Below are positions 1-64,000 of a stretch of 64,000 nucleotides of DNA, piece by piece. The notes under the pieces were generated by a model. It saw only the letters and a list, made by a program, of their open reading frames with translations. It was not told the DNA's origin and did not search any database. Each line of letters begins with the position of its first letter. The first letter of the stretch is position 1. The DNA is taken from the NCBI GenBank assembly GCA_965277805.1, contig OZ255842.1, forward strand, positions 96,001 through 160,000. The letters run 5' to 3'. Source of the stretch: Candidatus Lustribacter sp. (GTDB lineage: Bacteria > Vulcanimicrobiota > Vulcanimicrobiia > Vulcanimicrobiales > Vulcanimicrobiaceae). The position numbers and the translations under genes were made by a program.

Positions 1-590
1 GCCGCCGGCGGTAGGCGCTCCTCATCGACGTCGACTTGCGCCTGCCCGCGTTTGGCGACTAGCGTCGTCGCGCGGGTCCCGGCGATCGAGAAGCGCGCGA
101 TGCCGGCGTCGAACAGATCCAGCGATTCGCGTGCGATTCCCCGCAGCACGAGCTCGGTCGACAGCGAGGCACGAACCCGTTCGATCGCCGTCGAGATTTG
201 GGCTTCGCGCCGCGCGCGCAATTCTTGTGCGGCCGCTTCGCCGGCGCGCTGCGCGTTATCGATGACCGCCGAACTCAAGTAGCCGACGAGCACGATCGAA
301 AGACCCGCGAGCATCCGGTCGCCGATGCCGATCGCGTCCCAATGATGGCCGGCCAGGACGCCGTTCACGTAGCCCGCGATGACGTCGCAAGCCAGTGCCG
401 CGATCACGAGCATCAAACGGAAACGGCTGCTGCCGCCGAGGCTGCTCAGTACGATCGGTACGTCGAGCAGGATCGCTGCGACAAAAAGCTGCGGCGTCAG
501 CAAATCGACGACGAACGCGGCGAGGAGCGCGAGCACGCACACGACCGGCACGAAGCGGTACGGCACGGCTTGCGCTTCCTCAATGCTCAC
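1..590 (-). CDS. Membrane sensor protein, N-terminal part only (about 4 TM segments, then a coiled helix and the start of a GAF-like domain); probable histidine kinase; runs off the left edge
   Basis: Absent from the ORF track. Hand translation from GTG at 590 (GGAGG 6 nt upstream) is open to the edge: VSIEEAQAVPYRFVPVVCVLALLAAFVVDLLTPQLFVAAILLDVPIVLSSL...RVRASLSTELVLRGIARESLDLFDAG. Hydrophobic segments are followed by a typical GAF lead-in helix. No kinase domain is visible in the window. Confidence 0.65.
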   Translation of the reverse strand, partial: MSIEEAQAVPYRFVPVVCVLALLAAFVVDLLTPQLFVAAILLDVPIVLSSLGGSSRFRLMLVIAALACDVIAGYVNGVLAGHHWDAIGIGDRMLAGLSIVLVGYLSSAVIDNAQRAGEAAAQELRARREAQISTAIERVRASLSTELVLRGIARESLDLFDAGIARFSIAGTRATTLVAKRGQAQVDVDEERLPPA

Positions 591-618
591 CGGGACCCTC
601 CGCCGAAGAAGACGCGCT

Positions 619-2703
619 ATGGAGCGTTCCGCGCGGCCGACTGCGCAAGCCTTGCTGGCCGAACTCGGTTTTCAGCCGCGGCTGACGATCTATCTTGCCG
701 GTGCGCCGGGCGCGGGAAAGACGTACCGCCTGCTCACCGACGCCAACTTTCAGCGCCGCGCCGGCCGGCGCGTGGCAATCGGCTGGATCGAAACGAAAGA
801 CCGTCCCGGCTTGGATGAACTGGCCCGCGATCTGCCGCGCATTCCGCTCAAGCGTTACGACGTGGGCGGCAGCACGTTTGAGGATTTCGACGTCGACGCC
901 GCAATCGCAAGCAACTACGAGACGATCGTGCTCGACGAACTCGCGCACTCCAACCCGCCGGGCGCGACGCACGCCAAACGCTGGCAGGACGCGCTCGCGC
1001 TGCGCGCCGCCGGGAAGTCGGTGCTCGGCGCGTTCAACATTCAACATCTCGAAACCGTCGCGCTGACGGCCGAACGGATCACCGGCCATCCGATTCGCGA
1101 GATCGTGCCGATCTCGCTGCTCAAGAGTGCCGACGGTGTGATCGCGCTCGACGTCTCGCCGGCCGTACTCGAGTCGCGTTTGCGCAGCGGGCGGATCGTC
1201 CACGACGACGATGTGGAACGCGCCGCAATGGGCGTTTTCCGGCAAAGCAATCTGCAGATGATGCGCGAGCTGCTGCTGCAAACCGTCGACGCGCTCACGA
1301 TTCCGGTCGTGAGTCCCGCGAAGACGTCGACGGCGCTCGTGATCGTGTGCGGAGACGACGATCCGGGAACCTATCTGCGCCGGGTGGGTGCGCTCGCCGA
1401 AGTGCTCGACCTTGCCGTTGAGGTGACGGTCGTCGAAGGTGCCGAGCGCCCCGACCTCGCTTCGCTCGCCCTGTCCACTGCCGAAGCCGCCGTCATCGCG
1501 CCGCCGGAGCGGCTCGCCGAGGGGCGTCTGGATAACGCGCGTGCCGCGTTCGTCGCGATTCCCAACGGCGAGTTGGCGCGCAAGATTCTCGGACGGCCGA
1601 TCGACCGCGATCTCTATATCATGGATCCGGCCCGGCCGCCGGCACCGAGCGTGGCCGACGGTGCACGGCATCCGTACGGTCAAACCGTCGGCGACCGGAT
1701 GCGCATCGGCTACGGCAAACTCACGATCTATCTCGGTTCGGTTGCCGGCAGCGGCAAAACGTACGCGATGCTCGATCGCGCGCACGATCTCATCAGCGAG
1801 GGCGTGGACGTCGTGGTCGGGTTGGTCGAGACGCACGGGCGGGTGGATACTGAGGCAAAACTGGCCGGGCTCGACGTCTTGCCGCGTTTGCCCAACGGTG
1901 AGCTGGATCGCGAAGCGATCGTCAAACGCCGGCCGCAAGTCGTGCTGATCGACGAACTCGCGCACACGAACGAACCCGGCAGTCCCTTTCCGAAGCGCTT
2001 CGACGACGTGATCGCGATCTTGCGCCAAGGCATCTCGGTGATCACGACGCTCAACATCCAGCATCTCGAAGGCTTGGGCGATGCGGTCGAACGGCTGACC
2101 GGGACGCACGTGCGTGAAACGCTGCCGGATACGATCCTCGAACTGGCCGACGACGTCATCTTCGTCGACGTGACGCCCGAGGTGCTGCGCGAGCGGTTGC
2201 GCGAGGGCAAGATCTATCCGAAGGAACGGATCGACGCGGCGCTCGCGAATTTCTTCCGGATCGAAAACCTCGCCGCACTGCGCGAACTGACCGTGCGCGA
2301 GCTGATGCGCGCCCGCCGTCAACGCCGGCATGCGCCGCCGTTCGCGCGCATCGTGCTCGGCGTGCGCGCGCGCGAGCGCGACGTCGCGCTGATCGAACGG
2401 ATGGCTCGGCTGGCGACGCGGCTTTCGGTCGAGCTGGCCGTCGTGCACGTCAGCACGCCGCGCGAGACGCCCGACGCCGGGGCGATTGAGGCGCTGCAGA
2501 AGGCGACGCGCCTGGCGCGGGCACTGTGGCTGCCTTTGGAGGGCGCGGATCCGGCGGCGGCGCTCGTCGCCGCAGCGAAAGAACTCGACACGATCGTGGT
2601 CGAGTCCCCGCGCGGTAAACGGCGCCTGTTCACGGCGCCGTCATTTGCGAATCTGTTACTGCGAGCGGGTGCGCGCGAATTGATCGCCCTCGCCCCGCAC
2701 TAA
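619..2703 (+). CDS. kdpD: KdpD-related soluble protein with two tandem KdpD N-terminal domains and Usp-like regions; no TM or kinase domain
   Basis: Two copies of the KdpD motif set: IYLAGAPGAGKTY...DELAHSN...KRWQD...NIQHLE and IYLGSVAGSGKTY...DELAHTN...KRFDD...TLNIQHLE. Adjacent to kdpABC. Start moved to ATG 619 because the upstream part overlaps the divergent gene. Confidence 0.85.
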   Translation: MERSARPTAQALLAELGFQPRLTIYLAGAPGAGKTYRLLTDANFQRRAGRRVAIGWIETKDRPGLDELARDLPRIPLKRYDVGGSTFEDFDVDAAIASNYETIVLDELAHSNPPGATHAKRWQDALALRAAGKSVLGAFNIQHLETVALTAERITGHPIREIVPISLLKSADGVIALDVSPAVLESRLRSGRIVHDDDVERAAMGVFRQSNLQMMRELLLQTVDALTIPVVSPAKTSTALVIVCGDDDPGTYLRRVGALAEVLDLAVEVTVVEGAERPDLASLALSTAEAAVIAPPERLAEGRLDNARAAFVAIPNGELARKILGRPIDRDLYIMDPARPPAPSVADGARHPYGQTVGDRMRIGYGKLTIYLGSVAGSGKTYAMLDRAHDLISEGVDVVVGLVETHGRVDTEAKLAGLDVLPRLPNGELDREAIVKRRPQVVLIDELAHTNEPGSPFPKRFDDVIAILRQGISVITTLNIQHLEGLGDAVERLTGTHVRETLPDTILELADDVIFVDVTPEVLRERLREGKIYPKERIDAALANFFRIENLAALRELTVRELMRARRQRRHAPPFARIVLGVRARERDVALIERMARLATRLSVELAVVHVSTPRETPDAGAIEALQKATRLARALWLPLEGADPAAALVAAAKELDTIVVESPRGKRRLFTAPSFANLLLRAGARELIALAPH

Positions 2704-2708
2704 GCATT

Positions 2709-3311
2709 TCACTTTGCAGCGTCCAGCGCGAGATTGAGGCTGAGGACGTTCACGCGAGGTTCGCCGAGGATGCCCAGCGTGCGTCCGAGGACGTGCGCGT
2801 CGACGATCGCTTTGATGGCGTCGGTCGTCATGTGCCGTGCAGCCGCAACGCGCGGGATCTGCCAGACGGCCGCTTCGGGCGAGATGTCCGGATCGATGCC
2901 GCTGCCGCTGCTGGTAACGAGATCGATCGGCGGTTCACCAATCGCTTGCGGGTTCGCTTTCTTGAGCGCCGCGATCGTGGCTTTGGTGGCGTCCATGAGT
3001 TTCTTCGATGTCGGCGCCAGGTTCGTACCGCCCGTGGAGGTCGGATCGTAACCCTTGCCGGCGGCCGACGGCCGGCCCTGGAAGTACTGCGGTTTCGTCC
3101 ACAGCTGGCCGATCAGCAACGAGCCGACGACTTTGCCGTTGCTCTCGACGAACGATCCGTTCGCCTGGTGCGGGAAGATCAACATGCCGATTCCGGTCAT
3201 CGCGAGGGGATAGATGATGCCGAGCGCGATGACGGTCACGATCGTGTAGAGGATCGAGGTGAGGAGATGCGAGAGCGTGTTCTCGCTCGTGGGGGCAGTG
3301 GCGGGTTGCAT
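2709..3311 (-). CDS. kdpC: K+-transporting ATPase subunit C
   Basis: IYPLAMTGIG...QANGS...GSLLIGQ...YFQGRPSA...DLVTSSGSGIDPDISP...GEPRVNVLSLNLALD. Confidence 0.97.
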   Translation of the reverse strand: MQPATAPTSENTLSHLLTSILYTIVTVIALGIIYPLAMTGIGMLIFPHQANGSFVESNGKVVGSLLIGQLWTKPQYFQGRPSAAGKGYDPTSTGGTNLAPTSKKLMDATKATIAALKKANPQAIGEPPIDLVTSSGSGIDPDISPEAAVWQIPRVAAARHMTTDAIKAIVDAHVLGRTLGILGEPRVNVLSLNLALDAAK

Positions 3312-5383
3312 TATGCGGCTCCGGTGAGATGAAGGGCTTGGAGGATGAGATCGATCGCTTTGATCCCGATGAAGGGAACGATGATGCCGCCCAAGCCGTA
3401 GATGAGGACGTTCTCGCGCAGGACGGCGTTCGCGCCACGCGGGCGGTACGCCACGCCGCGCAGGGCGAGCGGAATAAGCGCGATGATGATGAGCGCATTG
3501 AAGATCACCGCCGAGAGGATCGCGCTCTGCGGCGTTGCGAGATGCATGATGTTCAACGCGCTCATCTCGGGATACGTCGCCACGAACATCGCGGGGAGGA
3601 TGGCGAAGTACTTGGCAACGTCGTTCGCGATCGAGAACGTCGTCAGGGCGCCGCGCGTCATCAACAATTGCTTGCCGACTTCGACGACTTCGATCAACTT
3701 CGTGGGATCGGAGTCGAGGTCGACCATGTTGCCCGCCTCTTTCGCAGCTTGCGTGCCGGAATTCATCGCCACGCCGACGTCGGCTTGCGCGAGCGCCGGT
3801 GCGTCGTTGGTGCCGTCGCCGGTCATCGCGACGAGTCGCCCGGACGCTTGCTCGCGCTTGATCAGCGCCATCTTCGTTTCGGGCGTGGCCTCAGCGAGGA
3901 AATCGTCCACCCCCGCTTCGCCCGCGATGGCACTCGCGGTCAGCGGGTTGTCGCCGGTGATCATGATCGTGCGGATGCCCATCGCGCGCAGGCGATCGAA
4001 CCGTACCTTCATGTTCGGTTTGAGAATGTCTTTGAGTGCGATCACCGCGAGCAAACCGTGTTCGTCGGCCAGCAGCAGCGGGGTTCCGCCGGCGCGCGCG
4101 ATGCGCTCGATTTGCGCATCCAGCTGAGGTGCGATTGCGCTGGCGCTTTGCTCGGTGACCCATGCGCGCACCGCATCCGGCGCGCCCTTGCGGATCTTGC
4201 GCCCGTCGGCGAAGTCGAGTCCGCTCATGCGCGTGTAGGCGCTGAACGGTACGAACGACGCACCGGCGGGAAGTTCGGGCCGTGCATCGCCGTAGAGCTG
4301 CGTGTCGGCCGAGAGGCCGGCGTGGGGCGCCGCAAACACGACGATCGAACGGCCTTCCGGCGTTTCGTCGGCCAGTGAGGAGTAGTACGCCGCTTTGTAG
4401 GCCCGCGGAGCGTCCACGCCGTCGGCGATGATGACCTCGCTGGCTTGACGGTTGCCGAGCGTGATCGTACCGGTCTTGTCGAGCAGCAGGGTATCGACGT
4501 CGCCGGCGGCTTCGACCGCGCGGCCGCTCATCGCCAGGACGTTCCGCTGCAGCACACGGTCCATGCCGGCGATGCCGATGGCCGAGAGCAGTCCGCCGAT
4601 GGTGGTCGGGATGAGACAGACGAGCAAGGCGATGAGCACGACGATGCTTGGCTTGGCGCCGGCATAGATGGTGAACGGTGCCAACGTGGCGACCGCGATG
4701 AGGAAGACGATCGTCAAGCCGGCGAGCAAGATCGAGAGCGCGATCTCGTTGGGCGTCTTCTGACGCTGCGCGCCTTCGACGAGCGAGATCATGCGATCGA
4801 GGAACGACTCGCCGGGATTCGCGCCGACGACGAACACGATTTCATCCGAGAGCACGCGGGTGCCGCCGGTGACCGAGCTGCGGTCGCCGCCGGCTTCGCG
4901 AATGACGGGCGCCGATTCGCCGGTGATGGCGGACTCGTCGACCGTGGCCGCGCCTTCGACGATTTCGCCGTCGGCGGGGATCAACTCGCCCGCGATGACG
5001 CGGACGCGATCGCCTTTGCGCAACTCGGTCGCGCTTACCGGCGTGACCGTTCCGTTGACGACGCGCTGAGCGATCGTCTCCGTTTTCGTGCGCCGCAAGA
5101 ACTCGGCTTGCGCTTTACCGCGGCCTTCGGCCACAGCCTCGGCGAAGTTGGCGAACACGACCGTGAACCAGAGCCAGATGGAAATTGCGATGTCGAAGCC
5201 GAGTTTGCCGTTGCCGGCCATGGCATCATGGATCGCGTAGATCAGCGTGACGAGCGCGCCGACTTCGCAGATGAACATAACGGGGTTCTTGAGCTGCACG
5301 CGGGGGTCGAGTTTCTGGAACGAAGCGACAATCGCCGGCCCCAAAATCTCGCCGTCGAACAGCGACCGTGAACGCGATACCAT
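3311..5383 (-). CDS. kdpB: K+-transporting ATPase subunit B (P-type ATPase)
   Basis: DKTGT phosphorylation motif, [22 protein letters not shown]. Start set at ATG 5383, just after the kdpA stop. Confidence 0.98.
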
Positions 5384-5384
5384 G

Positions 5385-7085
5385 TTAGAACGTCTTCCCT
5401 TGATAAAGCTGCAGGTGTTCGACGATCGGTCCCAGCGCATCGGCCGGGAAGAACGTCAGCGCACCGACGATGAGGAGCACGCCGATCAACAGCACGACGA
5501 AGACCGGTGAGGTCGTCGTGAACGTGCCGGCCGTCGTAGCGATGGCCTTCTTGCCGGCCAGCGAGCCGGCGAGTGCAACGATCGCGACGATCTCGGCGAA
5601 GCGGCCGAAGAACATCGAGATGCCGGTCCAGAAGTCGTAGAACGTGTTGCCGCTCAGGCCCCCGAATGCCGAGCCGTTGTTGCCCGTTGCCGACGAGAAC
5701 GCATAGAGGATCTCGGAGAACCCGTGCGCCCCGTTGTTGCTGAGCGTGGCGAGTCCGTCTTTCGCGACCGACGCGATGCCGGTCGGAACGAGCGTGAACA
5801 CCGGAACGACGAGCAGGGCGAGCATCGCGAACTGCACTTCGCGCCGTTCGATCTTCTTGCCAAGATACTCCGGTGTTCGCCCGACCATGAGCCCCGCGAT
5901 GAATACCGTGAGCACGACGAATTCGAGGATGCCGTACAGGCCCGCGCCGACGCCGCCGAAGATGTTCTCGCCGAGCTGGATGTTCAGCATCGGAATCAAG
6001 CCGCCCAGCGGCATGAACGAATCGTGTTGCGCGTTAACGCAGCCGCAGCTCGTGGCGGTCGTGCTGACCGCGAACAGCGCGGACGCACCGACGCCGAAGC
6101 GGACGTCCTTGCCTTCCATGTTGCCGCCGCTGACGCCCATCGCGTGAACGAGCGGGTTGCCCGCGCCTTCCGCGCCCGATGCGATCACCAAACCGCAGGC
6201 CCAAATGAGCGACATCGCGACGAACAGCGCCCACCCTTGCCGCTGATCTTTCGCGTAGCGCCCGTACGTATACGTGAGAGCGGCCGGGATCAACAGGAAC
6301 AGCCACATCTCGAGCATGTTGGTGAACGGGTTGGGGTTCTCGTTCGGTGAGATCGAATTGGCGCCGACGAAGCCGCCCCCGTTGGTGCCGAGTTCCTTGA
6401 TGGCTTCCATCGAAGCCATCGGGCCGCCGGTAATCGACTGCGAGAAGCCCTCGAGACTCTTCACCGGCGCGTACGCCGCGAAGTTTTGCGGCACGCCCTG
6501 GAAGATCAGCACGAGGCCGGCCACGACCGAAATCGGGACGAGGATGTAGAGCATCGAACGCGTGAGGTCGACCCAAAAATTTCCGAGCGACTTCCCGTCG
6601 GTGCGCACGAAACCGCGAACGACCGCAATTGCGATCGCGATACCGGCGCCGGCCGACACGAACATGTGCCATGCCAGTCCGGCCATTTGCGTAAAGTAGC
6701 TCAGCGTCGACTCACCCGAGTAGAACTGCCAGTTGGTGTTCGTCAGGAAGCTGATCGCCGTGTTGAAGGCGAGGTCGGGCGCGACGTTGCCGAACCCCTG
6801 CGGGTTGAACGGCAGCCATGCTTGCGTGCGCAGCAACGTGTACAGATACACGAAGCCGACGAGGCTAAAACCCATCACCGCAAACAGGTAGGATTTCCAG
6901 CCCATCTCGCTTTCGGGATTGATCCGGCAGACTTTGTAGATTGCCGATTCGATCGGAACCATCACCGGCGAGAGGAAGGTGCGTTCGCCCATGAAAACGC
7001 GCGCCATGAAACCGCCAAATGGTTTCACGCACACGAGCACGAGCAGAAAATAGAGCAGGTCTTGAAGCCAGCCGGCTGTCGTCAT
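5385..7085 (-). CDS. kdpA: K+-transporting ATPase subunit A
   Basis: [51 protein letters not shown]. Confidence 0.98.
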
Positions 7086-7175
7086 TTAGAATCGCTCCGG
7101 CCGCAGCATCGCGACAAGCAAATACACGAGTGAGGCGACCGAAAGCAACAGCCCCATCCAAAGTTCGGGCGTCAT
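7086..7175 (-). CDS. kdpF: K+-transporting ATPase subunit F (29 aa)
   Basis: MTPELWMGLLLSVASLVYLLVAMLRPERF: YL..A...PERF signature, abutting kdpA. Confidence 0.92.
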   Translation of the reverse strand: MTPELWMGLLLSVASLVYLLVAMLRPERF

Positions 7176-7261
7176 ATCTTTTCGGCACCCCGTACGTAGA
7201 GGTCGATGAGGGCGAAGAACACGACGATCGCCACGATCAACCCAATTTCGAGTAAAATCAC
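7172..7261 (-). CDS. Small hydrophobic peptide (29 aa) upstream of kdpF
   Basis: Hand translation from GTG 7261: MILLEIGLIVAIVVFFALIDLYVRGAEKI. One TM helix. Its TGA overlaps the kdpF ATG (ATGA), and TATGCT lies 6 nt upstream. Confidence 0.75.
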   Translation of the reverse strand: MILLEIGLIVAIVVFFALIDLYVRGAEKI

Positions 7262-7399
7262 GGGTCAAGCATAGACCCGGCTGGGGCCGGACGTAAGCCT
7301 CCGAACGGATGAGCCGAATGGCTGCGCTGCTTTTCAACCGTTCGGACGACCGCCGAACGGCGGCTTACCAGCGCCGACCGCACCCGCTAGGCTTGAGAC

Positions 7400-7612
7400 A
7401 TGCCTAGCGTTTCCCGGATTCGCCGCCACATGTCCCTTGCTCACGTCATCGAGGGCGAACTCGATGGCTCAAACCGGCGCCGTTACGAGCACTCCGTCAA
7501 GGAGCACCTTACGGCATCGAAGATGACGGTGCTCATCGACGAGCGCGAGGCCGATCACGTCGTCAGCGTCTTTTCGCGCTTCCCCCGGCCGGCAAGCCGC
7601 AGCGTCGCCTAA
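7400..7612 (+). CDS. Small hypothetical protein (70 aa) divergent from kdp
   Basis: Fills the intergenic gap; TAGGCT lies 6 nt before the ATG; no recognised domain. Confidence 0.45.
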   Translation: MPSVSRIRRHMSLAHVIEGELDGSNRRRYEHSVKEHLTASKMTVLIDEREADHVVSVFSRFPRPASRSVA

Positions 7613-7754
7613 AGAGCCATGGTAACGTGGCTCATCGTGGTGGTCTCGGGACTCTTCATGACGGTATTGTGTGCTCTACTCACCGCGATGCGTAATGTCG
7701 ATGTTGCTGCTGTGGCGCATGATAATGAACGGCAGAGGAGATCGAGTCCCGACG

Positions 7755-8705
7755 TTACTTCGGCGGCGACCAGAGGATCTCGCTTGCCGGAAAGCTCTTT
7801 GCGAGGACGCCGTACTTGACCGAGGCATCGATCACCGGCTGAATTTGAGCCGGATCGAGAGAGCTCGAATTCACTGCCCGAGCCATCGAGTGCATCAGCG
7901 CCGGGTCGATCTTCGAGTACTTGATCAGGATGTCGCCGGACTCGCTCTGGTGCGCGTTCGCCCACACGCTCGCTTTGACGACCGCCGCGGTAAAGCGCTT
8001 CGCGACGTCGACGTGCGTTTGCAGCCACGACGACATCGCGCCCCAGGCCACGGTGACGAAACTCGGCGCGATGGCCTCCTCCGGATCGGCGATGATGCGG
8101 CCCGAGGCTTTCGCCGCGGTGAGGAACGGCTCGGTCGTGATCACCGCATCGACGGTATGCGCGGCGAGCGCGGCGCCCATTTGCGGAAACGGCAATTCGA
8201 CGAACTTCAGCGTTTTGGAATCCCCGCCGTGCTTATCGACCCAGCTCATCGCGAGCACTTGCTGGATCGACTTGACGGCGAGAATGCCGATCGTCTTGCC
8301 GTTGAGGTCCGCGGCCGCCTTCACCGTTGAATCTTTCGGCACCATGACGGCGGTCGCTTCGACCTTCGACGAGGTACTGACTGACGGTGCGAACAGCTTG
8401 AAGTCGAAGCCGTTCAGGTGCCCCTGCGCGGTCGCCGTGACGACCGATTGCGCGACGTCGATCGCGCCGGACGTCAACGCCGCGGCCGAGGCCGAACCGT
8501 TGGGCAATGGCGTGATCTGCACGTCGAGGCCGGCATCCTTGAAATAGCCCAAATCGAGAGCGAAGAAGACGTTGCCGCTGTTGTCGGTCGGCAGCGCGCC
8601 GACTTTGACCACAGTTAGCGGCGTCTGCGCCATTGCGGCCAGTGGTGCAACGGCGAGGACGAACGCGGCGAATATCGGCCCAAGCGGACGGTAAGCGTTT
8701 TTCAA
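7755..8705 (-). CDS. ABC transporter substrate-binding protein, NMT1/SsuA/TauA-like
   Basis: TTG at 8705 with AAGGAG upstream, overlapping the stop of the previous gene. Signal peptide (..FAAFVLAVAPLAAMA). GYFKDAGLDVQI, DLNGKTIG, VDAVITTEPF. Confidence 0.88.
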   Translation of the reverse strand: MKNAYRPLGPIFAAFVLAVAPLAAMAQTPLTVVKVGALPTDNSGNVFFALDLGYFKDAGLDVQITPLPNGSASAAALTSGAIDVAQSVVTATAQGHLNGFDFKLFAPSVSTSSKVEATAVMVPKDSTVKAAADLNGKTIGILAVKSIQQVLAMSWVDKHGGDSKTLKFVELPFPQMGAALAAHTVDAVITTEPFLTAAKASGRIIADPEEAIAPSFVTVAWGAMSSWLQTHVDVAKRFTAAVVKASVWANAHQSESGDILIKYSKIDPALMHSMARAVNSSSLDPAQIQPVIDASVKYGVLAKSFPASEILWSPPK

Positions 8706-9880
8706 GTAACGGCACTCCTTCGGTAGACGACGCCGGTGAAACCAGGAATGAAGACGCCGGCCGGGTCGTTTCCGGCGGCGACGAGCTGATCGATGATATA
8801 GTGCGCGGCCGCGTTGGAGACGAGTTGCGCCGGGTCTTCCATCACGACGCGCAGGCGCGTGATCAGCCCGCGCCGATCGTGCAGTGACGCCAAGGCGGGC
8901 ATTGCGTCGACGCGCTCGGTCGTAGCGTCGATCACCGGTGCCGCGGGCACGGTCGCGCGGTAGCCGGGATATCCGGCGAACATTTCGCGCGCCAGGTCCG
9001 TGCTCGCGCGCGTGCGGTTCCACATCTCGCGGTACTCTGCATTGAGCTTCGCGGCGTGGGCGGTATCGGTGACGTCATCGGCGACGAAGGAAGGCGCGAA
9101 GGGTGCGATCAGCACGCGCTCTGCGGCCAGCCGCTCGCTCGAAGCGCGCCACAGAATATGGCACATGTTGTTGGTGGCCCAGGTGACGCCCGCGGTCGCG
9201 CGTCCCGTGCGTCCGGCCAGCAGCACCATCGCGCGCTCCCACGCGACGTCGTGCCCGCGCAGCCAGGCGATGATGCGCTGCACGATGTCGATGAAGGCGA
9301 GACCGAACGTTCCCGCCATCATGTCGTTCATCGCCACCGGTACGTCCGGCGAATCGAGCGGATCTAAAAAGCGCTCGCGTACCGCGCTGAAGTCGAGTAG
9401 CGATTCGTTGTCGAGGGCGGCGCGCAAGTAATCGCGCGTGACGATGCACGTATAATCGGTCAGCTCCGCGATTTCGCTCTCGAGGTTGCGCCAGGCGTTT
9501 ACCTCGAGCGCGCGCCAGTAGGCGGCATCGTTGATCGCGAGCACCGCGTCCACATGCTCCAGGAGGCGAGCCGCGTCGTCGCGCCAGCCCGGATCACCGA
9601 GTTCACGTAGGCGCGCGAGCCAGGGAACGGCCGTACCGAGATGCGAGACCGCGGTGATCTCAATGAAGCCGCGCGTGGCGTGCCGGAAACTCTCGATCTG
9701 CGGCGGCCGTCCGTCGCCGGGAAAGTACGCAACGTCGTTTCCGGTGGCGACGAGCAGCGGATCGCCGGCGCTGGCGAGCGTCATCCGCCGTCCGAGATGC
9801 GCGCCGATGCTCTCCGGGTCCGAGGTGTAGGCCGCGAACAGCCCGCGAAACGCCGGATGCGGCGCGTACGGCTGCTTCAC
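8702..9880 (-). CDS. Uncharacterised protein (about 392 aa), tentatively DUF5624-like
   Basis: GTG start overlaps the upstream TGA. Motifs DPLLVATGND, TRGFIEITAVSHLG, GRATAGVTWATN, RLRVVMEDPAQLVSN. The family name is from recall only. Confidence 0.7.
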   Translation of the reverse strand: MKQPYAPHPAFRGLFAAYTSDPESIGAHLGRRMTLASAGDPLLVATGNDVAYFPGDGRPPQIESFRHATRGFIEITAVSHLGTAVPWLARLRELGDPGWRDDAARLLEHVDAVLAINDAAYWRALEVNAWRNLESEIAELTDYTCIVTRDYLRAALDNESLLDFSAVRERFLDPLDSPDVPVAMNDMMAGTFGLAFIDIVQRIIAWLRGHDVAWERAMVLLAGRTGRATAGVTWATNNMCHILWRASSERLAAERVLIAPFAPSFVADDVTDTAHAAKLNAEYREMWNRTRASTDLAREMFAGYPGYRATVPAAPVIDATTERVDAMPALASLHDRRGLITRLRVVMEDPAQLVSNAAAHYIIDQLVAAGNDPAGVFIPGFTGVVYRRSAVT

Positions 9881-10971
9881 AGCGTGCACCGGTAGACGAT
9901 CGTGTCGGCGCGGTAGCGCACCTCGGGGCTCAGGCTGTTGGAAACGGCGAGAAAGTGCTCGCCATCCGCTTCGAAGTACGCTGCATCCGTGCCGCCGGTG
10001 GTTGCGAATTCCTCGACCACGTCGAAGGTGCCGTTTTCCCAACCGTAAATTTGCGACCGCAATTGCGGTTTCGGATCGTGCGGCGTGCCTTGAATGAAAC
10101 ACACGCGCACGAGAAAGCGTCCGCGCGGCGTCTCGATGATTTTCAGCTCGCGTCCGCCGTCACCGCCCAACGATTGCTGCACGGCGAAGCGCTCGCCGTC
10201 CCAGCGTTGCAGCGTCGTCTCGCCGAAGATCGGCGCGTAGATGAGCCATGAGCTTCCGTTGTCCGCAAAATACGCGAATGCCCGGCCCGCTTTTTCGCCG
10301 ATGTCCTGGAACGGAACGAAGTACTTGCCGTCCCAGCGCAAGATGCGCGACGCCCCGACGTGATCGGCATACGCGAGCAGCTGCATCCCATCCAGCTCGA
10401 AGAACGTCCAGTTATACCCCCAGCGGCCGTCGAGCACTTGGAACTCGGCAAATTGCGTGCCGTCCCACTCGTAGATGCGCGACGTCGCCGGCTGACGTGC
10501 CTCAACGCCCTCCATCGTTACGCCTTGCGCGAGTGCCAAGAAGCGCCGGCCGTCGAATTCGAAAAAACGCCACTGCTTCGCGCCGAAGGTGGGGATCGTT
10601 TGAAACAACACCGGACCGTTCTCACTCCAGCGATAGATCGCCGATGTGCAGTTGAGGTCGTACGGGCCGCGGCCGCTGCGCAGGCTGGCCAGTGCGAGAA
10701 ACGCGTCGTCGCCGATCGTGAAAAATTCGGCGTCTTCGCCGCCGGGCACGGGTAACGCGCCGTCGTCTTCGAACTTGCCGGTGCGCCAAACGTACAGCCG
10801 CGTGTCGACGTCGCTGTTGCCGCCGTTCATGTGCGCCGGCGTGCCGGGGACGTCTTCCGCCAGTTGCGGGATGACCAAACGGAGCGCCCCGCCGGTACGA
10901 AAGACCTCGACGGCCCGGGCGCCGGACGTGGCGAGCCGCTGATGCACGGTGAGCACGCTTTGATCAGGCAT
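9877..10971 (-). CDS. EPTP/EAR-repeat beta-propeller protein (7 repeats)
   Basis: Seven repeats of about 44-59 aa with the pattern FQ.(I/L)...G....FF...G..FLA......S.IY.W.G..F, e.g. LFQTIPTFGAKQWRFFEFDGRRFLALAQ...SRIYEWDGTQF. Confidence 0.8.
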   Translation of the reverse strand: MPDQSVLTVHQRLATSGARAVEVFRTGGALRLVIPQLAEDVPGTPAHMNGGNSDVDTRLYVWRTGKFEDDGALPVPGGEDAEFFTIGDDAFLALASLRSGRGPYDLNCTSAIYRWSENGPVLFQTIPTFGAKQWRFFEFDGRRFLALAQGVTMEGVEARQPATSRIYEWDGTQFAEFQVLDGRWGYNWTFFELDGMQLLAYADHVGASRILRWDGKYFVPFQDIGEKAGRAFAYFADNGSSWLIYAPIFGETTLQRWDGERFAVQQSLGGDGGRELKIIETPRGRFLVRVCFIQGTPHDPKPQLRSQIYGWENGTFDVVEEFATTGGTDAAYFEADGEHFLAVSNSLSPEVRYRADTIVYRCTL

Positions 10972-11048
10972 GGTACGCTCTCACCGTATCACCGCCGGTC
11001 GCGGAGCAGGTATCCCACATCCGTCCAAAAAATGTCGCGGCTCGGCCA

Positions 11049-11810
11049 ATGATGACGGAAATGCTTGCCATCACCGAGTCGGACGGATTCGAAACGCGTC
11101 GCTTTCGCTACGAAGGCAACCACGTGATGGAGCCGCACGTGCATGAGCACGGGCAACTCACTTGGATCACGGCCGGCGTGCTCACGCAGGTGACCGAGTC
11201 CGGGATGTGGGTCGCGCCGCGCCAACGCCTGATTTGGATGCCGCCCGGCGTGCACCACGGCGCGCAGTCGCGCGGCGTCGTCGAAGGGTGGCTCGTCCTC
11301 GCGCCGGCGTATTTTGCCGAGCATCTGCCGGCGCGCGTGTGCGTGCTGCGCACCTCGCAATTGTTGACCACGGCGCTCGAGCGCTTGACCGAACGCGCTG
11401 CGACGTCGCACCTGGCCGCGTTGCTCGCGCCCGTAATTCTGTTCGAGCTCGGTCAAACGGCGGTCGAAGAGCTGGGCGTGCCGTTGCCCCAGGGCACGAC
11501 GTTGCGTGCGGTTGCGCAAATGGTCATCGAGACACCGTCCGACCCGCGTGGCATCGACGACTGGGCGCGCGCGGCACTGATGTCCACGCGCTCGTTCACG
11601 CGCCACTTCGAAGCGGAAACCGGCATGCCGTTCTCGGAGTGGAAACGGCGCGTGGTGGCACGTCGTGCGGTCGAATTGCTCGCCTCGGGCGAGAGCGTGG
11701 CAAACGTGGCCGCCATGCTCGGCTACGAGTCGGTGAGCGCGTTTATCGCAATGTTCAAACGGCTGCACGGCATGCCGCCGTCGCGTTTCGTCGCCTCAAC
11801 GCTCAACTAA
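11049..11810 (+). CDS. AraC-family transcriptional regulator with cupin sensor domain
   Basis: PHVHEHGQL cupin; C-terminal MSTRSFTRHFEAETGMPFSEW...VAAMLGYESVSAFIAMFKRLHGMPP. Confidence 0.95.
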   Translation: MMTEMLAITESDGFETRRFRYEGNHVMEPHVHEHGQLTWITAGVLTQVTESGMWVAPRQRLIWMPPGVHHGAQSRGVVEGWLVLAPAYFAEHLPARVCVLRTSQLLTTALERLTERAATSHLAALLAPVILFELGQTAVEELGVPLPQGTTLRAVAQMVIETPSDPRGIDDWARAALMSTRSFTRHFEAETGMPFSEWKRRVVARRAVELLASGESVANVAAMLGYESVSAFIAMFKRLHGMPPSRFVASTLN

Positions 11811-11888
11811 TTCGAGCTCGCGCCAACTAGTATCGCGATCCGGCCAATCGGCAGTGCCGCGACGGCCCTTCGTGGTAGCGTCGAACGC

Positions 11889-12674
11889 ATGGGAACGGAC
11901 GACCGCCGCCTTCTCGACCGCCTGGCCGCCGGCGAACCAGCGCTGACCGTCGGCATCCGCGCGGCGCGCACCGCCGATGTCGCGCGGATCGCGCACGCCG
12001 CCGGGTATGCCGCGCTCTGGGTTGATCTCGAACACAGCAGTATGCCGATCGACGTTGCGTCGGCGATCGCCTCGACCGCGCACGATCTCGGCATGGAAGC
12101 GTGGGTACGCGTGTGCGAGCGCGACTACGGCGTGATCGGTCGCCTGCTCGACGGCGGTGTGACGGGCATCGTCATGCCGCGCGTCGAGAGTGCTGAAGAA
12201 GCACGGAAGCTCGTCACCGCCGTCCGTTTTCCGCCGCTCGGCCAACGCTCGCAAATCGGTATGCTGCCGCATTTCGGCTCGGCCCGTCCGTCGCCGGCCG
12301 ATTTCATGCAGCGCATCGAACGCGCAACGAGCGCGCATTGCCTGATCGAGTCCGCCGCCGGCGTTGCGAATGCCGATGCGATTGCGGCCGTGGACGGCGT
12401 CGACGTCTTGCACCTTGGCTTGAACGACCTCTCCGTCGATCTCGGTCACATCGGCGAGTTGCGTCATCCCGCCGTCGCGGATGCCTGCGCGACCGTGATC
12501 GCTGCGGCCAAGCGGCACGGCAAATTAGCCGCCGTGGGCGGAGTGGCCGACCCCGATCACTACCGCGACATCCTCGCGCTCGGCGCGATTCCGCTGATCT
12601 TCGCGGCGATCGATTCTGACGTGCTGGCCGCCGGGCTGCGCTCGCGCGCTTCCGAGTGGCTGGCGCACGCGTGA
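11889..12674 (+). CDS. HpcH/HpaI-family aldolase
   Basis: WVDLEHS, LLDGGVTGIVMPRVES, RFPPLGQRS, LIESAAGVANADAIAAVDGVDVLHLGLNDLS. Confidence 0.92.
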   Translation: MGTDDRRLLDRLAAGEPALTVGIRAARTADVARIAHAAGYAALWVDLEHSSMPIDVASAIASTAHDLGMEAWVRVCERDYGVIGRLLDGGVTGIVMPRVESAEEARKLVTAVRFPPLGQRSQIGMLPHFGSARPSPADFMQRIERATSAHCLIESAAGVANADAIAAVDGVDVLHLGLNDLSVDLGHIGELRHPAVADACATVIAAAKRHGKLAAVGGVADPDHYRDILALGAIPLIFAAIDSDVLAAGLRSRASEWLAHA

Positions 12675-13552
12675 GCGACATCCTGCCGATCGTTCCGATG
12701 CGGGCGGCCAACACGAACGCGGCGCCCCGCTTCGCCGTGCCGCCGGGTGCCTGCGACGTCCACGTCCACGTCTTCGAACCCGGCTATCCGCACGTGCCGC
12801 ATCCGCACTACGAATTTCCGGATGCATCGCTGCGGCAGCTGCGCGCGATGACGGACTTCCTCGGCATCGATCGCGTGGTGGTCGTGCAGCCGAGCTTCTA
12901 CGGCACCGACAACCGCGTGCTGCTCGGCGCCCTGCAACAGCTTGGGGATGCGGCCCGCGGCGTCGTGATGGTAGAGGAGGACGTGTCCGACGCGCAGCTC
13001 GACACCTTTCATGCGCACGGGGTGCGCGCGATCCGGCTCGATCTCTTCGCACGCGCGGATTGGCCGCGTGCCGATCTGCGGGCGTACATCACGCGGATGT
13101 TCGAACGCGTGGGCCGGCGCGGCTGGCATCTGCAGTTTTACACTCCGGGCTACGTCCTACGCGATTTGCTGCCGTTTTTGGCGACCATCGAGAGCGATTT
13201 CGTGATCGATCACATGGGCTACATGCTCGAATCGGACGGTCTCGGTCCGGCCGATTTCGCCCGATTGCTCGAGGTGATGAAACGCGGTCATGCCTGGCTC
13301 AAACTCTCGGGACCGTATCGCCTTGCCAAGGGCAAAGGCTACGGTGCGGTTGCGCACCTCGCACGCGGGATCGTCGAGGCGTGCCCGGATCGCGCGCTAT
13401 GGGGCAGCGATTGGCCGCACTTGCCCGACGGCAGCCGCGATACCGGCGAGTTGCTCAACCTGGTGCTCGAGTGGATTCAGGATCCGGCGACACGCAAACA
13501 CGTGCTGGCCGATAACCCGGCGCGGCTCTTCGGGTTCAGTGCGCGCGGATGA
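12671..13552 (+). CDS. Amidohydrolase-2 family lactonase (LigI / PDC-lactonase-like)
   Basis: GACDVHVHVF, VVVQPSFYGTDN, VIDHMG, WLKLSGPYR, WGSDWPH; GTG start overlaps the aldolase stop. Confidence 0.88.
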   Translation: MSDILPIVPMRAANTNAAPRFAVPPGACDVHVHVFEPGYPHVPHPHYEFPDASLRQLRAMTDFLGIDRVVVVQPSFYGTDNRVLLGALQQLGDAARGVVMVEEDVSDAQLDTFHAHGVRAIRLDLFARADWPRADLRAYITRMFERVGRRGWHLQFYTPGYVLRDLLPFLATIESDFVIDHMGYMLESDGLGPADFARLLEVMKRGHAWLKLSGPYRLAKGKGYGAVAHLARGIVEACPDRALWGSDWPHLPDGSRDTGELLNLVLEWIQDPATRKHVLADNPARLFGFSARG

Positions 13553-13720
13553 AGTCTAAGATCGGCCCGCTGATCGTTTCGTCGCCGGTGTTCATTGCGG
13601 CGACCGACAAGATGTGGTCGTATTGGGCGCCCGCGAGTCCGGAGCCCGTGGCGGCGCGGTGGAACGTATCTTTCATCGGCCGAGCGTAGCAGCCCGCCGT
13701 CGATGGATCGTCAGCAGCGA

Positions 13721-13752
13721 TTGACGGTCGCTTGACGGCGCGGTGTTAGAAC
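13721..13752 (+). promoter_or_regulatory. Direct-repeat operator TTGACGG-TCGC-TTGACGG plus putative extended -10 (TGT-TAGAAC)
   Basis: The 18-mer at 13721-13738 is identical to 16690-16707. It lies 8 nt from the -10-like hexamer, which is 6 nt before ATG 13759. Confidence 0.7.
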
Positions 13753-13758
13753 GGTGAC

Positions 13759-14772
13759 ATGGATCGTCGAACATTTGTGGGTGCTCTAGCCGGGGCCGCC
13801 ACCGTTGCCGGCACTGCCGGTGCGGGCATGGCGCCGCTGAATCCGCCGGTGAAATTGCGCGTCGGGATCATCGGCGCGCTGTTCGATTCCGGATCACTGG
13901 CCGCATCGAGTAAAGGCTACTTCCAGGACGAAGGCCTCGATGTCGAGATCGTGAGTTTTCCAAGTTCGGCCGAGGCGAGTCAGGCCGTCGGCATCGGTCA
14001 GATCGACGTGTTTTCCGGTGCCCCGAACGCCGGCTTGTTCAACGCGCGATCGCAAGGAATCGACATCCGCGTGGTTGCCGGCGCCGGCGAGAATTCGCCC
14101 GGGCACGGCATCATCAGCCTCGTTCTGCGAAAAGACCTGCTCGATTCCGGGCGCTACAAAACGGCCGCCGATCTCAAGGGCATGAAACTCGCTACCGGCA
14201 TCGCTCAGCCGAGTCAGTGGCTCGGCGCGGCGATGGCCGCCAACGCGGGATTAGGCCCGAAGGACGTAGACTTCGTCAGCCTCGGGTTTGCCAACACCAT
14301 CGCCGCGATGTCCAACAAGGCCGTCGACGGCGGGTCCGTCAACGAGCCGTTTGCGACGCTGCTGATCGAGCAGGCCGGTGGCGTGCGCGTCGCCTCGATG
14401 GACAAATTCAAGCCGCGCTTTCCCGCCGGGTATCTGCTCTACGGCACGTCGCTGACGAAGATAAACCGCGAAGCGGGGCGTCGCTACCTGGTCGCCTATC
14501 TCCGCGGGCTGCGCGACTACAAGCTGGCCTTCGGACCGGAGAAGAAGAGCACGGCCGACGTCGTCGCGCTGCTGAAAAAGTACAACGTGGTCGTCACGCC
14601 GGAAACACCGTCGATGGGCGTTCCCGATGACGGCGCGCCGTCGTTCGCCGGCGTTTCGGATTTCGCGGGTTGGCTGCAGCTGACGGGGACGATTCAGAAG
14701 CCGCCGGATCTCAAGGGACTCGTGGATGATTCATTCCGGCAATACGCGCTGCCGCAATTGCGGCTCTTGTAG
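13759..14772 (+). CDS. ABC transporter substrate-binding protein, NMT1/SsuA-like, with probable Tat signal
   Basis: MDRRTFVGALAGAA twin-arginine leader; KGYFQDEGLDVEIV, DLKGMKLA, VDGGSVNEPF. Confidence 0.88.
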   Translation: MDRRTFVGALAGAATVAGTAGAGMAPLNPPVKLRVGIIGALFDSGSLAASSKGYFQDEGLDVEIVSFPSSAEASQAVGIGQIDVFSGAPNAGLFNARSQGIDIRVVAGAGENSPGHGIISLVLRKDLLDSGRYKTAADLKGMKLATGIAQPSQWLGAAMAANAGLGPKDVDFVSLGFANTIAAMSNKAVDGGSVNEPFATLLIEQAGGVRVASMDKFKPRFPAGYLLYGTSLTKINREAGRRYLVAYLRGLRDYKLAFGPEKKSTADVVALLKKYNVVVTPETPSMGVPDDGAPSFAGVSDFAGWLQLTGTIQKPPDLKGLVDDSFRQYALPQLRLL

Positions 14773-14774
14773 GC

Positions 14775-15557
14775 GTGCCGCAAGCACGCGTCAACGGGCG
14801 CTCGTTGTGGTTCGAGGACACCGGGGGTGACGGTCCGCCGGTGGTCTTCTCGCACGGGTTCCTCATGGATCGCGAGATGTTCGCGGACAACATCGCGGCG
14901 CTTGCGCCGGACTACCGCTGCGTGTCGTGGGACCAGCGGGGATTCGGCCGCACAGGACCCGTCGCTGCGCCGTTTACGTACTGGGATAGCGCGCGCGACC
15001 TCTTGGGACTTCTCGATTATCTCGGCATCGAACGCGCTGGGCTCGTCGGTATGTCGCAGGGCGGGTTCATCTCGATGCGAGCGGCATTGCTGGCGCCGCA
15101 ACGCGTAAGTGCGCTCGTGCTGATCGATACGCGATCGGGCATCGATGCGCCGGAAGTCATCGAGGCGTTTGCGGGGCTCGATGCCGAGTGGCGCAAGAAC
15201 GGCGCGCAAAACGTCAAGAACGATCTGGCCGGCCTGCTCGGTGTGGCCTTTGCTGCGGAGCGCTGGTTTCCAAAGTGGGACGCGCTCGGCAGCGAAGACC
15301 TGCACCATCCGATCGGTGCGCTCAAGGATCGCGACGATATCACCGGCCGCTTAACCGAGATCGTCGCGCCCTGCCTCGTGATTCACGGCGACGCCGATCG
15401 AGCAATCGCGCTCGAACATGGCCTTGCGCTCCACGACGGCTTACCGACCTGCGAGGATATTGTTCTGGTGCCGGGCGCCGGACACGCCTCGAACATGGAG
15501 TCGCCGGAGGTCGTCAACGCGCCGTTGCGCGGGTTTCTCGACCGTCACTTGTCGTAA
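14775..15557 (+). CDS. Alpha/beta hydrolase (enol-lactone hydrolase-like)
   Basis: HGFLMD, WDQRGFG, GMSQGG nucleophile elbow, IHGDAD, GAGH. Confidence 0.9.
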   Translation: MPQARVNGRSLWFEDTGGDGPPVVFSHGFLMDREMFADNIAALAPDYRCVSWDQRGFGRTGPVAAPFTYWDSARDLLGLLDYLGIERAGLVGMSQGGFISMRAALLAPQRVSALVLIDTRSGIDAPEVIEAFAGLDAEWRKNGAQNVKNDLAGLLGVAFAAERWFPKWDALGSEDLHHPIGALKDRDDITGRLTEIVAPCLVIHGDADRAIALEHGLALHDGLPTCEDIVLVPGAGHASNMESPEVVNAPLRGFLDRHLS

Positions 15558-15560
15558 CGT

Positions 15561-16661
15561 TTAGAGTCGCGAGCCGCTACTCACCCCGAAGGCGCCGATC
15601 GGCCGGCCCGACGGCGCGCGCAGCGTGACGACGCTCCGCCGCATCGATCGGATGCCGCCGTCGTGGGTGGTGAGTTCGACCGTTTCGGTCCACCGCCCGT
15701 GCGTGAGCGCAAGGTGGGTCAGTTGCAGCGGCACGGCCGTCTCGTGGTTGTCGGCGTGGAGAATCGCCGGCGTCTTGCCGACAACGTCTTCTTTGCGCAA
15801 GCCGAACGAATGCTCGGCGACGGGGCTGAAGCCGACGATACGCGTGTCCAGATCCGTCACGATCACGCAGTCCGGGAATTGCTCGAGCGCGCCGGCGTAC
15901 GATTTGAGCAGCTCGGATTCGTCGCCCGAATCGTTACCATGACTCGCGAGCGCTTCACGATACAGTTGCTCGGTCTCGACACTGGGTGCAATGTCCAATT
16001 GCTCGTGCAGCAGCGCGGAAAATTCGCGATATTCCCGGATGGCCGCGGCGGAGCGCCCGTCGCGCAGCAAGAGGCGCATCAGCTTCCGGCGGCCGGTTTC
16101 GTCGAACGGATCGAGCACGAAGGTTCGGCGCAGCGTAGCGATCGCGCTGACCACGTCGCCCGCATCGGACTGAGCATCGGCAACTTTGAGCAGCACGGCG
16201 ATCGTTTCGTCACTGCTGACGCGGCGCTGGTGGGCAAGCCATTCATCAAACGGCGTCCCGCCAAGATCGAGTCCGGCCAGTAACTCACCGCGGCAGAGCT
16301 CGCCCGCGCCTTGCCAGTCCGAGGGGTTGGTGCTCGCTCCGAGTTGCCGCAGCCGGTCGACATCGGTTTGGAACTGCGTGCGGTCTAAACCGACGCGGTC
16401 GCCTTCGAGCGTCAACGCGTCGGCATCGACGCCGAGCGCGCGCCGGATGGTGGACAGACATTGCCGCAGGCTGTGGCGCGCTTCATCTTCGGAGACTTCG
16501 GGCCACAGCAGTCCCGCGAGGTGGCCGCGCGAGAACTCGTTGCGCGAGGAAAGCGCCAGGTAGGCGAGCAGGGCGCGTTGCCGCACGCCGCTGACGGCAT
16601 AGCGTTGACGATTACCGCTCGCGATGGTGAACTCGCCGAAAGCGGTCACTTGTAGGGCCAT
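15561..16661 (-). CDS. SARP-family activator (wHTH plus BTAD) with C-terminal PAS domain
   Basis: RALLAYLAL..SRGHLAGLLWPE...ARHSLRQCL; ELLAGL...FDEWL; DPFDE...LMRLL...A...Y..F...L...LDIAPSVET; then DCVIVTDLDTRIVGFSPVAEHSFG...DVVGK (PAS). Confidence 0.88.
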   Translation of the reverse strand: MALQVTAFGEFTIASGNRQRYAVSGVRQRALLAYLALSSRNEFSRGHLAGLLWPEVSEDEARHSLRQCLSTIRRALGVDADALTLEGDRVGLDRTQFQTDVDRLRQLGASTNPSDWQGAGELCRGELLAGLDLGGTPFDEWLAHQRRVSSDETIAVLLKVADAQSDAGDVVSAIATLRRTFVLDPFDETGRRKLMRLLLRDGRSAAAIREYREFSALLHEQLDIAPSVETEQLYREALASHGNDSGDESELLKSYAGALEQFPDCVIVTDLDTRIVGFSPVAEHSFGLRKEDVVGKTPAILHADNHETAVPLQLTHLALTHGRWTETVELTTHDGGIRSMRRSVVTLRAPSGRPIGAFGVSSGSRL

Positions 16662-16689
16662 GGCGTTCCTCCGCCGTCTACGCGAACCG

Positions 16690-16722
16690 TTGACGGTCGC
16701 TTGACGGGCACGCTGCTAAACT
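16690..16722 (+). promoter_or_regulatory. Direct-repeat operator TTGACGG-TCGC-TTGACGG plus putative extended -10 (TGC-TAAACT)
   Basis: Lies in the 69-bp gap between the SARP gene and the CoA ligase; identical 18-mer to 13721-13738. Confidence 0.75.
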
Positions 16723-16730
16723 CCGCGAAG

Positions 16731-18224
16731 ATGTTTCATCTCTCGAGCGTCCTCAACCGGGCAACCCAGTTGTATGGAGATCGTCTCGCCGTTTCCGACG
16801 AGCATTCGGCTCTTACCTACCGGCAACTCGGGGAACGCGTCGGAGCTCTCGTCGTTGGACTCGTCGATCGCGTCGCCGCCGGCGATCGGGTACTGCTCGT
16901 CGATCGCAATAGTGCCCGCGCGCTCGAACTGAATTTCGCCTGCGCGGCACTGGGAGCGATTCTCGTTCCGTTGAACACGCGGCTCGCCGCACGCGAAATT
17001 GCGGCCATTGCGGCCAAAACGGAGCCCGCGCTGTGTATGGCGAGCGACGCGTTCGCACAGCTCTTGCCGCCGAATGTCGAGGCGATTGTTTGGCCGGAAA
17101 CCGACACCGCGTTGGCGCAAAATCGCTATGAAGCTCTTCTCCGAACGGCCGGCCCCCTGGCCGTGAGCCGCCGCTCGCCGAACGACATCGCGCAAATCTT
17201 CTATACGAGCGGTACGACCGGCCAGCCGAAGGGCGTGTGTTTGACGCATGCCAACCTGGCCGCAAGCGCCTACGATGCCATCGTCGCGCTCGCGCTCGAT
17301 CGCGATGACGTCTGGCTGCATGCCGCGCCGATGTTTCATCTCGTCGATGCGTTCGCGATCTGGGGCATGACGATGGTCGGCGGCGTTCATGCGATCGCAC
17401 ATTTCCGGCCGGAAGATTTCGCCGATGTCGTCGCCCGGCATCGCGTAACCAAGACGAGCTTGCCGCCGACCCTGATCGCAATGGCGATCGCGCACATCGC
17501 GCCCAACGACGCCCGCGTGGCATCGCTCAAACGAGTGAGCTACGGCGGCTCGCCGATGACCGAGACCGTTCACGTTGCGGCGACCACCGTGCTCGGCGTC
17601 GATTTACTGCAAGCTTACGGGATCACCGAGTCATCGGGAATCGTGGCGCATCAACTTCCCGGCGACCGCATCAATCCGGCGTCCGTCGGTCAACCGGTGA
17701 CGAGCGTACGGATGCGCCTCACCGATGGAGACGGCAGAATTATCGAGGGCGACGGCGTCGGCGAGATCCAGGTTGCGGGCCCGCGCGTGATGGCCGGCTA
17801 CTGGCGCCGTCCGGCAGCAACGGATGCGGTGCTCGTGGATGGCTGGTATTCTACCGGCGATCTCGGGAGCCGCGATGCGGACGGTCACTTCTCCATCGTC
17901 GGACGGAAGAAAGACATGGTCATTACCGGCGGCGAGAACGTGTATCCGATCGAGGTTGAAAACGTGCTTGCCGCGCACCCCGCGGTGGGCGAAGTGGCCG
18001 TGTTCGGCGTGCCGAGCGAACGCTGGGGTGAGGAAGTGCGCGCGGCCGTCGTGTTGCGCGACGGACAGGTTGCGAGCGAACGCGATCTCATCGATTTCTG
18101 CCGCGAACGCATCGGCGGCTACAAAGTGCCGAAGTCGATTCATTTCTCCACCGATCCACTGCCGACGACCGGACCCGGCAAAGTTGCAAAACATCTGCTG
18201 CGCCAGGAGTACGCAACGAAATGA
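16731..18224 (+). CDS. Acyl/aryl-CoA ligase (AMP-binding superfamily)
   Basis: YTSGTTGQPKG, YGITE, WYSTGDLG, GRKKDMVITGGENVYP, GKV. Start moved to ATG 16731 because the TTG at 16701 is inside the operator. Confidence 0.93.
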   Translation: MFHLSSVLNRATQLYGDRLAVSDEHSALTYRQLGERVGALVVGLVDRVAAGDRVLLVDRNSARALELNFACAALGAILVPLNTRLAAREIAAIAAKTEPALCMASDAFAQLLPPNVEAIVWPETDTALAQNRYEALLRTAGPLAVSRRSPNDIAQIFYTSGTTGQPKGVCLTHANLAASAYDAIVALALDRDDVWLHAAPMFHLVDAFAIWGMTMVGGVHAIAHFRPEDFADVVARHRVTKTSLPPTLIAMAIAHIAPNDARVASLKRVSYGGSPMTETVHVAATTVLGVDLLQAYGITESSGIVAHQLPGDRINPASVGQPVTSVRMRLTDGDGRIIEGDGVGEIQVAGPRVMAGYWRRPAATDAVLVDGWYSTGDLGSRDADGHFSIVGRKKDMVITGGENVYPIEVENVLAAHPAVGEVAVFGVPSERWGEEVRAAVVLRDGQVASERDLIDFCRERIGGYKVPKSIHFSTDPLPTTGPGKVAKHLLRQEYATK

Positions 18225-19765
18225 CGCTCGATATGGAGCGCTTCAGGTTGCGCACATTTGTCGAACAGCTCGTCGAGCTGGACGACTGTATCGTGCACGA
18301 GGAGCCGATCGATCTCGTCGACGTCGCATCGAATCTCGACGGATGCCCGAAGGCGGTCTGGTTCCGCAATGCCGGCGGCGGTGAAGTCGTGGGCAACGTC
18401 ATGGGTTCGCGGCACCGGCTCGCGATCGCCTTAGATGCGGGCGAGAACTCGATTGGCGATGAGATGCGCGAGCGTTTGCTCAAGCGCCATGCCCCCGTTG
18501 AGGTGCCGTCGGCGGACGCGCCGGTGCACGAGCTGGCATACATCGGCGCCGATGCGGATCTCACGTCGCTGCCGGTGCACCTGCAGCATGCGCTGGACGG
18601 TGCGCCCTATATCTCGGCCTCCCTCGACTTCGCGCGCGATGCCGCGACGGGCTGGACGAACGTCGGTTGCCGGCGCATCATGGTGCGCACGCCGTCGAGC
18701 GCCGGCATCGATCTCAACGCACCGAGCGATCTGCGCGCGATGTACGCCGCTGCGACCGCACGCGGCGAGCGACTGCCGTTGGCGTACGCGATCGGCTCGC
18801 ACCCGCTGGACTTTCTCGGTGCGATGGCGGCCACCGAGCCGTGTGACGAGCTCGACGTGCTCGGCGCGATGCGCGGCGCCCCGGTGCCGGTCGTGAAGTG
18901 CAAGACGCTCGATGCCTACGTTCCCGCCGACGCCGAAGTGATCGTCGAAGGCTACCTCGACGAGCGCGGGCTGGTCGAGCCTGAGGGCCCGTACGGCGAG
19001 TACATCGGCTACTACGGCACGATGAAACGCAATCCGGTTTTCCATGTGACCGCGATTACGTCGCGCCGTAAACCGCTCTTCCAGACCGCGACGATCGGCG
19101 GCCGCTGGATCGGTTACACCGATACCGCGCAGCTCGGCTCGGTCAAGACCGAGGCGACGATCGGCACGATCTTGCGGCACGCGGTTCGCGAGCCGCGCTC
19201 GATCTACTGCACGGCCTCATCGGGCGGGATGTATAACGTGCGCGTCTCGTTGCGTCAACGCTATCCAGGCGAAGCTCGCAACGCTATCGCCGCCGTGTTC
19301 GCTTCGGTGGCCGACGTGAAGCACGTGTTCGTCGTCGATGAGGACGTCGATGTGTTCGACGATCAGCAGGTCGACTGGGCGCTGGCGACGCGTTTTCAGG
19401 CGGATCGGGATCTCGTCGTCGAGTCGGGTTTTCGCGCCGTGCCGTTGGATCCGTCGCTCGCCGGATCGCGCGTGGGCGCCAAGGCCGGTTTCGACATGAC
19501 CAAGCCGTTCGGCAAGGCGGACGCGATGGAATACGCGATTCCCGATGCGCCCGCGTTTGCAGCGGTGCCGCAGCGGACCGTACTCGAGGCGCTAACCGCT
19601 GGGCCGTGCACCTTCCTCGACTTGATGGAAGCGACCGGCACGCGCGATGGCCGCGACGTGGTACGCGCGTTCGACGCGCTCTACGAGCAGCAACGTCTCG
19701 GCCGCGCGGACGACGGCCGCTATATCCTCGTCGATGCCCCCAACAACGCGAAGGGAACAACCTAG
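18221..19765 (+). CDS. UbiD-family (prFMN-dependent) decarboxylase/carboxylase
   Basis: LPVHLQHALDGAPYIS, NVGCRR, VPADAEVIVEG, EGPYGEYIGYY, VVDEDVD..D...V.WALATRFQADRD, LDPS, KAGFD.TKP. Confidence 0.92.
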   Translation: MTLDMERFRLRTFVEQLVELDDCIVHEEPIDLVDVASNLDGCPKAVWFRNAGGGEVVGNVMGSRHRLAIALDAGENSIGDEMRERLLKRHAPVEVPSADAPVHELAYIGADADLTSLPVHLQHALDGAPYISASLDFARDAATGWTNVGCRRIMVRTPSSAGIDLNAPSDLRAMYAAATARGERLPLAYAIGSHPLDFLGAMAATEPCDELDVLGAMRGAPVPVVKCKTLDAYVPADAEVIVEGYLDERGLVEPEGPYGEYIGYYGTMKRNPVFHVTAITSRRKPLFQTATIGGRWIGYTDTAQLGSVKTEATIGTILRHAVREPRSIYCTASSGGMYNVRVSLRQRYPGEARNAIAAVFASVADVKHVFVVDEDVDVFDDQQVDWALATRFQADRDLVVESGFRAVPLDPSLAGSRVGAKAGFDMTKPFGKADAMEYAIPDAPAFAAVPQRTVLEALTAGPCTFLDLMEATGTRDGRDVVRAFDALYEQQRLGRADDGRYILVDAPNNAKGTT

Positions 19766-20638
19766 ATGTCCCAGTCAAATGCGTACGCCAAAGGCTACGT
19801 TCAGCTCGATGCGGACGGTCTGCCGCTCGGGATCATGCAGCCGATCACGGAACGGCGCACCACTAAGTTGGAAGTACGCCCCGACGGCGTCGCCATCATT
19901 ACGCTCGACCGGCCGGAGAAGCTCAACGCGTTCGACGAGCGCATGATCCACGAGGTCCGTACGATCATGTGGTCGGCGAACTTCGACGATCGCGTCAAGA
20001 TCATCGTGATCACCGGCTCGGGCCGCGCATTCTGTTCGGGCCGGGATATCAACGGGCTCGATTACGAGAACAACTTACCGACGCGCATGTATCGCGCCTA
20101 CGTCCGCGCCAGCCACGAGATGATGGACGACTTCGAGGCGATCGAAAAGCCCGTCATTGCCGCCGTGAACGGCATCGCCGCCGGCGGCGGGATGGAAATC
20201 GCGATCGCCTGCGACTTCCGGATCGTATCTGCGTCGGCAACGTTTCTGTTGCCGGAAAATCAGCTCGGCGTCATCCCCGCGTCCGGCGCGTGCTCGCGGC
20301 TCATCCAGATGATCGGAATCGGCCGCCTCAAAGAGATGGTGCTCGCGGCGATGCCGATGAGCGCGCAGCGGGCATTCGACATCGGCCTCGCGACGCGCGT
20401 CGTTTCCGACGACGCCTTCATGGAAGGCGTGCTCGAGTTCTGCAACATCTTGCTGGAACGCGCGCCGCTCGCGATGGGGATGGCCAAACACATCATCAAC
20501 ACCTGTCAAAACGTCGACACGGAGACGGGCCGCATCCTCGAGCGGCTCGGCCAATCGGTGCTGATCGGCACCGCCGATAACCACGAGGGCATGACGGCGT
20601 TCCGCGAAAAGCGGCGTCCGGTCTTCACCAACCGGTAG
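19766..20638 (+). CDS. Enoyl-CoA hydratase/isomerase (crotonase) family
   Basis: ITLDRPEKLNAF, GRAFCSGRDI, KPVIAAVNGIAAGGGMEIAIACDFR, PENQLGVIP, AFREKRRP. Confidence 0.93.
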   Translation: MSQSNAYAKGYVQLDADGLPLGIMQPITERRTTKLEVRPDGVAIITLDRPEKLNAFDERMIHEVRTIMWSANFDDRVKIIVITGSGRAFCSGRDINGLDYENNLPTRMYRAYVRASHEMMDDFEAIEKPVIAAVNGIAAGGGMEIAIACDFRIVSASATFLLPENQLGVIPASGACSRLIQMIGIGRLKEMVLAAMPMSAQRAFDIGLATRVVSDDAFMEGVLEFCNILLERAPLAMGMAKHIINTCQNVDTETGRILERLGQSVLIGTADNHEGMTAFREKRRPVFTNR

Positions 20639-21409
20639 ATGGCGCTCTACGTTCGCGATCAGCCCGGCCTGCGCGGCGAATCAACGCTGCTGCTTCTGCA
20701 CGGGCTCGGCTCCAACGGCGCGGTGTGGGACAACATGCTCGCAGCGTTGGCCGGCCGCTGGAAAGGACGCATTCTCGTCCCCGACTTGCGCGGGCACGGC
20801 CGCTCGGAGCCGGGCACCGAGTACGCGTTAGGGCGGCACGCGGCGGACGTCGCGGAGTTTCTCGCCCATGACGAGCCCGTTTCGATCGTCGGTCATTCTA
20901 TGGGTGGGGCGATCGGCGTCGCGCTCGCGAGCGGCATGTATGCCGTGAACGTGCAGCACGTGCTCGGGTTAAGCATCAAACCGGTGTTCACGCCGCCCGA
21001 ACTCGACCGGGCGCGCGCACTGGCCGAAAAGCCGCGCCGGACCTTTGCGACGCGCGACGCGGCAACCGAACGCTTTCTGCTCGTGAGCGGCCTGACCGGT
21101 ATTGTGAAGCTCAGCGATGCGGTCGCCGTGCAAGGCGTTCGGCAGAATGCGGCTGGTTACGAGTTAGCGGCGGATCCGCGGACGACGCTCGTGGCCGGAC
21201 CGCCGCTCGCGCCGATGCTGAGCGCGGCCGCGGCACCGGTCGTGCTCGCGACGGGCGACCGCGACCACATCGCGACCGTCGACGACCTGCGCAAATGCGC
21301 GGGCAACGTTGCCGTCATCGCCGGCGCGGGTCACAACGTCCATGTCGAGCGTGCCGATTTCATCGCCGACCTCGCGTTGACCACGATGCTTGCAGGGAGC
21401 CTGACATGA
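20639..21409 (+). CDS. Alpha/beta hydrolase
   Basis: [29 protein letters not shown]. Confidence 0.9.
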
Positions 21410-22704
21410 TCGAGACGCGGATTGCGCCGTTGCAGTTCGGGTTCGGCAACGAGTTTTCATCGGAAGCCGTGCCGGGCGCGCTGCCCGTCGGCCAAAACTC
21501 GCCGCAGCGCGCGCCCTTCGGGCTGTACGCGGAGTTGCTGTCGGGGACCGCGTTCACGGCCCCCCGCGCGGAGAACCGGCGCACGTGGACGTATCGCTTG
21601 CGTCCGTCGGCCGCATCGTCGCCGTTCCGCCAAATCGATGCCGGACGAATCTGCAACGCACCATTGCGCGATGCCGTGCCGACCCCCAATCGCATGCGCT
21701 GGGATCCGCTGCCCGAACCGGATGCGCCGGCAGACTTCGTCGACGGCCTCACGACGCTGCTCGTCAACGGCGATCCGGCGCTGCAGGCCGGTGTGGCGGT
21801 GCATCTGTATTCGTGCAACCGCTCGATGACGGCGCGCGCGTTTGCGAATGCGGACGGCGAGCTGCTGATCGTGCCGTGGCGGGGCGCGATCGATCTCATC
21901 ACCGAACTCGGAATTCTTTCGCTCGTTCCCGGGCACATCGCCGTCATTCCGCGCGGGATGAAGTTTCGCGTCGAACTCAAGGACGGCGTCGCGCAGGGCT
22001 ACATCTGCGAAAACCACGGCCAGCCGCTGAAACTTCCGGAGTTGGGCCCGATCGGTTCAAACGGTCTCGCGAACGCGCGCGACTTCGGCTCGCCCGTCGC
22101 CGCCTTCGAAGACGATGCGACGCCGACGCAGATCGTCATGAAGTTCGGCGGACGGCTGTGGACTACCGAACTAGACCGCTCGCCATTCGACATCGTCGCC
22201 TGGCACGGCAACAACGTTCCTTATGGATACGATCTGGCGCGATTTAATGTCCTGGGAACCGTCAGCTACGATCATCCCGATCCGTCGATCTATACCGTGC
22301 TGACCTCGACCTCCGATGTGCCGGGCACGGCCAATGTGGATTTCGTCGTGTTTGCGCCGCGCTGGCTCGTGGCCGAGCACACGTTCCGTCCGCCGTGGTT
22401 CCACCGCAACATCATGAACGAGTACATGGGCTTGATCTCGGGCAGCTACGATGCCAAGGCCGAGGGCTTCGTTCCCGGCGGCAGCAGCCTGCACAACTGC
22501 ATGGCCGGACACGGGCCCGATTTTACCACGTACGAGCGCGCGAGCAGCGCCGTACTTGCGCCGCACAAGATCGAGAACAGCCTCGCTTTCATGTTCGAGT
22601 CGCGCTACGTCTTCGTCCCGACCACGTATGCCCAAACATCTCCGGCCTTACAGCCGTCGTACGACGATTGCTGGTCGGGCTTCCCCAAAGGAACGCTTCC
22701 GTGA
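21406..22704 (+). CDS. hmgA: Homogentisate 1,2-dioxygenase
   Basis: [72 protein letters not shown]. Confidence 0.97.
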
Positions 22705-24029
22705 CCGCAGACCGGTTAGATCTCGACCGTACGCACGACGCCGCCGCGCGCTCGTGGGTCGCATCGGCCAACGAACCCGGCACCGACTTTCCGGTGCAGA
22801 ACCTGCCGTTTGGCGTCTTTCGGCGTTCTGCGGCGGAAACGTTTCGGGCCGGCATCGCGATCGGCGATCGCATCGTCGACCTCAGCGCCCCCGCCGCGCA
22901 GGCGGTTCTGCGCCGCGTCTCGCCGGCGCTGCTCAAAGCGGCTTCGGAATCGAGTCTGAACGCGTTGGCGGCACTCGATCCCGAAGCGTTGACGTCGCTG
23001 CGCCGTGAACTCTTCGATCTGCTCAGCACCGAATCACGGCGCGCCGAAATCGAGAGCGCGCTCGTGCCGATGACGGGCGTTCACTACGCCGTCCCCTTTG
23101 CAATCGGCGACTTCACGGACTTCTACGCCTCTATCTTTCACGCAACGCGCGTCGGCACGATGTACCGCCCGACCAATCCGCTCATGCCGAACTACAAGTA
23201 CGTCCCGGTCGCCTATCATGGGCGCAGCTCAACGGTCGTGGTTGACGGCACGCCGGTGCGACGGCCGCGCGGTCAGCTGAAGCTGAGCGAAGATGCATCA
23301 CCGGTGTTCGATGTCTGCCGCAAGCTTGACTACGAAGCGGAAGTCGGTTTCTACATCGGCCGCCCGACGCAAGGGGAAGTCGGAGTCGATGCGGCGCCGG
23401 AGCACGTTTTCGGCTTTACGGTGCTCAACGATTGGTCGGCGCGCGACATCCAGACCTGGGAGTATCAGCCGCTCGGGCCGTTCCTCGGCAAGAATTTCGC
23501 CACGACCGTCTCGCCGTGGGTCGTCACGATGGATGCCCTCCGGCCGTTCCGCACGCACGCGCTGATCCGGCCCGACGGCGACCCGGCCGCGTTGCCGCAT
23601 CTCTCCTCGGCTCAGGATACGGAGCACGGTGGTGTCGACATCGCGATCGAGGTATCGATTCGCTCGAAACGCATGCGAAACGAAAGCCTGCCGCCGTTCA
23701 GGTTGAGCCGCTCGTCGTTCGCCGATTCTTATTGGACGTTTTCACAAATGCTCGTGCACCACGCGAGCAACGGCTGCGTGCTGCGCAGCGGTGACTTGAT
23801 GGGCAGCGGCACGATGTCGGGCCCGGGCGACAACCCCTCGATGTGGGGCAGCTTGGTTGAGTTATCGCACAACGGCCGCGACGCGCTGACGCTTCCGTCG
23901 GGAGAGACGCGCACGTTCATCGCCGACGGTGATGAGATCATGATGCGCGCGCATTGCGAGCGGCCCGGATTCGCATCCATCGGTTTCGGCGTTGCCGGCG
24001 GCATCGTGGCCGCCCCACTAGCTTCTTGA
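22701..24029 (+). CDS. fahA: Fumarylacetoacetase
   Basis: [72 protein letters not shown]. Confidence 0.96.
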
Positions 24030-24040
24030 GGAGACCCGTC

Positions 24041-25159
24041 ATGAAAACACTAGCCGTTCTACTCGGCATGCTTCTATTGGCCGGGCCCGTGCAGGCCGCG
24101 GATCCATGGACGGTCGGCATCATCGCCCCGACCACCGGTCCCATCGCAACGGTCGGCGTGCGACAGCTCTCTGCCGTCCAATGGTGGGCGCAGGACGCGA
24201 ATGCCCACGGCGGGATACGCGGCCGCCAAATCAACCTCGTCCACTGCAATGACGAGGGCAGCCCGGAAAAGAGTGTCACGTGCATGCGCGACCTCTTGAG
24301 CAAAGGCGCGGTTCTCATCTTGAACGGTTCCGTGTCGGGTCCGATCTTCGCCGACATACCGCTCGTCAGTAACGGCCCCGTCATGGTGACGCCCTCGCCG
24401 AACGTTCTGCCGCCAGCCGAAAGTTACGTGTTTCAAACGAGCCCGTCCGATTTGGAATTGACCAAAGCGATCGCCGCGTACGCGAAGGGGAACGCCGTCA
24501 AGCAGATCGCGATGATTGCGGCGACCGATGCTTCGGGTGAAGTCGGCGTGACCAACGCTTCCAACGTTTTCAAGCAACAGGGCGTCAACTATAAACTCGC
24601 GCGCATCGATCTCAACGCCAGCGATGCATCGATCCAGCTCGGCGCGATCGCGAGCGGCGCGCAATTCATCTATTCCAACTATTCGGGCGGCGGCGCGGTG
24701 ACGGTCGTCAAGAGCTACGCAAACCTCGGCCTTCAGCAGCCGCTGTTGATTAGCTACGCCAACATCTCCGACTCGTTCCTCGCCTTGATCAAGGACGACA
24801 TGCCGCAGCGGCTGCTCGCGGTCGGTCTGAAGGCTGCGGCTCCCGACTTGATCACCGATGCCGCCGTGCGCGCACACGTCGAGTATTTCTCGAAATCGTA
24901 CACGGCGTGGAAGCACGAACCGATCGACCACTTGAGCTTGCTCGGCCTGACCATGGCCGACGTCGCCGGCGCCGTCCTCGCGCACGTCAACGATCCCACG
25001 AAGGCTGCCGACGTGCGTAAGTATCTCGAAGAGCATCCGATCCCGAGCGTCGGAACGCTGCGCTTCTCGCATACGACGCACGTCGGATTCTCGGCTGCCG
25101 ACGTCACCGCGCTCGAATACAAAGGCAATCGCTGGGAAAAGGCCGGCCCGCTGAAATGA
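24041..25159 (+). CDS. Branched-chain amino acid-type (LivJ/K-like) ABC substrate-binding protein
   Basis: GAGGAG RBS; signal peptide MKTLAVLLGMLLLAGPVQA; VGIIAPTTGP, NAHGGIRGRQI; first gene of a Liv-type cassette. Confidence 0.88.
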   Translation: MKTLAVLLGMLLLAGPVQAADPWTVGIIAPTTGPIATVGVRQLSAVQWWAQDANAHGGIRGRQINLVHCNDEGSPEKSVTCMRDLLSKGAVLILNGSVSGPIFADIPLVSNGPVMVTPSPNVLPPAESYVFQTSPSDLELTKAIAAYAKGNAVKQIAMIAATDASGEVGVTNASNVFKQQGVNYKLARIDLNASDASIQLGAIASGAQFIYSNYSGGGAVTVVKSYANLGLQQPLLISYANISDSFLALIKDDMPQRLLAVGLKAAAPDLITDAAVRAHVEYFSKSYTAWKHEPIDHLSLLGLTMADVAGAVLAHVNDPTKAADVRKYLEEHPIPSVGTLRFSHTTHVGFSAADVTALEYKGNRWEKAGPLK

Positions 25160-26022
25160 GCTTGCTTCCGCAAGCAGTGATGAGCGGCCTCATATCCGGC
25201 ACCGTTTATGCGCTGCTTGCGATGGGGTTGATCATCGCGTTCCAAACGACGCGCATCGTGAACCTCGCGCACGGCGAGACCTATGCGATCTCGGGGCTCG
25301 TCACGGCTGGTCTCGCCCACGCCGGCGCACCGATCGTCGCGGCGCTCGCCGGCGGCATTATGACGGCGACGCTGTTCTCGATCGGCGTCGAACGGCTGCT
25401 GTTGCGGCCGCGCGCATCGTGGCCGCTGTCGAGCCTCATCTTGGTGAGTTTGGCCGCAGCGTTTCTCAGCCGCGGTGTGCTGCAAGTCGGCTTTGGACCC
25501 GACCCGGAATCGTTCAAGCGCCTTTTCGTCGGCGCGCCGCTGCGGATCGGCGACGGTGCGCTCTCGCAGCAGGGACTATGGCTGATTCTCATCGGCTTGG
25601 TCGCGGTTTTTGCGACCACGCAATTTCTGACGCGCACCCGGATCGGCCGCCAGTTGCGCGCAACGGCGGAAAACCCCGATGCGGCGCAGTTGCTCGGGAT
25701 CAACGTCGGCGCCGCGCGGACGATCGCGTTCGCCATCGCGGGCTGCCTCGGCGGGCTCAGTGCCGCGCTGCTGGTACCGCTGATTTCCGTCGACTACCAG
25801 GTGGGTCTCGGGATGACGCTGCGCGGTTTTATCGCCGCTTCGCTCGGAGGCATGTCGCCGCTGAGCGGCATCTTCGGTGGGCTCGGACTGGGACTCGCGG
25901 AAGCGCTCGTCACGACCTACTTTGGAGCGCTCGCGCAGGATCCGGTGATCTTTCTCGTGCTGATCGGCGTCGCGTTGTGGCAGAGCCGCAAAATCTTGTT
26001 CGGCGGCAGCATTCGCGCATGA
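25156..26022 (+). CDS. Liv-type ABC permease (LivH-like)
   Basis: GTVYALLAMGL....TRIVNLAHG, TRIGRQLRATAENPDAAQLLGIN. Confidence 0.92.
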   Translation: MSLLPQAVMSGLISGTVYALLAMGLIIAFQTTRIVNLAHGETYAISGLVTAGLAHAGAPIVAALAGGIMTATLFSIGVERLLLRPRASWPLSSLILVSLAAAFLSRGVLQVGFGPDPESFKRLFVGAPLRIGDGALSQQGLWLILIGLVAVFATTQFLTRTRIGRQLRATAENPDAAQLLGINVGAARTIAFAIAGCLGGLSAALLVPLISVDYQVGLGMTLRGFIAASLGGMSPLSGIFGGLGLGLAEALVTTYFGALAQDPVIFLVLIGVALWQSRKILFGGSIRA

Positions 26023-27719
26023 CACGCAAGACGCTCGTGGTAGCAATCGTGCTGCTCGTCGCCGTGGCGAGCCCCTACGCCGGATTCATCCCCGGCTGGT
26101 CGCCCGCACTCGCAACGAACGTTTCGTTTACCGCTCTCGCGCTCGTCGGCCTCAACCTCATCTTCGGTGTCGCCGGAATGCTCGCGTTCGGACAGGCCGC
26201 ATTCATGGTGATCCCGGCCTACTTTAGCGGCGTCCTGGAGCGCGCCGGGATCGCGCCATTCTTGGCGATCGCGATCGGATTCGTTGCCGCGGTGGTGCTG
26301 GCGCGCGTGCTGGCCGAATTTTTCGTGCGCTTGCCCGGCATCTACCTCGCGTTCGGTACGCTCGGCTTCGGCTACGTCGTGGAAGGCCTCGCGCGAGCGT
26401 TTCCGGCCTGGACGGGCGGCGCGTCGGGTCTCGTTTTTGCGAGCGGGCGCGCGATCGGTCAAAACGCGTGGTACGCGATTTCCGTTGCGGCGCTCGCCGT
26501 GGGCCTCATCGTCTATATCCTCGCTCTGCGCGGCGGCCGCTGGCGGCGATTGCGCACGATCCGGCACGACGAACTGGTCGCGGCGGCGCTCGGCGTCGAC
26601 GTGACGCGCGAGAAGGTGCGCACGTTCACGCTGGGCTGCCTGTTCGCGTCGGTCGCGGGAACGCTGCTGTGCTACTACGTCGGCGTGGTCGTGCCGGACG
26701 ATGCCGGCGCGCAGCGGTCGCTCTCGCAGATCGGCATGGTCATGATGGGCGGGCCGGCGCTCACGTTCGGGCCGGTCGTCGGCGCGTTCTTGGTGGCGTG
26801 GCTGTTCTTCGTGGCGGGCGTCGGCGGCCGCTTCGAGTCGCTCGTGTACGGCATCGTGTTCTTGATCGCGGTGTTGTACGCGAAGAACGGGCTGCTCGGA
26901 TTCATCCCGCCTTCCGTGCGCGGTTCTTCTTCGAAGAAGCATTACTCATCGGCTGCGCCGGTGCTTCCGATCGCAAGGCAGCGCGACGCGCAAAGCAACG
27001 GTATCTGTCTCCGCGTGGATTCGGTCGGCAAAGCGTTCCAAGGGTTGACCGCGCTGGATGCGGTGAGCTTCGAAGTTCGCACCGGCGAAGTCTTCGCTCT
27101 CGTCGGTCCGAATGGGGCCGGCAAATCGACGCTCTTCAACATCATCTGCGGGCTCATCGAGCCGACTGCCGGCAGCGTGCATTTGCTCGGCAAAGACGTC
27201 ACCGCGATGCCGATTCACTCCCGCGCGCCCTTGATCGGACGCGCGTTTCAGGTGGCGCGGCTGATTCCGGAATTGACGGCCGCGGAAAACGTGATGGTCC
27301 GCATCGACAACATCGCCGCGAAGCTCGGGGAAGAAGAGCGGCGCGGCGTTGCGCTGGCGCAGCTGGAAGCCTTCGGCTTGCTGCCCCTTGCGGACAGCGC
27401 CGTCAGCACGCTCAGTATCGGACAGCACAAACTGATCGACGTCGCGCGGGCCGCGGCCGGCGACCCGCCCCTCGTGTTGCTCGACGAGCCCGCGGTCGGG
27501 TTGACCGACGCGGAGCTGCTGCATCTGCGCGACGTGATCGTCAAGCTGCGCGAACGCGGCACGTCGGTATTGATCGTCGAGCATAACATCGATTTCGCGT
27601 CGTCGGTGGCCTCGCGCGGACTGGTGCTCGACAGCGGCCGCGCCGTGACGAGTGGTCCGATGAACGAGATCCTCGCCGACGAGCGCGTGCAGAGCGCCTA
27701 CTTCGGTGCGCTCACGTGA
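26019..27719 (+). CDS. Fused Liv-type permease/ATPase (LivM-LivG-like)
   Basis: N-terminal TM part (GLNLIFGVAGMLAFGQAAF, IRHDELVAAALGVD); C-terminal GPNGAGKST and LLDEPAVG. Confidence 0.9.
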   Translation: MTRKTLVVAIVLLVAVASPYAGFIPGWSPALATNVSFTALALVGLNLIFGVAGMLAFGQAAFMVIPAYFSGVLERAGIAPFLAIAIGFVAAVVLARVLAEFFVRLPGIYLAFGTLGFGYVVEGLARAFPAWTGGASGLVFASGRAIGQNAWYAISVAALAVGLIVYILALRGGRWRRLRTIRHDELVAAALGVDVTREKVRTFTLGCLFASVAGTLLCYYVGVVVPDDAGAQRSLSQIGMVMMGGPALTFGPVVGAFLVAWLFFVAGVGGRFESLVYGIVFLIAVLYAKNGLLGFIPPSVRGSSSKKHYSSAAPVLPIARQRDAQSNGICLRVDSVGKAFQGLTALDAVSFEVRTGEVFALVGPNGAGKSTLFNIICGLIEPTAGSVHLLGKDVTAMPIHSRAPLIGRAFQVARLIPELTAAENVMVRIDNIAAKLGEEERRGVALAQLEAFGLLPLADSAVSTLSIGQHKLIDVARAAAGDPPLVLLDEPAVGLTDAELLHLRDVIVKLRERGTSVLIVEHNIDFASSVASRGLVLDSGRAVTSGPMNEILADERVQSAYFGALT

Positions 27720-28375
27720 CCGCGCCGCTCGCCATTCGCGACCTCAGCGGCGGCTATGGCCGGCTAGCGATCTTCCGCGGCCTCGATCTCAATCTCACCG
27801 AGCGCCGTACGTTCGGGGTGCTCGGGCCGAACGGCTCCGGTAAAACGACGCTGCTGAAGACGGTCGCGGGCTTGCTTCCCGCATTCGCCGGGGACGTGTT
27901 GCTCGAGGGCGTTTCGCTCAGCCGCAAATCGGCGTATCAGCGAACGCGGGCCGGCCTCGTGCTCGTTCCCGAAGGCCGTCAAGTGCTCGTGAAGCTCAGC
28001 GTGCTGGAGAACCTCGAGCTGACGCAGTCGGCGGGGCGCTTAGCGCCCAGCGACTTCCGTTCGCGGCTGGATGAGGTTCTTGCACTCTTCCCGCGGCTGG
28101 GCGAGCGCCTCAAACAACCGGGCGGCGCATTGAGCGGCGGCGAGCAGCAGATGCTCGCGATCGCGCGGGCGCTGCTGCTCGATCCGCTCGTGCTGATGCT
28201 CGACGAGCCGACGCAAGGGCTCGCGCCGATCGTACTCGGCCAAGTTCTAAGCGCGCTGCAACAGTTGAAGGGCCGCTTCTCCATGCTCATCGTCGAGCAA
28301 AACAAATCGTTCCTGCACGCACTGGCCGAGGAAGTCTGCACGATGAGCAGCGGCCGGCTCGGAGAGATCACATGA
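27716..28375 (+). CDS. Liv-type ABC ATPase (LivF-like)
   Basis: GPNGSGKTT, VPEGRQ, LSGGEQQMLAIARAL, LDEPTQGLAP. Confidence 0.93.
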   Translation: MTAPLAIRDLSGGYGRLAIFRGLDLNLTERRTFGVLGPNGSGKTTLLKTVAGLLPAFAGDVLLEGVSLSRKSAYQRTRAGLVLVPEGRQVLVKLSVLENLELTQSAGRLAPSDFRSRLDEVLALFPRLGERLKQPGGALSGGEQQMLAIARALLLDPLVLMLDEPTQGLAPIVLGQVLSALQQLKGRFSMLIVEQNKSFLHALAEEVCTMSSGRLGEIT

Positions 28376-29553
28376 GCGTTCCACGCTGGCCGCGTTATCC
28401 GCGCGGACTCGACTTCGTCAGCTTCGAGCAACCGCCGGCCGGCGTAACACCGGAGATCGTGGTTCTGAAGGCCGAAGACGGCGGTATCTCGCGTGGCGTG
28501 CTTTATTCCACCGGCAAAGAGCGGACGGTGGTATGCCTCATGCATCCGCGCGCCGACATGACGCGCCATTACCTGATTCCCTATTTGGTCGAGAACGGAA
28601 TCGCGTTCTTCGCCCAAGAGAGCCGTTGGCCGGGCACCGACATCGCGACGATTCACGAAGTGCTCCTCGCCGACGTCGCGGCGGCAATGACGCGTTTGCG
28701 CTCGCGCAACTTCAAGTCGATCGTGCTGCTCGGAAATAGCGGCGCCGGATCCCTCTATTGTTTGTATCAGGCCCAGGCCGTGACGGCGCCGGCGGGTCGC
28801 TTGACCGACACCGCCGGCGGCGATCCGTACGATCTCAACGCGTTCACCATGCCGCCCGCAGACGGCATGATCTTTCTCGGCGCGCACTTGGGGGCCGGCA
28901 AGATTTTGCAAACCGAAATCGATCCATCGATGATCGACGAGAACGATCCGCTGTCGTGCGATCCGCAACTCGACATGTACGCGCCGGCGAATGGTTTTCG
29001 CGAGCCGCCGGAATACAGTACCTACTCAGACGACTTTCTCGCCCGCTATCGCAGCGCGCAGACGAAACGCGTCGAGCGCATCGACGCCATCGCTCGCGAG
29101 TACATTCGCAACCCGCAGCCGTTCCGATACATGCAAATTTTCCGGCTCGATGCGAACCCCGGCAGCACGAGCCGGCCGGTGCCGCCGTCGCGGCGTACGT
29201 ACGGTTCCCTGATGTCGGTTCGGCCCGATCTCAGCAACCGTGCCGAACCCGGCACCAAGGTGATCGCCGCACGCGCGTGGCTGAGTTCATGGTCGGGTCT
29301 TTCATCCCGCGCGGCCGTTCTGGACAACTTACCAAAAATCACGGCTCCGACCCTCGTCGCGAATTACGATGCCGACAACGCCATCTATCCTGAGGCATCC
29401 GACACGATTTTTGCAGCCTCGCCGGCAAGCGACAAAACGCGCGTCCAATTCGAGGGCGATCATTTCGGGCTGACCTCGAGCTTTGGACGCAAGCCGCGTG
29501 GACCGAAGTCCGCTTCCACCGTGATCCTGGAGTGGCTCGATGCGCGTTATTAA
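28372..29553 (+). CDS. Alpha/beta-fold hydrolase of unknown substrate
   Basis: LLGNSGAGSL nucleophile elbow; C-terminal D(ADN) and GDHFG are candidate triad residues. Confidence 0.75.
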   Translation: MSVPRWPRYPRGLDFVSFEQPPAGVTPEIVVLKAEDGGISRGVLYSTGKERTVVCLMHPRADMTRHYLIPYLVENGIAFFAQESRWPGTDIATIHEVLLADVAAAMTRLRSRNFKSIVLLGNSGAGSLYCLYQAQAVTAPAGRLTDTAGGDPYDLNAFTMPPADGMIFLGAHLGAGKILQTEIDPSMIDENDPLSCDPQLDMYAPANGFREPPEYSTYSDDFLARYRSAQTKRVERIDAIAREYIRNPQPFRYMQIFRLDANPGSTSRPVPPSRRTYGSLMSVRPDLSNRAEPGTKVIAARAWLSSWSGLSSRAAVLDNLPKITAPTLVANYDADNAIYPEASDTIFAASPASDKTRVQFEGDHFGLTSSFGRKPRGPKSASTVILEWLDARY

Positions 29554-30487
29554 GTCATCACGCCGATCCTATCTTCGCAGCGTCGCTGCCGTCGTAACGG
29601 GTGTCGCTCTTGTTGTACCGCTGTCGAGCGGCCGTGCGCCGGCGGCAACGAAACTGACGGTGGCGATCGTCGACAACGACGGATTCCAAGCGTACGTTGC
29701 GCGCGATACCGGATTGTTCCAGCGTGCCGGCCTCGATGTCGACATTCAAAATCTGAGTAAGGGTTCCGCGGTCGCGGCCGCCGTCACTAGCCACGACGTC
29801 GCAATCGGCATCTCGAACATCGTCACGATCGCGCAAGCCGTCGAACGCGGGCTTCCGTTTCAATTCATCGCCCCGGCGTCGATGGAGTTCAGCAGCAGCA
29901 CTCCCACCACGCAGCTGGTCGCGTGGCCGCGGAGCAGCATCCGTTCGGCAAAGGACCTTAACGGCAAAGTCCTCGGTGCGCAAACGACGTCCGGTCTCAT
30001 CCGCCTCGTCGAAGAAGCCTGGATCGACAAGAACGGCGGCGACTCATCAACCGTAACTTATATTGAACTTCCGCCCCCCGCGATACTGCCGGCGCTGGAA
30101 CGCGGCACGATCGCTGCGGCAACGCTGATCGAACCAAACCTGGCGCCCGCTCTTCCGCAAGTGCGCGCCCTCGGCAATCCGTTCGGTGCACTGGGTCCGA
30201 AGCTGATGGTCACCGGCTGGTTTGCGACGACCGACTGGATCGCACAAAATCGAGAAGCGGCCGCGACATTTGCATCCGTCATGAGCGATGCAGCGCGGTG
30301 GGTGAACGATCCGAAGAACAAGACCCAAGTCGCGGCGTTGCAGTCGAAGTACGGTGCCTCGTCAAGTGTGAATCCGTACGCGGTCAGCTTTGATGCGTCG
30401 ATGGTTCAACCCATCTTGGACGGAGCCGCGAAATACAAACTACTTCCACGACCGCTGACCGCCACCGAACTGCTCTTTAAGAAGTAG
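29540..30487 (+). CDS. ABC transporter substrate-binding protein, NMT1/SsuA-like
   Basis: SRRSYL leader with hydrophobic stretch; GLFQRAGLDVDI, DLNGKVLG, WIDKNGGDSST, EP motif; visibly paralogous to 7755-8705. Confidence 0.87.
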   Translation: MRVIKSSRRSYLRSVAAVVTGVALVVPLSSGRAPAATKLTVAIVDNDGFQAYVARDTGLFQRAGLDVDIQNLSKGSAVAAAVTSHDVAIGISNIVTIAQAVERGLPFQFIAPASMEFSSSTPTTQLVAWPRSSIRSAKDLNGKVLGAQTTSGLIRLVEEAWIDKNGGDSSTVTYIELPPPAILPALERGTIAAATLIEPNLAPALPQVRALGNPFGALGPKLMVTGWFATTDWIAQNREAAATFASVMSDAARWVNDPKNKTQVAALQSKYGASSSVNPYAVSFDASMVQPILDGAAKYKLLPRPLTATELLFKK

Positions 30488-30587
30488 CATGTCCCATTGG
30501 CAAGCTCGGGATGCCAAGTAGCGCAGGTCTAGGAGCCCTCAATCGGGGCATAGAAACCGGCCGACCTCTCCTTAGAGAAAGGTCGCT

Positions 30588-32303
30588 ATGGCTCAAACGC
30601 TCCCGTCCACGGATCTTCCAGCCGCTCCGGCACCAGCGCCCGAGAAAATCTCGGGTGGCCATCTCGTCGCGAAGGCGCTGAAGAACGAAGGCGTCGATAC
30701 GATTTTCACCCTGTGCGGTGGACACATCATCGACATCTACGACGGTTGCATCGATGAGGGCATCAAGATCATCGACGTTCGCCACGAGCAAGTCGCTGCG
30801 CATGCCGCCGACGGCTATGCGCGCATGACCGGCGGGATGGGCTGCGCGGTCGTGACGGCGGGACCGGGTACAACGAATACCACGACCGGTATCGCGAACG
30901 CGTTCCGTGCCGAGAGCCCGATGCTGTTGATCGGCGGCCAAGCCGCGCTGAGCCAGCATAAGATGGGCGGCTTGCAAGATCTCGCGCACGTCGACATGAT
31001 GCGGCCGATCACCAAGTTCGCGACGTCGGTGCCGAGCACCGAGCGCGTGGCCGACTTCGTCGCGATGGCCGCGCGCGAGGCGTTCAACGGTTCGTTCGGA
31101 CCGTCATACCTCGAGATTCCGCGCGATATCCTCGATTTCAAAGTCGATCTCACGAAAGCCGTGATTCCGAAGCCCGGTAAGTATCGTGCCTCGACCAAGA
31201 GCATCGGCGATCCGGCCGCGATCCAAGAACTGGCCGATATGATCGTCAACGCGAAGAAGCCGGCGATCTTGCTCGGACAGCAAGTGTGGACGTGCCGCGG
31301 CAGCGAGATCGCGCGCGACTTCGTCGAGAAGCTCAACATTCCGACCTACATGAACGGCGCCGGCCGCGGCACGCTCGGGCCCGATCATCCGCTGAACTTC
31401 CAACTCACGCGCCGCGATGCGTTCGGTGAAGCCGACCTGACGATCATCGTCGGCACGCCGTTCGACTTCCGCCTTGGTTATGGCAAGAGCGTACGCTCGA
31501 AGACGGTCGTGCAGATCGACATGTCGTACGCGACGGTCGGCAAGAACCGCGACATCTCGCTCGGCATGGTCGGCGACGTCGGTGCGATTCTCGCCGCCGT
31601 GCTGCAAGCCACGACCGGCAGTAAAGACAACGGCGCGGCCGCGCGCAAAGAGTGGGTCGCCTCGTTGCGGGCCAAAGAAGATGCCGCGTATGCCGCGCGC
31701 ATGCCGAAGCTGCTCAACGATGCGAACCCCATTCACCCGTACCGCTTGGCGTACGAGATCGATCAGTTTCTCACCAACGATTCGATCTTCGTCGGCGACG
31801 GCGGCGACGTCGTGACGTTCGCGGGCAACGTGGTGCGCCCGAAGGGCCCGGGTCTGTGGATGGATCCGGGACCGCTCGGCACGCTCGGCGTCGGCACGGG
31901 CTTCGCGATGGCGGCTAAACTCGCTAATCCGAATAAGGAAGTCGTCGCGCTCTTCGGCGACGGGTCGTTCGCGATGACCGGCTTCGACATGCAGACCGCG
32001 ATCCGGTTCAAACTGCCCTACATCGCGATCATCGGCAACAACTCGTATATGAATCAGATCCGCTACGGACAGATTCAGAAGTACGGCCCCGAACGCGGCA
32101 ACGTCGGCAATTATCTCGGCGACATCAATTTCGAGAAGTTCGCCGACATGCTGGACATTCACGGCGAAGCGGTACGCGATCCCAAAGAGATCGGGCCCGC
32201 CTTGCGGCGCGCACGCGCTGCGGGGACCTGCGCGATCGTGAACGTCTGGCTCGATCCCAATGCGTACGCGCCGGGGACCGAAAATCAAACGATGTACAAG
32301 TAG
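30588..32303 (+). CDS. ThDP-dependent enzyme, probable oxalyl-CoA decarboxylase / 2-hydroxyacyl-CoA lyase type
   Basis: [33 protein letters not shown]...NN ThDP motif; directly upstream of frc. Confidence 0.8.
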
Positions 32304-32319
32304 AAAGAACCCTTACAAT

Positions 32320-33570
32320 ATGACGACGACCACAGCGGGTAAGGCCCTCGACGGCATCCGCATCCTTGACATGACCCACGTCCAGTCCGGCCCGTCGAGC
32401 ACGCAACTGCTCGCATGGCTCGGCGCCGACGTGATCAAGGTCGAACTGCCCGGCCGCGGTGACATCACGCGCGAACAGCTGCAAGACATCCCCGGCGTCG
32501 ACAGCTTGTACTTCACGATGCTCAACGGCAACAAGCGCAGCCTGACGCTCAACACGAAAACGCCGCAGGGCAAGATCATCTTCGAAGCGCTGATCAAGCA
32601 TTGCGACGTGCTGGTGGAGAACTTCGGCCCCGGCGTGCTCGACCGGCAAGGGTTCACGTGGGAGAAGATCCAGGAACTGAACCCGCGCATGATCTATGCG
32701 TCGATCAAGGGCTTCGGTCCGGGAAAATTCGAAGACGCGAAAGCCTACGAACCGATCGCGCAAGCGATGGGCGGTTCGATGAGCACGAACGGCTGGGAAG
32801 ATGGGCCGCCGACCGTCACCGGCGTGCAGACCGGCGATTCGGGCACGGGCATCCACACCTGTGCCGCCGTGCTGGCCGCGCTCTACCAGCGCGATCAGCA
32901 GACCGGTAAGGGCCAGCGCATCGTGTGCACGATGCAAGACTCGGTGCTCAACCTGTGCCGCGTGAAGATGCGCGATCAGCAGCGACTCGCGCACGGCCCG
33001 CTCGCGGAATATCCGAATAAGACGTTCAACGGCGTCGTGCCGCGCTCCGGAAACGCATCCGGCGGCGGACATCCCGGCGCGGCGCTCAAGTGCGCGCCGG
33101 GCGGCCCGAACGACTACGTGTATTTGATCTTGCAGCCCCAAATCTGGAAGCCGTTGTGCGAGGCAATGGGCCGGCCGGAACTCGTGACCGACCCGTCGTT
33201 CGCCACCGCGCAAGCGCGCCTGCCGATCATCGCGGAGGTGTTCGGGATCATCGAAGAGTGGACGAGAACGCAGACCAAATACGAAGTGCTCGATCGCTGC
33301 AACGCCATCGACGTTCCGTGCGGTCCGGTGCTCGACATGGCCGAATTACTGGCCGATGAATCGCTGCGCGCGCGCAACATGGTTGCGAAGGTCGAACATC
33401 CCAAGCGCGGCACGTACTACACGATCGGCAGCCCGCTCAACCTCTCCGACTCACCGGTCGAGTACAAGAGCGCCCCGCTGTTGGGCGAACACTGCGCCGA
33501 AGTGCTTGCCGAAGTGATGAACTACGACGCGGCGAAGGTCGAGGAGCTACGCACCGCCGGGGTGATCTAG
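32320..33570 (+). CDS. frc: Formyl-CoA:oxalate CoA-transferase (class III)
   Basis: [43 protein letters not shown] (catalytic Asp), [20 protein letters not shown] glycine loop. Confidence 0.93.
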
Positions 33571-34509
33571 CAGCCACCGTTCGACGCCGGGATGTAACGG
33601 CACGTCCATCGGCGTCGGATCGGTCTCGACAAAGACCTGGCTCAGGCCGGCCGTTCCGTCCTCCCACGGCATCTCATCGCCGCGCGCAGCGAACGCCTCG
33701 CACACGTCGTAGGCCACCTGATCGGGCAGCGCCGCGCTCGCGTAGAGCGGCCAGCCGCTGAAGTCGATGCAGTCGTAGTCACGTTGCAATTTCGGAAAGC
33801 GCTGCTGCGTCAAGTCGGCCTTGCGCCAGCCGAGCGCGCCGATCTTCGCGAAGACGTCGGGTTCGATTTCGATCGGAACGAGCCCGGCTTCCAGCGAGGT
33901 GGGCAGCCACGTGCGGATCCCTTCGTCGAGCACGAGGTCGATCGTGCCGGCGCGCAGTTCTTCGAGGCGCCGTTTGTCGCCGGGTCCCCCGACGCGCTGA
34001 ATCGATCCGCCCCACGCTTCGATATCGGCCAGCGTCATGCCGTAGCATGCCAGCAACTGTTCGATCAGCACGAGCGTCGAGTGGGTGGGATCTTCGCGAA
34101 TCGAGATGCGCAGCGGATGTTTCGCCGCCTTGACGTCGGCGAGCGTGCGGAAGCCGAGCGTCGCGCGCACGGTGATGACGAAACGATCCAAGCTTGGATA
34201 CGCTCCGATGATCCGCACCGGCAATGGTTCGTGGAAGAGACCCGTGCCGCGATACGCTTGCGTGAGCATCGCCGACGGATTCACGAACGCCATCTCGACC
34301 TCGCCCCGGACGACCGCGTGCGCGAGAATCGCCGAGCCGGTCGCGAGCCGCAACGACGGCGTGAAGTGTTCGCCTGAACCGCTGCCGACCGCTATGCACA
34401 TGTCGCGGTTTCCGCCGTAAGGAATATCGGGCCGCGACGCAACGTGTAAGCCGAGTTCCCAGAGAATTTTGGCACGCTTGAAGTTAGCGCCGCGAGGCAA
34501 CGGTTCCAT
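33547..34509 (-). CDS. TAXI-type (TRAP) solute-binding-fold protein with no evident signal peptide
   Basis: [27 protein letters not shown]...[27 protein letters not shown] resemble TAXI SBP motifs. Confidence 0.65.
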
Positions 34510-34511
34510 GA

Positions 34512-35984
34512 CTAGCGCCGCAGGTTGACCCAGATGGTCTTCTTGTCGGTGTAATTGTCGATCGCGGCCGGTCCGAGATCGCGGCCCATGCCGGAGTCGC
34601 CGCCGAGGCCGCCCCATGGCAGGCGCGTGTCGCTCTGGCCGTAGGTGTTGATCCACACCGTGCCCGCGCGCAGCTTGCGAGCCATCGCGTGCGCGAGGCC
34701 GACGTCTTTCGTCCACACGCCCGCGGCAAGTGAGAACGGCGAGTCGTTGGAGATGCGCACCGCATCGTCTTCGTCTTTGAACTTGATGACGGCGGCGACG
34801 GGCCCGAAGATCTCTTCGCGCGCGATCTTCATCGAGTTGTCGACGTTGGTGAACACCGTCGGTTCCATGAAGTAGCCCTTCGTGCCGACGCGATCGCCGC
34901 CCGAGAGCAGCGTTGCCCCCTCACTTTTGCCCGAATCGATGTAGCCCATGATCGAGCTGAGCTGTTTCTGCGAGATGATCGGTCCCATATAGGTTTTCTC
35001 ATCGAGCGGATCGCCGACTTTCAACGTCTTCGAACGCGCGACGATCGCTTCGCAGAATTTGTCGTAGACCGCTTCCTGAACGAGCACGCGCGAACCGGCC
35101 GAACACACCTGGCCGCTGTTGAAGAAGATGCCGGCCGCGGCACCCTTCACCGCCGCGTCGATGTCGGCATCGTCGAAAATGATGTTCGGCGATTTGCCGC
35201 CGAGCTCGAGCGTAAGCCGCGTGATGTACGGCGCGGCGCCTTGCATGATCGTCTTGCCCACGCCGGGCGAGCCGGTGAAAGAGATCTTGTCGACGTCGGG
35301 ATTCGTCACGAGCGACATGCCGGCGCCGGTGCCCGGACCGGGCAGAATGTTGAGCACGCCCGGCGGGATGCCCGCTTCGAGCGCGAGCTCCCCCAGGAGC
35401 AGCGCGGTGAGCGGCGTTTCCGACGCCGGCTTCAGCACCACCGTGCAGCCGCACGCGAGCGCCGGCGCGATCTTCCACATCGAATTCATCAGCGGAAAAT
35501 TCCACGGCACGATCGCCGCGACGACGCCGACGGGGACACGTTCGATGTACGTCAACGCGTCGGGCCGTACCGGCACGACGTCGCCCATGATCTTGTCGGG
35601 CCAGCCGGCATAGTATTCGAGGCAGTCGACCATCGCCGGATAGTCTTGCCGGCGCACCGAGCTGATCGGTTTGCCGCCGTCGAGCGACTCGAGCGCGCTG
35701 ATCGCGTCTTCGTTCTTGCGCACCAGCGCCGCGAAGGCGAACATCAGCCGCGAGCGTTCGGACGCGCGCATCGTCCCCCAGGGTCCCTCGGCGAGCGCCT
35801 TGCGGGCCGCGACGACGGCCCGGTCGGCGTCGGCCTTGTCGGCCTTGGCAACGTTGGCGATGACCTCTTCGGTGGCCGGGTTACGGGTCTCGAACGTCTG
35901 GCCGGATGCGGCCTCGACCCACTGGCCGCCGATCAGCAGCTGGGTGGGCGGAATGCGTACCGGGGGCGGTGCGGTCATAGCCAT
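34512..35984 (-). CDS. NAD(P)-dependent aldehyde dehydrogenase
   Basis: IVPWNFP, KPASETP, FTGSPGVG, LELGGKSP, FFNSGQVCSAG, EEIFGPV; start at 35984 or 35978. Confidence 0.96.
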   Translation of the reverse strand: MAMTAPPPVRIPPTQLLIGGQWVEAASGQTFETRNPATEEVIANVAKADKADADRAVVAARKALAEGPWGTMRASERSRLMFAFAALVRKNEDAISALESLDGGKPISSVRRQDYPAMVDCLEYYAGWPDKIMGDVVPVRPDALTYIERVPVGVVAAIVPWNFPLMNSMWKIAPALACGCTVVLKPASETPLTALLLGELALEAGIPPGVLNILPGPGTGAGMSLVTNPDVDKISFTGSPGVGKTIMQGAAPYITRLTLELGGKSPNIIFDDADIDAAVKGAAAGIFFNSGQVCSAGSRVLVQEAVYDKFCEAIVARSKTLKVGDPLDEKTYMGPIISQKQLSSIMGYIDSGKSEGATLLSGGDRVGTKGYFMEPTVFTNVDNSMKIAREEIFGPVAAVIKFKDEDDAVRISNDSPFSLAAGVWTKDVGLAHAMARKLRAGTVWINTYGQSDTRLPWGGLGGDSGMGRDLGPAAIDNYTDKKTIWVNLRR

Positions 35985-36070
35985 GCGCGGGCGCTTCGAC
36001 GCCTGCTCGGCCTTCCCCATTCGGCCGCGGCCCAAGGAACACGCTTCGCCGGTCGCGATGGTGATTGTCG

Positions 36071-36886
36071 ATGGACCATGCCGTCGTGACCGAAGCGATC
36101 GCCGCCGTCGCCGGCTTGGCCATCGGAATTCTCGGCACGCTGATCGGCGCCGGCGGCGGCTTTCTGATCGTGCCGTTGCTCGTGCTGCTCGAGCCGTCGT
36201 GGAGCACCGAGGAAGTCACCGCGTTTTCGCTCGCCGTCGTGACGGCGAATGCGACGATGGGCGCGTTGAGTTACTGGTGGCAGGGCCGCGTCGATCCGTT
36301 CACGTTTCCGCTCTACACGCTGGCGGCGGTACCGGGATCGATCGCCGGCGCGCTCGTTACCGCGTACATCCCGCGTGCGCTGTTCGATCCGATCTTCGGC
36401 GTGGTGCTGATCGGGATCGGCGTGTGGCTTTTCTTGAAGCCCGGCAGCAGCGACGCCGGCGCACAAACGGGCTACTTCGCACGCGTGCTGATCGATCGCA
36501 GCGGACACCGCTACGACTGGTCGTTCGATCCGCGCATCGGCTTCGCGGGCAGCGTGCTGGTCGGCTTCGCTTCGAGCGTGCTCGGCATCGGCGGCGGCAT
36601 CATTCACGTGCCGCTGCTCTCGACCGTACTCGGCTTCCCGGCCCACGTCGCCACCGCGACCTCGCACGCCGTCCTCGCCGTAACCGCCGGTCTCGCGACG
36701 ATCGTGCACATCATCCACGGTGACTACCGCACCACCTGGCCGCTCGTCCTCGCCGCGTCCGGCGGCGCAATCGCCGGTGCCCCCATCGGCGCGCGCCTCT
36801 CCGTCTACGTAAAAGGCGCCGTCATCCTCCGCATTCTAGCGACAGCGCTTGCATTCGTCGGTATACGGTTACTCATGAGCCACTGA
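36071..36886 (+). CDS. TauE/SafE-family (sulfite exporter-like) membrane protein
   Basis: Two repeats, GTLIGAGGGFLIVP and SSVLGIGGGIIHVP...ATATS. Confidence 0.9.
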   Translation: MDHAVVTEAIAAVAGLAIGILGTLIGAGGGFLIVPLLVLLEPSWSTEEVTAFSLAVVTANATMGALSYWWQGRVDPFTFPLYTLAAVPGSIAGALVTAYIPRALFDPIFGVVLIGIGVWLFLKPGSSDAGAQTGYFARVLIDRSGHRYDWSFDPRIGFAGSVLVGFASSVLGIGGGIIHVPLLSTVLGFPAHVATATSHAVLAVTAGLATIVHIIHGDYRTTWPLVLAASGGAIAGAPIGARLSVYVKGAVILRILATALAFVGIRLLMSH

Positions 36887-36899
36887 TGGTAATTTGCTG

Positions 36900-36988
36900 A
36901 TGTCACCCGAGCGCGCAGGCGCGAGGAGTCTCGAGCCCGGCGGTCACTCGGCTTCGAAGCGCGTCCCTCGACAAGCTCGGGATGACAT
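36900..36988. repeat. REP-like palindromic element, copy 1
   Basis: ATGTCACCCGAGC ... GCTCGGGATGACAT termini, between convergent genes; same ends as 53969-54074. Confidence 0.75.
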
Positions 36989-37015
36989 TGGGGGACGTGA
37001 TTCGCCGCAGCGAAC

Positions 37016-39046
37016 CTAGTGCGCGTCGGCGGTGTAGGCTTCGGGGAGGTTTTCCGGATCGAGCAAAACGGAGGTGTTGGGTTCGCCGGGTTTCAGGCGG
37101 GCGACGAGTTCGAAGTTGCGCAGCGGCAGCACTTTGCCTTTGACGAACACCGGCGTGAGCTCGTTGACGATGAAGTGGTCTTTCACTTCGTTGTACGTTG
37201 CCTCGCTGATGATCGTCTGGCCGCCTTTGGCGACGTTGTAAAGACGCGCGGCGGTGTTGACGTTGTCGCCGATCACGGTGTAGTTCAAGCGGTCGCTCGA
37301 ACCGAGGTTGCCCATGACGACCTCACCGGTGTTGAGCCCCATCCCGACCGTGAACAGCTGGCGCCCTTGCGCTTGCCATTCGGTCATCATCTCGAGGATG
37401 CGTTCTTGCTGGCGGAACGCGGCTTCGACGGCTTCGACCGCGTCGATCGTGCCCGGCCGCGGATCGGGCGCGGAGAACACGGCCATCAAGCAGTCGCCGA
37501 TGAATTTGTCGACATAGCCGCCGTGCTCGAAGACGATGCGGCACATCTCTTCGAAGTATTCGTTGAGCTGACCGTAGATTTGTTCCGGCGTCATCTTTTC
37601 CGACATCGCGGTGAAGCCGCGAATATCGGAGTAGAAGATCGTCACCTTGGCGCGCTTGCCTGAAAGATCGAGCGCTTTGAGCGGATCGTCGTGGGAGAGC
37701 ATGCGCGTTACCAGCGCCGGACTGACGTGCTTGCCGAACATCTCGGTGATGACGCGCTTGTCGGCGCCTTCCGTGATCGTCCGGTAGAGTGCGACGAAGA
37801 GCGCGGAGAGAATGATCGCGCCGTCGACGTGGACGAGGTCGATCCAGTGCAGCGTGTAGGCGTAGAAGCCGACCGCAAAGACGGTGTACACGAACGCCAC
37901 GCCGACGGCGAGCGCAACGCCGAGCGTCGCTTTCAGCTGCGTGACGAGGAAGCCGATCACGAAGGCCAGCACGATGATTAGCGTGACGTCGATCCACGGC
38001 TGCACGCGGTGGATGAAGCGGTGGCTCATCAACTGGTCCATCAAGCGAACGTTCGAAAATACCCCGGGATAACGGCCGTTGGGCGTGAGGATGAAGTCGC
38101 CAGCGGCCTGCGCGGTGTATCCGACGACGATCACTTCGTTTTGCGCGAACGCCTTCATCGTGTCCGGATCGAACTTGAGTGCGTCGACCATCGACACTTC
38201 TTGGATGGCCGGCATCGAGAGATCGGCGGTACCGGCACGGCTGGCGAGGCCGTTCGTCTCGCCCTGATCGACGTGTTCGGAAACGTTGAACGGCAGCATC
38301 AGCAGTTTGCCGTTGCCGTCGAGCGGAACGACGGTGTTGCCGAGCCGACCGTGCCAATCGTCGATCGATCCATAGGTCACGCCCATCCAATAGCTCGCGG
38401 TTTCGAGCGCGAGCGTCGGATACACCGTTACCTTCCCGGTCTGCTGGTTGGTCGACGTGATCAGGTATGGTTGACCGACCAGCCAGCCGCCGGGATTGTC
38501 GACCGTCGTCGAACCGACGTGCACCAGCTTCTCGATGTCCGGCGGCGGCTGTTCGAACGACATGATGCCGCCTTGCGTGACGTCGACCGTCATGCCGAGC
38601 ACCGTTGCCTGTTTGCGCAAACCGTCTTCGAACGACGCGTCGACGCTCGGGTCGTGCGAGTGCTCGAAGAACTCGATATCGAAGGCGACGATCTTGGCGC
38701 CGCCCTTGGCGAGCTTGCGCAGCAGATCGCCGATCGCCGTGCGCGCAACCGGGTAGCCGAGGCCTTTGGGCGGATCTTGAAGCGAGGCCTCATCGATCGC
38801 GACGAGACGAATGTTGTCGTTGGGCGGGTCGGTGTCGGGCAGGTGCAACAGCTTGACGAGCCAGGCCTGACCCCGAACGCCGAAGAGCGCGTCGTTGACG
38901 GCGACGAAGTCGCCGACAGTGCTGACCGATGCCAGCGTAGGTGGGGCGAAGTAGAGACCGACGCCGACCGCGGCCGCGATCGCCGACAACAGCATCGCGG
39001 TGCCGATGATCTTGAGGCGGCGAACCTTGATGACCGGGAACTTCAT
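37016..39046 (-). CDS. CHASE2-domain class III adenylate cyclase
   Basis: LVAIDEASL, VAFDIEF (CHASE2); 3 TM helices; FYSDIRGFT, VDKFIGDCLMA, NYTVIGDNVNTAARL (K/T residues typical of ATP-specific enzymes). Confidence 0.93.
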   Translation of the reverse strand: MKFPVIKVRRLKIIGTAMLLSAIAAAVGVGLYFAPPTLASVSTVGDFVAVNDALFGVRGQAWLVKLLHLPDTDPPNDNIRLVAIDEASLQDPPKGLGYPVARTAIGDLLRKLAKGGAKIVAFDIEFFEHSHDPSVDASFEDGLRKQATVLGMTVDVTQGGIMSFEQPPPDIEKLVHVGSTTVDNPGGWLVGQPYLITSTNQQTGKVTVYPTLALETASYWMGVTYGSIDDWHGRLGNTVVPLDGNGKLLMLPFNVSEHVDQGETNGLASRAGTADLSMPAIQEVSMVDALKFDPDTMKAFAQNEVIVVGYTAQAAGDFILTPNGRYPGVFSNVRLMDQLMSHRFIHRVQPWIDVTLIIVLAFVIGFLVTQLKATLGVALAVGVAFVYTVFAVGFYAYTLHWIDLVHVDGAIILSALFVALYRTITEGADKRVITEMFGKHVSPALVTRMLSHDDPLKALDLSGKRAKVTIFYSDIRGFTAMSEKMTPEQIYGQLNEYFEEMCRIVFEHGGYVDKFIGDCLMAVFSAPDPRPGTIDAVEAVEAAFRQQERILEMMTEWQAQGRQLFTVGMGLNTGEVVMGNLGSSDRLNYTVIGDNVNTAARLYNVAKGGQTIISEATYNEVKDHFIVNELTPVFVKGKVLPLRNFELVARLKPGEPNTSVLLDPENLPEAYTADAH

Positions 39047-39067
39047 CTCTACCCCCCGTGCGCGGCG

Positions 39068-39631
39068 CTAGCTCTGCACGCGGCCGATATACCTGCGGTC
39101 GCGCGTGTCGATCCGGATCATGTCACCCGGATTGACGAAGAGGGGCACCTGTACGGTAGCCCCGGTCTCCAGCTTCGCCGGTTTCGTCGTCCCGGTCGCA
39201 GTATCACCCTTGAAGCCCGGGTCGGTTTCCTCGACCTTGAGCTCGACGTGCGCGGCGAGATCGACGCCGATCGGCACGCCGTCGTGAAACTGGACGGCCA
39301 CCCGCATCCCGTCTTTGAGGAAGTCGGCCGGGTCGCCGATCAGCTCGCGCTGCAGGGTGAAGTTCTCGTAGCTCTCGGTATCCATGAAATGGTAGCCGTC
39401 GGCATCGTTATAGAGCATCTGCATGTCGCGGTTGTCGACGGTCGCGCGCTCCAGCTTTTCACCGGCGCGGAACGTGCGCTCGACCGTGGCGCCGGTCTTC
39501 ACGTTCTTGAGGCGCGTCCGCACGAAGGCAGACCCCTTGCCGGGCTTCACGTGGAGGAACTCGATCACGGTCCATAAGTGACCGTCGATCACGATCGTGA
39601 CGCCGTTCCGAAAATCGTTCGAGGAAATCAT
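39068..39631 (-). CDS. efp: Elongation factor P
   Basis: HVKPGKGSAFVR, PGFKGDTATG..KPA.LETGA...VPLF. Confidence 0.98.
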   Translation of the reverse strand: MISSNDFRNGVTIVIDGHLWTVIEFLHVKPGKGSAFVRTRLKNVKTGATVERTFRAGEKLERATVDNRDMQMLYNDADGYHFMDTESYENFTLQRELIGDPADFLKDGMRVAVQFHDGVPIGVDLAAHVELKVEETDPGFKGDTATGTTKPAKLETGATVQVPLFVNPGDMIRIDTRDRRYIGRVQS

Positions 39632-39674
39632 GTCCGGGCCGAGTTAGCTCACCCGGGTGGCCTGCCCTTGACGC

Positions 39675-40283
39675 CTAGGCGGACTTCTTCGGGCGGAAGA
39701 GGGGGAGCACGCTTTCGGTCCCGGCGCGCAGCCGGGCGATGTTGGCGCGGTGCATGAACACGATCAGTAGGGCCGAGGCCAGGCCGTAGATCCCGGCCGC
39801 GGGACCGGCCAACCACCACAGGGCGGGCGCCATCGCGATGCTGGCCAGGAGCGAGCCGGCCGACGAGAACCCGGTGGCCAGGACGACGGCGAGCCAAATG
39901 ACGGCGAAGATGCCGCCGGCCGGCCAGGCAATCGCGAGCACCGCGCCGAGGTTCGTGGCCACGCCTTTGCCGCCGCGGAAGTTGAGGAAGGGCGAGAAAC
40001 AATGGCCGAGGATCGCTGCGAACGCCGCCGTCAGCGCGAGCGTCTCGCTGCCGAGCGCGCGGCCCGCGATCACCGGCAGCGCGCCCTTGAGCGCATCCAG
40101 CACCAGTACCGCGATCGCACCGCCTTTGCCGAGCGAACGCAACGCGTTCGCGGCGCCGATGTTGCCGCTGCCTTCGGCGCGCAGATCGCGCCGGAAGAAC
40201 AACCGCGAGACGACGAGCCCGAACGGGATCGCGCCGAGGAAGAACGATGCGACGACGAGCGCCGCATCGAGGGCGATCGTCAC
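39675..40283 (-). CDS. plsY: Glycerol-3-phosphate acyltransferase
   Basis: GAIPFG, GSGNIGAAN, DALKG, GHCFSPF..FRGGKGVAT, HRANI.RL..G.E. Confidence 0.96.
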   Translation of the reverse strand: MTIALDAALVVASFFLGAIPFGLVVSRLFFRRDLRAEGSGNIGAANALRSLGKGGAIAVLVLDALKGALPVIAGRALGSETLALTAAFAAILGHCFSPFLNFRGGKGVATNLGAVLAIAWPAGGIFAVIWLAVVLATGFSSAGSLLASIAMAPALWWLAGPAAGIYGLASALLIVFMHRANIARLRAGTESVLPLFRPKKSA

Positions 40284-41683
40284 CTGCGCGCTTCGTCGCG
40301 CGGACGTTCGCGAAAGTCGAGCGTCAGCGGCACGCCTTGGAAATCGAAGTTCGAGCGGATCACGTTTTCGATGAAACGTTTGTACGACGGCTGAATCAGC
40401 TTCGGATCGTTACAGGAGAAGATGAACAGCGGCGGATGCGTCGAGACCTGCGCGCAGTAGTAGATTTTGAGGAACTTGTCGCCCGAGATCGGCGGCGGAT
40501 GCGCGATGACCGCATCTTGCACGACCGCGTTGAGTTTCGACGTCGGAATCCGGCGGTCGAGGTTCTCGGCGACTTGGTTCACGACCGGCATCAAACTGCC
40601 GAGCCGGCGTTTGGTGAGTGCCGAGAGAAACGTGACCGGCGCGAACGATGCGAACGGCAGTTGCTCGTGAATGCCTTCGGTGAGCTCGTTTTGGCTGAAT
40701 TCGCCCAGCTCGCGCACGAGATCGTACTTGTTGCCGACGATCACGAGGCCTTTCTTCTCCTCGAGCGCGATGCCGGCCAAACGCCGGTCGGCGTTCTGCG
40801 GGCCCTTCATCGCATCGACGAGCAAGATCACGATGTCGCAGCGTGAGATCGCGCGCAGCGAACGCAGCGAACTGTAGTACTCGATCGCGCCGTGTTTGTT
40901 CGCGCGTTTGGCTACGCCGGCGGTATCGATCAAGCGTAGCGTGCGATTGCCGTACGGCAAGAGCGTGTCGATCGAGTCGCGCGTGGTGCCAGGGATGTCG
41001 GAAACGATCGTGCGCTCTTCGCCGAGGATCGCGTTGAGCAGCGATGACTTGCCCACGTTCGGCTGGCCGATCAGCGCGAGCGCGAGTTCCGACCCCGGCT
41101 CTTCGGCGTCGCTCTCGGGCGGCAGACGTTCGACGATCGCATCGAGCAAGTCGCCCGTGCCTTCACCGTGAATTGCCGACACCGGAAACGGCTCGCCGAA
41201 ACCGAGCCGCGAAAACTCGCCGTGCACGCTGGCCAGCGCGTTCGGCGATTCGGTTTTGTTGGCGACCAGCAGCACCGGGTGATGCGTGCGGCGCAGAATG
41301 CCGGCAACGTCGATGTCGACCGGGTTGAGGCCCTCCATCGCATCGACGACGAAGACGATCACGTCGGCATCGCGGGCCGCGTTCTCGGCTTGCTCGCGCG
41401 TGCCGAACGCGATCGCGTCGTTGGGATCCACGTCGAACTCGATGCCGCCCGTGTCGACGCAGGTAAAGGTGCGGCCGCGCCAGTCGGCCAGCGCGTAGAG
41501 CCGATCACGCGTGACGCCGGGCGTGTCCTCGACGATGGCGAGCCGTTGCCCGATCAGGCGGTTGAAGAGCGCGCTCTTGCCCACGTTGGGGCGACCGACG
41601 ATTGCGACGGTGGCGGGACGGAAGCGCAGATGGGGTATGTCGGCATGCGCGATCTCGGCGCCGTCGAATGGGAGTTCGGTCAT
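40280..41683 (-). CDS. der: Ribosome biogenesis GTPase Der (EngA)
   Basis: Two G domains, [16 protein letters not shown] and [16 protein letters not shown], plus KH-like C-terminus. Confidence 0.97.
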
Positions 41684-42443
41684 GGGCAGTTGGTCGTTTC
41701 GCGCGCTGGCGGCGAATCTTGCCGTTTCGGCGTTCGCCGCGGTCGCTCTCCTGGGCGCCGCGCCGACCGGAGCAATTTTCGTCACAACCCTACCAAGCGG
41801 CGCCGACGTCTGGCTGGACGGCACGTATATGGGCCGTTCGCCGGTCGTGGTGGACGCGTTGGCCGTCGGCGCGCACCATGTGACGCTCACGCGCACCGGC
41901 TGGACCCCCGAAGAGCTGGCGGTGGCGATCGCGCCGGCGCAGACGCAGACGACCTCGGTCGTCTTGGTTCGCGACGGAACGAGTACGAGCGAGGGCAGCG
42001 GCTCGATCGCCATTCACTCGCCCGACAAGCTTGGCAGCGTGACGATCGACGGCCAGCCGGCGCCCGCCGCCAAGGACGGGGCGATCCCGGTGAGCGCCGG
42101 CACACACGACGTCACGATCGCCGCGGCGCAGGGCAAGCAGACGCGAACCGTAACCGTGTATCCGCAGACGCGAACCGACGTCGTGCTGGGTACGGACGCC
42201 GCGCCCCGTGCGATCGTGATCGCGCCGGCCGACGATTATCTTCCGGCGAGCGCTTTTCACCTCGACGGCACGCGTCTGGGCGTGCACTACGGCGGACATG
42301 ACGTCGTCGCGCACCTCGGCACCACTACCTACACGATCGATGGACACACCACGGCGTACGACGCGCCGCCGACGCTGATCCGCAACCGCGTGTACCTGCC
42401 TTTGGAACTCCTCACGATGCTTACGCTCCGCGACAAGAAATAA
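41682..42443 (+). CDS. Exported PEGA-domain protein with C-terminal copper-amine-oxidase-N-like domain
   Basis: Signal peptide; TLPSGADVWLDGTYMGRSP...GAHHVTL...GW (PEGA); IDG....DAPP.LIRNRVYLPL. Confidence 0.78.
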   Translation: MGSWSFRALAANLAVSAFAAVALLGAAPTGAIFVTTLPSGADVWLDGTYMGRSPVVVDALAVGAHHVTLTRTGWTPEELAVAIAPAQTQTTSVVLVRDGTSTSEGSGSIAIHSPDKLGSVTIDGQPAPAAKDGAIPVSAGTHDVTIAAAQGKQTRTVTVYPQTRTDVVLGTDAAPRAIVIAPADDYLPASAFHLDGTRLGVHYGGHDVVAHLGTTTYTIDGHTTAYDAPPTLIRNRVYLPLELLTMLTLRDKK

Positions 42444-43840
42444 TGGCAACGATCTACATCGAGACGCACGGCTGTCAGATGAACGAGGCGGACTCGCAGT
42501 ATATCGTGCGCCGCGCGGGCGCCGCCGGCTATACGTTGGCCGAACGGGCCGAAGACGCATCGGTGCTGGTACTCAACACGTGCACGGTACGCGATAACGC
42601 CGAGAAGCGCGCCTACGGCCGCATCCATCACTGGAAGGCGATCAAGGATGCCGATCCGTCCGTGCGCGTCGTCGTGGCCGGTTGTCTGGCGGAACAAGAT
42701 CGCGACCGGATGGGCGAGCTCGTGCCGCACGTCGACGGCATCTTCGGCACGCGCGATTTGCGCGCGCTCGGCGATCAACTCGAGGCCTGGCGCCCGGAAT
42801 TCGCCGACGACGGCGACACGACCGAGCGCGAACTCGACACCATCATCGGCGGTACCAGCGACGGCATCACAGGACCCTACGATACGCTGCGCGCGTTCGT
42901 CAACGTGCAGCGCGGCTGTTCGTACTTCTGCACGTTCTGCATCGTCCCGCACGTGCGGGGCCGTTTCGACCACCGCCCGATGAGCGAGATCCTCGATGAG
43001 GTGAACCGCAAGGTCGCGGCCGGCGCGCGCGAGATCATGCTGGTCGGCCAGACCGTCAACGCGTACAAGGAGCCGGCGACCGGCGCCGACTTCGCCGATC
43101 TGCTCGAAGAAGTGTCGGCGATCGCGGGCGTCGAGCGCATCGCGTTCGTGTCCTCGCATCCGAAGGATCTCAACGAGAAGCTCGCGCGCGTGGCCGCGAC
43201 GCTGCCGAAGATGAACCCGCGCTTCCACCTAGCCGTGCAGTCGGGCTCGAACCCGATGCTGCGCCGGATGAACCGCAAGTATTCGATCGAAGAATTCCGC
43301 GACCGCATCGCGATGTTCCTCAGCTACAATCCGGACTGGGCGATCACGACCGATATCATCGTCGGCTTTCCGGGCGAAACCGAAGCGGATTTTCAAGCGA
43401 CGCTCGAGCTGTGTGCGACCGGCATGTTCGCGCAAGCCTACATGTTCGTCTACTCGCCGCGCCGCGGCACGCCGGCGGCGCACTGGGACCCGGTGGCGCC
43501 CGACGTCGCGCGCGAACGCTTTGCGCGGCTCGTCGCCGTCACCGACGCGCACGTGCGCGGCTACCACGACCGCAAGATCGGCACGACGGTGCGCGCGCTG
43601 ATCCACGGCGTCTCGCGCAAAGACCCCACGCGCCTGGCGGCCAAGACGACCGACAACGTGACCGTGCACTTCCCGATGATCGAGTCGGCTCCGGACCTCG
43701 ACCAGCCGTGGATTGACGTCACGGTCGACCGCGCTGCGGTGTGGGGCGTGTCGGGAATTGCGGTCGGCCGCGCGCGCCGTTGGGATGCGCCCGCGCAGCC
43801 GGTCGCCGCACCGGTCATCGATCTCGTCGGGCTGCGGTAG
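42443..43840 (+). CDS. miaB: tRNA-2-methylthio-N6-dimethylallyladenosine synthase
   Basis: THGCQMNEADS, NTCTVRDNAE, AGCLA, GCSYFCTFCIVP, DIIVGFPGET, YSPRRGTPAA. Confidence 0.94.
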   Translation: MATIYIETHGCQMNEADSQYIVRRAGAAGYTLAERAEDASVLVLNTCTVRDNAEKRAYGRIHHWKAIKDADPSVRVVVAGCLAEQDRDRMGELVPHVDGIFGTRDLRALGDQLEAWRPEFADDGDTTERELDTIIGGTSDGITGPYDTLRAFVNVQRGCSYFCTFCIVPHVRGRFDHRPMSEILDEVNRKVAAGAREIMLVGQTVNAYKEPATGADFADLLEEVSAIAGVERIAFVSSHPKDLNEKLARVAATLPKMNPRFHLAVQSGSNPMLRRMNRKYSIEEFRDRIAMFLSYNPDWAITTDIIVGFPGETEADFQATLELCATGMFAQAYMFVYSPRRGTPAAHWDPVAPDVARERFARLVAVTDAHVRGYHDRKIGTTVRALIHGVSRKDPTRLAAKTTDNVTVHFPMIESAPDLDQPWIDVTVDRAAVWGVSGIAVGRARRWDAPAQPVAAPVIDLVGLR

Positions 43841-43847
43841 TTCGCCC

Positions 43848-46370
43848 TTGACCGACGTCATCCAATGGTCGCCGATGCTCGAGCAATACTTCTGGATGAA
43901 AGCGAAGCACCCGGATGCGATCCTCCTCTCGCGCGTCGGCGACTTCTATGAAGCGTACGGCGACGATGCCGAGACGATCGCGCGGGCGCTGCAGATCGCG
44001 CTGACCTCGAAGGACGCCGGCGGCGGCAAGAAGATCGCGATGGCCGGCGTGCCGCATCACGCGCTCGACGGCTATCTGGCTAAGCTCGTGTTGCAACGGC
44101 GCGTCGTTGCGCTGGCCGAGCAGCTCGAGGCGCCGATTCCGAACAAGCTCGTGCGCCGCGACGTCGTGCGCGTGGTGACGCCGGGCACCGTCATCGAAGA
44201 GACGATGCTCGACCCGGGCACACATACCTATCTCGCTGCCGTCGCGGCAATCGGCGACGTCGTCGCGCTCGCGCACGCCGATGTATCGACCGGACACGTA
44301 ATGGCGACGGCCTTTTCCGGCGAGACCGCGTTCGACGATGCGCTCGCGGAGATCGCGCGGCTCGATCCGGCCGAACTCGTCGCCGACGTTCCGGCCGATG
44401 CGCGTGCGGCACTCGAACGCGCGCTCGAGACCGCGCAAACGCGCGTGGTCACGCCGCCGCTGGCGTCGGTCCCGGGCTCGGCCGCGCTGATCGACGGCTT
44501 CTCGCACGACGAGTCGCTGGCGATGCGGCGCACGCTCGACGCGCTCGGCGCGTTCGTACGCCGGGTGGGCGTGCCGCAGAGCACGGGCGAGGCGTTCCGG
44601 CCGCCGCAGTACTATTCGCAGAACGCGTTTCTCGCGCTCGATGCCAACACGCGCAAGCACCTCGAGCTGCACCGCGCGCTCGGCAGTAACGCCAAGGCGA
44701 CGCTGCTCGCGACGATCGATCGCACGCGCACCGCGATGGGCTCGCGGCTGCTCGCGCGCTGGCTCTCGGCGCCGCTGATCGGAGCGGCGGGGATTGCCGC
44801 GCGCGCCGACTGCGTCGCAGCGTTTGTAAACGACGGCGGACGCCGCGCCGCGATCGCCGACGTGCTGCACGCCTGTTTCGACCTCGAACGCATCGCGCAG
44901 AAGATTCGTTTCCGGCGCGCGCTGCCGCGCGATCTCGGCTCCTTGCGCCGCACCTTGGCACTGCTCGATCCGCTGATCGACGCGCTGGCGGACCCGGCCC
45001 TGCCCGCGCTGCTGGCCGAACTGCGCGGCGGCCTGCGCGGCTTCGATGAGATGCGCGCGGATCTTGCGGCCACGCTGGTGGACGAGCCGCCCGCCACGCT
45101 CGCCGACGGCGGCGTCATCCGTCCCGGCGCGTCACCCGATCTGACCGAATGTGTGGCGCTGCGCGGCGACGTGCGCGCCAACCTGAACGCGCTCGAAGAG
45201 CGCGAGCGCGAGCGCAGCGGCATCAAGGGGCTGAAGATCAAGTACGCGTCGGCGTTCGGCTACGCGATCGAGATCGGCAAAGCGCAAACGGCCAACGTGC
45301 CGGCCGATTACGTGCGCCGTCAAACACTGGCCAACGCCGAACGCTACGTCACGCCCGAGCTGCGCGAACTCGATGCGGCGATCGCCGGTGCGCAAGCGCG
45401 GCAACTCCGCCTGGAGGGCGACCTCTACGCGGCGCTGCTCGAGCGGCTGGCCGAGCGCGTCGACGCGTTGCTCGGCGCGGCCGATGCGCTCGCGCACATC
45501 GACGCGTTCGTTTCGCTCGCGCAGGTTGCGTCGGAACGCTCGTACGTGCGGCCGGTGTTCGTCGAGGGCTCGGCGATCGACATCATCGACGGCCGTCATC
45601 CGGTGGTCGAGGCGTTGCTCGGATCGTCGTTCGTTCCCAACGACTTGCGCATGCACGAGGACGACACGCGCTTCATCGTGCTGACCGGCCCCAACATGGG
45701 CGGCAAGTCGACGTATCTGCGGCAAGCCGCGCTGCTCGTCATCCTCGCGCAGATCGGATCGTTCGTGCCGGCGCGCAGCGCGCAGCTCGGCATCGTCGAC
45801 CGCATCTTCACCCGCATCGGCGCGGGCGACGATCTGGCTTCCGGACAGTCGACGTTCTTCGTCGAGATGGCCGAGACCGCGGCGATCCTGCGGCGCGCGA
45901 CCAATCGGAGCTTGCTGCTGGTCGATGAAGTCGGGCGCGGGACCGGGACGATCGACGGGCTCGCGATCGCGCAAGCGATCTGTGAGTTCTTGCTCGAGCG
46001 CGAATCGCGCGGGCCGCTGACCCTGTTCGCAACGCACTTCCACGAATTGATCGCGCTGGCCGATCGCTGGCGGCTGGTCGCAAATTTTCACATCACTGCC
46101 GTGGAGAACACGGCCCGCGGCGGCGCCCCCGTCTTCTCGCATCGCGTACTGCCGGGATCGAGCTCGCGCTCGTTCGGTATCGAGGTTGCGCGGATGGCGG
46201 GCCTGCCGCCCACGGTGATCGCGCGCGCCAAAGAAATAAGCGATGCATTGAGCGGCCGGCCGAGTCTTGAAAATCAGATTCCCCTGCGCGGGAAACTGGC
46301 GAAACCGGAAATCATCGAGCAGCCGCTGCTGTTCGATCTCGGTCGAAACCGGGTAGCGGGAGAAGGATGA
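43848..46370 (+). CDS. mutS: DNA mismatch repair protein MutS
   Basis: PMLEQY, GDFYE, MAGVPHH, TGPNMGGKSTY, STFFVEM, DEVGRGT, FATHFHEL, SFGIEVA; start TTG 43848 is approximate. Confidence 0.97.
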   Translation: MTDVIQWSPMLEQYFWMKAKHPDAILLSRVGDFYEAYGDDAETIARALQIALTSKDAGGGKKIAMAGVPHHALDGYLAKLVLQRRVVALAEQLEAPIPNKLVRRDVVRVVTPGTVIEETMLDPGTHTYLAAVAAIGDVVALAHADVSTGHVMATAFSGETAFDDALAEIARLDPAELVADVPADARAALERALETAQTRVVTPPLASVPGSAALIDGFSHDESLAMRRTLDALGAFVRRVGVPQSTGEAFRPPQYYSQNAFLALDANTRKHLELHRALGSNAKATLLATIDRTRTAMGSRLLARWLSAPLIGAAGIAARADCVAAFVNDGGRRAAIADVLHACFDLERIAQKIRFRRALPRDLGSLRRTLALLDPLIDALADPALPALLAELRGGLRGFDEMRADLAATLVDEPPATLADGGVIRPGASPDLTECVALRGDVRANLNALEERERERSGIKGLKIKYASAFGYAIEIGKAQTANVPADYVRRQTLANAERYVTPELRELDAAIAGAQARQLRLEGDLYAALLERLAERVDALLGAADALAHIDAFVSLAQVASERSYVRPVFVEGSAIDIIDGRHPVVEALLGSSFVPNDLRMHEDDTRFIVLTGPNMGGKSTYLRQAALLVILAQIGSFVPARSAQLGIVDRIFTRIGAGDDLASGQSTFFVEMAETAAILRRATNRSLLLVDEVGRGTGTIDGLAIAQAICEFLLERESRGPLTLFATHFHELIALADRWRLVANFHITAVENTARGGAPVFSHRVLPGSSSRSFGIEVARMAGLPPTVIARAKEISDALSGRPSLENQIPLRGKLAKPEIIEQPLLFDLGRNRVAGEG

Positions 46371-47461
46371 ACGACGCTCTCGCTCGCTTTTACGACCCGG
46401 TTTATCACGATGGGATCATCGCGGTTGCGATCCTCATCGGAACGGTTGCGGTCGCTTACCTGATCCAGCGCGCGCTGTTCGCGTTTCTCGAACGCACGTT
46501 CAGTAAGAACAACGACGGCATCGTCGCGGCGCTGCTGCGGCGCGCTGAGCCGCCGTCCGGCTTCGCCTTTCCGCTGCTCGCTGCGCTGATTGCGATTCCC
46601 GAGCTCACCTTCCCGCCCGACGTCGAGGCCGTGCTGGTCAAGCTGACGGCGGTCGGCACCGTGATCGCGGTGGCGTGGGCCATCATCGCCTCGATCGGCC
46701 TCTATGCCGATTTGGTGAAGCACAAGTACAAGATGGACGTCGAGGACAACTTGCGCGCGCGCCAGGTTGAAACGCGCATCGACATCCTCGGCCGCACGGC
46801 CGTGACCGTCGTCGTGCTGATCGCGGTCGCACTCGCTGCGATGGAGTTCCCCGCGGTGCGGGTGCTCGGGACCACGCTGCTCGCCTCGGCCGGCGTTGCC
46901 GGTATCGTCCTCGGCATCGCGGCCCGGCCGCTGTTCGAAAACCTGATCGCCGGCGTGCAACTCGCGCTGGCGCAGCCGATCCGCATCGACGACGTGGTGA
47001 TCGTCGAGGGCGAATACGGCCACATCGAGCAGATCGCTTCGACGTTCGTGGTCGTGCGCATCTGGGATCAGCGCCGGATGGTGCTGCCGCTGACCTATTT
47101 CATCGAAAAGCCGTTCCAGAACTGGACCCGCACCGGCTCGGCGCTGCTCGGCACCGTGTTCCTCTACGTCGACTACAGCGTGCCGCTTCAGCCGCTACGC
47201 GACTTCTTACCGAAGATCTTGGAAACCGAGCCCAAGTGGGACGGCGCCGTCAGCCTCATCCAAGTCACCGATGCCAAAGAGGCGACGGTGGAGCTGCGGG
47301 TGCTCGTCAGCGCGCGCAATTCAGCCGATCTGTTCGACTTGCGCTGCAACGTGCGCGAACGGCTGGTCGCTTTTCTGCACCAGAATCACCCGACCGCGCT
47401 GCCGACGACGCGTCAGATGGCGATGGGTTCGCCGGCCGGCACGACCAGCGACAAGAGTTAG
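46367..47461 (+). CDS. mscS: Small-conductance mechanosensitive channel family protein
   Basis: LLASAGVAGIVLGIAA...NLIAG.Q.....PIRIDD, PFQNW. Confidence 0.9.
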   Translation: MNDALARFYDPVYHDGIIAVAILIGTVAVAYLIQRALFAFLERTFSKNNDGIVAALLRRAEPPSGFAFPLLAALIAIPELTFPPDVEAVLVKLTAVGTVIAVAWAIIASIGLYADLVKHKYKMDVEDNLRARQVETRIDILGRTAVTVVVLIAVALAAMEFPAVRVLGTTLLASAGVAGIVLGIAARPLFENLIAGVQLALAQPIRIDDVVIVEGEYGHIEQIASTFVVVRIWDQRRMVLPLTYFIEKPFQNWTRTGSALLGTVFLYVDYSVPLQPLRDFLPKILETEPKWDGAVSLIQVTDAKEATVELRVLVSARNSADLFDLRCNVRERLVAFLHQNHPTALPTTRQMAMGSPAGTTSDKS

Positions 47462-48585
47462 GTTCCGGCGGGCGGCGGCGTTTCCGCCGGTTTGCCGACG
47501 GCGTCGAGTTCGGGCGGGATGTTCGTCAACACGGCGGCCATTGCGCCCGGGCCGATCGTGCGCGCGAATTGCGCGAGCAAGTCGACCAGCTGCTGCTCGG
47601 CCGGCTCGACGAAAACCATCGGCTGCAGGTCGGTGCGCGGGGTGCGCAAGGCCGTGCGCGCGCGGCGGTATTCCGAACGTGCGACTTCCTCATCTTTGTA
47701 GTTGGTCGCGTAGTGATCGGCGACGGACATCGGGCGGCCGTCGTTGCCGCGCGTGAGCTTGGTCTCGAACGAGTCGGCCAGGCGATAGACGTCGATGACG
47801 TTTTCGATCAGCGGTTCGAGCCGCGGATCGTAGGCGAGGTGGTAGAGCTTGCGCTCAAGATCGCGCAGAATAAAGTACGACAGGTTGCCGTAGCGCGCAA
47901 CGCGCACGATCGTCACCCCGGCGAAGGGCGCCTCGAGCTGCGCGATCTTGCGTTCGGCGAACTCGCGGTCGCGCTGCTCGGTCGGCGGGACCTCGCCCTT
48001 TTCCAAGCGTTGCGCGTAGCGCGCGCGTTCGAGTTTGATCTCTTCGACGCGTTTGTGCAGCACCGCGACGCCCGGGCGCGCGTGAAACGCCGCGATGCCT
48101 TCGGGCCCCTCGAGCTTTTTCTTGATTGCGTCTTCTTGAAGGTAGAGCGCGCGCTTGAGCTGTTGCTCGAGCTCTTCTTCGTCGTGCTCCTTGCGGCGGC
48201 GCAGCGACTGCGCGGCGATGGCCTCGGCGGCGGTCGTTATGGCGCGGTTGAACATCCGCCCGGCCATGCCGAAGCTCATCAGCGACTCCCAGAAGGAGGG
48301 CTTCATCGGCTTATTGCGGTCGACGCGATGCGGATAGCGATTTGCGTAGGCCTTGAAGGCCTTCTCGGCCTTGAGCTTGCGCTCGTCGAGAATCGAGGCG
48401 GCTACCGCGATCTCAGCCCGGATGGCATCGCGCTTTTTGTTAAAGCTATTGCGCGTGCGGGACTCGGCGTCCCCGGCTTCGCGACGTTCGTACTTGACCC
48501 GCGCATCTTCATACGCAGCGATCGACTGGGCGTCTTTTTCGAAGTCCGGGATAACCGGTCCGGTACCCTCGGCCGATGTCGTCAA
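47458..48585 (-). CDS. Hypothetical charged, helical protein (about 375 aa)
   Basis: Fills the mscS-mutL gap with protein-like composition. The N-terminal part of the 621-aa track ORF is antisense to mutL, so the start was placed at TTG 48585 (uncertain). Confidence 0.7.
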   Translation of the reverse strand: MTTSAEGTGPVIPDFEKDAQSIAAYEDARVKYERREAGDAESRTRNSFNKKRDAIRAEIAVAASILDERKLKAEKAFKAYANRYPHRVDRNKPMKPSFWESLMSFGMAGRMFNRAITTAAEAIAAQSLRRRKEHDEEELEQQLKRALYLQEDAIKKKLEGPEGIAAFHARPGVAVLHKRVEEIKLERARYAQRLEKGEVPPTEQRDREFAERKIAQLEAPFAGVTIVRVARYGNLSYFILRDLERKLYHLAYDPRLEPLIENVIDVYRLADSFETKLTRGNDGRPMSVADHYATNYKDEEVARSEYRRARTALRTPRTDLQPMVFVEPAEQQLVDLLAQFARTIGPGAMAAVLTNIPPELDAVGKPAETPPPAGT

Positions 48586-48657
48586 GCTCTCGGATCGTCC
48601 TCTAGGAAGTAGGGAGGAGTCGATCTTGGTTCCGCATGCAGCGCTAGCCTTACTGCC

Positions 48658-50370
48658 ATGGAACCGCGGGGGCGCGGCGAAACGCCTGCTACAATGGCGA
48701 TTCGGCTCCTCGACCCGGCGACGATCGGGCAGATCGCGGCGGGCGAAGTGATCGAACGGCCCGCGTCCGTAGTCAAAGAGCTGGTGGAAAACGCGCTCGA
48801 CGCGGGCGCTCGCCGGATCGCGGTGCGCGTGCGCGGCGGCGGCCTCGAAGAGGTCGAAGTGGCCGATGACGGCGCCGGCATTCCGGCGGAAGAAGTCGCG
48901 ACGGCCCTCTTGCGGCATGCGACCAGCAAGCTTCCCGACGCGGGCGGCCTCACCACGGTCGCAACCCTGGGTTTTCGGGGCGAGGGCTTGGCCTCGATCG
49001 CGGCGGTCGCGCGAACCACCATCGGCTCGCGTACGGCCGGTGCCGAGATTGCGACCGCGGTCGATGCTTTCGGCGAGGAGATCGGTGCGCCGTATCCGCT
49101 GGCGGGGCCGCCCGGGACGCGCGTGGTCGTGCGCGACCTCTTTGCCAACGTGCCGGCCCGGCGCGAGTATTTGCGTACGCCGGGCGCGGAATTCACCCGC
49201 ATCGCGCAGTGGCTCGCGACGATGGCCCTGGCCTATCCCGACGTGGGCTTCACGCTCGAACACGACGGCCGCCGCATCTTCGCATTTGCGCCCGACGGCG
49301 ATCCGGCCCCGCGCCTGCGCCATACGTTCGGAACGGCGTCGGCCGGGATGCTGCGCGTGCGCGGCGGGAGTGACCGGATTTCGGTCGACGGCTGGATCAG
49401 CGCGCCGGGCGACGACCGGCCCGACCGGCGCGCGCAGATCCTGTTCGTCAACGGACGTTTATTGCGCTCGACGTTGCTGTCCGGTGCGTGGAGCGGCGCG
49501 TACCGCACGTTCGCGATGACCGGACGCTATCCGTACGGCGTGCTGTTCGTCGACGTGGCGCCCGATGAGGTCGACCCGAACGTGCACCCAACGAAGAGCG
49601 ACGTGCGCTTGCGTTTCGGCGAACGCGTCAACGCGGTCGTGCGCGAAGCGATGGGCACGGCGCTGCGCAGCGCGGCCACCGCCCGCCTCGAACGCGCGAT
49701 TTCGTATGCGCCGCTTGAGAAGGTGCCTGCGTTGAGTGCGCCGGTGCTGACGGCCGTGCCCGAGTGGAGCGGTTCGCTCGTGACCGCCGCCGAATCGGCG
49801 CCGGGCCTGCGCGTGCTGGCGCAAGTGGATCGAACGTTCATTCTCGCGACCGACGGCGAAGCGGTCGTGCTGATCGACCAGCACGCCGCGCACGAACGCG
49901 TGGTGTACGAAGAGCTGATGACCAACGTCGAACACGCCGCACCCGGCGAACCGCTGCTCGTTCCGTATACGTTTGAAGTGCGGCCCGATCAGCAGCGCGC
50001 GCTGGAATCGAGCCGCGAGGCGCTGGTGGCGAGCGGTCTCGTGGTCGAGCCGTTCGGCGAACGCGCGTACCGGATCGTGGCGACGCCCGCGCATACGACG
50101 CACGCCGGACGCACGCGCGCGTTCGACGTTGCGGATTTTCTCGAGTGCCTCGACGACGACGGTCCGGCGCTCGATGCGCGGCATGCGGTGTGGGCATCGC
50201 TCGCGTGCCACTCGGTGGCGCGCGCCGGCGATCCGCTCGGACATGCGGAGATGGTGACGCTGCTCGAACGGCTGCAACGCTGTGCGAATCCAATGCACTG
50301 TCCGCACGGGCGGCCGACGATCGTGCGCCTCGAACCGGAAGCGATCGCGCGACTCTTCAAGCGCATCTGA
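48658..50370 (+). CDS. mutL: DNA mismatch repair endonuclease MutL
   Basis: QIAAGEVIERPASVVKELVENALDAG, TLGFRGEGL, DPNVHPTK, DQHAAHERVVYE, ACH, CPHGRP; start 48658 or 48694. Confidence 0.97.
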   Translation: MEPRGRGETPATMAIRLLDPATIGQIAAGEVIERPASVVKELVENALDAGARRIAVRVRGGGLEEVEVADDGAGIPAEEVATALLRHATSKLPDAGGLTTVATLGFRGEGLASIAAVARTTIGSRTAGAEIATAVDAFGEEIGAPYPLAGPPGTRVVVRDLFANVPARREYLRTPGAEFTRIAQWLATMALAYPDVGFTLEHDGRRIFAFAPDGDPAPRLRHTFGTASAGMLRVRGGSDRISVDGWISAPGDDRPDRRAQILFVNGRLLRSTLLSGAWSGAYRTFAMTGRYPYGVLFVDVAPDEVDPNVHPTKSDVRLRFGERVNAVVREAMGTALRSAATARLERAISYAPLEKVPALSAPVLTAVPEWSGSLVTAAESAPGLRVLAQVDRTFILATDGEAVVLIDQHAAHERVVYEELMTNVEHAAPGEPLLVPYTFEVRPDQQRALESSREALVASGLVVEPFGERAYRIVATPAHTTHAGRTRAFDVADFLECLDDDGPALDARHAVWASLACHSVARAGDPLGHAEMVTLLERLQRCANPMHCPHGRPTIVRLEPEAIARLFKRI

Positions 50371-51269
50371 TGGCGGCGCGCGACGAGGGCGTCTTGATGC
50401 TGGCCGGTCCGACGGCGAGCGGCAAGACCGAACTCGCGATCGCCCTCGCCGAACGTTTCGACGCGGAGATCGTGGGCGCCGATTCACGGCAGATCTATCG
50501 CGGCATGCCGATCGGCACGGCCGCGCCGACGGACGAACAGCGCGCGCGTGTGCCGCACCATCTAGTCGCGTTCCTCGATCCGCACGAACGCTATTCGGCC
50601 GCGCGCTACGTCGTCGACGCGCGCGCGGCGATCGACGCGATCCGCGCGCGCGGGCGCCGCGTCATCGTCGCGGGCGGTACCGGATTTTACCTGCGCGCGC
50701 TCGCCGGCGACGTCGCGCTCGATGCGGCCCACGATCCGGGCGTACGCACGCGGCTCGCCGCGGAAGCGCGCATCCACCCGCCCGAATTTCTCGCCGAATG
50801 GCTGGCCGTTCTCGCGCCCGAGCGCGCCGCAGCGATCGCCCCCAACGATCCCTACCGCATCACGCGCGCCCTGGAAGTGGCCATATCGAAGGGCGAAGTT
50901 CGGCGCGAGCCGCTTCCCACGCTGCGCGCCGGGACGATCCCCGTTGCAAAGCTCGTGCTGGACGTCGAACCCGGTGTGCTGCTGGAGCGCATCGAGCGCC
51001 GCGTCGACGGGATGCTCGCCGCGGGCTTCCTCGAAGAAGCCGAACGCGTGGGCGGTGACGCCGTCGCGGCCGATGCGGTCGGCTATCGTGAAGCGCTTGG
51101 TTTCCTGGCCGGTTTCTCGACGGCGGCGGAACTGCGGACGCAACTGATCCGGTTTACGCGGCGTTACGCTAAACGCCAGGCGACGTGGTTTCGTTCGGAG
51201 CCCGGCATCGTGCGTGTCTCGGCGGCGCAGTGTGAGGCGGCGGCAAGAGAACGCTTGGGCTGGGCGTAA
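50370..51269 (+). CDS. miaA: tRNA dimethylallyltransferase
   Basis: GPTASGKT, DSRQIYRGM.IGTA, VPHHL, GGTGFY, TRRYAKRQ.TWF. Confidence 0.97.
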   Translation: MAARDEGVLMLAGPTASGKTELAIALAERFDAEIVGADSRQIYRGMPIGTAAPTDEQRARVPHHLVAFLDPHERYSAARYVVDARAAIDAIRARGRRVIVAGGTGFYLRALAGDVALDAAHDPGVRTRLAAEARIHPPEFLAEWLAVLAPERAAAIAPNDPYRITRALEVAISKGEVRREPLPTLRAGTIPVAKLVLDVEPGVLLERIERRVDGMLAAGFLEEAERVGGDAVAADAVGYREALGFLAGFSTAAELRTQLIRFTRRYAKRQATWFRSEPGIVRVSAAQCEAAARERLGWA

Positions 51270-51278
51270 CAGCCGGAG

Positions 51279-51530
51279 ATGAACATGCGGCAACCGCCGA
51301 TCCAAGACGTCTACCTCGCCGAAGTAAAACGCCAAGGCGTGCCGGTCGTCGTCTATCTCGTCAACGGCTTTCAGTTGCGCGGCGTCGTGAAGGGCTTCGA
51401 TCCGTTCACGATCGTGCTGGAGTTCGAGCACAAGTCGCATCTGATTTACAAACACGCCGTCTCGACGATCTCGCCGCAAGGCCCGCTGGTCGCGCCGCTC
51501 GTTCCCGAGGAGGCCGTCGCACAGTCATGA
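51279..51530 (+). CDS. hfq: RNA chaperone Hfq
   Basis: QDVYL, VYLVNGFQLRG...FD.F, LIYKHAVSTI; follows miaA. Confidence 0.95.
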   Translation: MNMRQPPIQDVYLAEVKRQGVPVVVYLVNGFQLRGVVKGFDPFTIVLEFEHKSHLIYKHAVSTISPQGPLVAPLVPEEAVAQS

Positions 51531-52303
51531 CCGCCACGGTTCCGTTCGTGAAGATGAACGGAACGCACAACGAGTTCGTCGTCGTCGACGGCCGGGAGAC
51601 CCCGGTCGACGATCCCGTCGCGCTCGGCGTGCTGATGTGCGATCCGCAGCTCGGTCCGGGCGCCGACGGCATGCTGCTGGTGCTCGACTCCGCGAGCGCC
51701 GACGTGCGGATGCGCGTCATCAACGCCGACGGCAGCGAAGCCGAGATGTGCGGCAACGGCATCCGCTGCCTGGCGCGCTACCTCGACGAGCACGACGGCC
51801 GCGCCGAAGCGATCGTCGAAACGTTATCGGGCCCGATCGCGACGCGCGTGCTTTCACGCGAGCCCTACACCGTCTCGGAAGTGATGGCCGTGCCGTTGAT
51901 CGGCTCCACCATCGAGGTTGCCGGGTTCACGGGCGTGCCGGTCGATGTGGGCAATCCGCACGTCGTGTTTGTCGTCGCCGATCTCGCGCAGATCGATTTG
52001 CCGGTGCTCGGTCCGCTCATCAGCGAAGACACCGAGCTTTTCCCCGACGGCGTCAACGTGCACTTCGTCCAGATCGCCGGCGACCGGCTGCGCGTGCTGC
52101 ACTGGGAGCGCGGCGCTGGGCCAACTGCCGCGTGCGGCACCGGTGCCGTCGCGTGCGCCGCGGTGGCGATGACGGGCTACGGCTTTACCTCGCCGGTCAC
52201 GCTCGACGTGCCGGGCGGCGTGTTGCGCGTCGAGTGGACGCCGGGCGAGCGCGCGACCCTGATCGGCGACGCCGTCGTCGAGTTTTCGTCCACCTTCGGC
52301 TGA
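51527..52303 (+). CDS. dapF: Diaminopimelate epimerase
   Basis: FVKMNGTHNEF, NADGSEAEMCGNGIRC, GNPH, ERGAGPTAACGTG. Confidence 0.95.
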   Translation: MTATVPFVKMNGTHNEFVVVDGRETPVDDPVALGVLMCDPQLGPGADGMLLVLDSASADVRMRVINADGSEAEMCGNGIRCLARYLDEHDGRAEAIVETLSGPIATRVLSREPYTVSEVMAVPLIGSTIEVAGFTGVPVDVGNPHVVFVVADLAQIDLPVLGPLISEDTELFPDGVNVHFVQIAGDRLRVLHWERGAGPTAACGTGAVACAAVAMTGYGFTSPVTLDVPGGVLRVEWTPGERATLIGDAVVEFSSTFG

Positions 52304-53517
52304 TGCGCGCCGGGTTGGCCTATAGTGACGCGCGCGGACGCGTCTTTTTCGACGCCACGAAGAGCCCGCTCGCCGACGGCGGCAACGTGCGCGACGTGCA
52401 GCCGGCCGAGCTGATCCCGCTGCCCGACGGTGCGATCGTCTCGATGTTGCCCGGGCGCTCGCCGCTGCTCGGTGGGGGCAAGACCGTGCCGCGCCGCACG
52501 GCGCTCGGCGTGCTGCTGCCCGCCGGTTACACGCGCACGCTCTTGCCGGCGTTCGTTCGCAAACCCGATGCGCCGCAATTGCCCCTCTTCGGCTACACGT
52601 TCGCGTGCGTCGTCGACGATGAGTTGGCGGTGGCCGCGATGCGAACCGATGAAGGCGAGGATTGGCAGCCGCGCCGTTTTGCCGAAGGCGAGCTCGACAC
52701 GATCGTCCGGCAGCGCATCGCGATCGATCCGCGCAATCGTACGCTCGCGCAACTGAGCATCTGCGCGCGCGAGTACGGCTGCTTCACTGCACAAAACGTG
52801 TTTCTCGAGCGCGGCGAAGCCGCGATTCCTGTCGCGCCGAAGTGCAATGCGGCCTGCGTGGGCTGTATCTCCGAACTCGATGCCGATAGCGCGATCCCCG
52901 CGCCGCAGACGCGCATCGCCTTTGAACCGGACGTTGACGATCTGGTGCGCATCGGCGTGCATCACCTCGAGCGGGTCGAGGACGGCATCGTCTCGTTCGG
53001 CCAGGGCTGCGAGGGCGAACCGCTGCTGCGCTCGACTGCCATCGCCGCTGCGATCGAGCGCATCCGCGCGGACCGTACAAACGGCACGCTCAACCTCAAC
53101 ACCAACGGCTCGTTGACGAAGTCGCTGCAGCGCGTGATCGACGCCGGGCTCCAAGCGGTGCGCGTGAGCTTGAATTCGTTCCGTCCAGAGGTTTACGCGG
53201 CGTATTACCGGCCGACCGGCTATACGCTGGACAACGTGCTCGAGAGTGTGGCGCTCGCGGTCGATGCCGGTCTGCGCGTGTCGCTGAACCTGCTCACGCA
53301 TCCGGGCGTGACCGACGATCGCGCGGAGATCGAGGCGATGGAGGCGTTTCTGCACGCGCACCCGGTGTCGCTGGTCCAAACGCGCACGCTCAATATCGAT
53401 CCCGACGTCTACTTTGCCCGCGTCGGTCGCCCAACTGACCCCCTCGGCATGCGCGAAGCGCTAGCCCGCATCCGTGCCCTCGGCATCAGCCTAGGAAACT
53501 TCACCCACACGCATTAA
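52303..53517 (+). CDS. Radical SAM protein of unknown function
   Basis: CNAACVGC motif, SFGQGCEGEPL, NTNGS; ATG overlaps the dapF TGA. Confidence 0.88.
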   Translation: MRAGLAYSDARGRVFFDATKSPLADGGNVRDVQPAELIPLPDGAIVSMLPGRSPLLGGGKTVPRRTALGVLLPAGYTRTLLPAFVRKPDAPQLPLFGYTFACVVDDELAVAAMRTDEGEDWQPRRFAEGELDTIVRQRIAIDPRNRTLAQLSICAREYGCFTAQNVFLERGEAAIPVAPKCNAACVGCISELDADSAIPAPQTRIAFEPDVDDLVRIGVHHLERVEDGIVSFGQGCEGEPLLRSTAIAAAIERIRADRTNGTLNLNTNGSLTKSLQRVIDAGLQAVRVSLNSFRPEVYAAYYRPTGYTLDNVLESVALAVDAGLRVSLNLLTHPGVTDDRAEIEAMEAFLHAHPVSLVQTRTLNIDPDVYFARVGRPTDPLGMREALARIRALGISLGNFTHTH

Positions 53518-53526
53518 CGCGTCGGC

Positions 53527-53937
53527 ATGAGTACAAACTTGGTTCCGTACGTGTTCTTCTACGGGCGCTGTGCCGAAGCGCTTGCTTTCTACAAGACCGC
53601 GCTCGGCGGAAGCTACGACGTGATGACGGTCGGCGAATCGCCGATGAAAGATCACATGCCGCCCGAAGCGCACGGTTCGGTGATGCACGCAACCTTCACG
53701 GCGCCGGGGATCACGTTCATGGCCGCCGACGGCATGGGCCAAAAAACGATCGACCCGGACGCCGGCAACATCTCCCTATGCATCAACGTCACCGAAGATG
53801 CCGAGGGCGAACGCCTGTACAAAGCGCTCGCCGACGGCGGCAACCCAAAGATGCCGTTCAGCGACGCGCCCTGGGTCGGCAAATTCGGCATGCTCATCGA
53901 CCGCTTCGGCAACGAATGGATGGTCTCAAAAATGTAA
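53527..53937 (+). CDS. VOC / PhnB-like (glyoxalase superfamily) protein
   Basis: PYVFF.G.CAEAL.FY...LGG, VMHA, MP.....W...FGML.DRFG..WM. Confidence 0.9.
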   Translation: MSTNLVPYVFFYGRCAEALAFYKTALGGSYDVMTVGESPMKDHMPPEAHGSVMHATFTAPGITFMAADGMGQKTIDPDAGNISLCINVTEDAEGERLYKALADGGNPKMPFSDAPWVGKFGMLIDRFGNEWMVSKM

Positions 53938-53968
53938 CCTGCCCCGCGAGAAGTGTGCAGCATCCCGC

Positions 53969-54074
53969 CCTGTCATCCCGAGCGGAACGATCGTGGAGTT
54001 GCACTGCCAAACATTGAGGATTATCTCCGGTCCCTTGTCTTCGTGCCCTTCGGCACTCCGCTCGGGATGACAGG
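53969..54074. repeat. REP-like palindromic element, copy 2 (perfect 18-bp terminal inverted repeat)
   Basis: CCTGTCATCCCGAGCGGA (53969-53986) and TCCGCTCGGGATGACAGG (54057-54074), between convergent genes. Confidence 0.8.
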
Positions 54075-54085
54075 CGGCGCGTTCG

Positions 54086-55000
54086 TTAGATGTAGGCGTA
54101 GGGGGTGCGTTGGGGGGCGGGTGTTTGGGCGACGGGGGTGGTGCCGCCGGTGATGAGGTCGCCGGCGAGGGTGACGTTTTGGCCGGTGGCGGTGACGTCG
54201 ACGCCCCCGCCGTTGTTGTTGGTGAACGTGGTGGTGAGGTTTTCGCCGAAACGCGATTCGGTGACGCTCACTGAGCCGTTCGCGCCTTCGGAGACTTGCT
54301 GGCCGCCGGAGAGCCTGATCGACTGACCCGGGGTGAGCCCGACGGACTGCCCGTGATCGGTCACCGAGATCGCGCCGGTGTTCGTCATCGAGACGATCTC
54401 GCGGCCGCCGTCCATCGTTGCCGTAGCGCTCGCGTTCTGCGTGATGCCGTTGGCTGACGGTGTGGTGACGGCGGTTGAGACGTGGAAGCCGTCGCCGAAA
54501 TCGCGCGTGGAGAAGAGATCCTGGTGGCCCGTCATGCTGTCGAACTTCGAGTTCACGTTCGACGTGCTGCCGTCGGCGTTTTGCTCGGTGCCGCTGACGC
54601 TCAGATGCGGATCGCCCGTCGATGCGAGCGATACGTTTTGGAACGCTGCGGTATTTCCGGTCGCGTTTGCGGTGGTGTTCGCAGCCGTGGTGCTCGACGT
54701 TCCGCTCAGCGCGTTGCTGAGCTTCGCGATCGACTGCTGCACTTGGTTTGCAAGCTGCGCCAGGATGCCGCCGATTCCGCTGCTAGCGAGCGGGTTCGGT
54801 GAACCGCCGGGAAGCGTATCGTTCGCTCCGCCGAACCACGCCGGCCGGAATCCGTCGGTACTCGACGTACCGTAGCCGGAATAGCCCGGACTGCCCGCCG
54901 GAAACGGACCCGAGACGCCGGCGTTGAGCGCCGCCCACGGCGCTGCGCTGCCGTTTAACCCGTCGTTGGGGATGAACCCGTTACCGTTGATCCATGACAT
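54086..55000 (-). CDS. Gly/Thr/Ser/Asn-rich hypothetical protein with a GDPH motif
   Basis: MSWINGNGFIPNDG...LASTGDPHLSVSG...; beta-rich C-terminal half; no Sec signal. Confidence 0.75.
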   Translation of the reverse strand: MSWINGNGFIPNDGLNGSAAPWAALNAGVSGPFPAGSPGYSGYGTSSTDGFRPAWFGGANDTLPGGSPNPLASSGIGGILAQLANQVQQSIAKLSNALSGTSSTTAANTTANATGNTAAFQNVSLASTGDPHLSVSGTEQNADGSTSNVNSKFDSMTGHQDLFSTRDFGDGFHVSTAVTTPSANGITQNASATATMDGGREIVSMTNTGAISVTDHGQSVGLTPGQSIRLSGGQQVSEGANGSVSVTESRFGENLTTTFTNNNGGGVDVTATGQNVTLAGDLITGGTTPVAQTPAPQRTPYAYI

Positions 55001-55072
55001 TGCCGCTCGACCTCGCTCGTGGACGGAGAACTGTGTGCACTCCATTCACGCGCAGGGCTATAACGGCAAGGG

Positions 55073-55750
55073 TTAAGGAGCTTTTCCGACCAGGGCGGAG
55101 CAGACGTCGGCGCGGGCGGTGTGCTTGATCATCGCGATCACCGCGTCGCCCGGCGTGAAAACGGTCTCCCCGTTGGGGATCACGACCTCGCCTGCGCCGC
55201 GGTCGACGGCCACGATCACGCTGCCGGTCGGCAGCGAGAGATCGGCGATGCGGTGTCCGCTAGCCGGGGAGTCGGCCGAGATCGAGAGCTGCACGAGCTC
55301 AAGATCGCCCTTGCCCAGACGTGCGAGCGTTTCGAGCGTGGTCGCGTTGACGCGGTCGTCGATGATATCGAGGATGATCTCGGTCGAGGAGATCACCGTC
55401 ACCGGCTGTTCGCTGTCGAGCGATTCGAAGATCAGCTTGTTTTTCGGGTTGTTCACACGCGCGATGCAGCGCGCTTTCGAGTGCTTCTTCGAGATCAGCA
55501 CGACCACGAGGTTGTCTTCGTCGTCCCCGGTATCGGCCACGACCACATCGGCGCGCGCGACGCCGGCCTGCAGCAAGACATTCGGATCGCAGCCGTCACC
55601 GACCACGGCGATGTCCGATTCGAGCAAGTTGGTCATCATCTGCGCCTTACGCGCGTCTTTTTCGATGACCACGACTTCATGCTGTTGTTTGAGCAAGCCG
55701 CGGGCGAGATACGTACCGACTTTGCCGCCACCGACGATTAAGATGAACAT
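55073..55750 (-). CDS. trkA: TrkA/KtrA-family RCK protein
   Basis: ILIVGGGKVG, GDG.D...L.QAG...AD, TGDDEDN, RCK_C domain (IPNGETV). Confidence 0.9.
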   Translation of the reverse strand: MFILIVGGGKVGTYLARGLLKQQHEVVVIEKDARKAQMMTNLLESDIAVVGDGCDPNVLLQAGVARADVVVADTGDDEDNLVVVLISKKHSKARCIARVNNPKNKLIFESLDSEQPVTVISSTEIILDIIDDRVNATTLETLARLGKGDLELVQLSISADSPASGHRIADLSLPTGSVIVAVDRGAGEVVIPNGETVFTPGDAVIAMIKHTARADVCSALVGKAP

Positions 55751-55753
55751 GGT

Positions 55754-56425
55754 CTACGCGGACAAGCGCGCTGCGGGTCTCGCTTTGCTGAACGTCGCGG
55801 CAAATGCCGCGAGGGCGTCAGGCGCGACGATCGCACTGATCTCGTCGCCCTCCTTGAGAATGTCACTGGGTGCGGCGACGCGGACGCTGCCGAGCTGGCG
55901 GATCGCGGCGATGCGAATCTTTCCGTCTTGCTCGACGTCGGCCACGCGTTTGCCGTTCTGCGCCGGGCTGACCGTGGCGACGAGCGAGGTCAAGTTGCCG
56001 AAGTCGAACGACGGCATCGAGGTGTACGGCGAGTCGAGCAGCAGGTCGCGGATGATCTGCGCGCCGAGCGTGGTCGGCGAGAACGTCTCGATTCCGAGAT
56101 CGCGGTAGAGCTGGCCGCGCGGCGGATCGTAGATGCGCGCGACGATCTTCGGTATGCGGAACATCCGCTGCGCGATCAGCGCGGCCATGACGTTGCGGTT
56201 GTCGCCGTCGGTCACGGCCACGAAGCCGTCGGCCCGTTCGGCGCCGGCGCGCTTGAGCACGTCGTAGTCGATTCCGGTCCCAACCTCGACGCCGCCGCCG
56301 AAGCGCGCGCCCAAACGTTTAAATGCCGCCGGATTCTCATCCACGACGACGACGTCGTGCTCGGTGACCAGCAGCTTGGCGAGGGTGGAGCCGACACGCC
56401 CGCATCCCACGATTAAGTATCGCAT
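55754..56425 (-). CDS. trkA: TrkA/KtrA-family RCK protein (second paralogue)
   Basis: LIVGCGRVGS, G.G.D...L.RAG...AD.FVAVT.GDNRN, VARIYDP.R. Confidence 0.9.
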   Translation of the reverse strand: MRYLIVGCGRVGSTLAKLLVTEHDVVVVDENPAAFKRLGARFGGGVEVGTGIDYDVLKRAGAERADGFVAVTDGDNRNVMAALIAQRMFRIPKIVARIYDPPRGQLYRDLGIETFSPTTLGAQIIRDLLLDSPYTSMPSFDFGNLTSLVATVSPAQNGKRVADVEQDGKIRIAAIRQLGSVRVAAPSDILKEGDEISAIVAPDALAAFAATFSKARPAARLSA

Positions 56426-56529
56426 AATGAACCGTCCGGGGGATTAGACGGCGCGCCCACAGTTCCCGCGGCAGGAGCGAAGGGCCGAGTTGGGAATCCA
56501 CAAGCCTTTGCCCCGACCCAACAAATCGA

Positions 56530-56606
56530 CGGGATGTAGCTCAGCTTGGTAGAGCGCTGCGTTCGGGACGCAGAGGCCACAGGTTCAAATCCTGCCATCC
56601 CGACCA
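56530..56606 (+). tRNA. tRNA-Pro (anticodon CGG)
   Basis: Acceptor stem CGGGATG/CATCCCG, D arm GCTC/GAGC, anticodon arm CTGCG-TTCGGGA-CGCAG, TTCAAAT T-loop, encoded ACCA; 77 nt. Confidence 0.97.
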
Positions 56607-56631
56607 CTCTCCCTTTGCAAGCGTTCGCCGA

Positions 56632-57027
56632 TTGTTTTCCCAATTTAGCCCGGCGGCGCGACGCGTCTTACGGGCAGCCGAACAAGAGTGCCGCAACCAC
56701 GATCATTATTACGTGGGCGTGGAACACATGCTCTTCGCGCTCCTCGACGAGCACGATCCGGCGATTGAAGAAGCGCTCCGGGCGGCCAACGCATCGCTCG
56801 CCGGTATCCATGCCGAGGTTAAGCGGGCGCTTGGTACGGGTGAAGGCCGTATCTGGGAGGGTATCTTGCTGACCCCGCGCGTCCGGAAGATCATCGCGCT
56901 GGCCGGCGAGCAGGCCGGCGACCGGGAGATTGAGCCCATCGATCTGTTCGAAGCGATTCGCAACGAAGGCGGCGGCACGGCGGCTGCCATCCTACAGTCG
57001 CGCAACTCGCCGGCAGCGGACCGGTAA
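56632..57027 (+). CDS. Stand-alone Clp N-terminal repeat domain protein
   Basis: MFSQFSPAARRVL..AEQE.R...HYYVGVEHMLFALL and second repeat TPRVRKII.LA...A....I...DL; no AAA+ domain. Confidence 0.85.
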   Translation: MFSQFSPAARRVLRAAEQECRNHDHYYVGVEHMLFALLDEHDPAIEEALRAANASLAGIHAEVKRALGTGEGRIWEGILLTPRVRKIIALAGEQAGDREIEPIDLFEAIRNEGGGTAAAILQSRNSPAADR

Positions 57028-57037
57028 AGCGGAGCCG

Positions 57038-57712
57038 ATGGAACATATCAGCGCTTACTTCCACCAACTCGTCATCCATTTCGGATACGCGGGCCTGTTC
57101 GTGGTGGTATTCCTCGGCAACGTCGGCATGCCGACCGGCGTCGAAATCGTCATGCCGAGTGCCGGCGCCCTCGCGGCGACCGGGCATCTGTCGGGCATCG
57201 GGCCTGTGCCGGGCTGGATCATCGTCGCCGTGGTCGGCACGCTGGCCGAGATCTGCGGCGGCCTCCTGCTCTACTACATCGGCTGGTACGGCGGCATGCC
57301 GTTCGTGCACCGCTACGGCAAGTACATTCACTTTCGCGAACACGAACTCGAACGCGTCCACGCGTTCTACGAAAAACACGGCCGCGCGATGGTGTTCTGG
57401 TGCCGCTTCCTCCCGTTCGTGCGCGGCGTGGCCGCCCTGCCGCCGGGCATCTCACGCATGCAGAAGCGCTATTTCCTCGGCTACACCGCGCTCGGCTCGG
57501 CGATCTTCTGTTTCGGCCTCGCGTTTCTGGGCGACGAAGCCGGGCACAACGTCGACGCGATCACCGCGTACATTCACGACTTCGCGGTGGCGATCGTCGC
57601 CGGCGTCGTCGTCGTGCTCGGCGCGGCGGCGATCGTGTGGCGCATGCGCATGCGCGCTAACCGAGCACCAGTACCGCCAGTGGCGCAACAGCAAACGCCT
57701 CCCGCACCATAA
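57038..57712 (+). CDS. DedA-family membrane protein
   Basis: GYAGLF....L.N.G.P...E, YYIG..GG, F..HG...VF..RFLPFVR. Confidence 0.92.
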   Translation: MEHISAYFHQLVIHFGYAGLFVVVFLGNVGMPTGVEIVMPSAGALAATGHLSGIGPVPGWIIVAVVGTLAEICGGLLLYYIGWYGGMPFVHRYGKYIHFREHELERVHAFYEKHGRAMVFWCRFLPFVRGVAALPPGISRMQKRYFLGYTALGSAIFCFGLAFLGDEAGHNVDAITAYIHDFAVAIVAGVVVVLGAAAIVWRMRMRANRAPVPPVAQQQTPPAP

Positions 57713-60442
57713 CCTCGCCCGCGGCATCGGCCGTGATCGTACGTCCGTCTAACACGCTGCGATAGGTCGCGCCGGGCCGGCCGAGTTGCAACCGTTCGTC
57801 GTCGAACGCGACGCCTAGCGCACCGTGCGTGCGCGCGCGAACCAGCCGCGGAACCGCGAACACGATATCGTCGCGAGCGAATGCCACCACCGACGCCGCG
57901 CCGGGGCCCGACACGCCGACTTCACGATACGGCCCGTCGAGGAACGTCGCCGGGTGCGAACGCCGCAGTTGCAGTAAGCGCCACGTCACGTAGAGCTTGA
58001 TGCGGCCGTCGGGCCACGCCGCGAGCAGCTCGCCGATTACCGCTTCCGGCTCGAGGTCGCGGCGCACGAATTCTTCCAAGCTGTTCCGCCGGGCGTCGTA
58101 GTCGACCGCGCGGCGGTTGTCGGGATCGACCAGCGAGAGATCCCACATCTCGCAGCCCTGATAGATGTCGGGCACGCCCGGCGAACCGAGCTTCAGCGCG
58201 ACTTGGGCCAAGCCGTGCACGGCGGCGACCGGCGCGAGTTGCGCTGTGAACGCGCAGACATCGCGGAAGAACGGCGTATCGAGCGTCAGCGCGGCGCGCA
58301 CGAACGCTTCTAGCGCGTCCTCGTAACTTGCGCGGCGGTCGGTCCAACTGGTATGCAGCTTCGCCTCGCGCGCCGCTTTGAGCGCGTACGCGACGTGGCG
58401 ATCGGCATAGGCCGACAGCGCATCGGCATCGTCGATGCCGTCGCGCAGCCACTGAGCCGGCAGCGTGCCGACGACGGTCTGGTAGAAGAGGTATTCATCG
58501 ACCGGGCTCGGCGCGCCGTCCGCGTGCAGGACGGCGTTCATACGTGCCCAGCGGCCGACGGCGCGGCTCCACTCCGGCGCGAACTCCGTCAACGCCGCGA
58601 TGCGCAGGCGCGTGTCCTCACCGCGCTTGTGATCGTGGGTGGCGGTTGCGAGCATCGCGTGCGGGTGCGTCTTCGAGCGTTCGGCGTTCGCTGCGTGAAA
58701 TGAGGCCGGCGAGCGCCCGAAGCGCGCCGGTTCGCCACCGACCTCGTTGAGCGCCGCCAGCCGCACGTAACGGTAGAACGCCGTATCCTCGAGCGATTTC
58801 GCGGTGACCGGTCCCGTATATTGCTGGAAACGCATCGCAAAGCGCAGCACTTCCCTGCGATCGTAGTTCGTGCCGGTCTGATCGACGAGTTGCGCGCTCA
58901 GCGCATCGCGGATGAAATCGAACACGGCGTCGTCGGGGAACTCGCTGCGTACGCGCGCGGCCGCAACGGCTGCATCGATGACCTGCACGTCTTCGTTTTT
59001 GACGGCGTTGTCGGCCACGTACGTGCGGTAGACGGGGAACATCGCGACGACCTCGATCAGCGCGCGGCGCAACCCGAGGCTCGTGAAATCGCGCGAGCGG
59101 CGATCGGAGCGCGCGATGCGCGTCAGCCCGTCGATCAACACGCCGAGCTCACTCGCGAGGTCGACGCGCATGACGCGGCGTTTGGCTTCGTACGCTTCGT
59201 CGGCGAAGGTGGTTGCGCGGCCGAGCACGCGGCGGTAGATGCGGTCGAAGCCGCGCTCGGCCTCCTGATCGACGAACAGTCCGGCAACGAGGTTCATGAA
59301 CTCATAGCCGGTCGTGCCGGCGATGTGCCAGTCGTCGCGCAAGCGTTCGTCGCCGAGCAAGATCTTCTCGACCACGAGATAGAGCGGCTGCCCGAGCGCG
59401 GCCGAACGGTCGACGAGCAAGTTCGCATAGCCGCCTGGATTGTAGAGGCCGTCGATGTGATCGATGCGCAGCCCTTGGATGCGGCCGTCGGCGATCATGG
59501 CGAACACGAGCTCGTGCGTGCGCGCGAGCACTTCCGCATCCTCCACGCGCAAGCCGGCCAAATCGTTGATGTCGAAGAAGCGCCGGTAGTTGATCTCATC
59601 CGACGACACGCGCCAGAACGCGGGCCGGTAATGCTGCGCGGCAACCAGCGCATCGAGCCGGTTCGGATCGCTGACGAACGCCGCGCAGCCGTCGGCAAGT
59701 GCTCGCGCGAACGAGGGATCCGTGGCCACCCGAGCGGCGAGATCGCGCTGCAACGCGCCGGCGCGGTCGCGCAGCGCCACACGCTTCGTCGTTTCTCGCG
59801 GCCGCCCGCGCAGCGCGGTAAACGCGGTCGCCAATTCGCGCAGCTGTGCGGCCGTTTCGGGCGGCGCGTCCTGCGCGGCAAAGGCGAGCACGGCGCCGTA
59901 CGACGGCGGAGTCAGCGGAAAATGATGCTCGAAGTAGTTGAGCCGCAGCGCGTCGGCATCGGCTTCGAACGTGACGCGCAACTCGCCGCGCTCGACGACG
60001 CTGCCGTAGTGATCGCCGAGCACCGGCAGCACCAGCTTACCGCCGCCGGCCGAATTTTTATGCCACTCGATGTCGAAGAAGTGGCTGTAGGGCGAGAGCG
60101 ATCCCCAGGTGAGGATGTCGTACCACCACGGGTTGTCGCTGCCGATCCCCATGTGGTTGGGCACGAAGTCGACAAGATGCCCCATACCCCGCGCGTGCAG
60201 CGCGGCGATCATGGCGCGATGTTCGCGGTCGTCTCCGATCTCCGGATTCAGCCGCGTGTGGTCGACGACGTCGTACCCATGCTCGCTGCCCGGGCGCGCG
60301 CGGAAATACGGCGACGCGTACAGGTAGCCCACGCCGAGCGCATCGAGGTACGGCACGATCCGCTCGGCGTCGGTGAACCGGAACTGCGGACCGAACTGCA
60401 GGCGATAGGTGGAGTTCGGGACCGGCGGCACGCTCATCGCGT

Positions 60443-60446
<4 letters not shown>
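57657..60446 (-). CDS. treY: Malto-oligosyltrehalose synthase
   Basis: STYRLQ, GSEHGYDVVD, DFVPNHMG, INYRRFFDIN.LAGLRVE, LRIDHIDGL, VEKIL, ATHDHKRGED, SLVDPDNRR. Confidence 0.96.
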
Positions 60447-63655
<3,209 letters not shown>

Positions 63656-63685
63656 CAGGGGCTCTCATACCCCCGCAGCGCCGTT

Positions 63686-64000
63686 CTATCCCGGAATGGC
63701 GGCCCCAGCGGCGGCGGCGCGCTGCGCACGCACGTAGCGCACCGTCCAGACGAGAATGCCCCCGATGCAGACAACTGAGATCATGGGCGAAATCGAGGTC
63801 GCCCGGGCGATCGGCAGCGCCAGTGCCGCGACGACGCGCGCGCCGGCGTCCAGCAGCAGCCCCAGGCCCCAGACGATCGTGATGAGGCGGAACGCGCGCT
63901 GCGCCGCCGGTTGCTGCCACAGGGCTTCCGCGGCCGCGCGGGCGGCCGGGTTGTTGCCCGCCAGGTCGAGGTTCAACCGGTAGATCAAGGGCCGCGACGT
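63686..64000 (-). CDS. Membrane protein, C-terminal part (VC0807-like); start lies beyond the right edge
   Basis: Open to the edge: ..RPLIY...W..P....FRLITIVWGLGLLLDA..RV...LP...; family name from recall. Confidence 0.6.
   Translation of the reverse strand, partial: TSRPLIYRLNLDLAGNNPAARAAAEALWQQPAAQRAFRLITIVWGLGLLLDAGARVVAALALPIARATSISPMISVVCIGGILVWTVRYVRAQRAAAAGAAIPG

Follow-up and report, generated by a model that had tools for sequence, protein, structure and literature searches.

We identified a conserved pair of genes coding for an EPTP-type beta-propeller and a DUF5624 protein (genes 1 and 2, Table 1) in a 64,000-nucleotide stretch of the genome of Candidatus Lustribacter sp., hereafter called the window. 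Because a pyruvate aldolase and a lactonase are the conserved partners of this pair, we consider the system to be a two-operon, four-enzyme module rather than the three-gene capture unit delimited in the initial annotation, which missed both enzymes to the right of the AraC gene and included a binding protein found in none of 80 related loci. Our preferred, if tentative, reading is that the module is catabolic and that the pair performs a heteromeric isomerase/hydratase step on a lactone- or pyrone-like acid substrate. A literature search returned no paper on the EPTP-DUF5624 pair or module.

Table 1. Features of the module and its surroundings in the window
Feature	Position	Strand	Characteristics
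Gene 3, NMT1/SsuA-type solute-binding protein	7755-8705	-	316 aa; Pfam NMT1 E 7.6e-26
Gene 2, DUF5624	8702-9880	-	392 aa; Pfam PF18538 E 4.7e-35
Gene 1, EPTP/EAR beta-propeller	9877-10971	-	364 aa; Pfam PF03736 E 7.6e-45, six repeats scored
Divergent control region	10972-11048		77 bp; conserved block
AraC-family regulator, cupin-type sensor domain	11049-11810	+	253 aa; HTH_18 E 1.4e-22, AraC_binding E 1.2e-6
HpcH/HpaI-family class II pyruvate aldolase	11889-12674	+	PF03328 E 5.7e-30; conserved module member
cog3618 Amidohydro_2 lactonase, LigI-like	12656-13552	+	PF04909 E 4.2e-42; conserved module member
Second NMT1-type binding protein, twin-arginine-like leader	13759-14772	+	Pfam NMT1 E 6.1e-19; local add-on
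Alpha/beta hydrolase, PcaD-like	14775-15557	+	Abhydrolase_1 E 1.1e-27; possible accessory member

The open reading frames, 4-bp overlaps and 77-bp divergence initially described are all present in the sequence. Genes 1 and 2 overlap by GTGA (9877-9880), in which the GTG starts gene 2, and genes 2 and 3 by TTGA (8702-8705). The GTG start is supported by homologues that begin at the same position, and the TTG start of gene 3 is preceded by AAGGAG approximately 8 nt upstream. With homologues at E-values down to 1e-218 and 1e-232, respectively, genes 1 and 2 are genuine genes and not chance open reading frames. The leftward operon would encode the propeller, the DUF5624 protein and a binding protein, and the rightward operon, of which araC is the first gene, would also comprise the aldolase, the lactonase, the second binding protein and the alpha/beta hydrolase, with AraC controlling both. 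Alignment of the intergenic region with those of L007 and L008, the two closest loci, revealed the retained block TTGGCC..CGCGAyATTTTTTG.A..GGATA.C.GC, and no match to the sigma-70 consensus was found in this region. In these two loci the AraC gene is also divergent from the EPTP gene, and it adjoins the latter in L023 (same strand) and L033. A regulator of the ligand-responsive type is divergently encoded here, as first proposed, but it is a minority regulator of the module, present in 10 of the 80 loci (two of them at cut locus edges), whereas 42 gene-called loci have LysR-type regulators.

The proposal that gene 3 codes for an exported binding protein of the module held for the type of protein and not for its membership. 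The protein is NMT1-like (93 bits for TIGR01728, under the 163.5 cut-off), with a hydrophobic, signal-like N-terminal segment discernible by eye, which makes it a predicted exported protein, and it is a lineage-specific add-on. The second binding protein shares 26% identity with gene 3 and is likewise absent from all 80 loci. Three nucleotides after its gene starts that of the alpha/beta hydrolase, which scores 108 bits, below the cut-off, with the PcaD model, and is only 26% identical to the fused hydrolase domain of P0251 and to the hydrolase encoded 3' of DUF5624 in L044 (see below). In the window and at several other loci, the module adjoins homogentisate or protocatechuate genes.

We compared 80 related DUF5624 loci with 7-kb flanks. 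They span five phyla, with members in Eremiobacterota, Alpha-, Beta- and Gammaproteobacteria, Actinomycetota, Acidobacteriota and one 'Melainabacteria' MAG. In 67 loci the EPTP gene immediately precedes the DUF5624 gene in the same orientation, at a median distance of 39 nt, and in 72 it is present anywhere in the locus. Of the eight remaining loci, three end at a contig edge, and four of the other five have an EPTP gene elsewhere in the genome. Natural fusions were found in both orders, EPTP-DUF5624 (769, 790, 820 and 828 residues) and DUF5624-EPTP (823 residues), together with two EPTP-DUF5624-Abhydrolase_1 triple fusions (1090 and 1082 residues); all 11 long proteins scanned contain both domains, and the linker of the P0248 fusion is only about 8 residues long. 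The suggestion that genes 1 and 2 constitute a conserved, uncharacterised pair is thus borne out by their adjacency across phyla, by their fusions and by the lack of matches to a characterised enzyme.

Orthologues of the aldolase (44-80% identity) and of the lactonase (53-77% identity) are encoded in 54 and 57 of the 80 loci, respectively. Of the 54 loci that have both genes, 53 have them side by side, and in 21 they directly flank the pair. In the actinobacterial operons, the genes for EPTP, DUF5624, an ABC importer, the aldolase and the lactonase follow one another, with a divergent LysR gene ahead of them. Among five genomes devoid of a flanking aldolase or lactonase gene that we tested, four have the lactonase at 56-58% identity, in three cases just beyond 7 kb. 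In 151 genomes of one family, DUF5624, EPTP and the lactonase orthologue are found in the same two genomes and none of the three in the other 149, and the module may have spread horizontally. A few loci (the Mycobacterium-type L043, L044 and L048, and L067) lack the aldolase and lactonase genes and have an alpha/beta hydrolase or esterase gene with the pair; searching the genome of L067 yielded neither enzyme. Regulators and transporters of the module differ by lineage. The commonest transporter is an MFS protein closest to the aromatic-acid/H+ symporter family (TIGR00895, 248 bits, below the cut-off), with 103 bits for the galactonate family. No type of oxidoreductase recurs in more than four gene-called loci.

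Gene 1, described from the outset as a seven-repeat propeller, is an EPTP protein in Pfam, and its AlphaFold2 model (pLDDT 93.2, pTM 0.91) has 28-30 strands arranged in seven four-stranded blades. It lacks a signal peptide and is thus a predicted cytoplasmic protein. Its closest structure is the EPTP domain of LGI1, a human epilepsy protein (Z 36.3 and rmsd 2.1-2.5 A across 309-313 residues, with the runner-up at Z 29.7; Foldseek E 5e-17, against 4.5e-8 for the next entry), and enzyme propellers are not prominent among its structure matches. Gene 1 shares the repeat family and seven-bladed fold with the EPTP/EAR domains of animal LGI1-4, TSPEAR and ADGRV1 (PF03736; LGI1 structures 5y2z, 5y31 and 9kzc). 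However, the animal domain is a secreted, ADAM22-binding one attached to LRR or other modules, whereas gene 1 is a stand-alone cytoplasmic protein of a putative catabolic operon, 14-17% identical to LGI1, with its own invariant charged residues and a DUF5624 partner. In an alignment of 27 sequences, including fused and secreted-type forms, R19, D40, R98, Y104, K132, Y186, R230 and R274 are invariant, and E79, D80, E168, D203, H204 and E275 are at least 90% conserved. Going by the strand order of the model, strand A of each blade starts with one conserved polar residue, and these residues would form a ring around the central channel.

Gene 2 was said to have no recognizable fold, and its only structural relative is itself uncharacterised: lpg1979 of Legionella pneumophila, a structural-genomics entry named 'putative secreted protein' (PDB 4jx2; E 6.7e-27 over residues 31-382). 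This is the sole structure to match the whole fold of the AlphaFold2 model (pLDDT 91.6), with Z 33.6, the next match (Z 10.2) being restricted to a four-helix bundle. No characterised enzyme that would account for gene 2 emerged from the profile and structure matches. The two proteins are 21-22% identical and have an SH.G motif in common. Nevertheless, lpg1979 belongs to a signal peptide-containing, mostly solitary clade, and gene 2 to a cytoplasmic, EPTP-coupled one. In the secreted clade, EPTP is absent from 72 of 80 loci, 31 of which extend for 600 nt or more on either side, and DUF5624 proteins can therefore function without a propeller. Of the motifs initially highlighted, SHLG (at S79, H80 and G82) and GRATAG (at G226) reach at least 90% conservation across 27 diverse family members. 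Further positions of GRATAG (R227, T229 and G231) and three of EDPAQL.SN (E348, D349 and Q352) are invariant solely in a set of 10 cytoplasmic sequences.

The alignments indicate that both the lactonase and the aldolase have retained their catalytic residues. Residues H36, H38, Y52, R127, R133, Y162, H186 and D252 of the lactonase show no variation among the orthologues alignable at each position (49-50 of 50). They align with H31, H33, Y49, R124, R130, Y156, H180 and D248 of LigI, which we take to be its active-site and carboxylate-binding residues. LigI is the closest relative (4d8l, E 1.7e-37), at only 132 bits, and the substrate may thus differ from 2-pyrone-4,6-dicarboxylate. In the aldolase, H49, R74, E154 and D180 do not vary among 43 orthologues, presumably with the same roles as in HpaI.

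In the pathway that we favour, an acidic, carboxylated, probably aromatic-derived lactone or pyrone-like compound would be taken up and its ring opened by the cog3618 lactonase; the opened product would be converted to a 4-hydroxy-2-oxo acid, which the aldolase would split into pyruvate and a second small acid. The EPTP protein and its DUF5624 partner would most likely form one heteromeric enzyme independent of a nucleotide cofactor, for which the simplest slot would be that of an isomerase/hydratase (hydro-lyase) between the lactonase and the aldolase. Dependence on ATP or NAD(P)H is unlikely, since some EPTP-paired forms (P0300) have signal-like leaders. This slot is filled by LigU/LigJ or GalD/GalB in known pathways. 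The lower pathway of protocatechuate 4,5-cleavage and gallate degradation (LigI, LigU, LigJ and LigK; GalD, GalB and GalC in Pseudomonas) similarly includes a LigI-like lactonase and a metal-dependent pyruvate aldolase. In the window, two proteins of no assigned role would come between these steps. However, the aldolase is HpcH-type and not RraA-like. No PrpF-type isomerase was found in the genome, and no LigJ-type gene in the cluster. Riboflavin catabolism follows the same three-step logic, with LumW, LumY and LumX hydrolysing a carboxypyrone, hydrating the resulting dienedioate and performing the retro-aldol cleavage to pyruvate and a second acid (PMC12746152). LumY, the hydratase in the equivalent slot, is non-homologous and unrecognizable as such by sequence; LumY is a cupin of 16 kDa, and the hydrolase of that pathway depends on cobalt (PMC12746152).

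The order of the genes does not reveal on which side of the lactonase step the pair acts. Less probably than in the order above, it could precede the lactonase, forming the lactone from the acid taken up (e.g., as a cycloisomerase) or otherwise preparing the substrate, so that the opened product would go directly to the aldolase. The variant loci and triple fusions have an alpha/beta hydrolase in place of the cog3618 lactonase, and BD-FAE esterases are encoded close by in nine gene-called loci. The alpha/beta hydrolase fold includes enol-lactonases, and through this linkage the pair is connected with a lactone or ester step, on one side of it or the other. Enzymes with a seven-bladed propeller fold that dehydrate, isomerise or lactonise small acids and sugars do exist, such as aldos-2-ulose dehydratase (4a7k) and the 3-carboxymuconate lactonising enzyme of Neurospora. 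Still, the likeness of gene 1 to 4a7k is a generic one of fold (Z 27.9, tied with WD40 proteins), and we saw no sequence relation or specific structural likeness to lactonising propellers. Moreover, the opened form of a LigI- or sulfomuconolactone-type lactone is unsaturated and must be hydrated to become a substrate for a class II aldolase (PMC12746152), which would leave one step unfilled.

A sugar-acid route appears rather improbable. The lactonase would open a sugar or aldaric lactone, the pair would be a new sugar-acid dehydratase and the aldolase would cleave a 2-keto-3-deoxy acid, as in non-phosphorylative, L-rhamnose- or Dahms-like pathways. The cog3618 group also contains sugar lactonases, the HpcH family has 2-keto-3-deoxy sugar-acid aldolases (the matches of the aldolase include YfaU and GarL), and malate synthase G adjoins the module in four of the 80 loci, which would fit a glyoxylate or glycolaldehyde product. 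In contrast, none of the six PDB matches of the lactonase (E<=1e-5) is named a sugar lactonase, four being LigI or 'putative PDC hydrolase' and two unnamed amidohydrolases. Its top NCBIfam match, sub-threshold, is 4-sulfomuconolactone hydrolase, the MFS partner scores far higher as an aromatic-acid than as a galactonate transporter, no sugar dehydrogenase recurs in the gene-called loci, and the neighbouring aromatic genes also speak against sugar acids. We consider it unlikely, too, that the pair is a non-enzymatic ligand-binding, sensing or scaffolding device accompanying the lactonase-aldolase pathway. The nearest structural relative of gene 1 is a protein-binding propeller, neither the EPTP nor the DUF5624 protein has a recognizable catalytic motif or cofactor site, and the four-helix core of the latter resembles sensor domains (PcaY_PP, Z 7.9; NarQ, Z 8.6; McpS, Z 7.2), although these scores fall in the range rated non-specific. 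However, some 20 polar residues vary little or not at all between phyla and in fused and secreted forms, the pair is apparently co-transcribed and translationally coupled with enzymes and importers, and a hydrolase domain is fused to it. The original model of an autonomous, AraC-controlled unit whose binding protein captures a ligand for a propeller/enzyme pair is most improbable. Genes 1-3 are indeed coupled by overlaps, and araC diverges from them across a conserved block. Nevertheless, even the closest of the 80 loci (69% identity) lacks the binding protein, and no NMT1-type permease was found among the ORFs scanned in the first 29.5 kb of the window; an exported binding protein without transporter could not hand over a ligand to a cytoplasmic pair.

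We therefore return to the four-enzyme catabolic module. The aldolase and the lactonase provide the sole chemical context for the EPTP and DUF5624 proteins, and since these enzymes are found alongside the pair in many soil bacteria, the pair probably represents a missing step of their pathway.

The DNA, the ORF list and the translations confirmed the initial annotation of three co-directional, overlapping minus-strand genes separated by a short gap from a divergent regulator gene. Its family calls also proved right by Pfam and NCBIfam: EPTP for gene 1 (PF03736; 151.2 bits for a cut-off of 21, E = 7.6e-45, six stretches scored in Pfam), DUF5624 for gene 2 (PF18538; 120.9 bits for a cut-off of 25, E = 4.7e-35), an NMT1-type binding protein for gene 3 and a cupin-AraC regulator (HTH_18, the double HTH at the C-terminus, 80.2 bits; AraC_binding, the cupin-type N-terminal domain, 28.7 bits for a cut-off of 21.1). 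Neither gene 1 nor gene 2 matched an NCBIfam family. Gene 3 is NMT1/SsuA-like and falls short of the SsuA family, with 93 bits for TIGR01728 (cut-off 163.5). It is 26% identical to a second binding protein, one being encoded at the end of each divergent operon (see table). No BPD_transp_1 permease, and no permease or ATPase gene matching these two binding proteins, was detected among the ORFs scanned from the start of the window to 29.5 kb. The leftward operon ends at gene 3, because kdpFABC comes downstream; the kdp locus is the left border of the gene 1-3 cluster in the window.

Features of the module and its surroundings in the window
Feature	Positions	Strand	Remarks
kdp potassium-pump locus	379-7337		
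kdpD	379-2703	+	
kdpC, B, A and F	2709-7337	-	
Gene 3, NMT1-type binding protein	7755-8705	-	316 aa; TTG start within TTGA, AAGGAG ahead of start
Gene 2, DUF5624 protein	8702-9880	-	392 aa; GTG start within GTGA
Gene 1, EPTP propeller	9877-10971	-	364 aa
AraC/EPTP gap	10972-11048		
AraC gene	11049-11810	+	77-bp gap separates it from gene 1
HpcH-type aldolase	11889-12674	+	right of AraC
Amidohydro_2 lactonase	12656-13552	+	right of AraC
Second NMT1-type binding protein	13759-14772	+	end of rightward operon
Alpha/beta hydrolase	14775-15557	+	
BTAD-PAS regulator	15561-16661	-	precedes the island
Homogentisate and aromatic-acid island	16701-29553	+	adjoins the module

We scanned for loci encoding DUF5624 relatives with an alignment of 10 closer sequences and one genome per species, which yielded 138 relatives; the best 80 loci were kept. 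They belong to Eremiobacterota (including the closest locus, at 69% identity), Alpha-, Beta- and Gammaproteobacteria, Actinomycetota, Acidobacteriota and one 'Melainabacteria' MAG. Tblastn searches with the window proteins found EPTP in 72 of these best 80 of 138 loci, so that genes 1 and 2 co-occur across phyla, a check that the initial annotation had proposed. The EPTP gene lies directly upstream of the DUF5624 gene on the same strand in 67 of the 80, at a median distance of 39 nt. Three of the eight EPTP-less loci end at a contig edge, and four of the other five have a 48-54% identical EPTP elsewhere in the genome, the last having none.

The same tblastn searches of the best 80 of 138 loci detected the aldolase in 54 and the Amidohydro_2 lactonase in 57, with 44-80% identity overall among the orthologues. 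Of the 54 loci with both genes, 53 have them side by side, and in 21 loci they immediately border the EPTP-DUF5624 pair. Several arrangements were found. In an actinomycetotal operon, divergent from a LysR gene, EPTP and DUF5624 are followed by a binding protein, a permease, two ATPases, the aldolase and the amidohydrolase. A second form runs MFS, EPTP, DUF5624, aldolase, amidohydrolase, and a third runs aldolase, amidohydrolase, TctC, EPTP, DUF5624. Neither enzyme was found in 23 loci. Five of the corresponding genomes were tested, and four of them hold a 56-58% identical amidohydrolase, encoded 0.6-1.4 kb past the fetched flank in three cases, according to contig coordinates, and in a second module copy in one. 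The amidohydrolase is absent from the fifth genome (locus L067), in which an alpha/beta hydrolase gene comes right after DUF5624. In a set of 151 genomes sampled evenly around genome G001 within a single family, DUF5624, EPTP and the amidohydrolase all occur in the same two, and all three are absent from the other 149 (E <= 1e-60 for the amidohydrolase orthologue). We consider it very probable that EPTP, DUF5624, the lactonase and the aldolase constitute one catabolic module. Its carriers include culturable soil bacteria of the genera Paraburkholderia, Inquilinus, Shinella, Sphingosinicella, Amycolatopsis, Nonomuraea and Streptomyces.

The system originally proposed, an AraC regulator with the products of genes 1-3, thus has a real and uncharacterized EPTP-DUF5624 pair at its centre, but its boundaries and membership were wrong. 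The binding protein occurs in none of the best 80 of 138 loci, and the AraC regulator in 10, of which two are truncated by the locus edge. Regulators and importers around the module vary by lineage. Gene calling identified LysR regulators in 42 loci, MFS transporters closest to the aromatic-acid/H+ symporter family in 26 (248 bits, below the cut-off), TonB-dependent receptors in 23, Peripla_BP_6 ABC systems in 19 and BD-FAE esterases in 9; Opp-type ABC systems, TctC, TetR and MarR are each rarer neighbours. No oxidoreductase is found in more than four of the gene-called loci. The gene caller, which relies on GC3 bias, was crude and picked antisense ORFs over some aldolase and amidohydrolase genes, so the counts from tblastn are the more reliable. 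The alpha/beta hydrolase of the window, a possible counterpart of the fused or adjacent hydrolases found elsewhere, is only 26% identical to them. In gammaproteobacterial and Steroidobacteraceae-type MAG loci (L009, L011-L013, L032-L034, L036 and L053), a 354-residue YVTN-type beta-propeller with no Pfam match at E <= 1e-4 is encoded beside a TonB-dependent receptor near the module.

The gap between the AraC and EPTP genes harbours a block, TTGGCC..CGCGAyATTTTTTG.A..GGATA.C.GC, also present in loci L007 (~5814-5909) and L008 (~5748-5893) and thus common to the window, a Candidatus Eremiobacterota MAG and the alphaproteobacterium Inquilinus. This conserved intergenic block may act as an operator or promoter for the module.

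Among 1.8 billion cluster representatives searched, 283 DUF5624 relatives were detected, and all 11 long relatives scanned contain both domains. EPTP-DUF5624 fusions of 769 and 790 residues were found, a further two proteins of this order having 820 and 828 residues, as well as a DUF5624-EPTP fusion of 823 residues with a signal-like leader and EPTP-DUF5624-alpha/beta hydrolase fusions of 1090 and 1082 residues. Six other long relatives with both domains are partial or shorter (505-579 residues). The linker between the two domains is approximately 8 residues long in the relative P0248. That EPTP and cytoplasmic-clade DUF5624 make up one functional unit, whose two parts probably form a complex, is supported by their fusion in either order, their adjacency across phyla and the GTGA overlap. 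We consider it probable that the pair is catalytic. Some EPTP-paired forms, namely the relative P0300 and eight loci of the secreted DUF5624 clade (see below), carry signal-like leaders, which argues against a requirement for ATP or NAD(P)H.

The AlphaFold2 model of gene 1 (pLDDT 93.2, pTM 0.91) has seven blades of four strands each, as expected from the seven-repeat propeller read in its sequence. Its nearest solved structure is the EPTP domain of the human epilepsy protein LGI1 (Foldseek E = 5e-17 versus 4.5e-8 for the next family), and VIA-align superimposed the two with Z = 36.3 and an rmsd of 2.1-2.5 A over 309-313 residues, the next entry having Z = 29.7. Unlike the animal EPTP members, which are extracellular and protein-binding, gene 1 is devoid of a signal-like N-terminal segment and is encoded amid catabolic enzymes. 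In an alignment of 27 EPTP sequences that includes fused and secreted-type forms, R19, D40, R98, Y104, K132, S164, Y186, R230, R274, S306 and T324 are invariant, and E79, D80, Q133, R142, E168, D203, H204, E275 and T328 are at least 90% conserved. Following the strand order of the model, the first strand of each blade begins with one of R19, E79/D80, K132, Y186, R230, R274 and T328, and these residues are therefore predicted to encircle the central channel at one of its mouths. This ring would form a basic, acid-base-rich pocket fit for a polycarboxylate. A four-His iron site of the carotenoid-oxygenase propeller type was also considered and dropped, since conservation extends only to H204 and, weakly, to H10.

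Gene 2 (model pLDDT 91.6) has a single whole-fold relative by Foldseek and VIA-align, 4jx2, a structural-genomics entry without annotation that corresponds to lpg1979 of Legionella pneumophila. It aligns with residues 31-382 (phmmer E = 6.7e-27; Z = 33.6). Other structural matches correspond to a generic four-helix bundle at residues 69-203, with Z <= 10.2, in the non-specific range of the tool, and the ESM Atlas gave no usable match. In 27 diverse sequences, G71, S79, H80, G82, W99, N117, W122, M188, T191, F192, W214, G226 and P260 are near-invariant. For the bundle, a metal site, di-iron or other, was considered and rejected: conservation of E74, D198 and H201 is confined to the cytoplasmic clade, and gene 2 has Gln at position 201.

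The DUF5624 family splits into two clades, one leaderless, to which gene 2 belongs, and one with a hydrophobic N-terminal leader, like 4jx2; the alignment shows that the leader of P0299, P0303, P0305 and other relatives is missing from gene 2 and its clade. In the secreted clade, EPTP is present in only 8 of 80 metagenome loci (L102-L181), which rules out the idea that DUF5624 always requires EPTP. In these eight loci, which represent a more divergent sub-clade 40-47% identical to P0299, the EPTP gene is directly downstream of DUF5624, the reverse of the cytoplasmic-clade order. At least 600 nt are available on both sides in 31 of the 72 EPTP-less loci, and no other neighbour recurs in more than seven of the 80 metagenome loci. 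The secreted, 4jx2-like DUF5624 protein is thus mostly encoded by a solitary gene without conserved neighbours.

The lactonase belongs to cog3618 (PF04909, E = 4.2e-42). Its six PDB matches at E <= 1e-5 are LigI (E = 1.7e-37), two LigI mutants, a 'putative PDC hydrolase' and two unnamed amidohydrolases. The alignment with LigI (4d8l, 132 bits) pairs H36 and H38 of the H-x-H motif, the third His, H186, and the presumed catalytic Asp, D252, with LigI H31, H33, H180 and D248, and the retained Y52, R127, R133 and Y162 with Y49, R124, R130 and Y156. These eight residues, which presumably serve in lactone activation, water activation and carboxylate binding, are invariant in the 49-50 of 50 module-linked orthologues that align at each position. 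The best NCBIfam match of the lactonase is 4-sulfomuconolactone hydrolase (NF042924), at 160.4 bits for a cut-off of 500. The aldolase is of the HpcH/HpaI class II type (PF03328; 104.7 bits for a cut-off of 25) and remains under the equivalog cut-offs of HpaI (109.6 versus 368.8), GarL (106.9 versus 406.75) and YfaU (80.4 versus 441). By comparison with HpaI, its residues H49, R74, E154 and D180 presumably make up the site that holds the metal and pyruvate, and none of the four varies in 43 orthologues. A gene for malate synthase G adjoins the module in 4 of the best 80 of 138 loci (L022, L026, L058 and L073, of three lineages), a weak hint that glyoxylate or glycolaldehyde might be the second aldolase product.

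LigU, LigJ and LigK were not found in the cluster, and a PrpF-type isomerase is absent from the genome of the window. That 5.5-Mb genome has 19 matches to LigB extradiol dioxygenases, 4 to RraA-like proteins and 0 to the PrpF family, and its predicted ring-cleavage repertoire is unusually rich. The neighbouring island encodes an AMP-dependent ligase, a UbiD-type decarboxylase, an enoyl-CoA hydratase, an alpha/beta hydrolase, homogentisate 1,2-dioxygenase, fumarylacetoacetase and a Peripla_BP_6/Liv-type ABC importer.

As substrate of the module, we favour a carboxylated, aromatic-derived lactone or pyrone rather than a sugar lactone. The lactonase would open an unsaturated carboxylated lactone to an enoate, which would have to be isomerized and hydrated to a 4-hydroxy-2-oxo acid, the substrate of a class II pyruvate aldolase. 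Between the two enzymes there would thus be an isomerization/hydration gap. Known pathways fill this gap by unrelated proteins, LigU with LigJ or GalD with GalB. In riboflavin catabolism, it is filled by LumY, a 16-kDa cupin, and the lactonase and hydratase are described there as beyond identification by sequence (PMC12746152).

In the present module, EPTP and DUF5624 were placed in the gap because they are the only conserved proteins left over. That they act as the isomerase/hydratase between lactonase and aldolase is a tentative proposal, for which we see somewhat less than an even chance; action of the pair ahead of the lactonase instead appears unlikely. With the pair in the gap, a broader and still more speculative reading is that EPTP and DUF5624 might represent an unrecognized two-part enzyme class. 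The central Arg/Lys/Tyr/acidic ring of the propeller would bind a polycarboxylate, with a helical partner of unique fold, and the pair would act as a nucleotide-cofactor-free hydro-lyase/isomerase on ring-opened lactones, both in the cytoplasm and in the periplasm.

In open-access full text, we found no paper on the EPTP-DUF5624 pair or on this gene cluster, nor any on DUF5624, 4JX2 or lpg1979. To our knowledge, no function has been assigned to either family: EPTP is known solely as a domain with which animal proteins bind other proteins, and DUF5624 solely through a crystal structure without annotation. The present analysis gives both families a biochemical setting that can be tested, namely a compact lactonase-aldolase pathway found in culturable soil bacteria. 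The annotation is corrected as well, the binding protein and AraC being interchangeable accessories and the aldolase and lactonase part of the core. If the pair is the missing hydro-lyase/isomerase, it would provide a new enzyme fold for aromatic or lactone catabolism and would also point to a compound scavenged via TonB receptors and several importer types, which would matter for the turnover of lignin or plant metabolites and for the engineering of pathways to pyrone-type intermediates. Should the two-part enzyme class exist, the EPTP/EAR fold, which is now known only from LGI1 and its relatives, would have catalysis on small molecules rather than adhesion as an old function.
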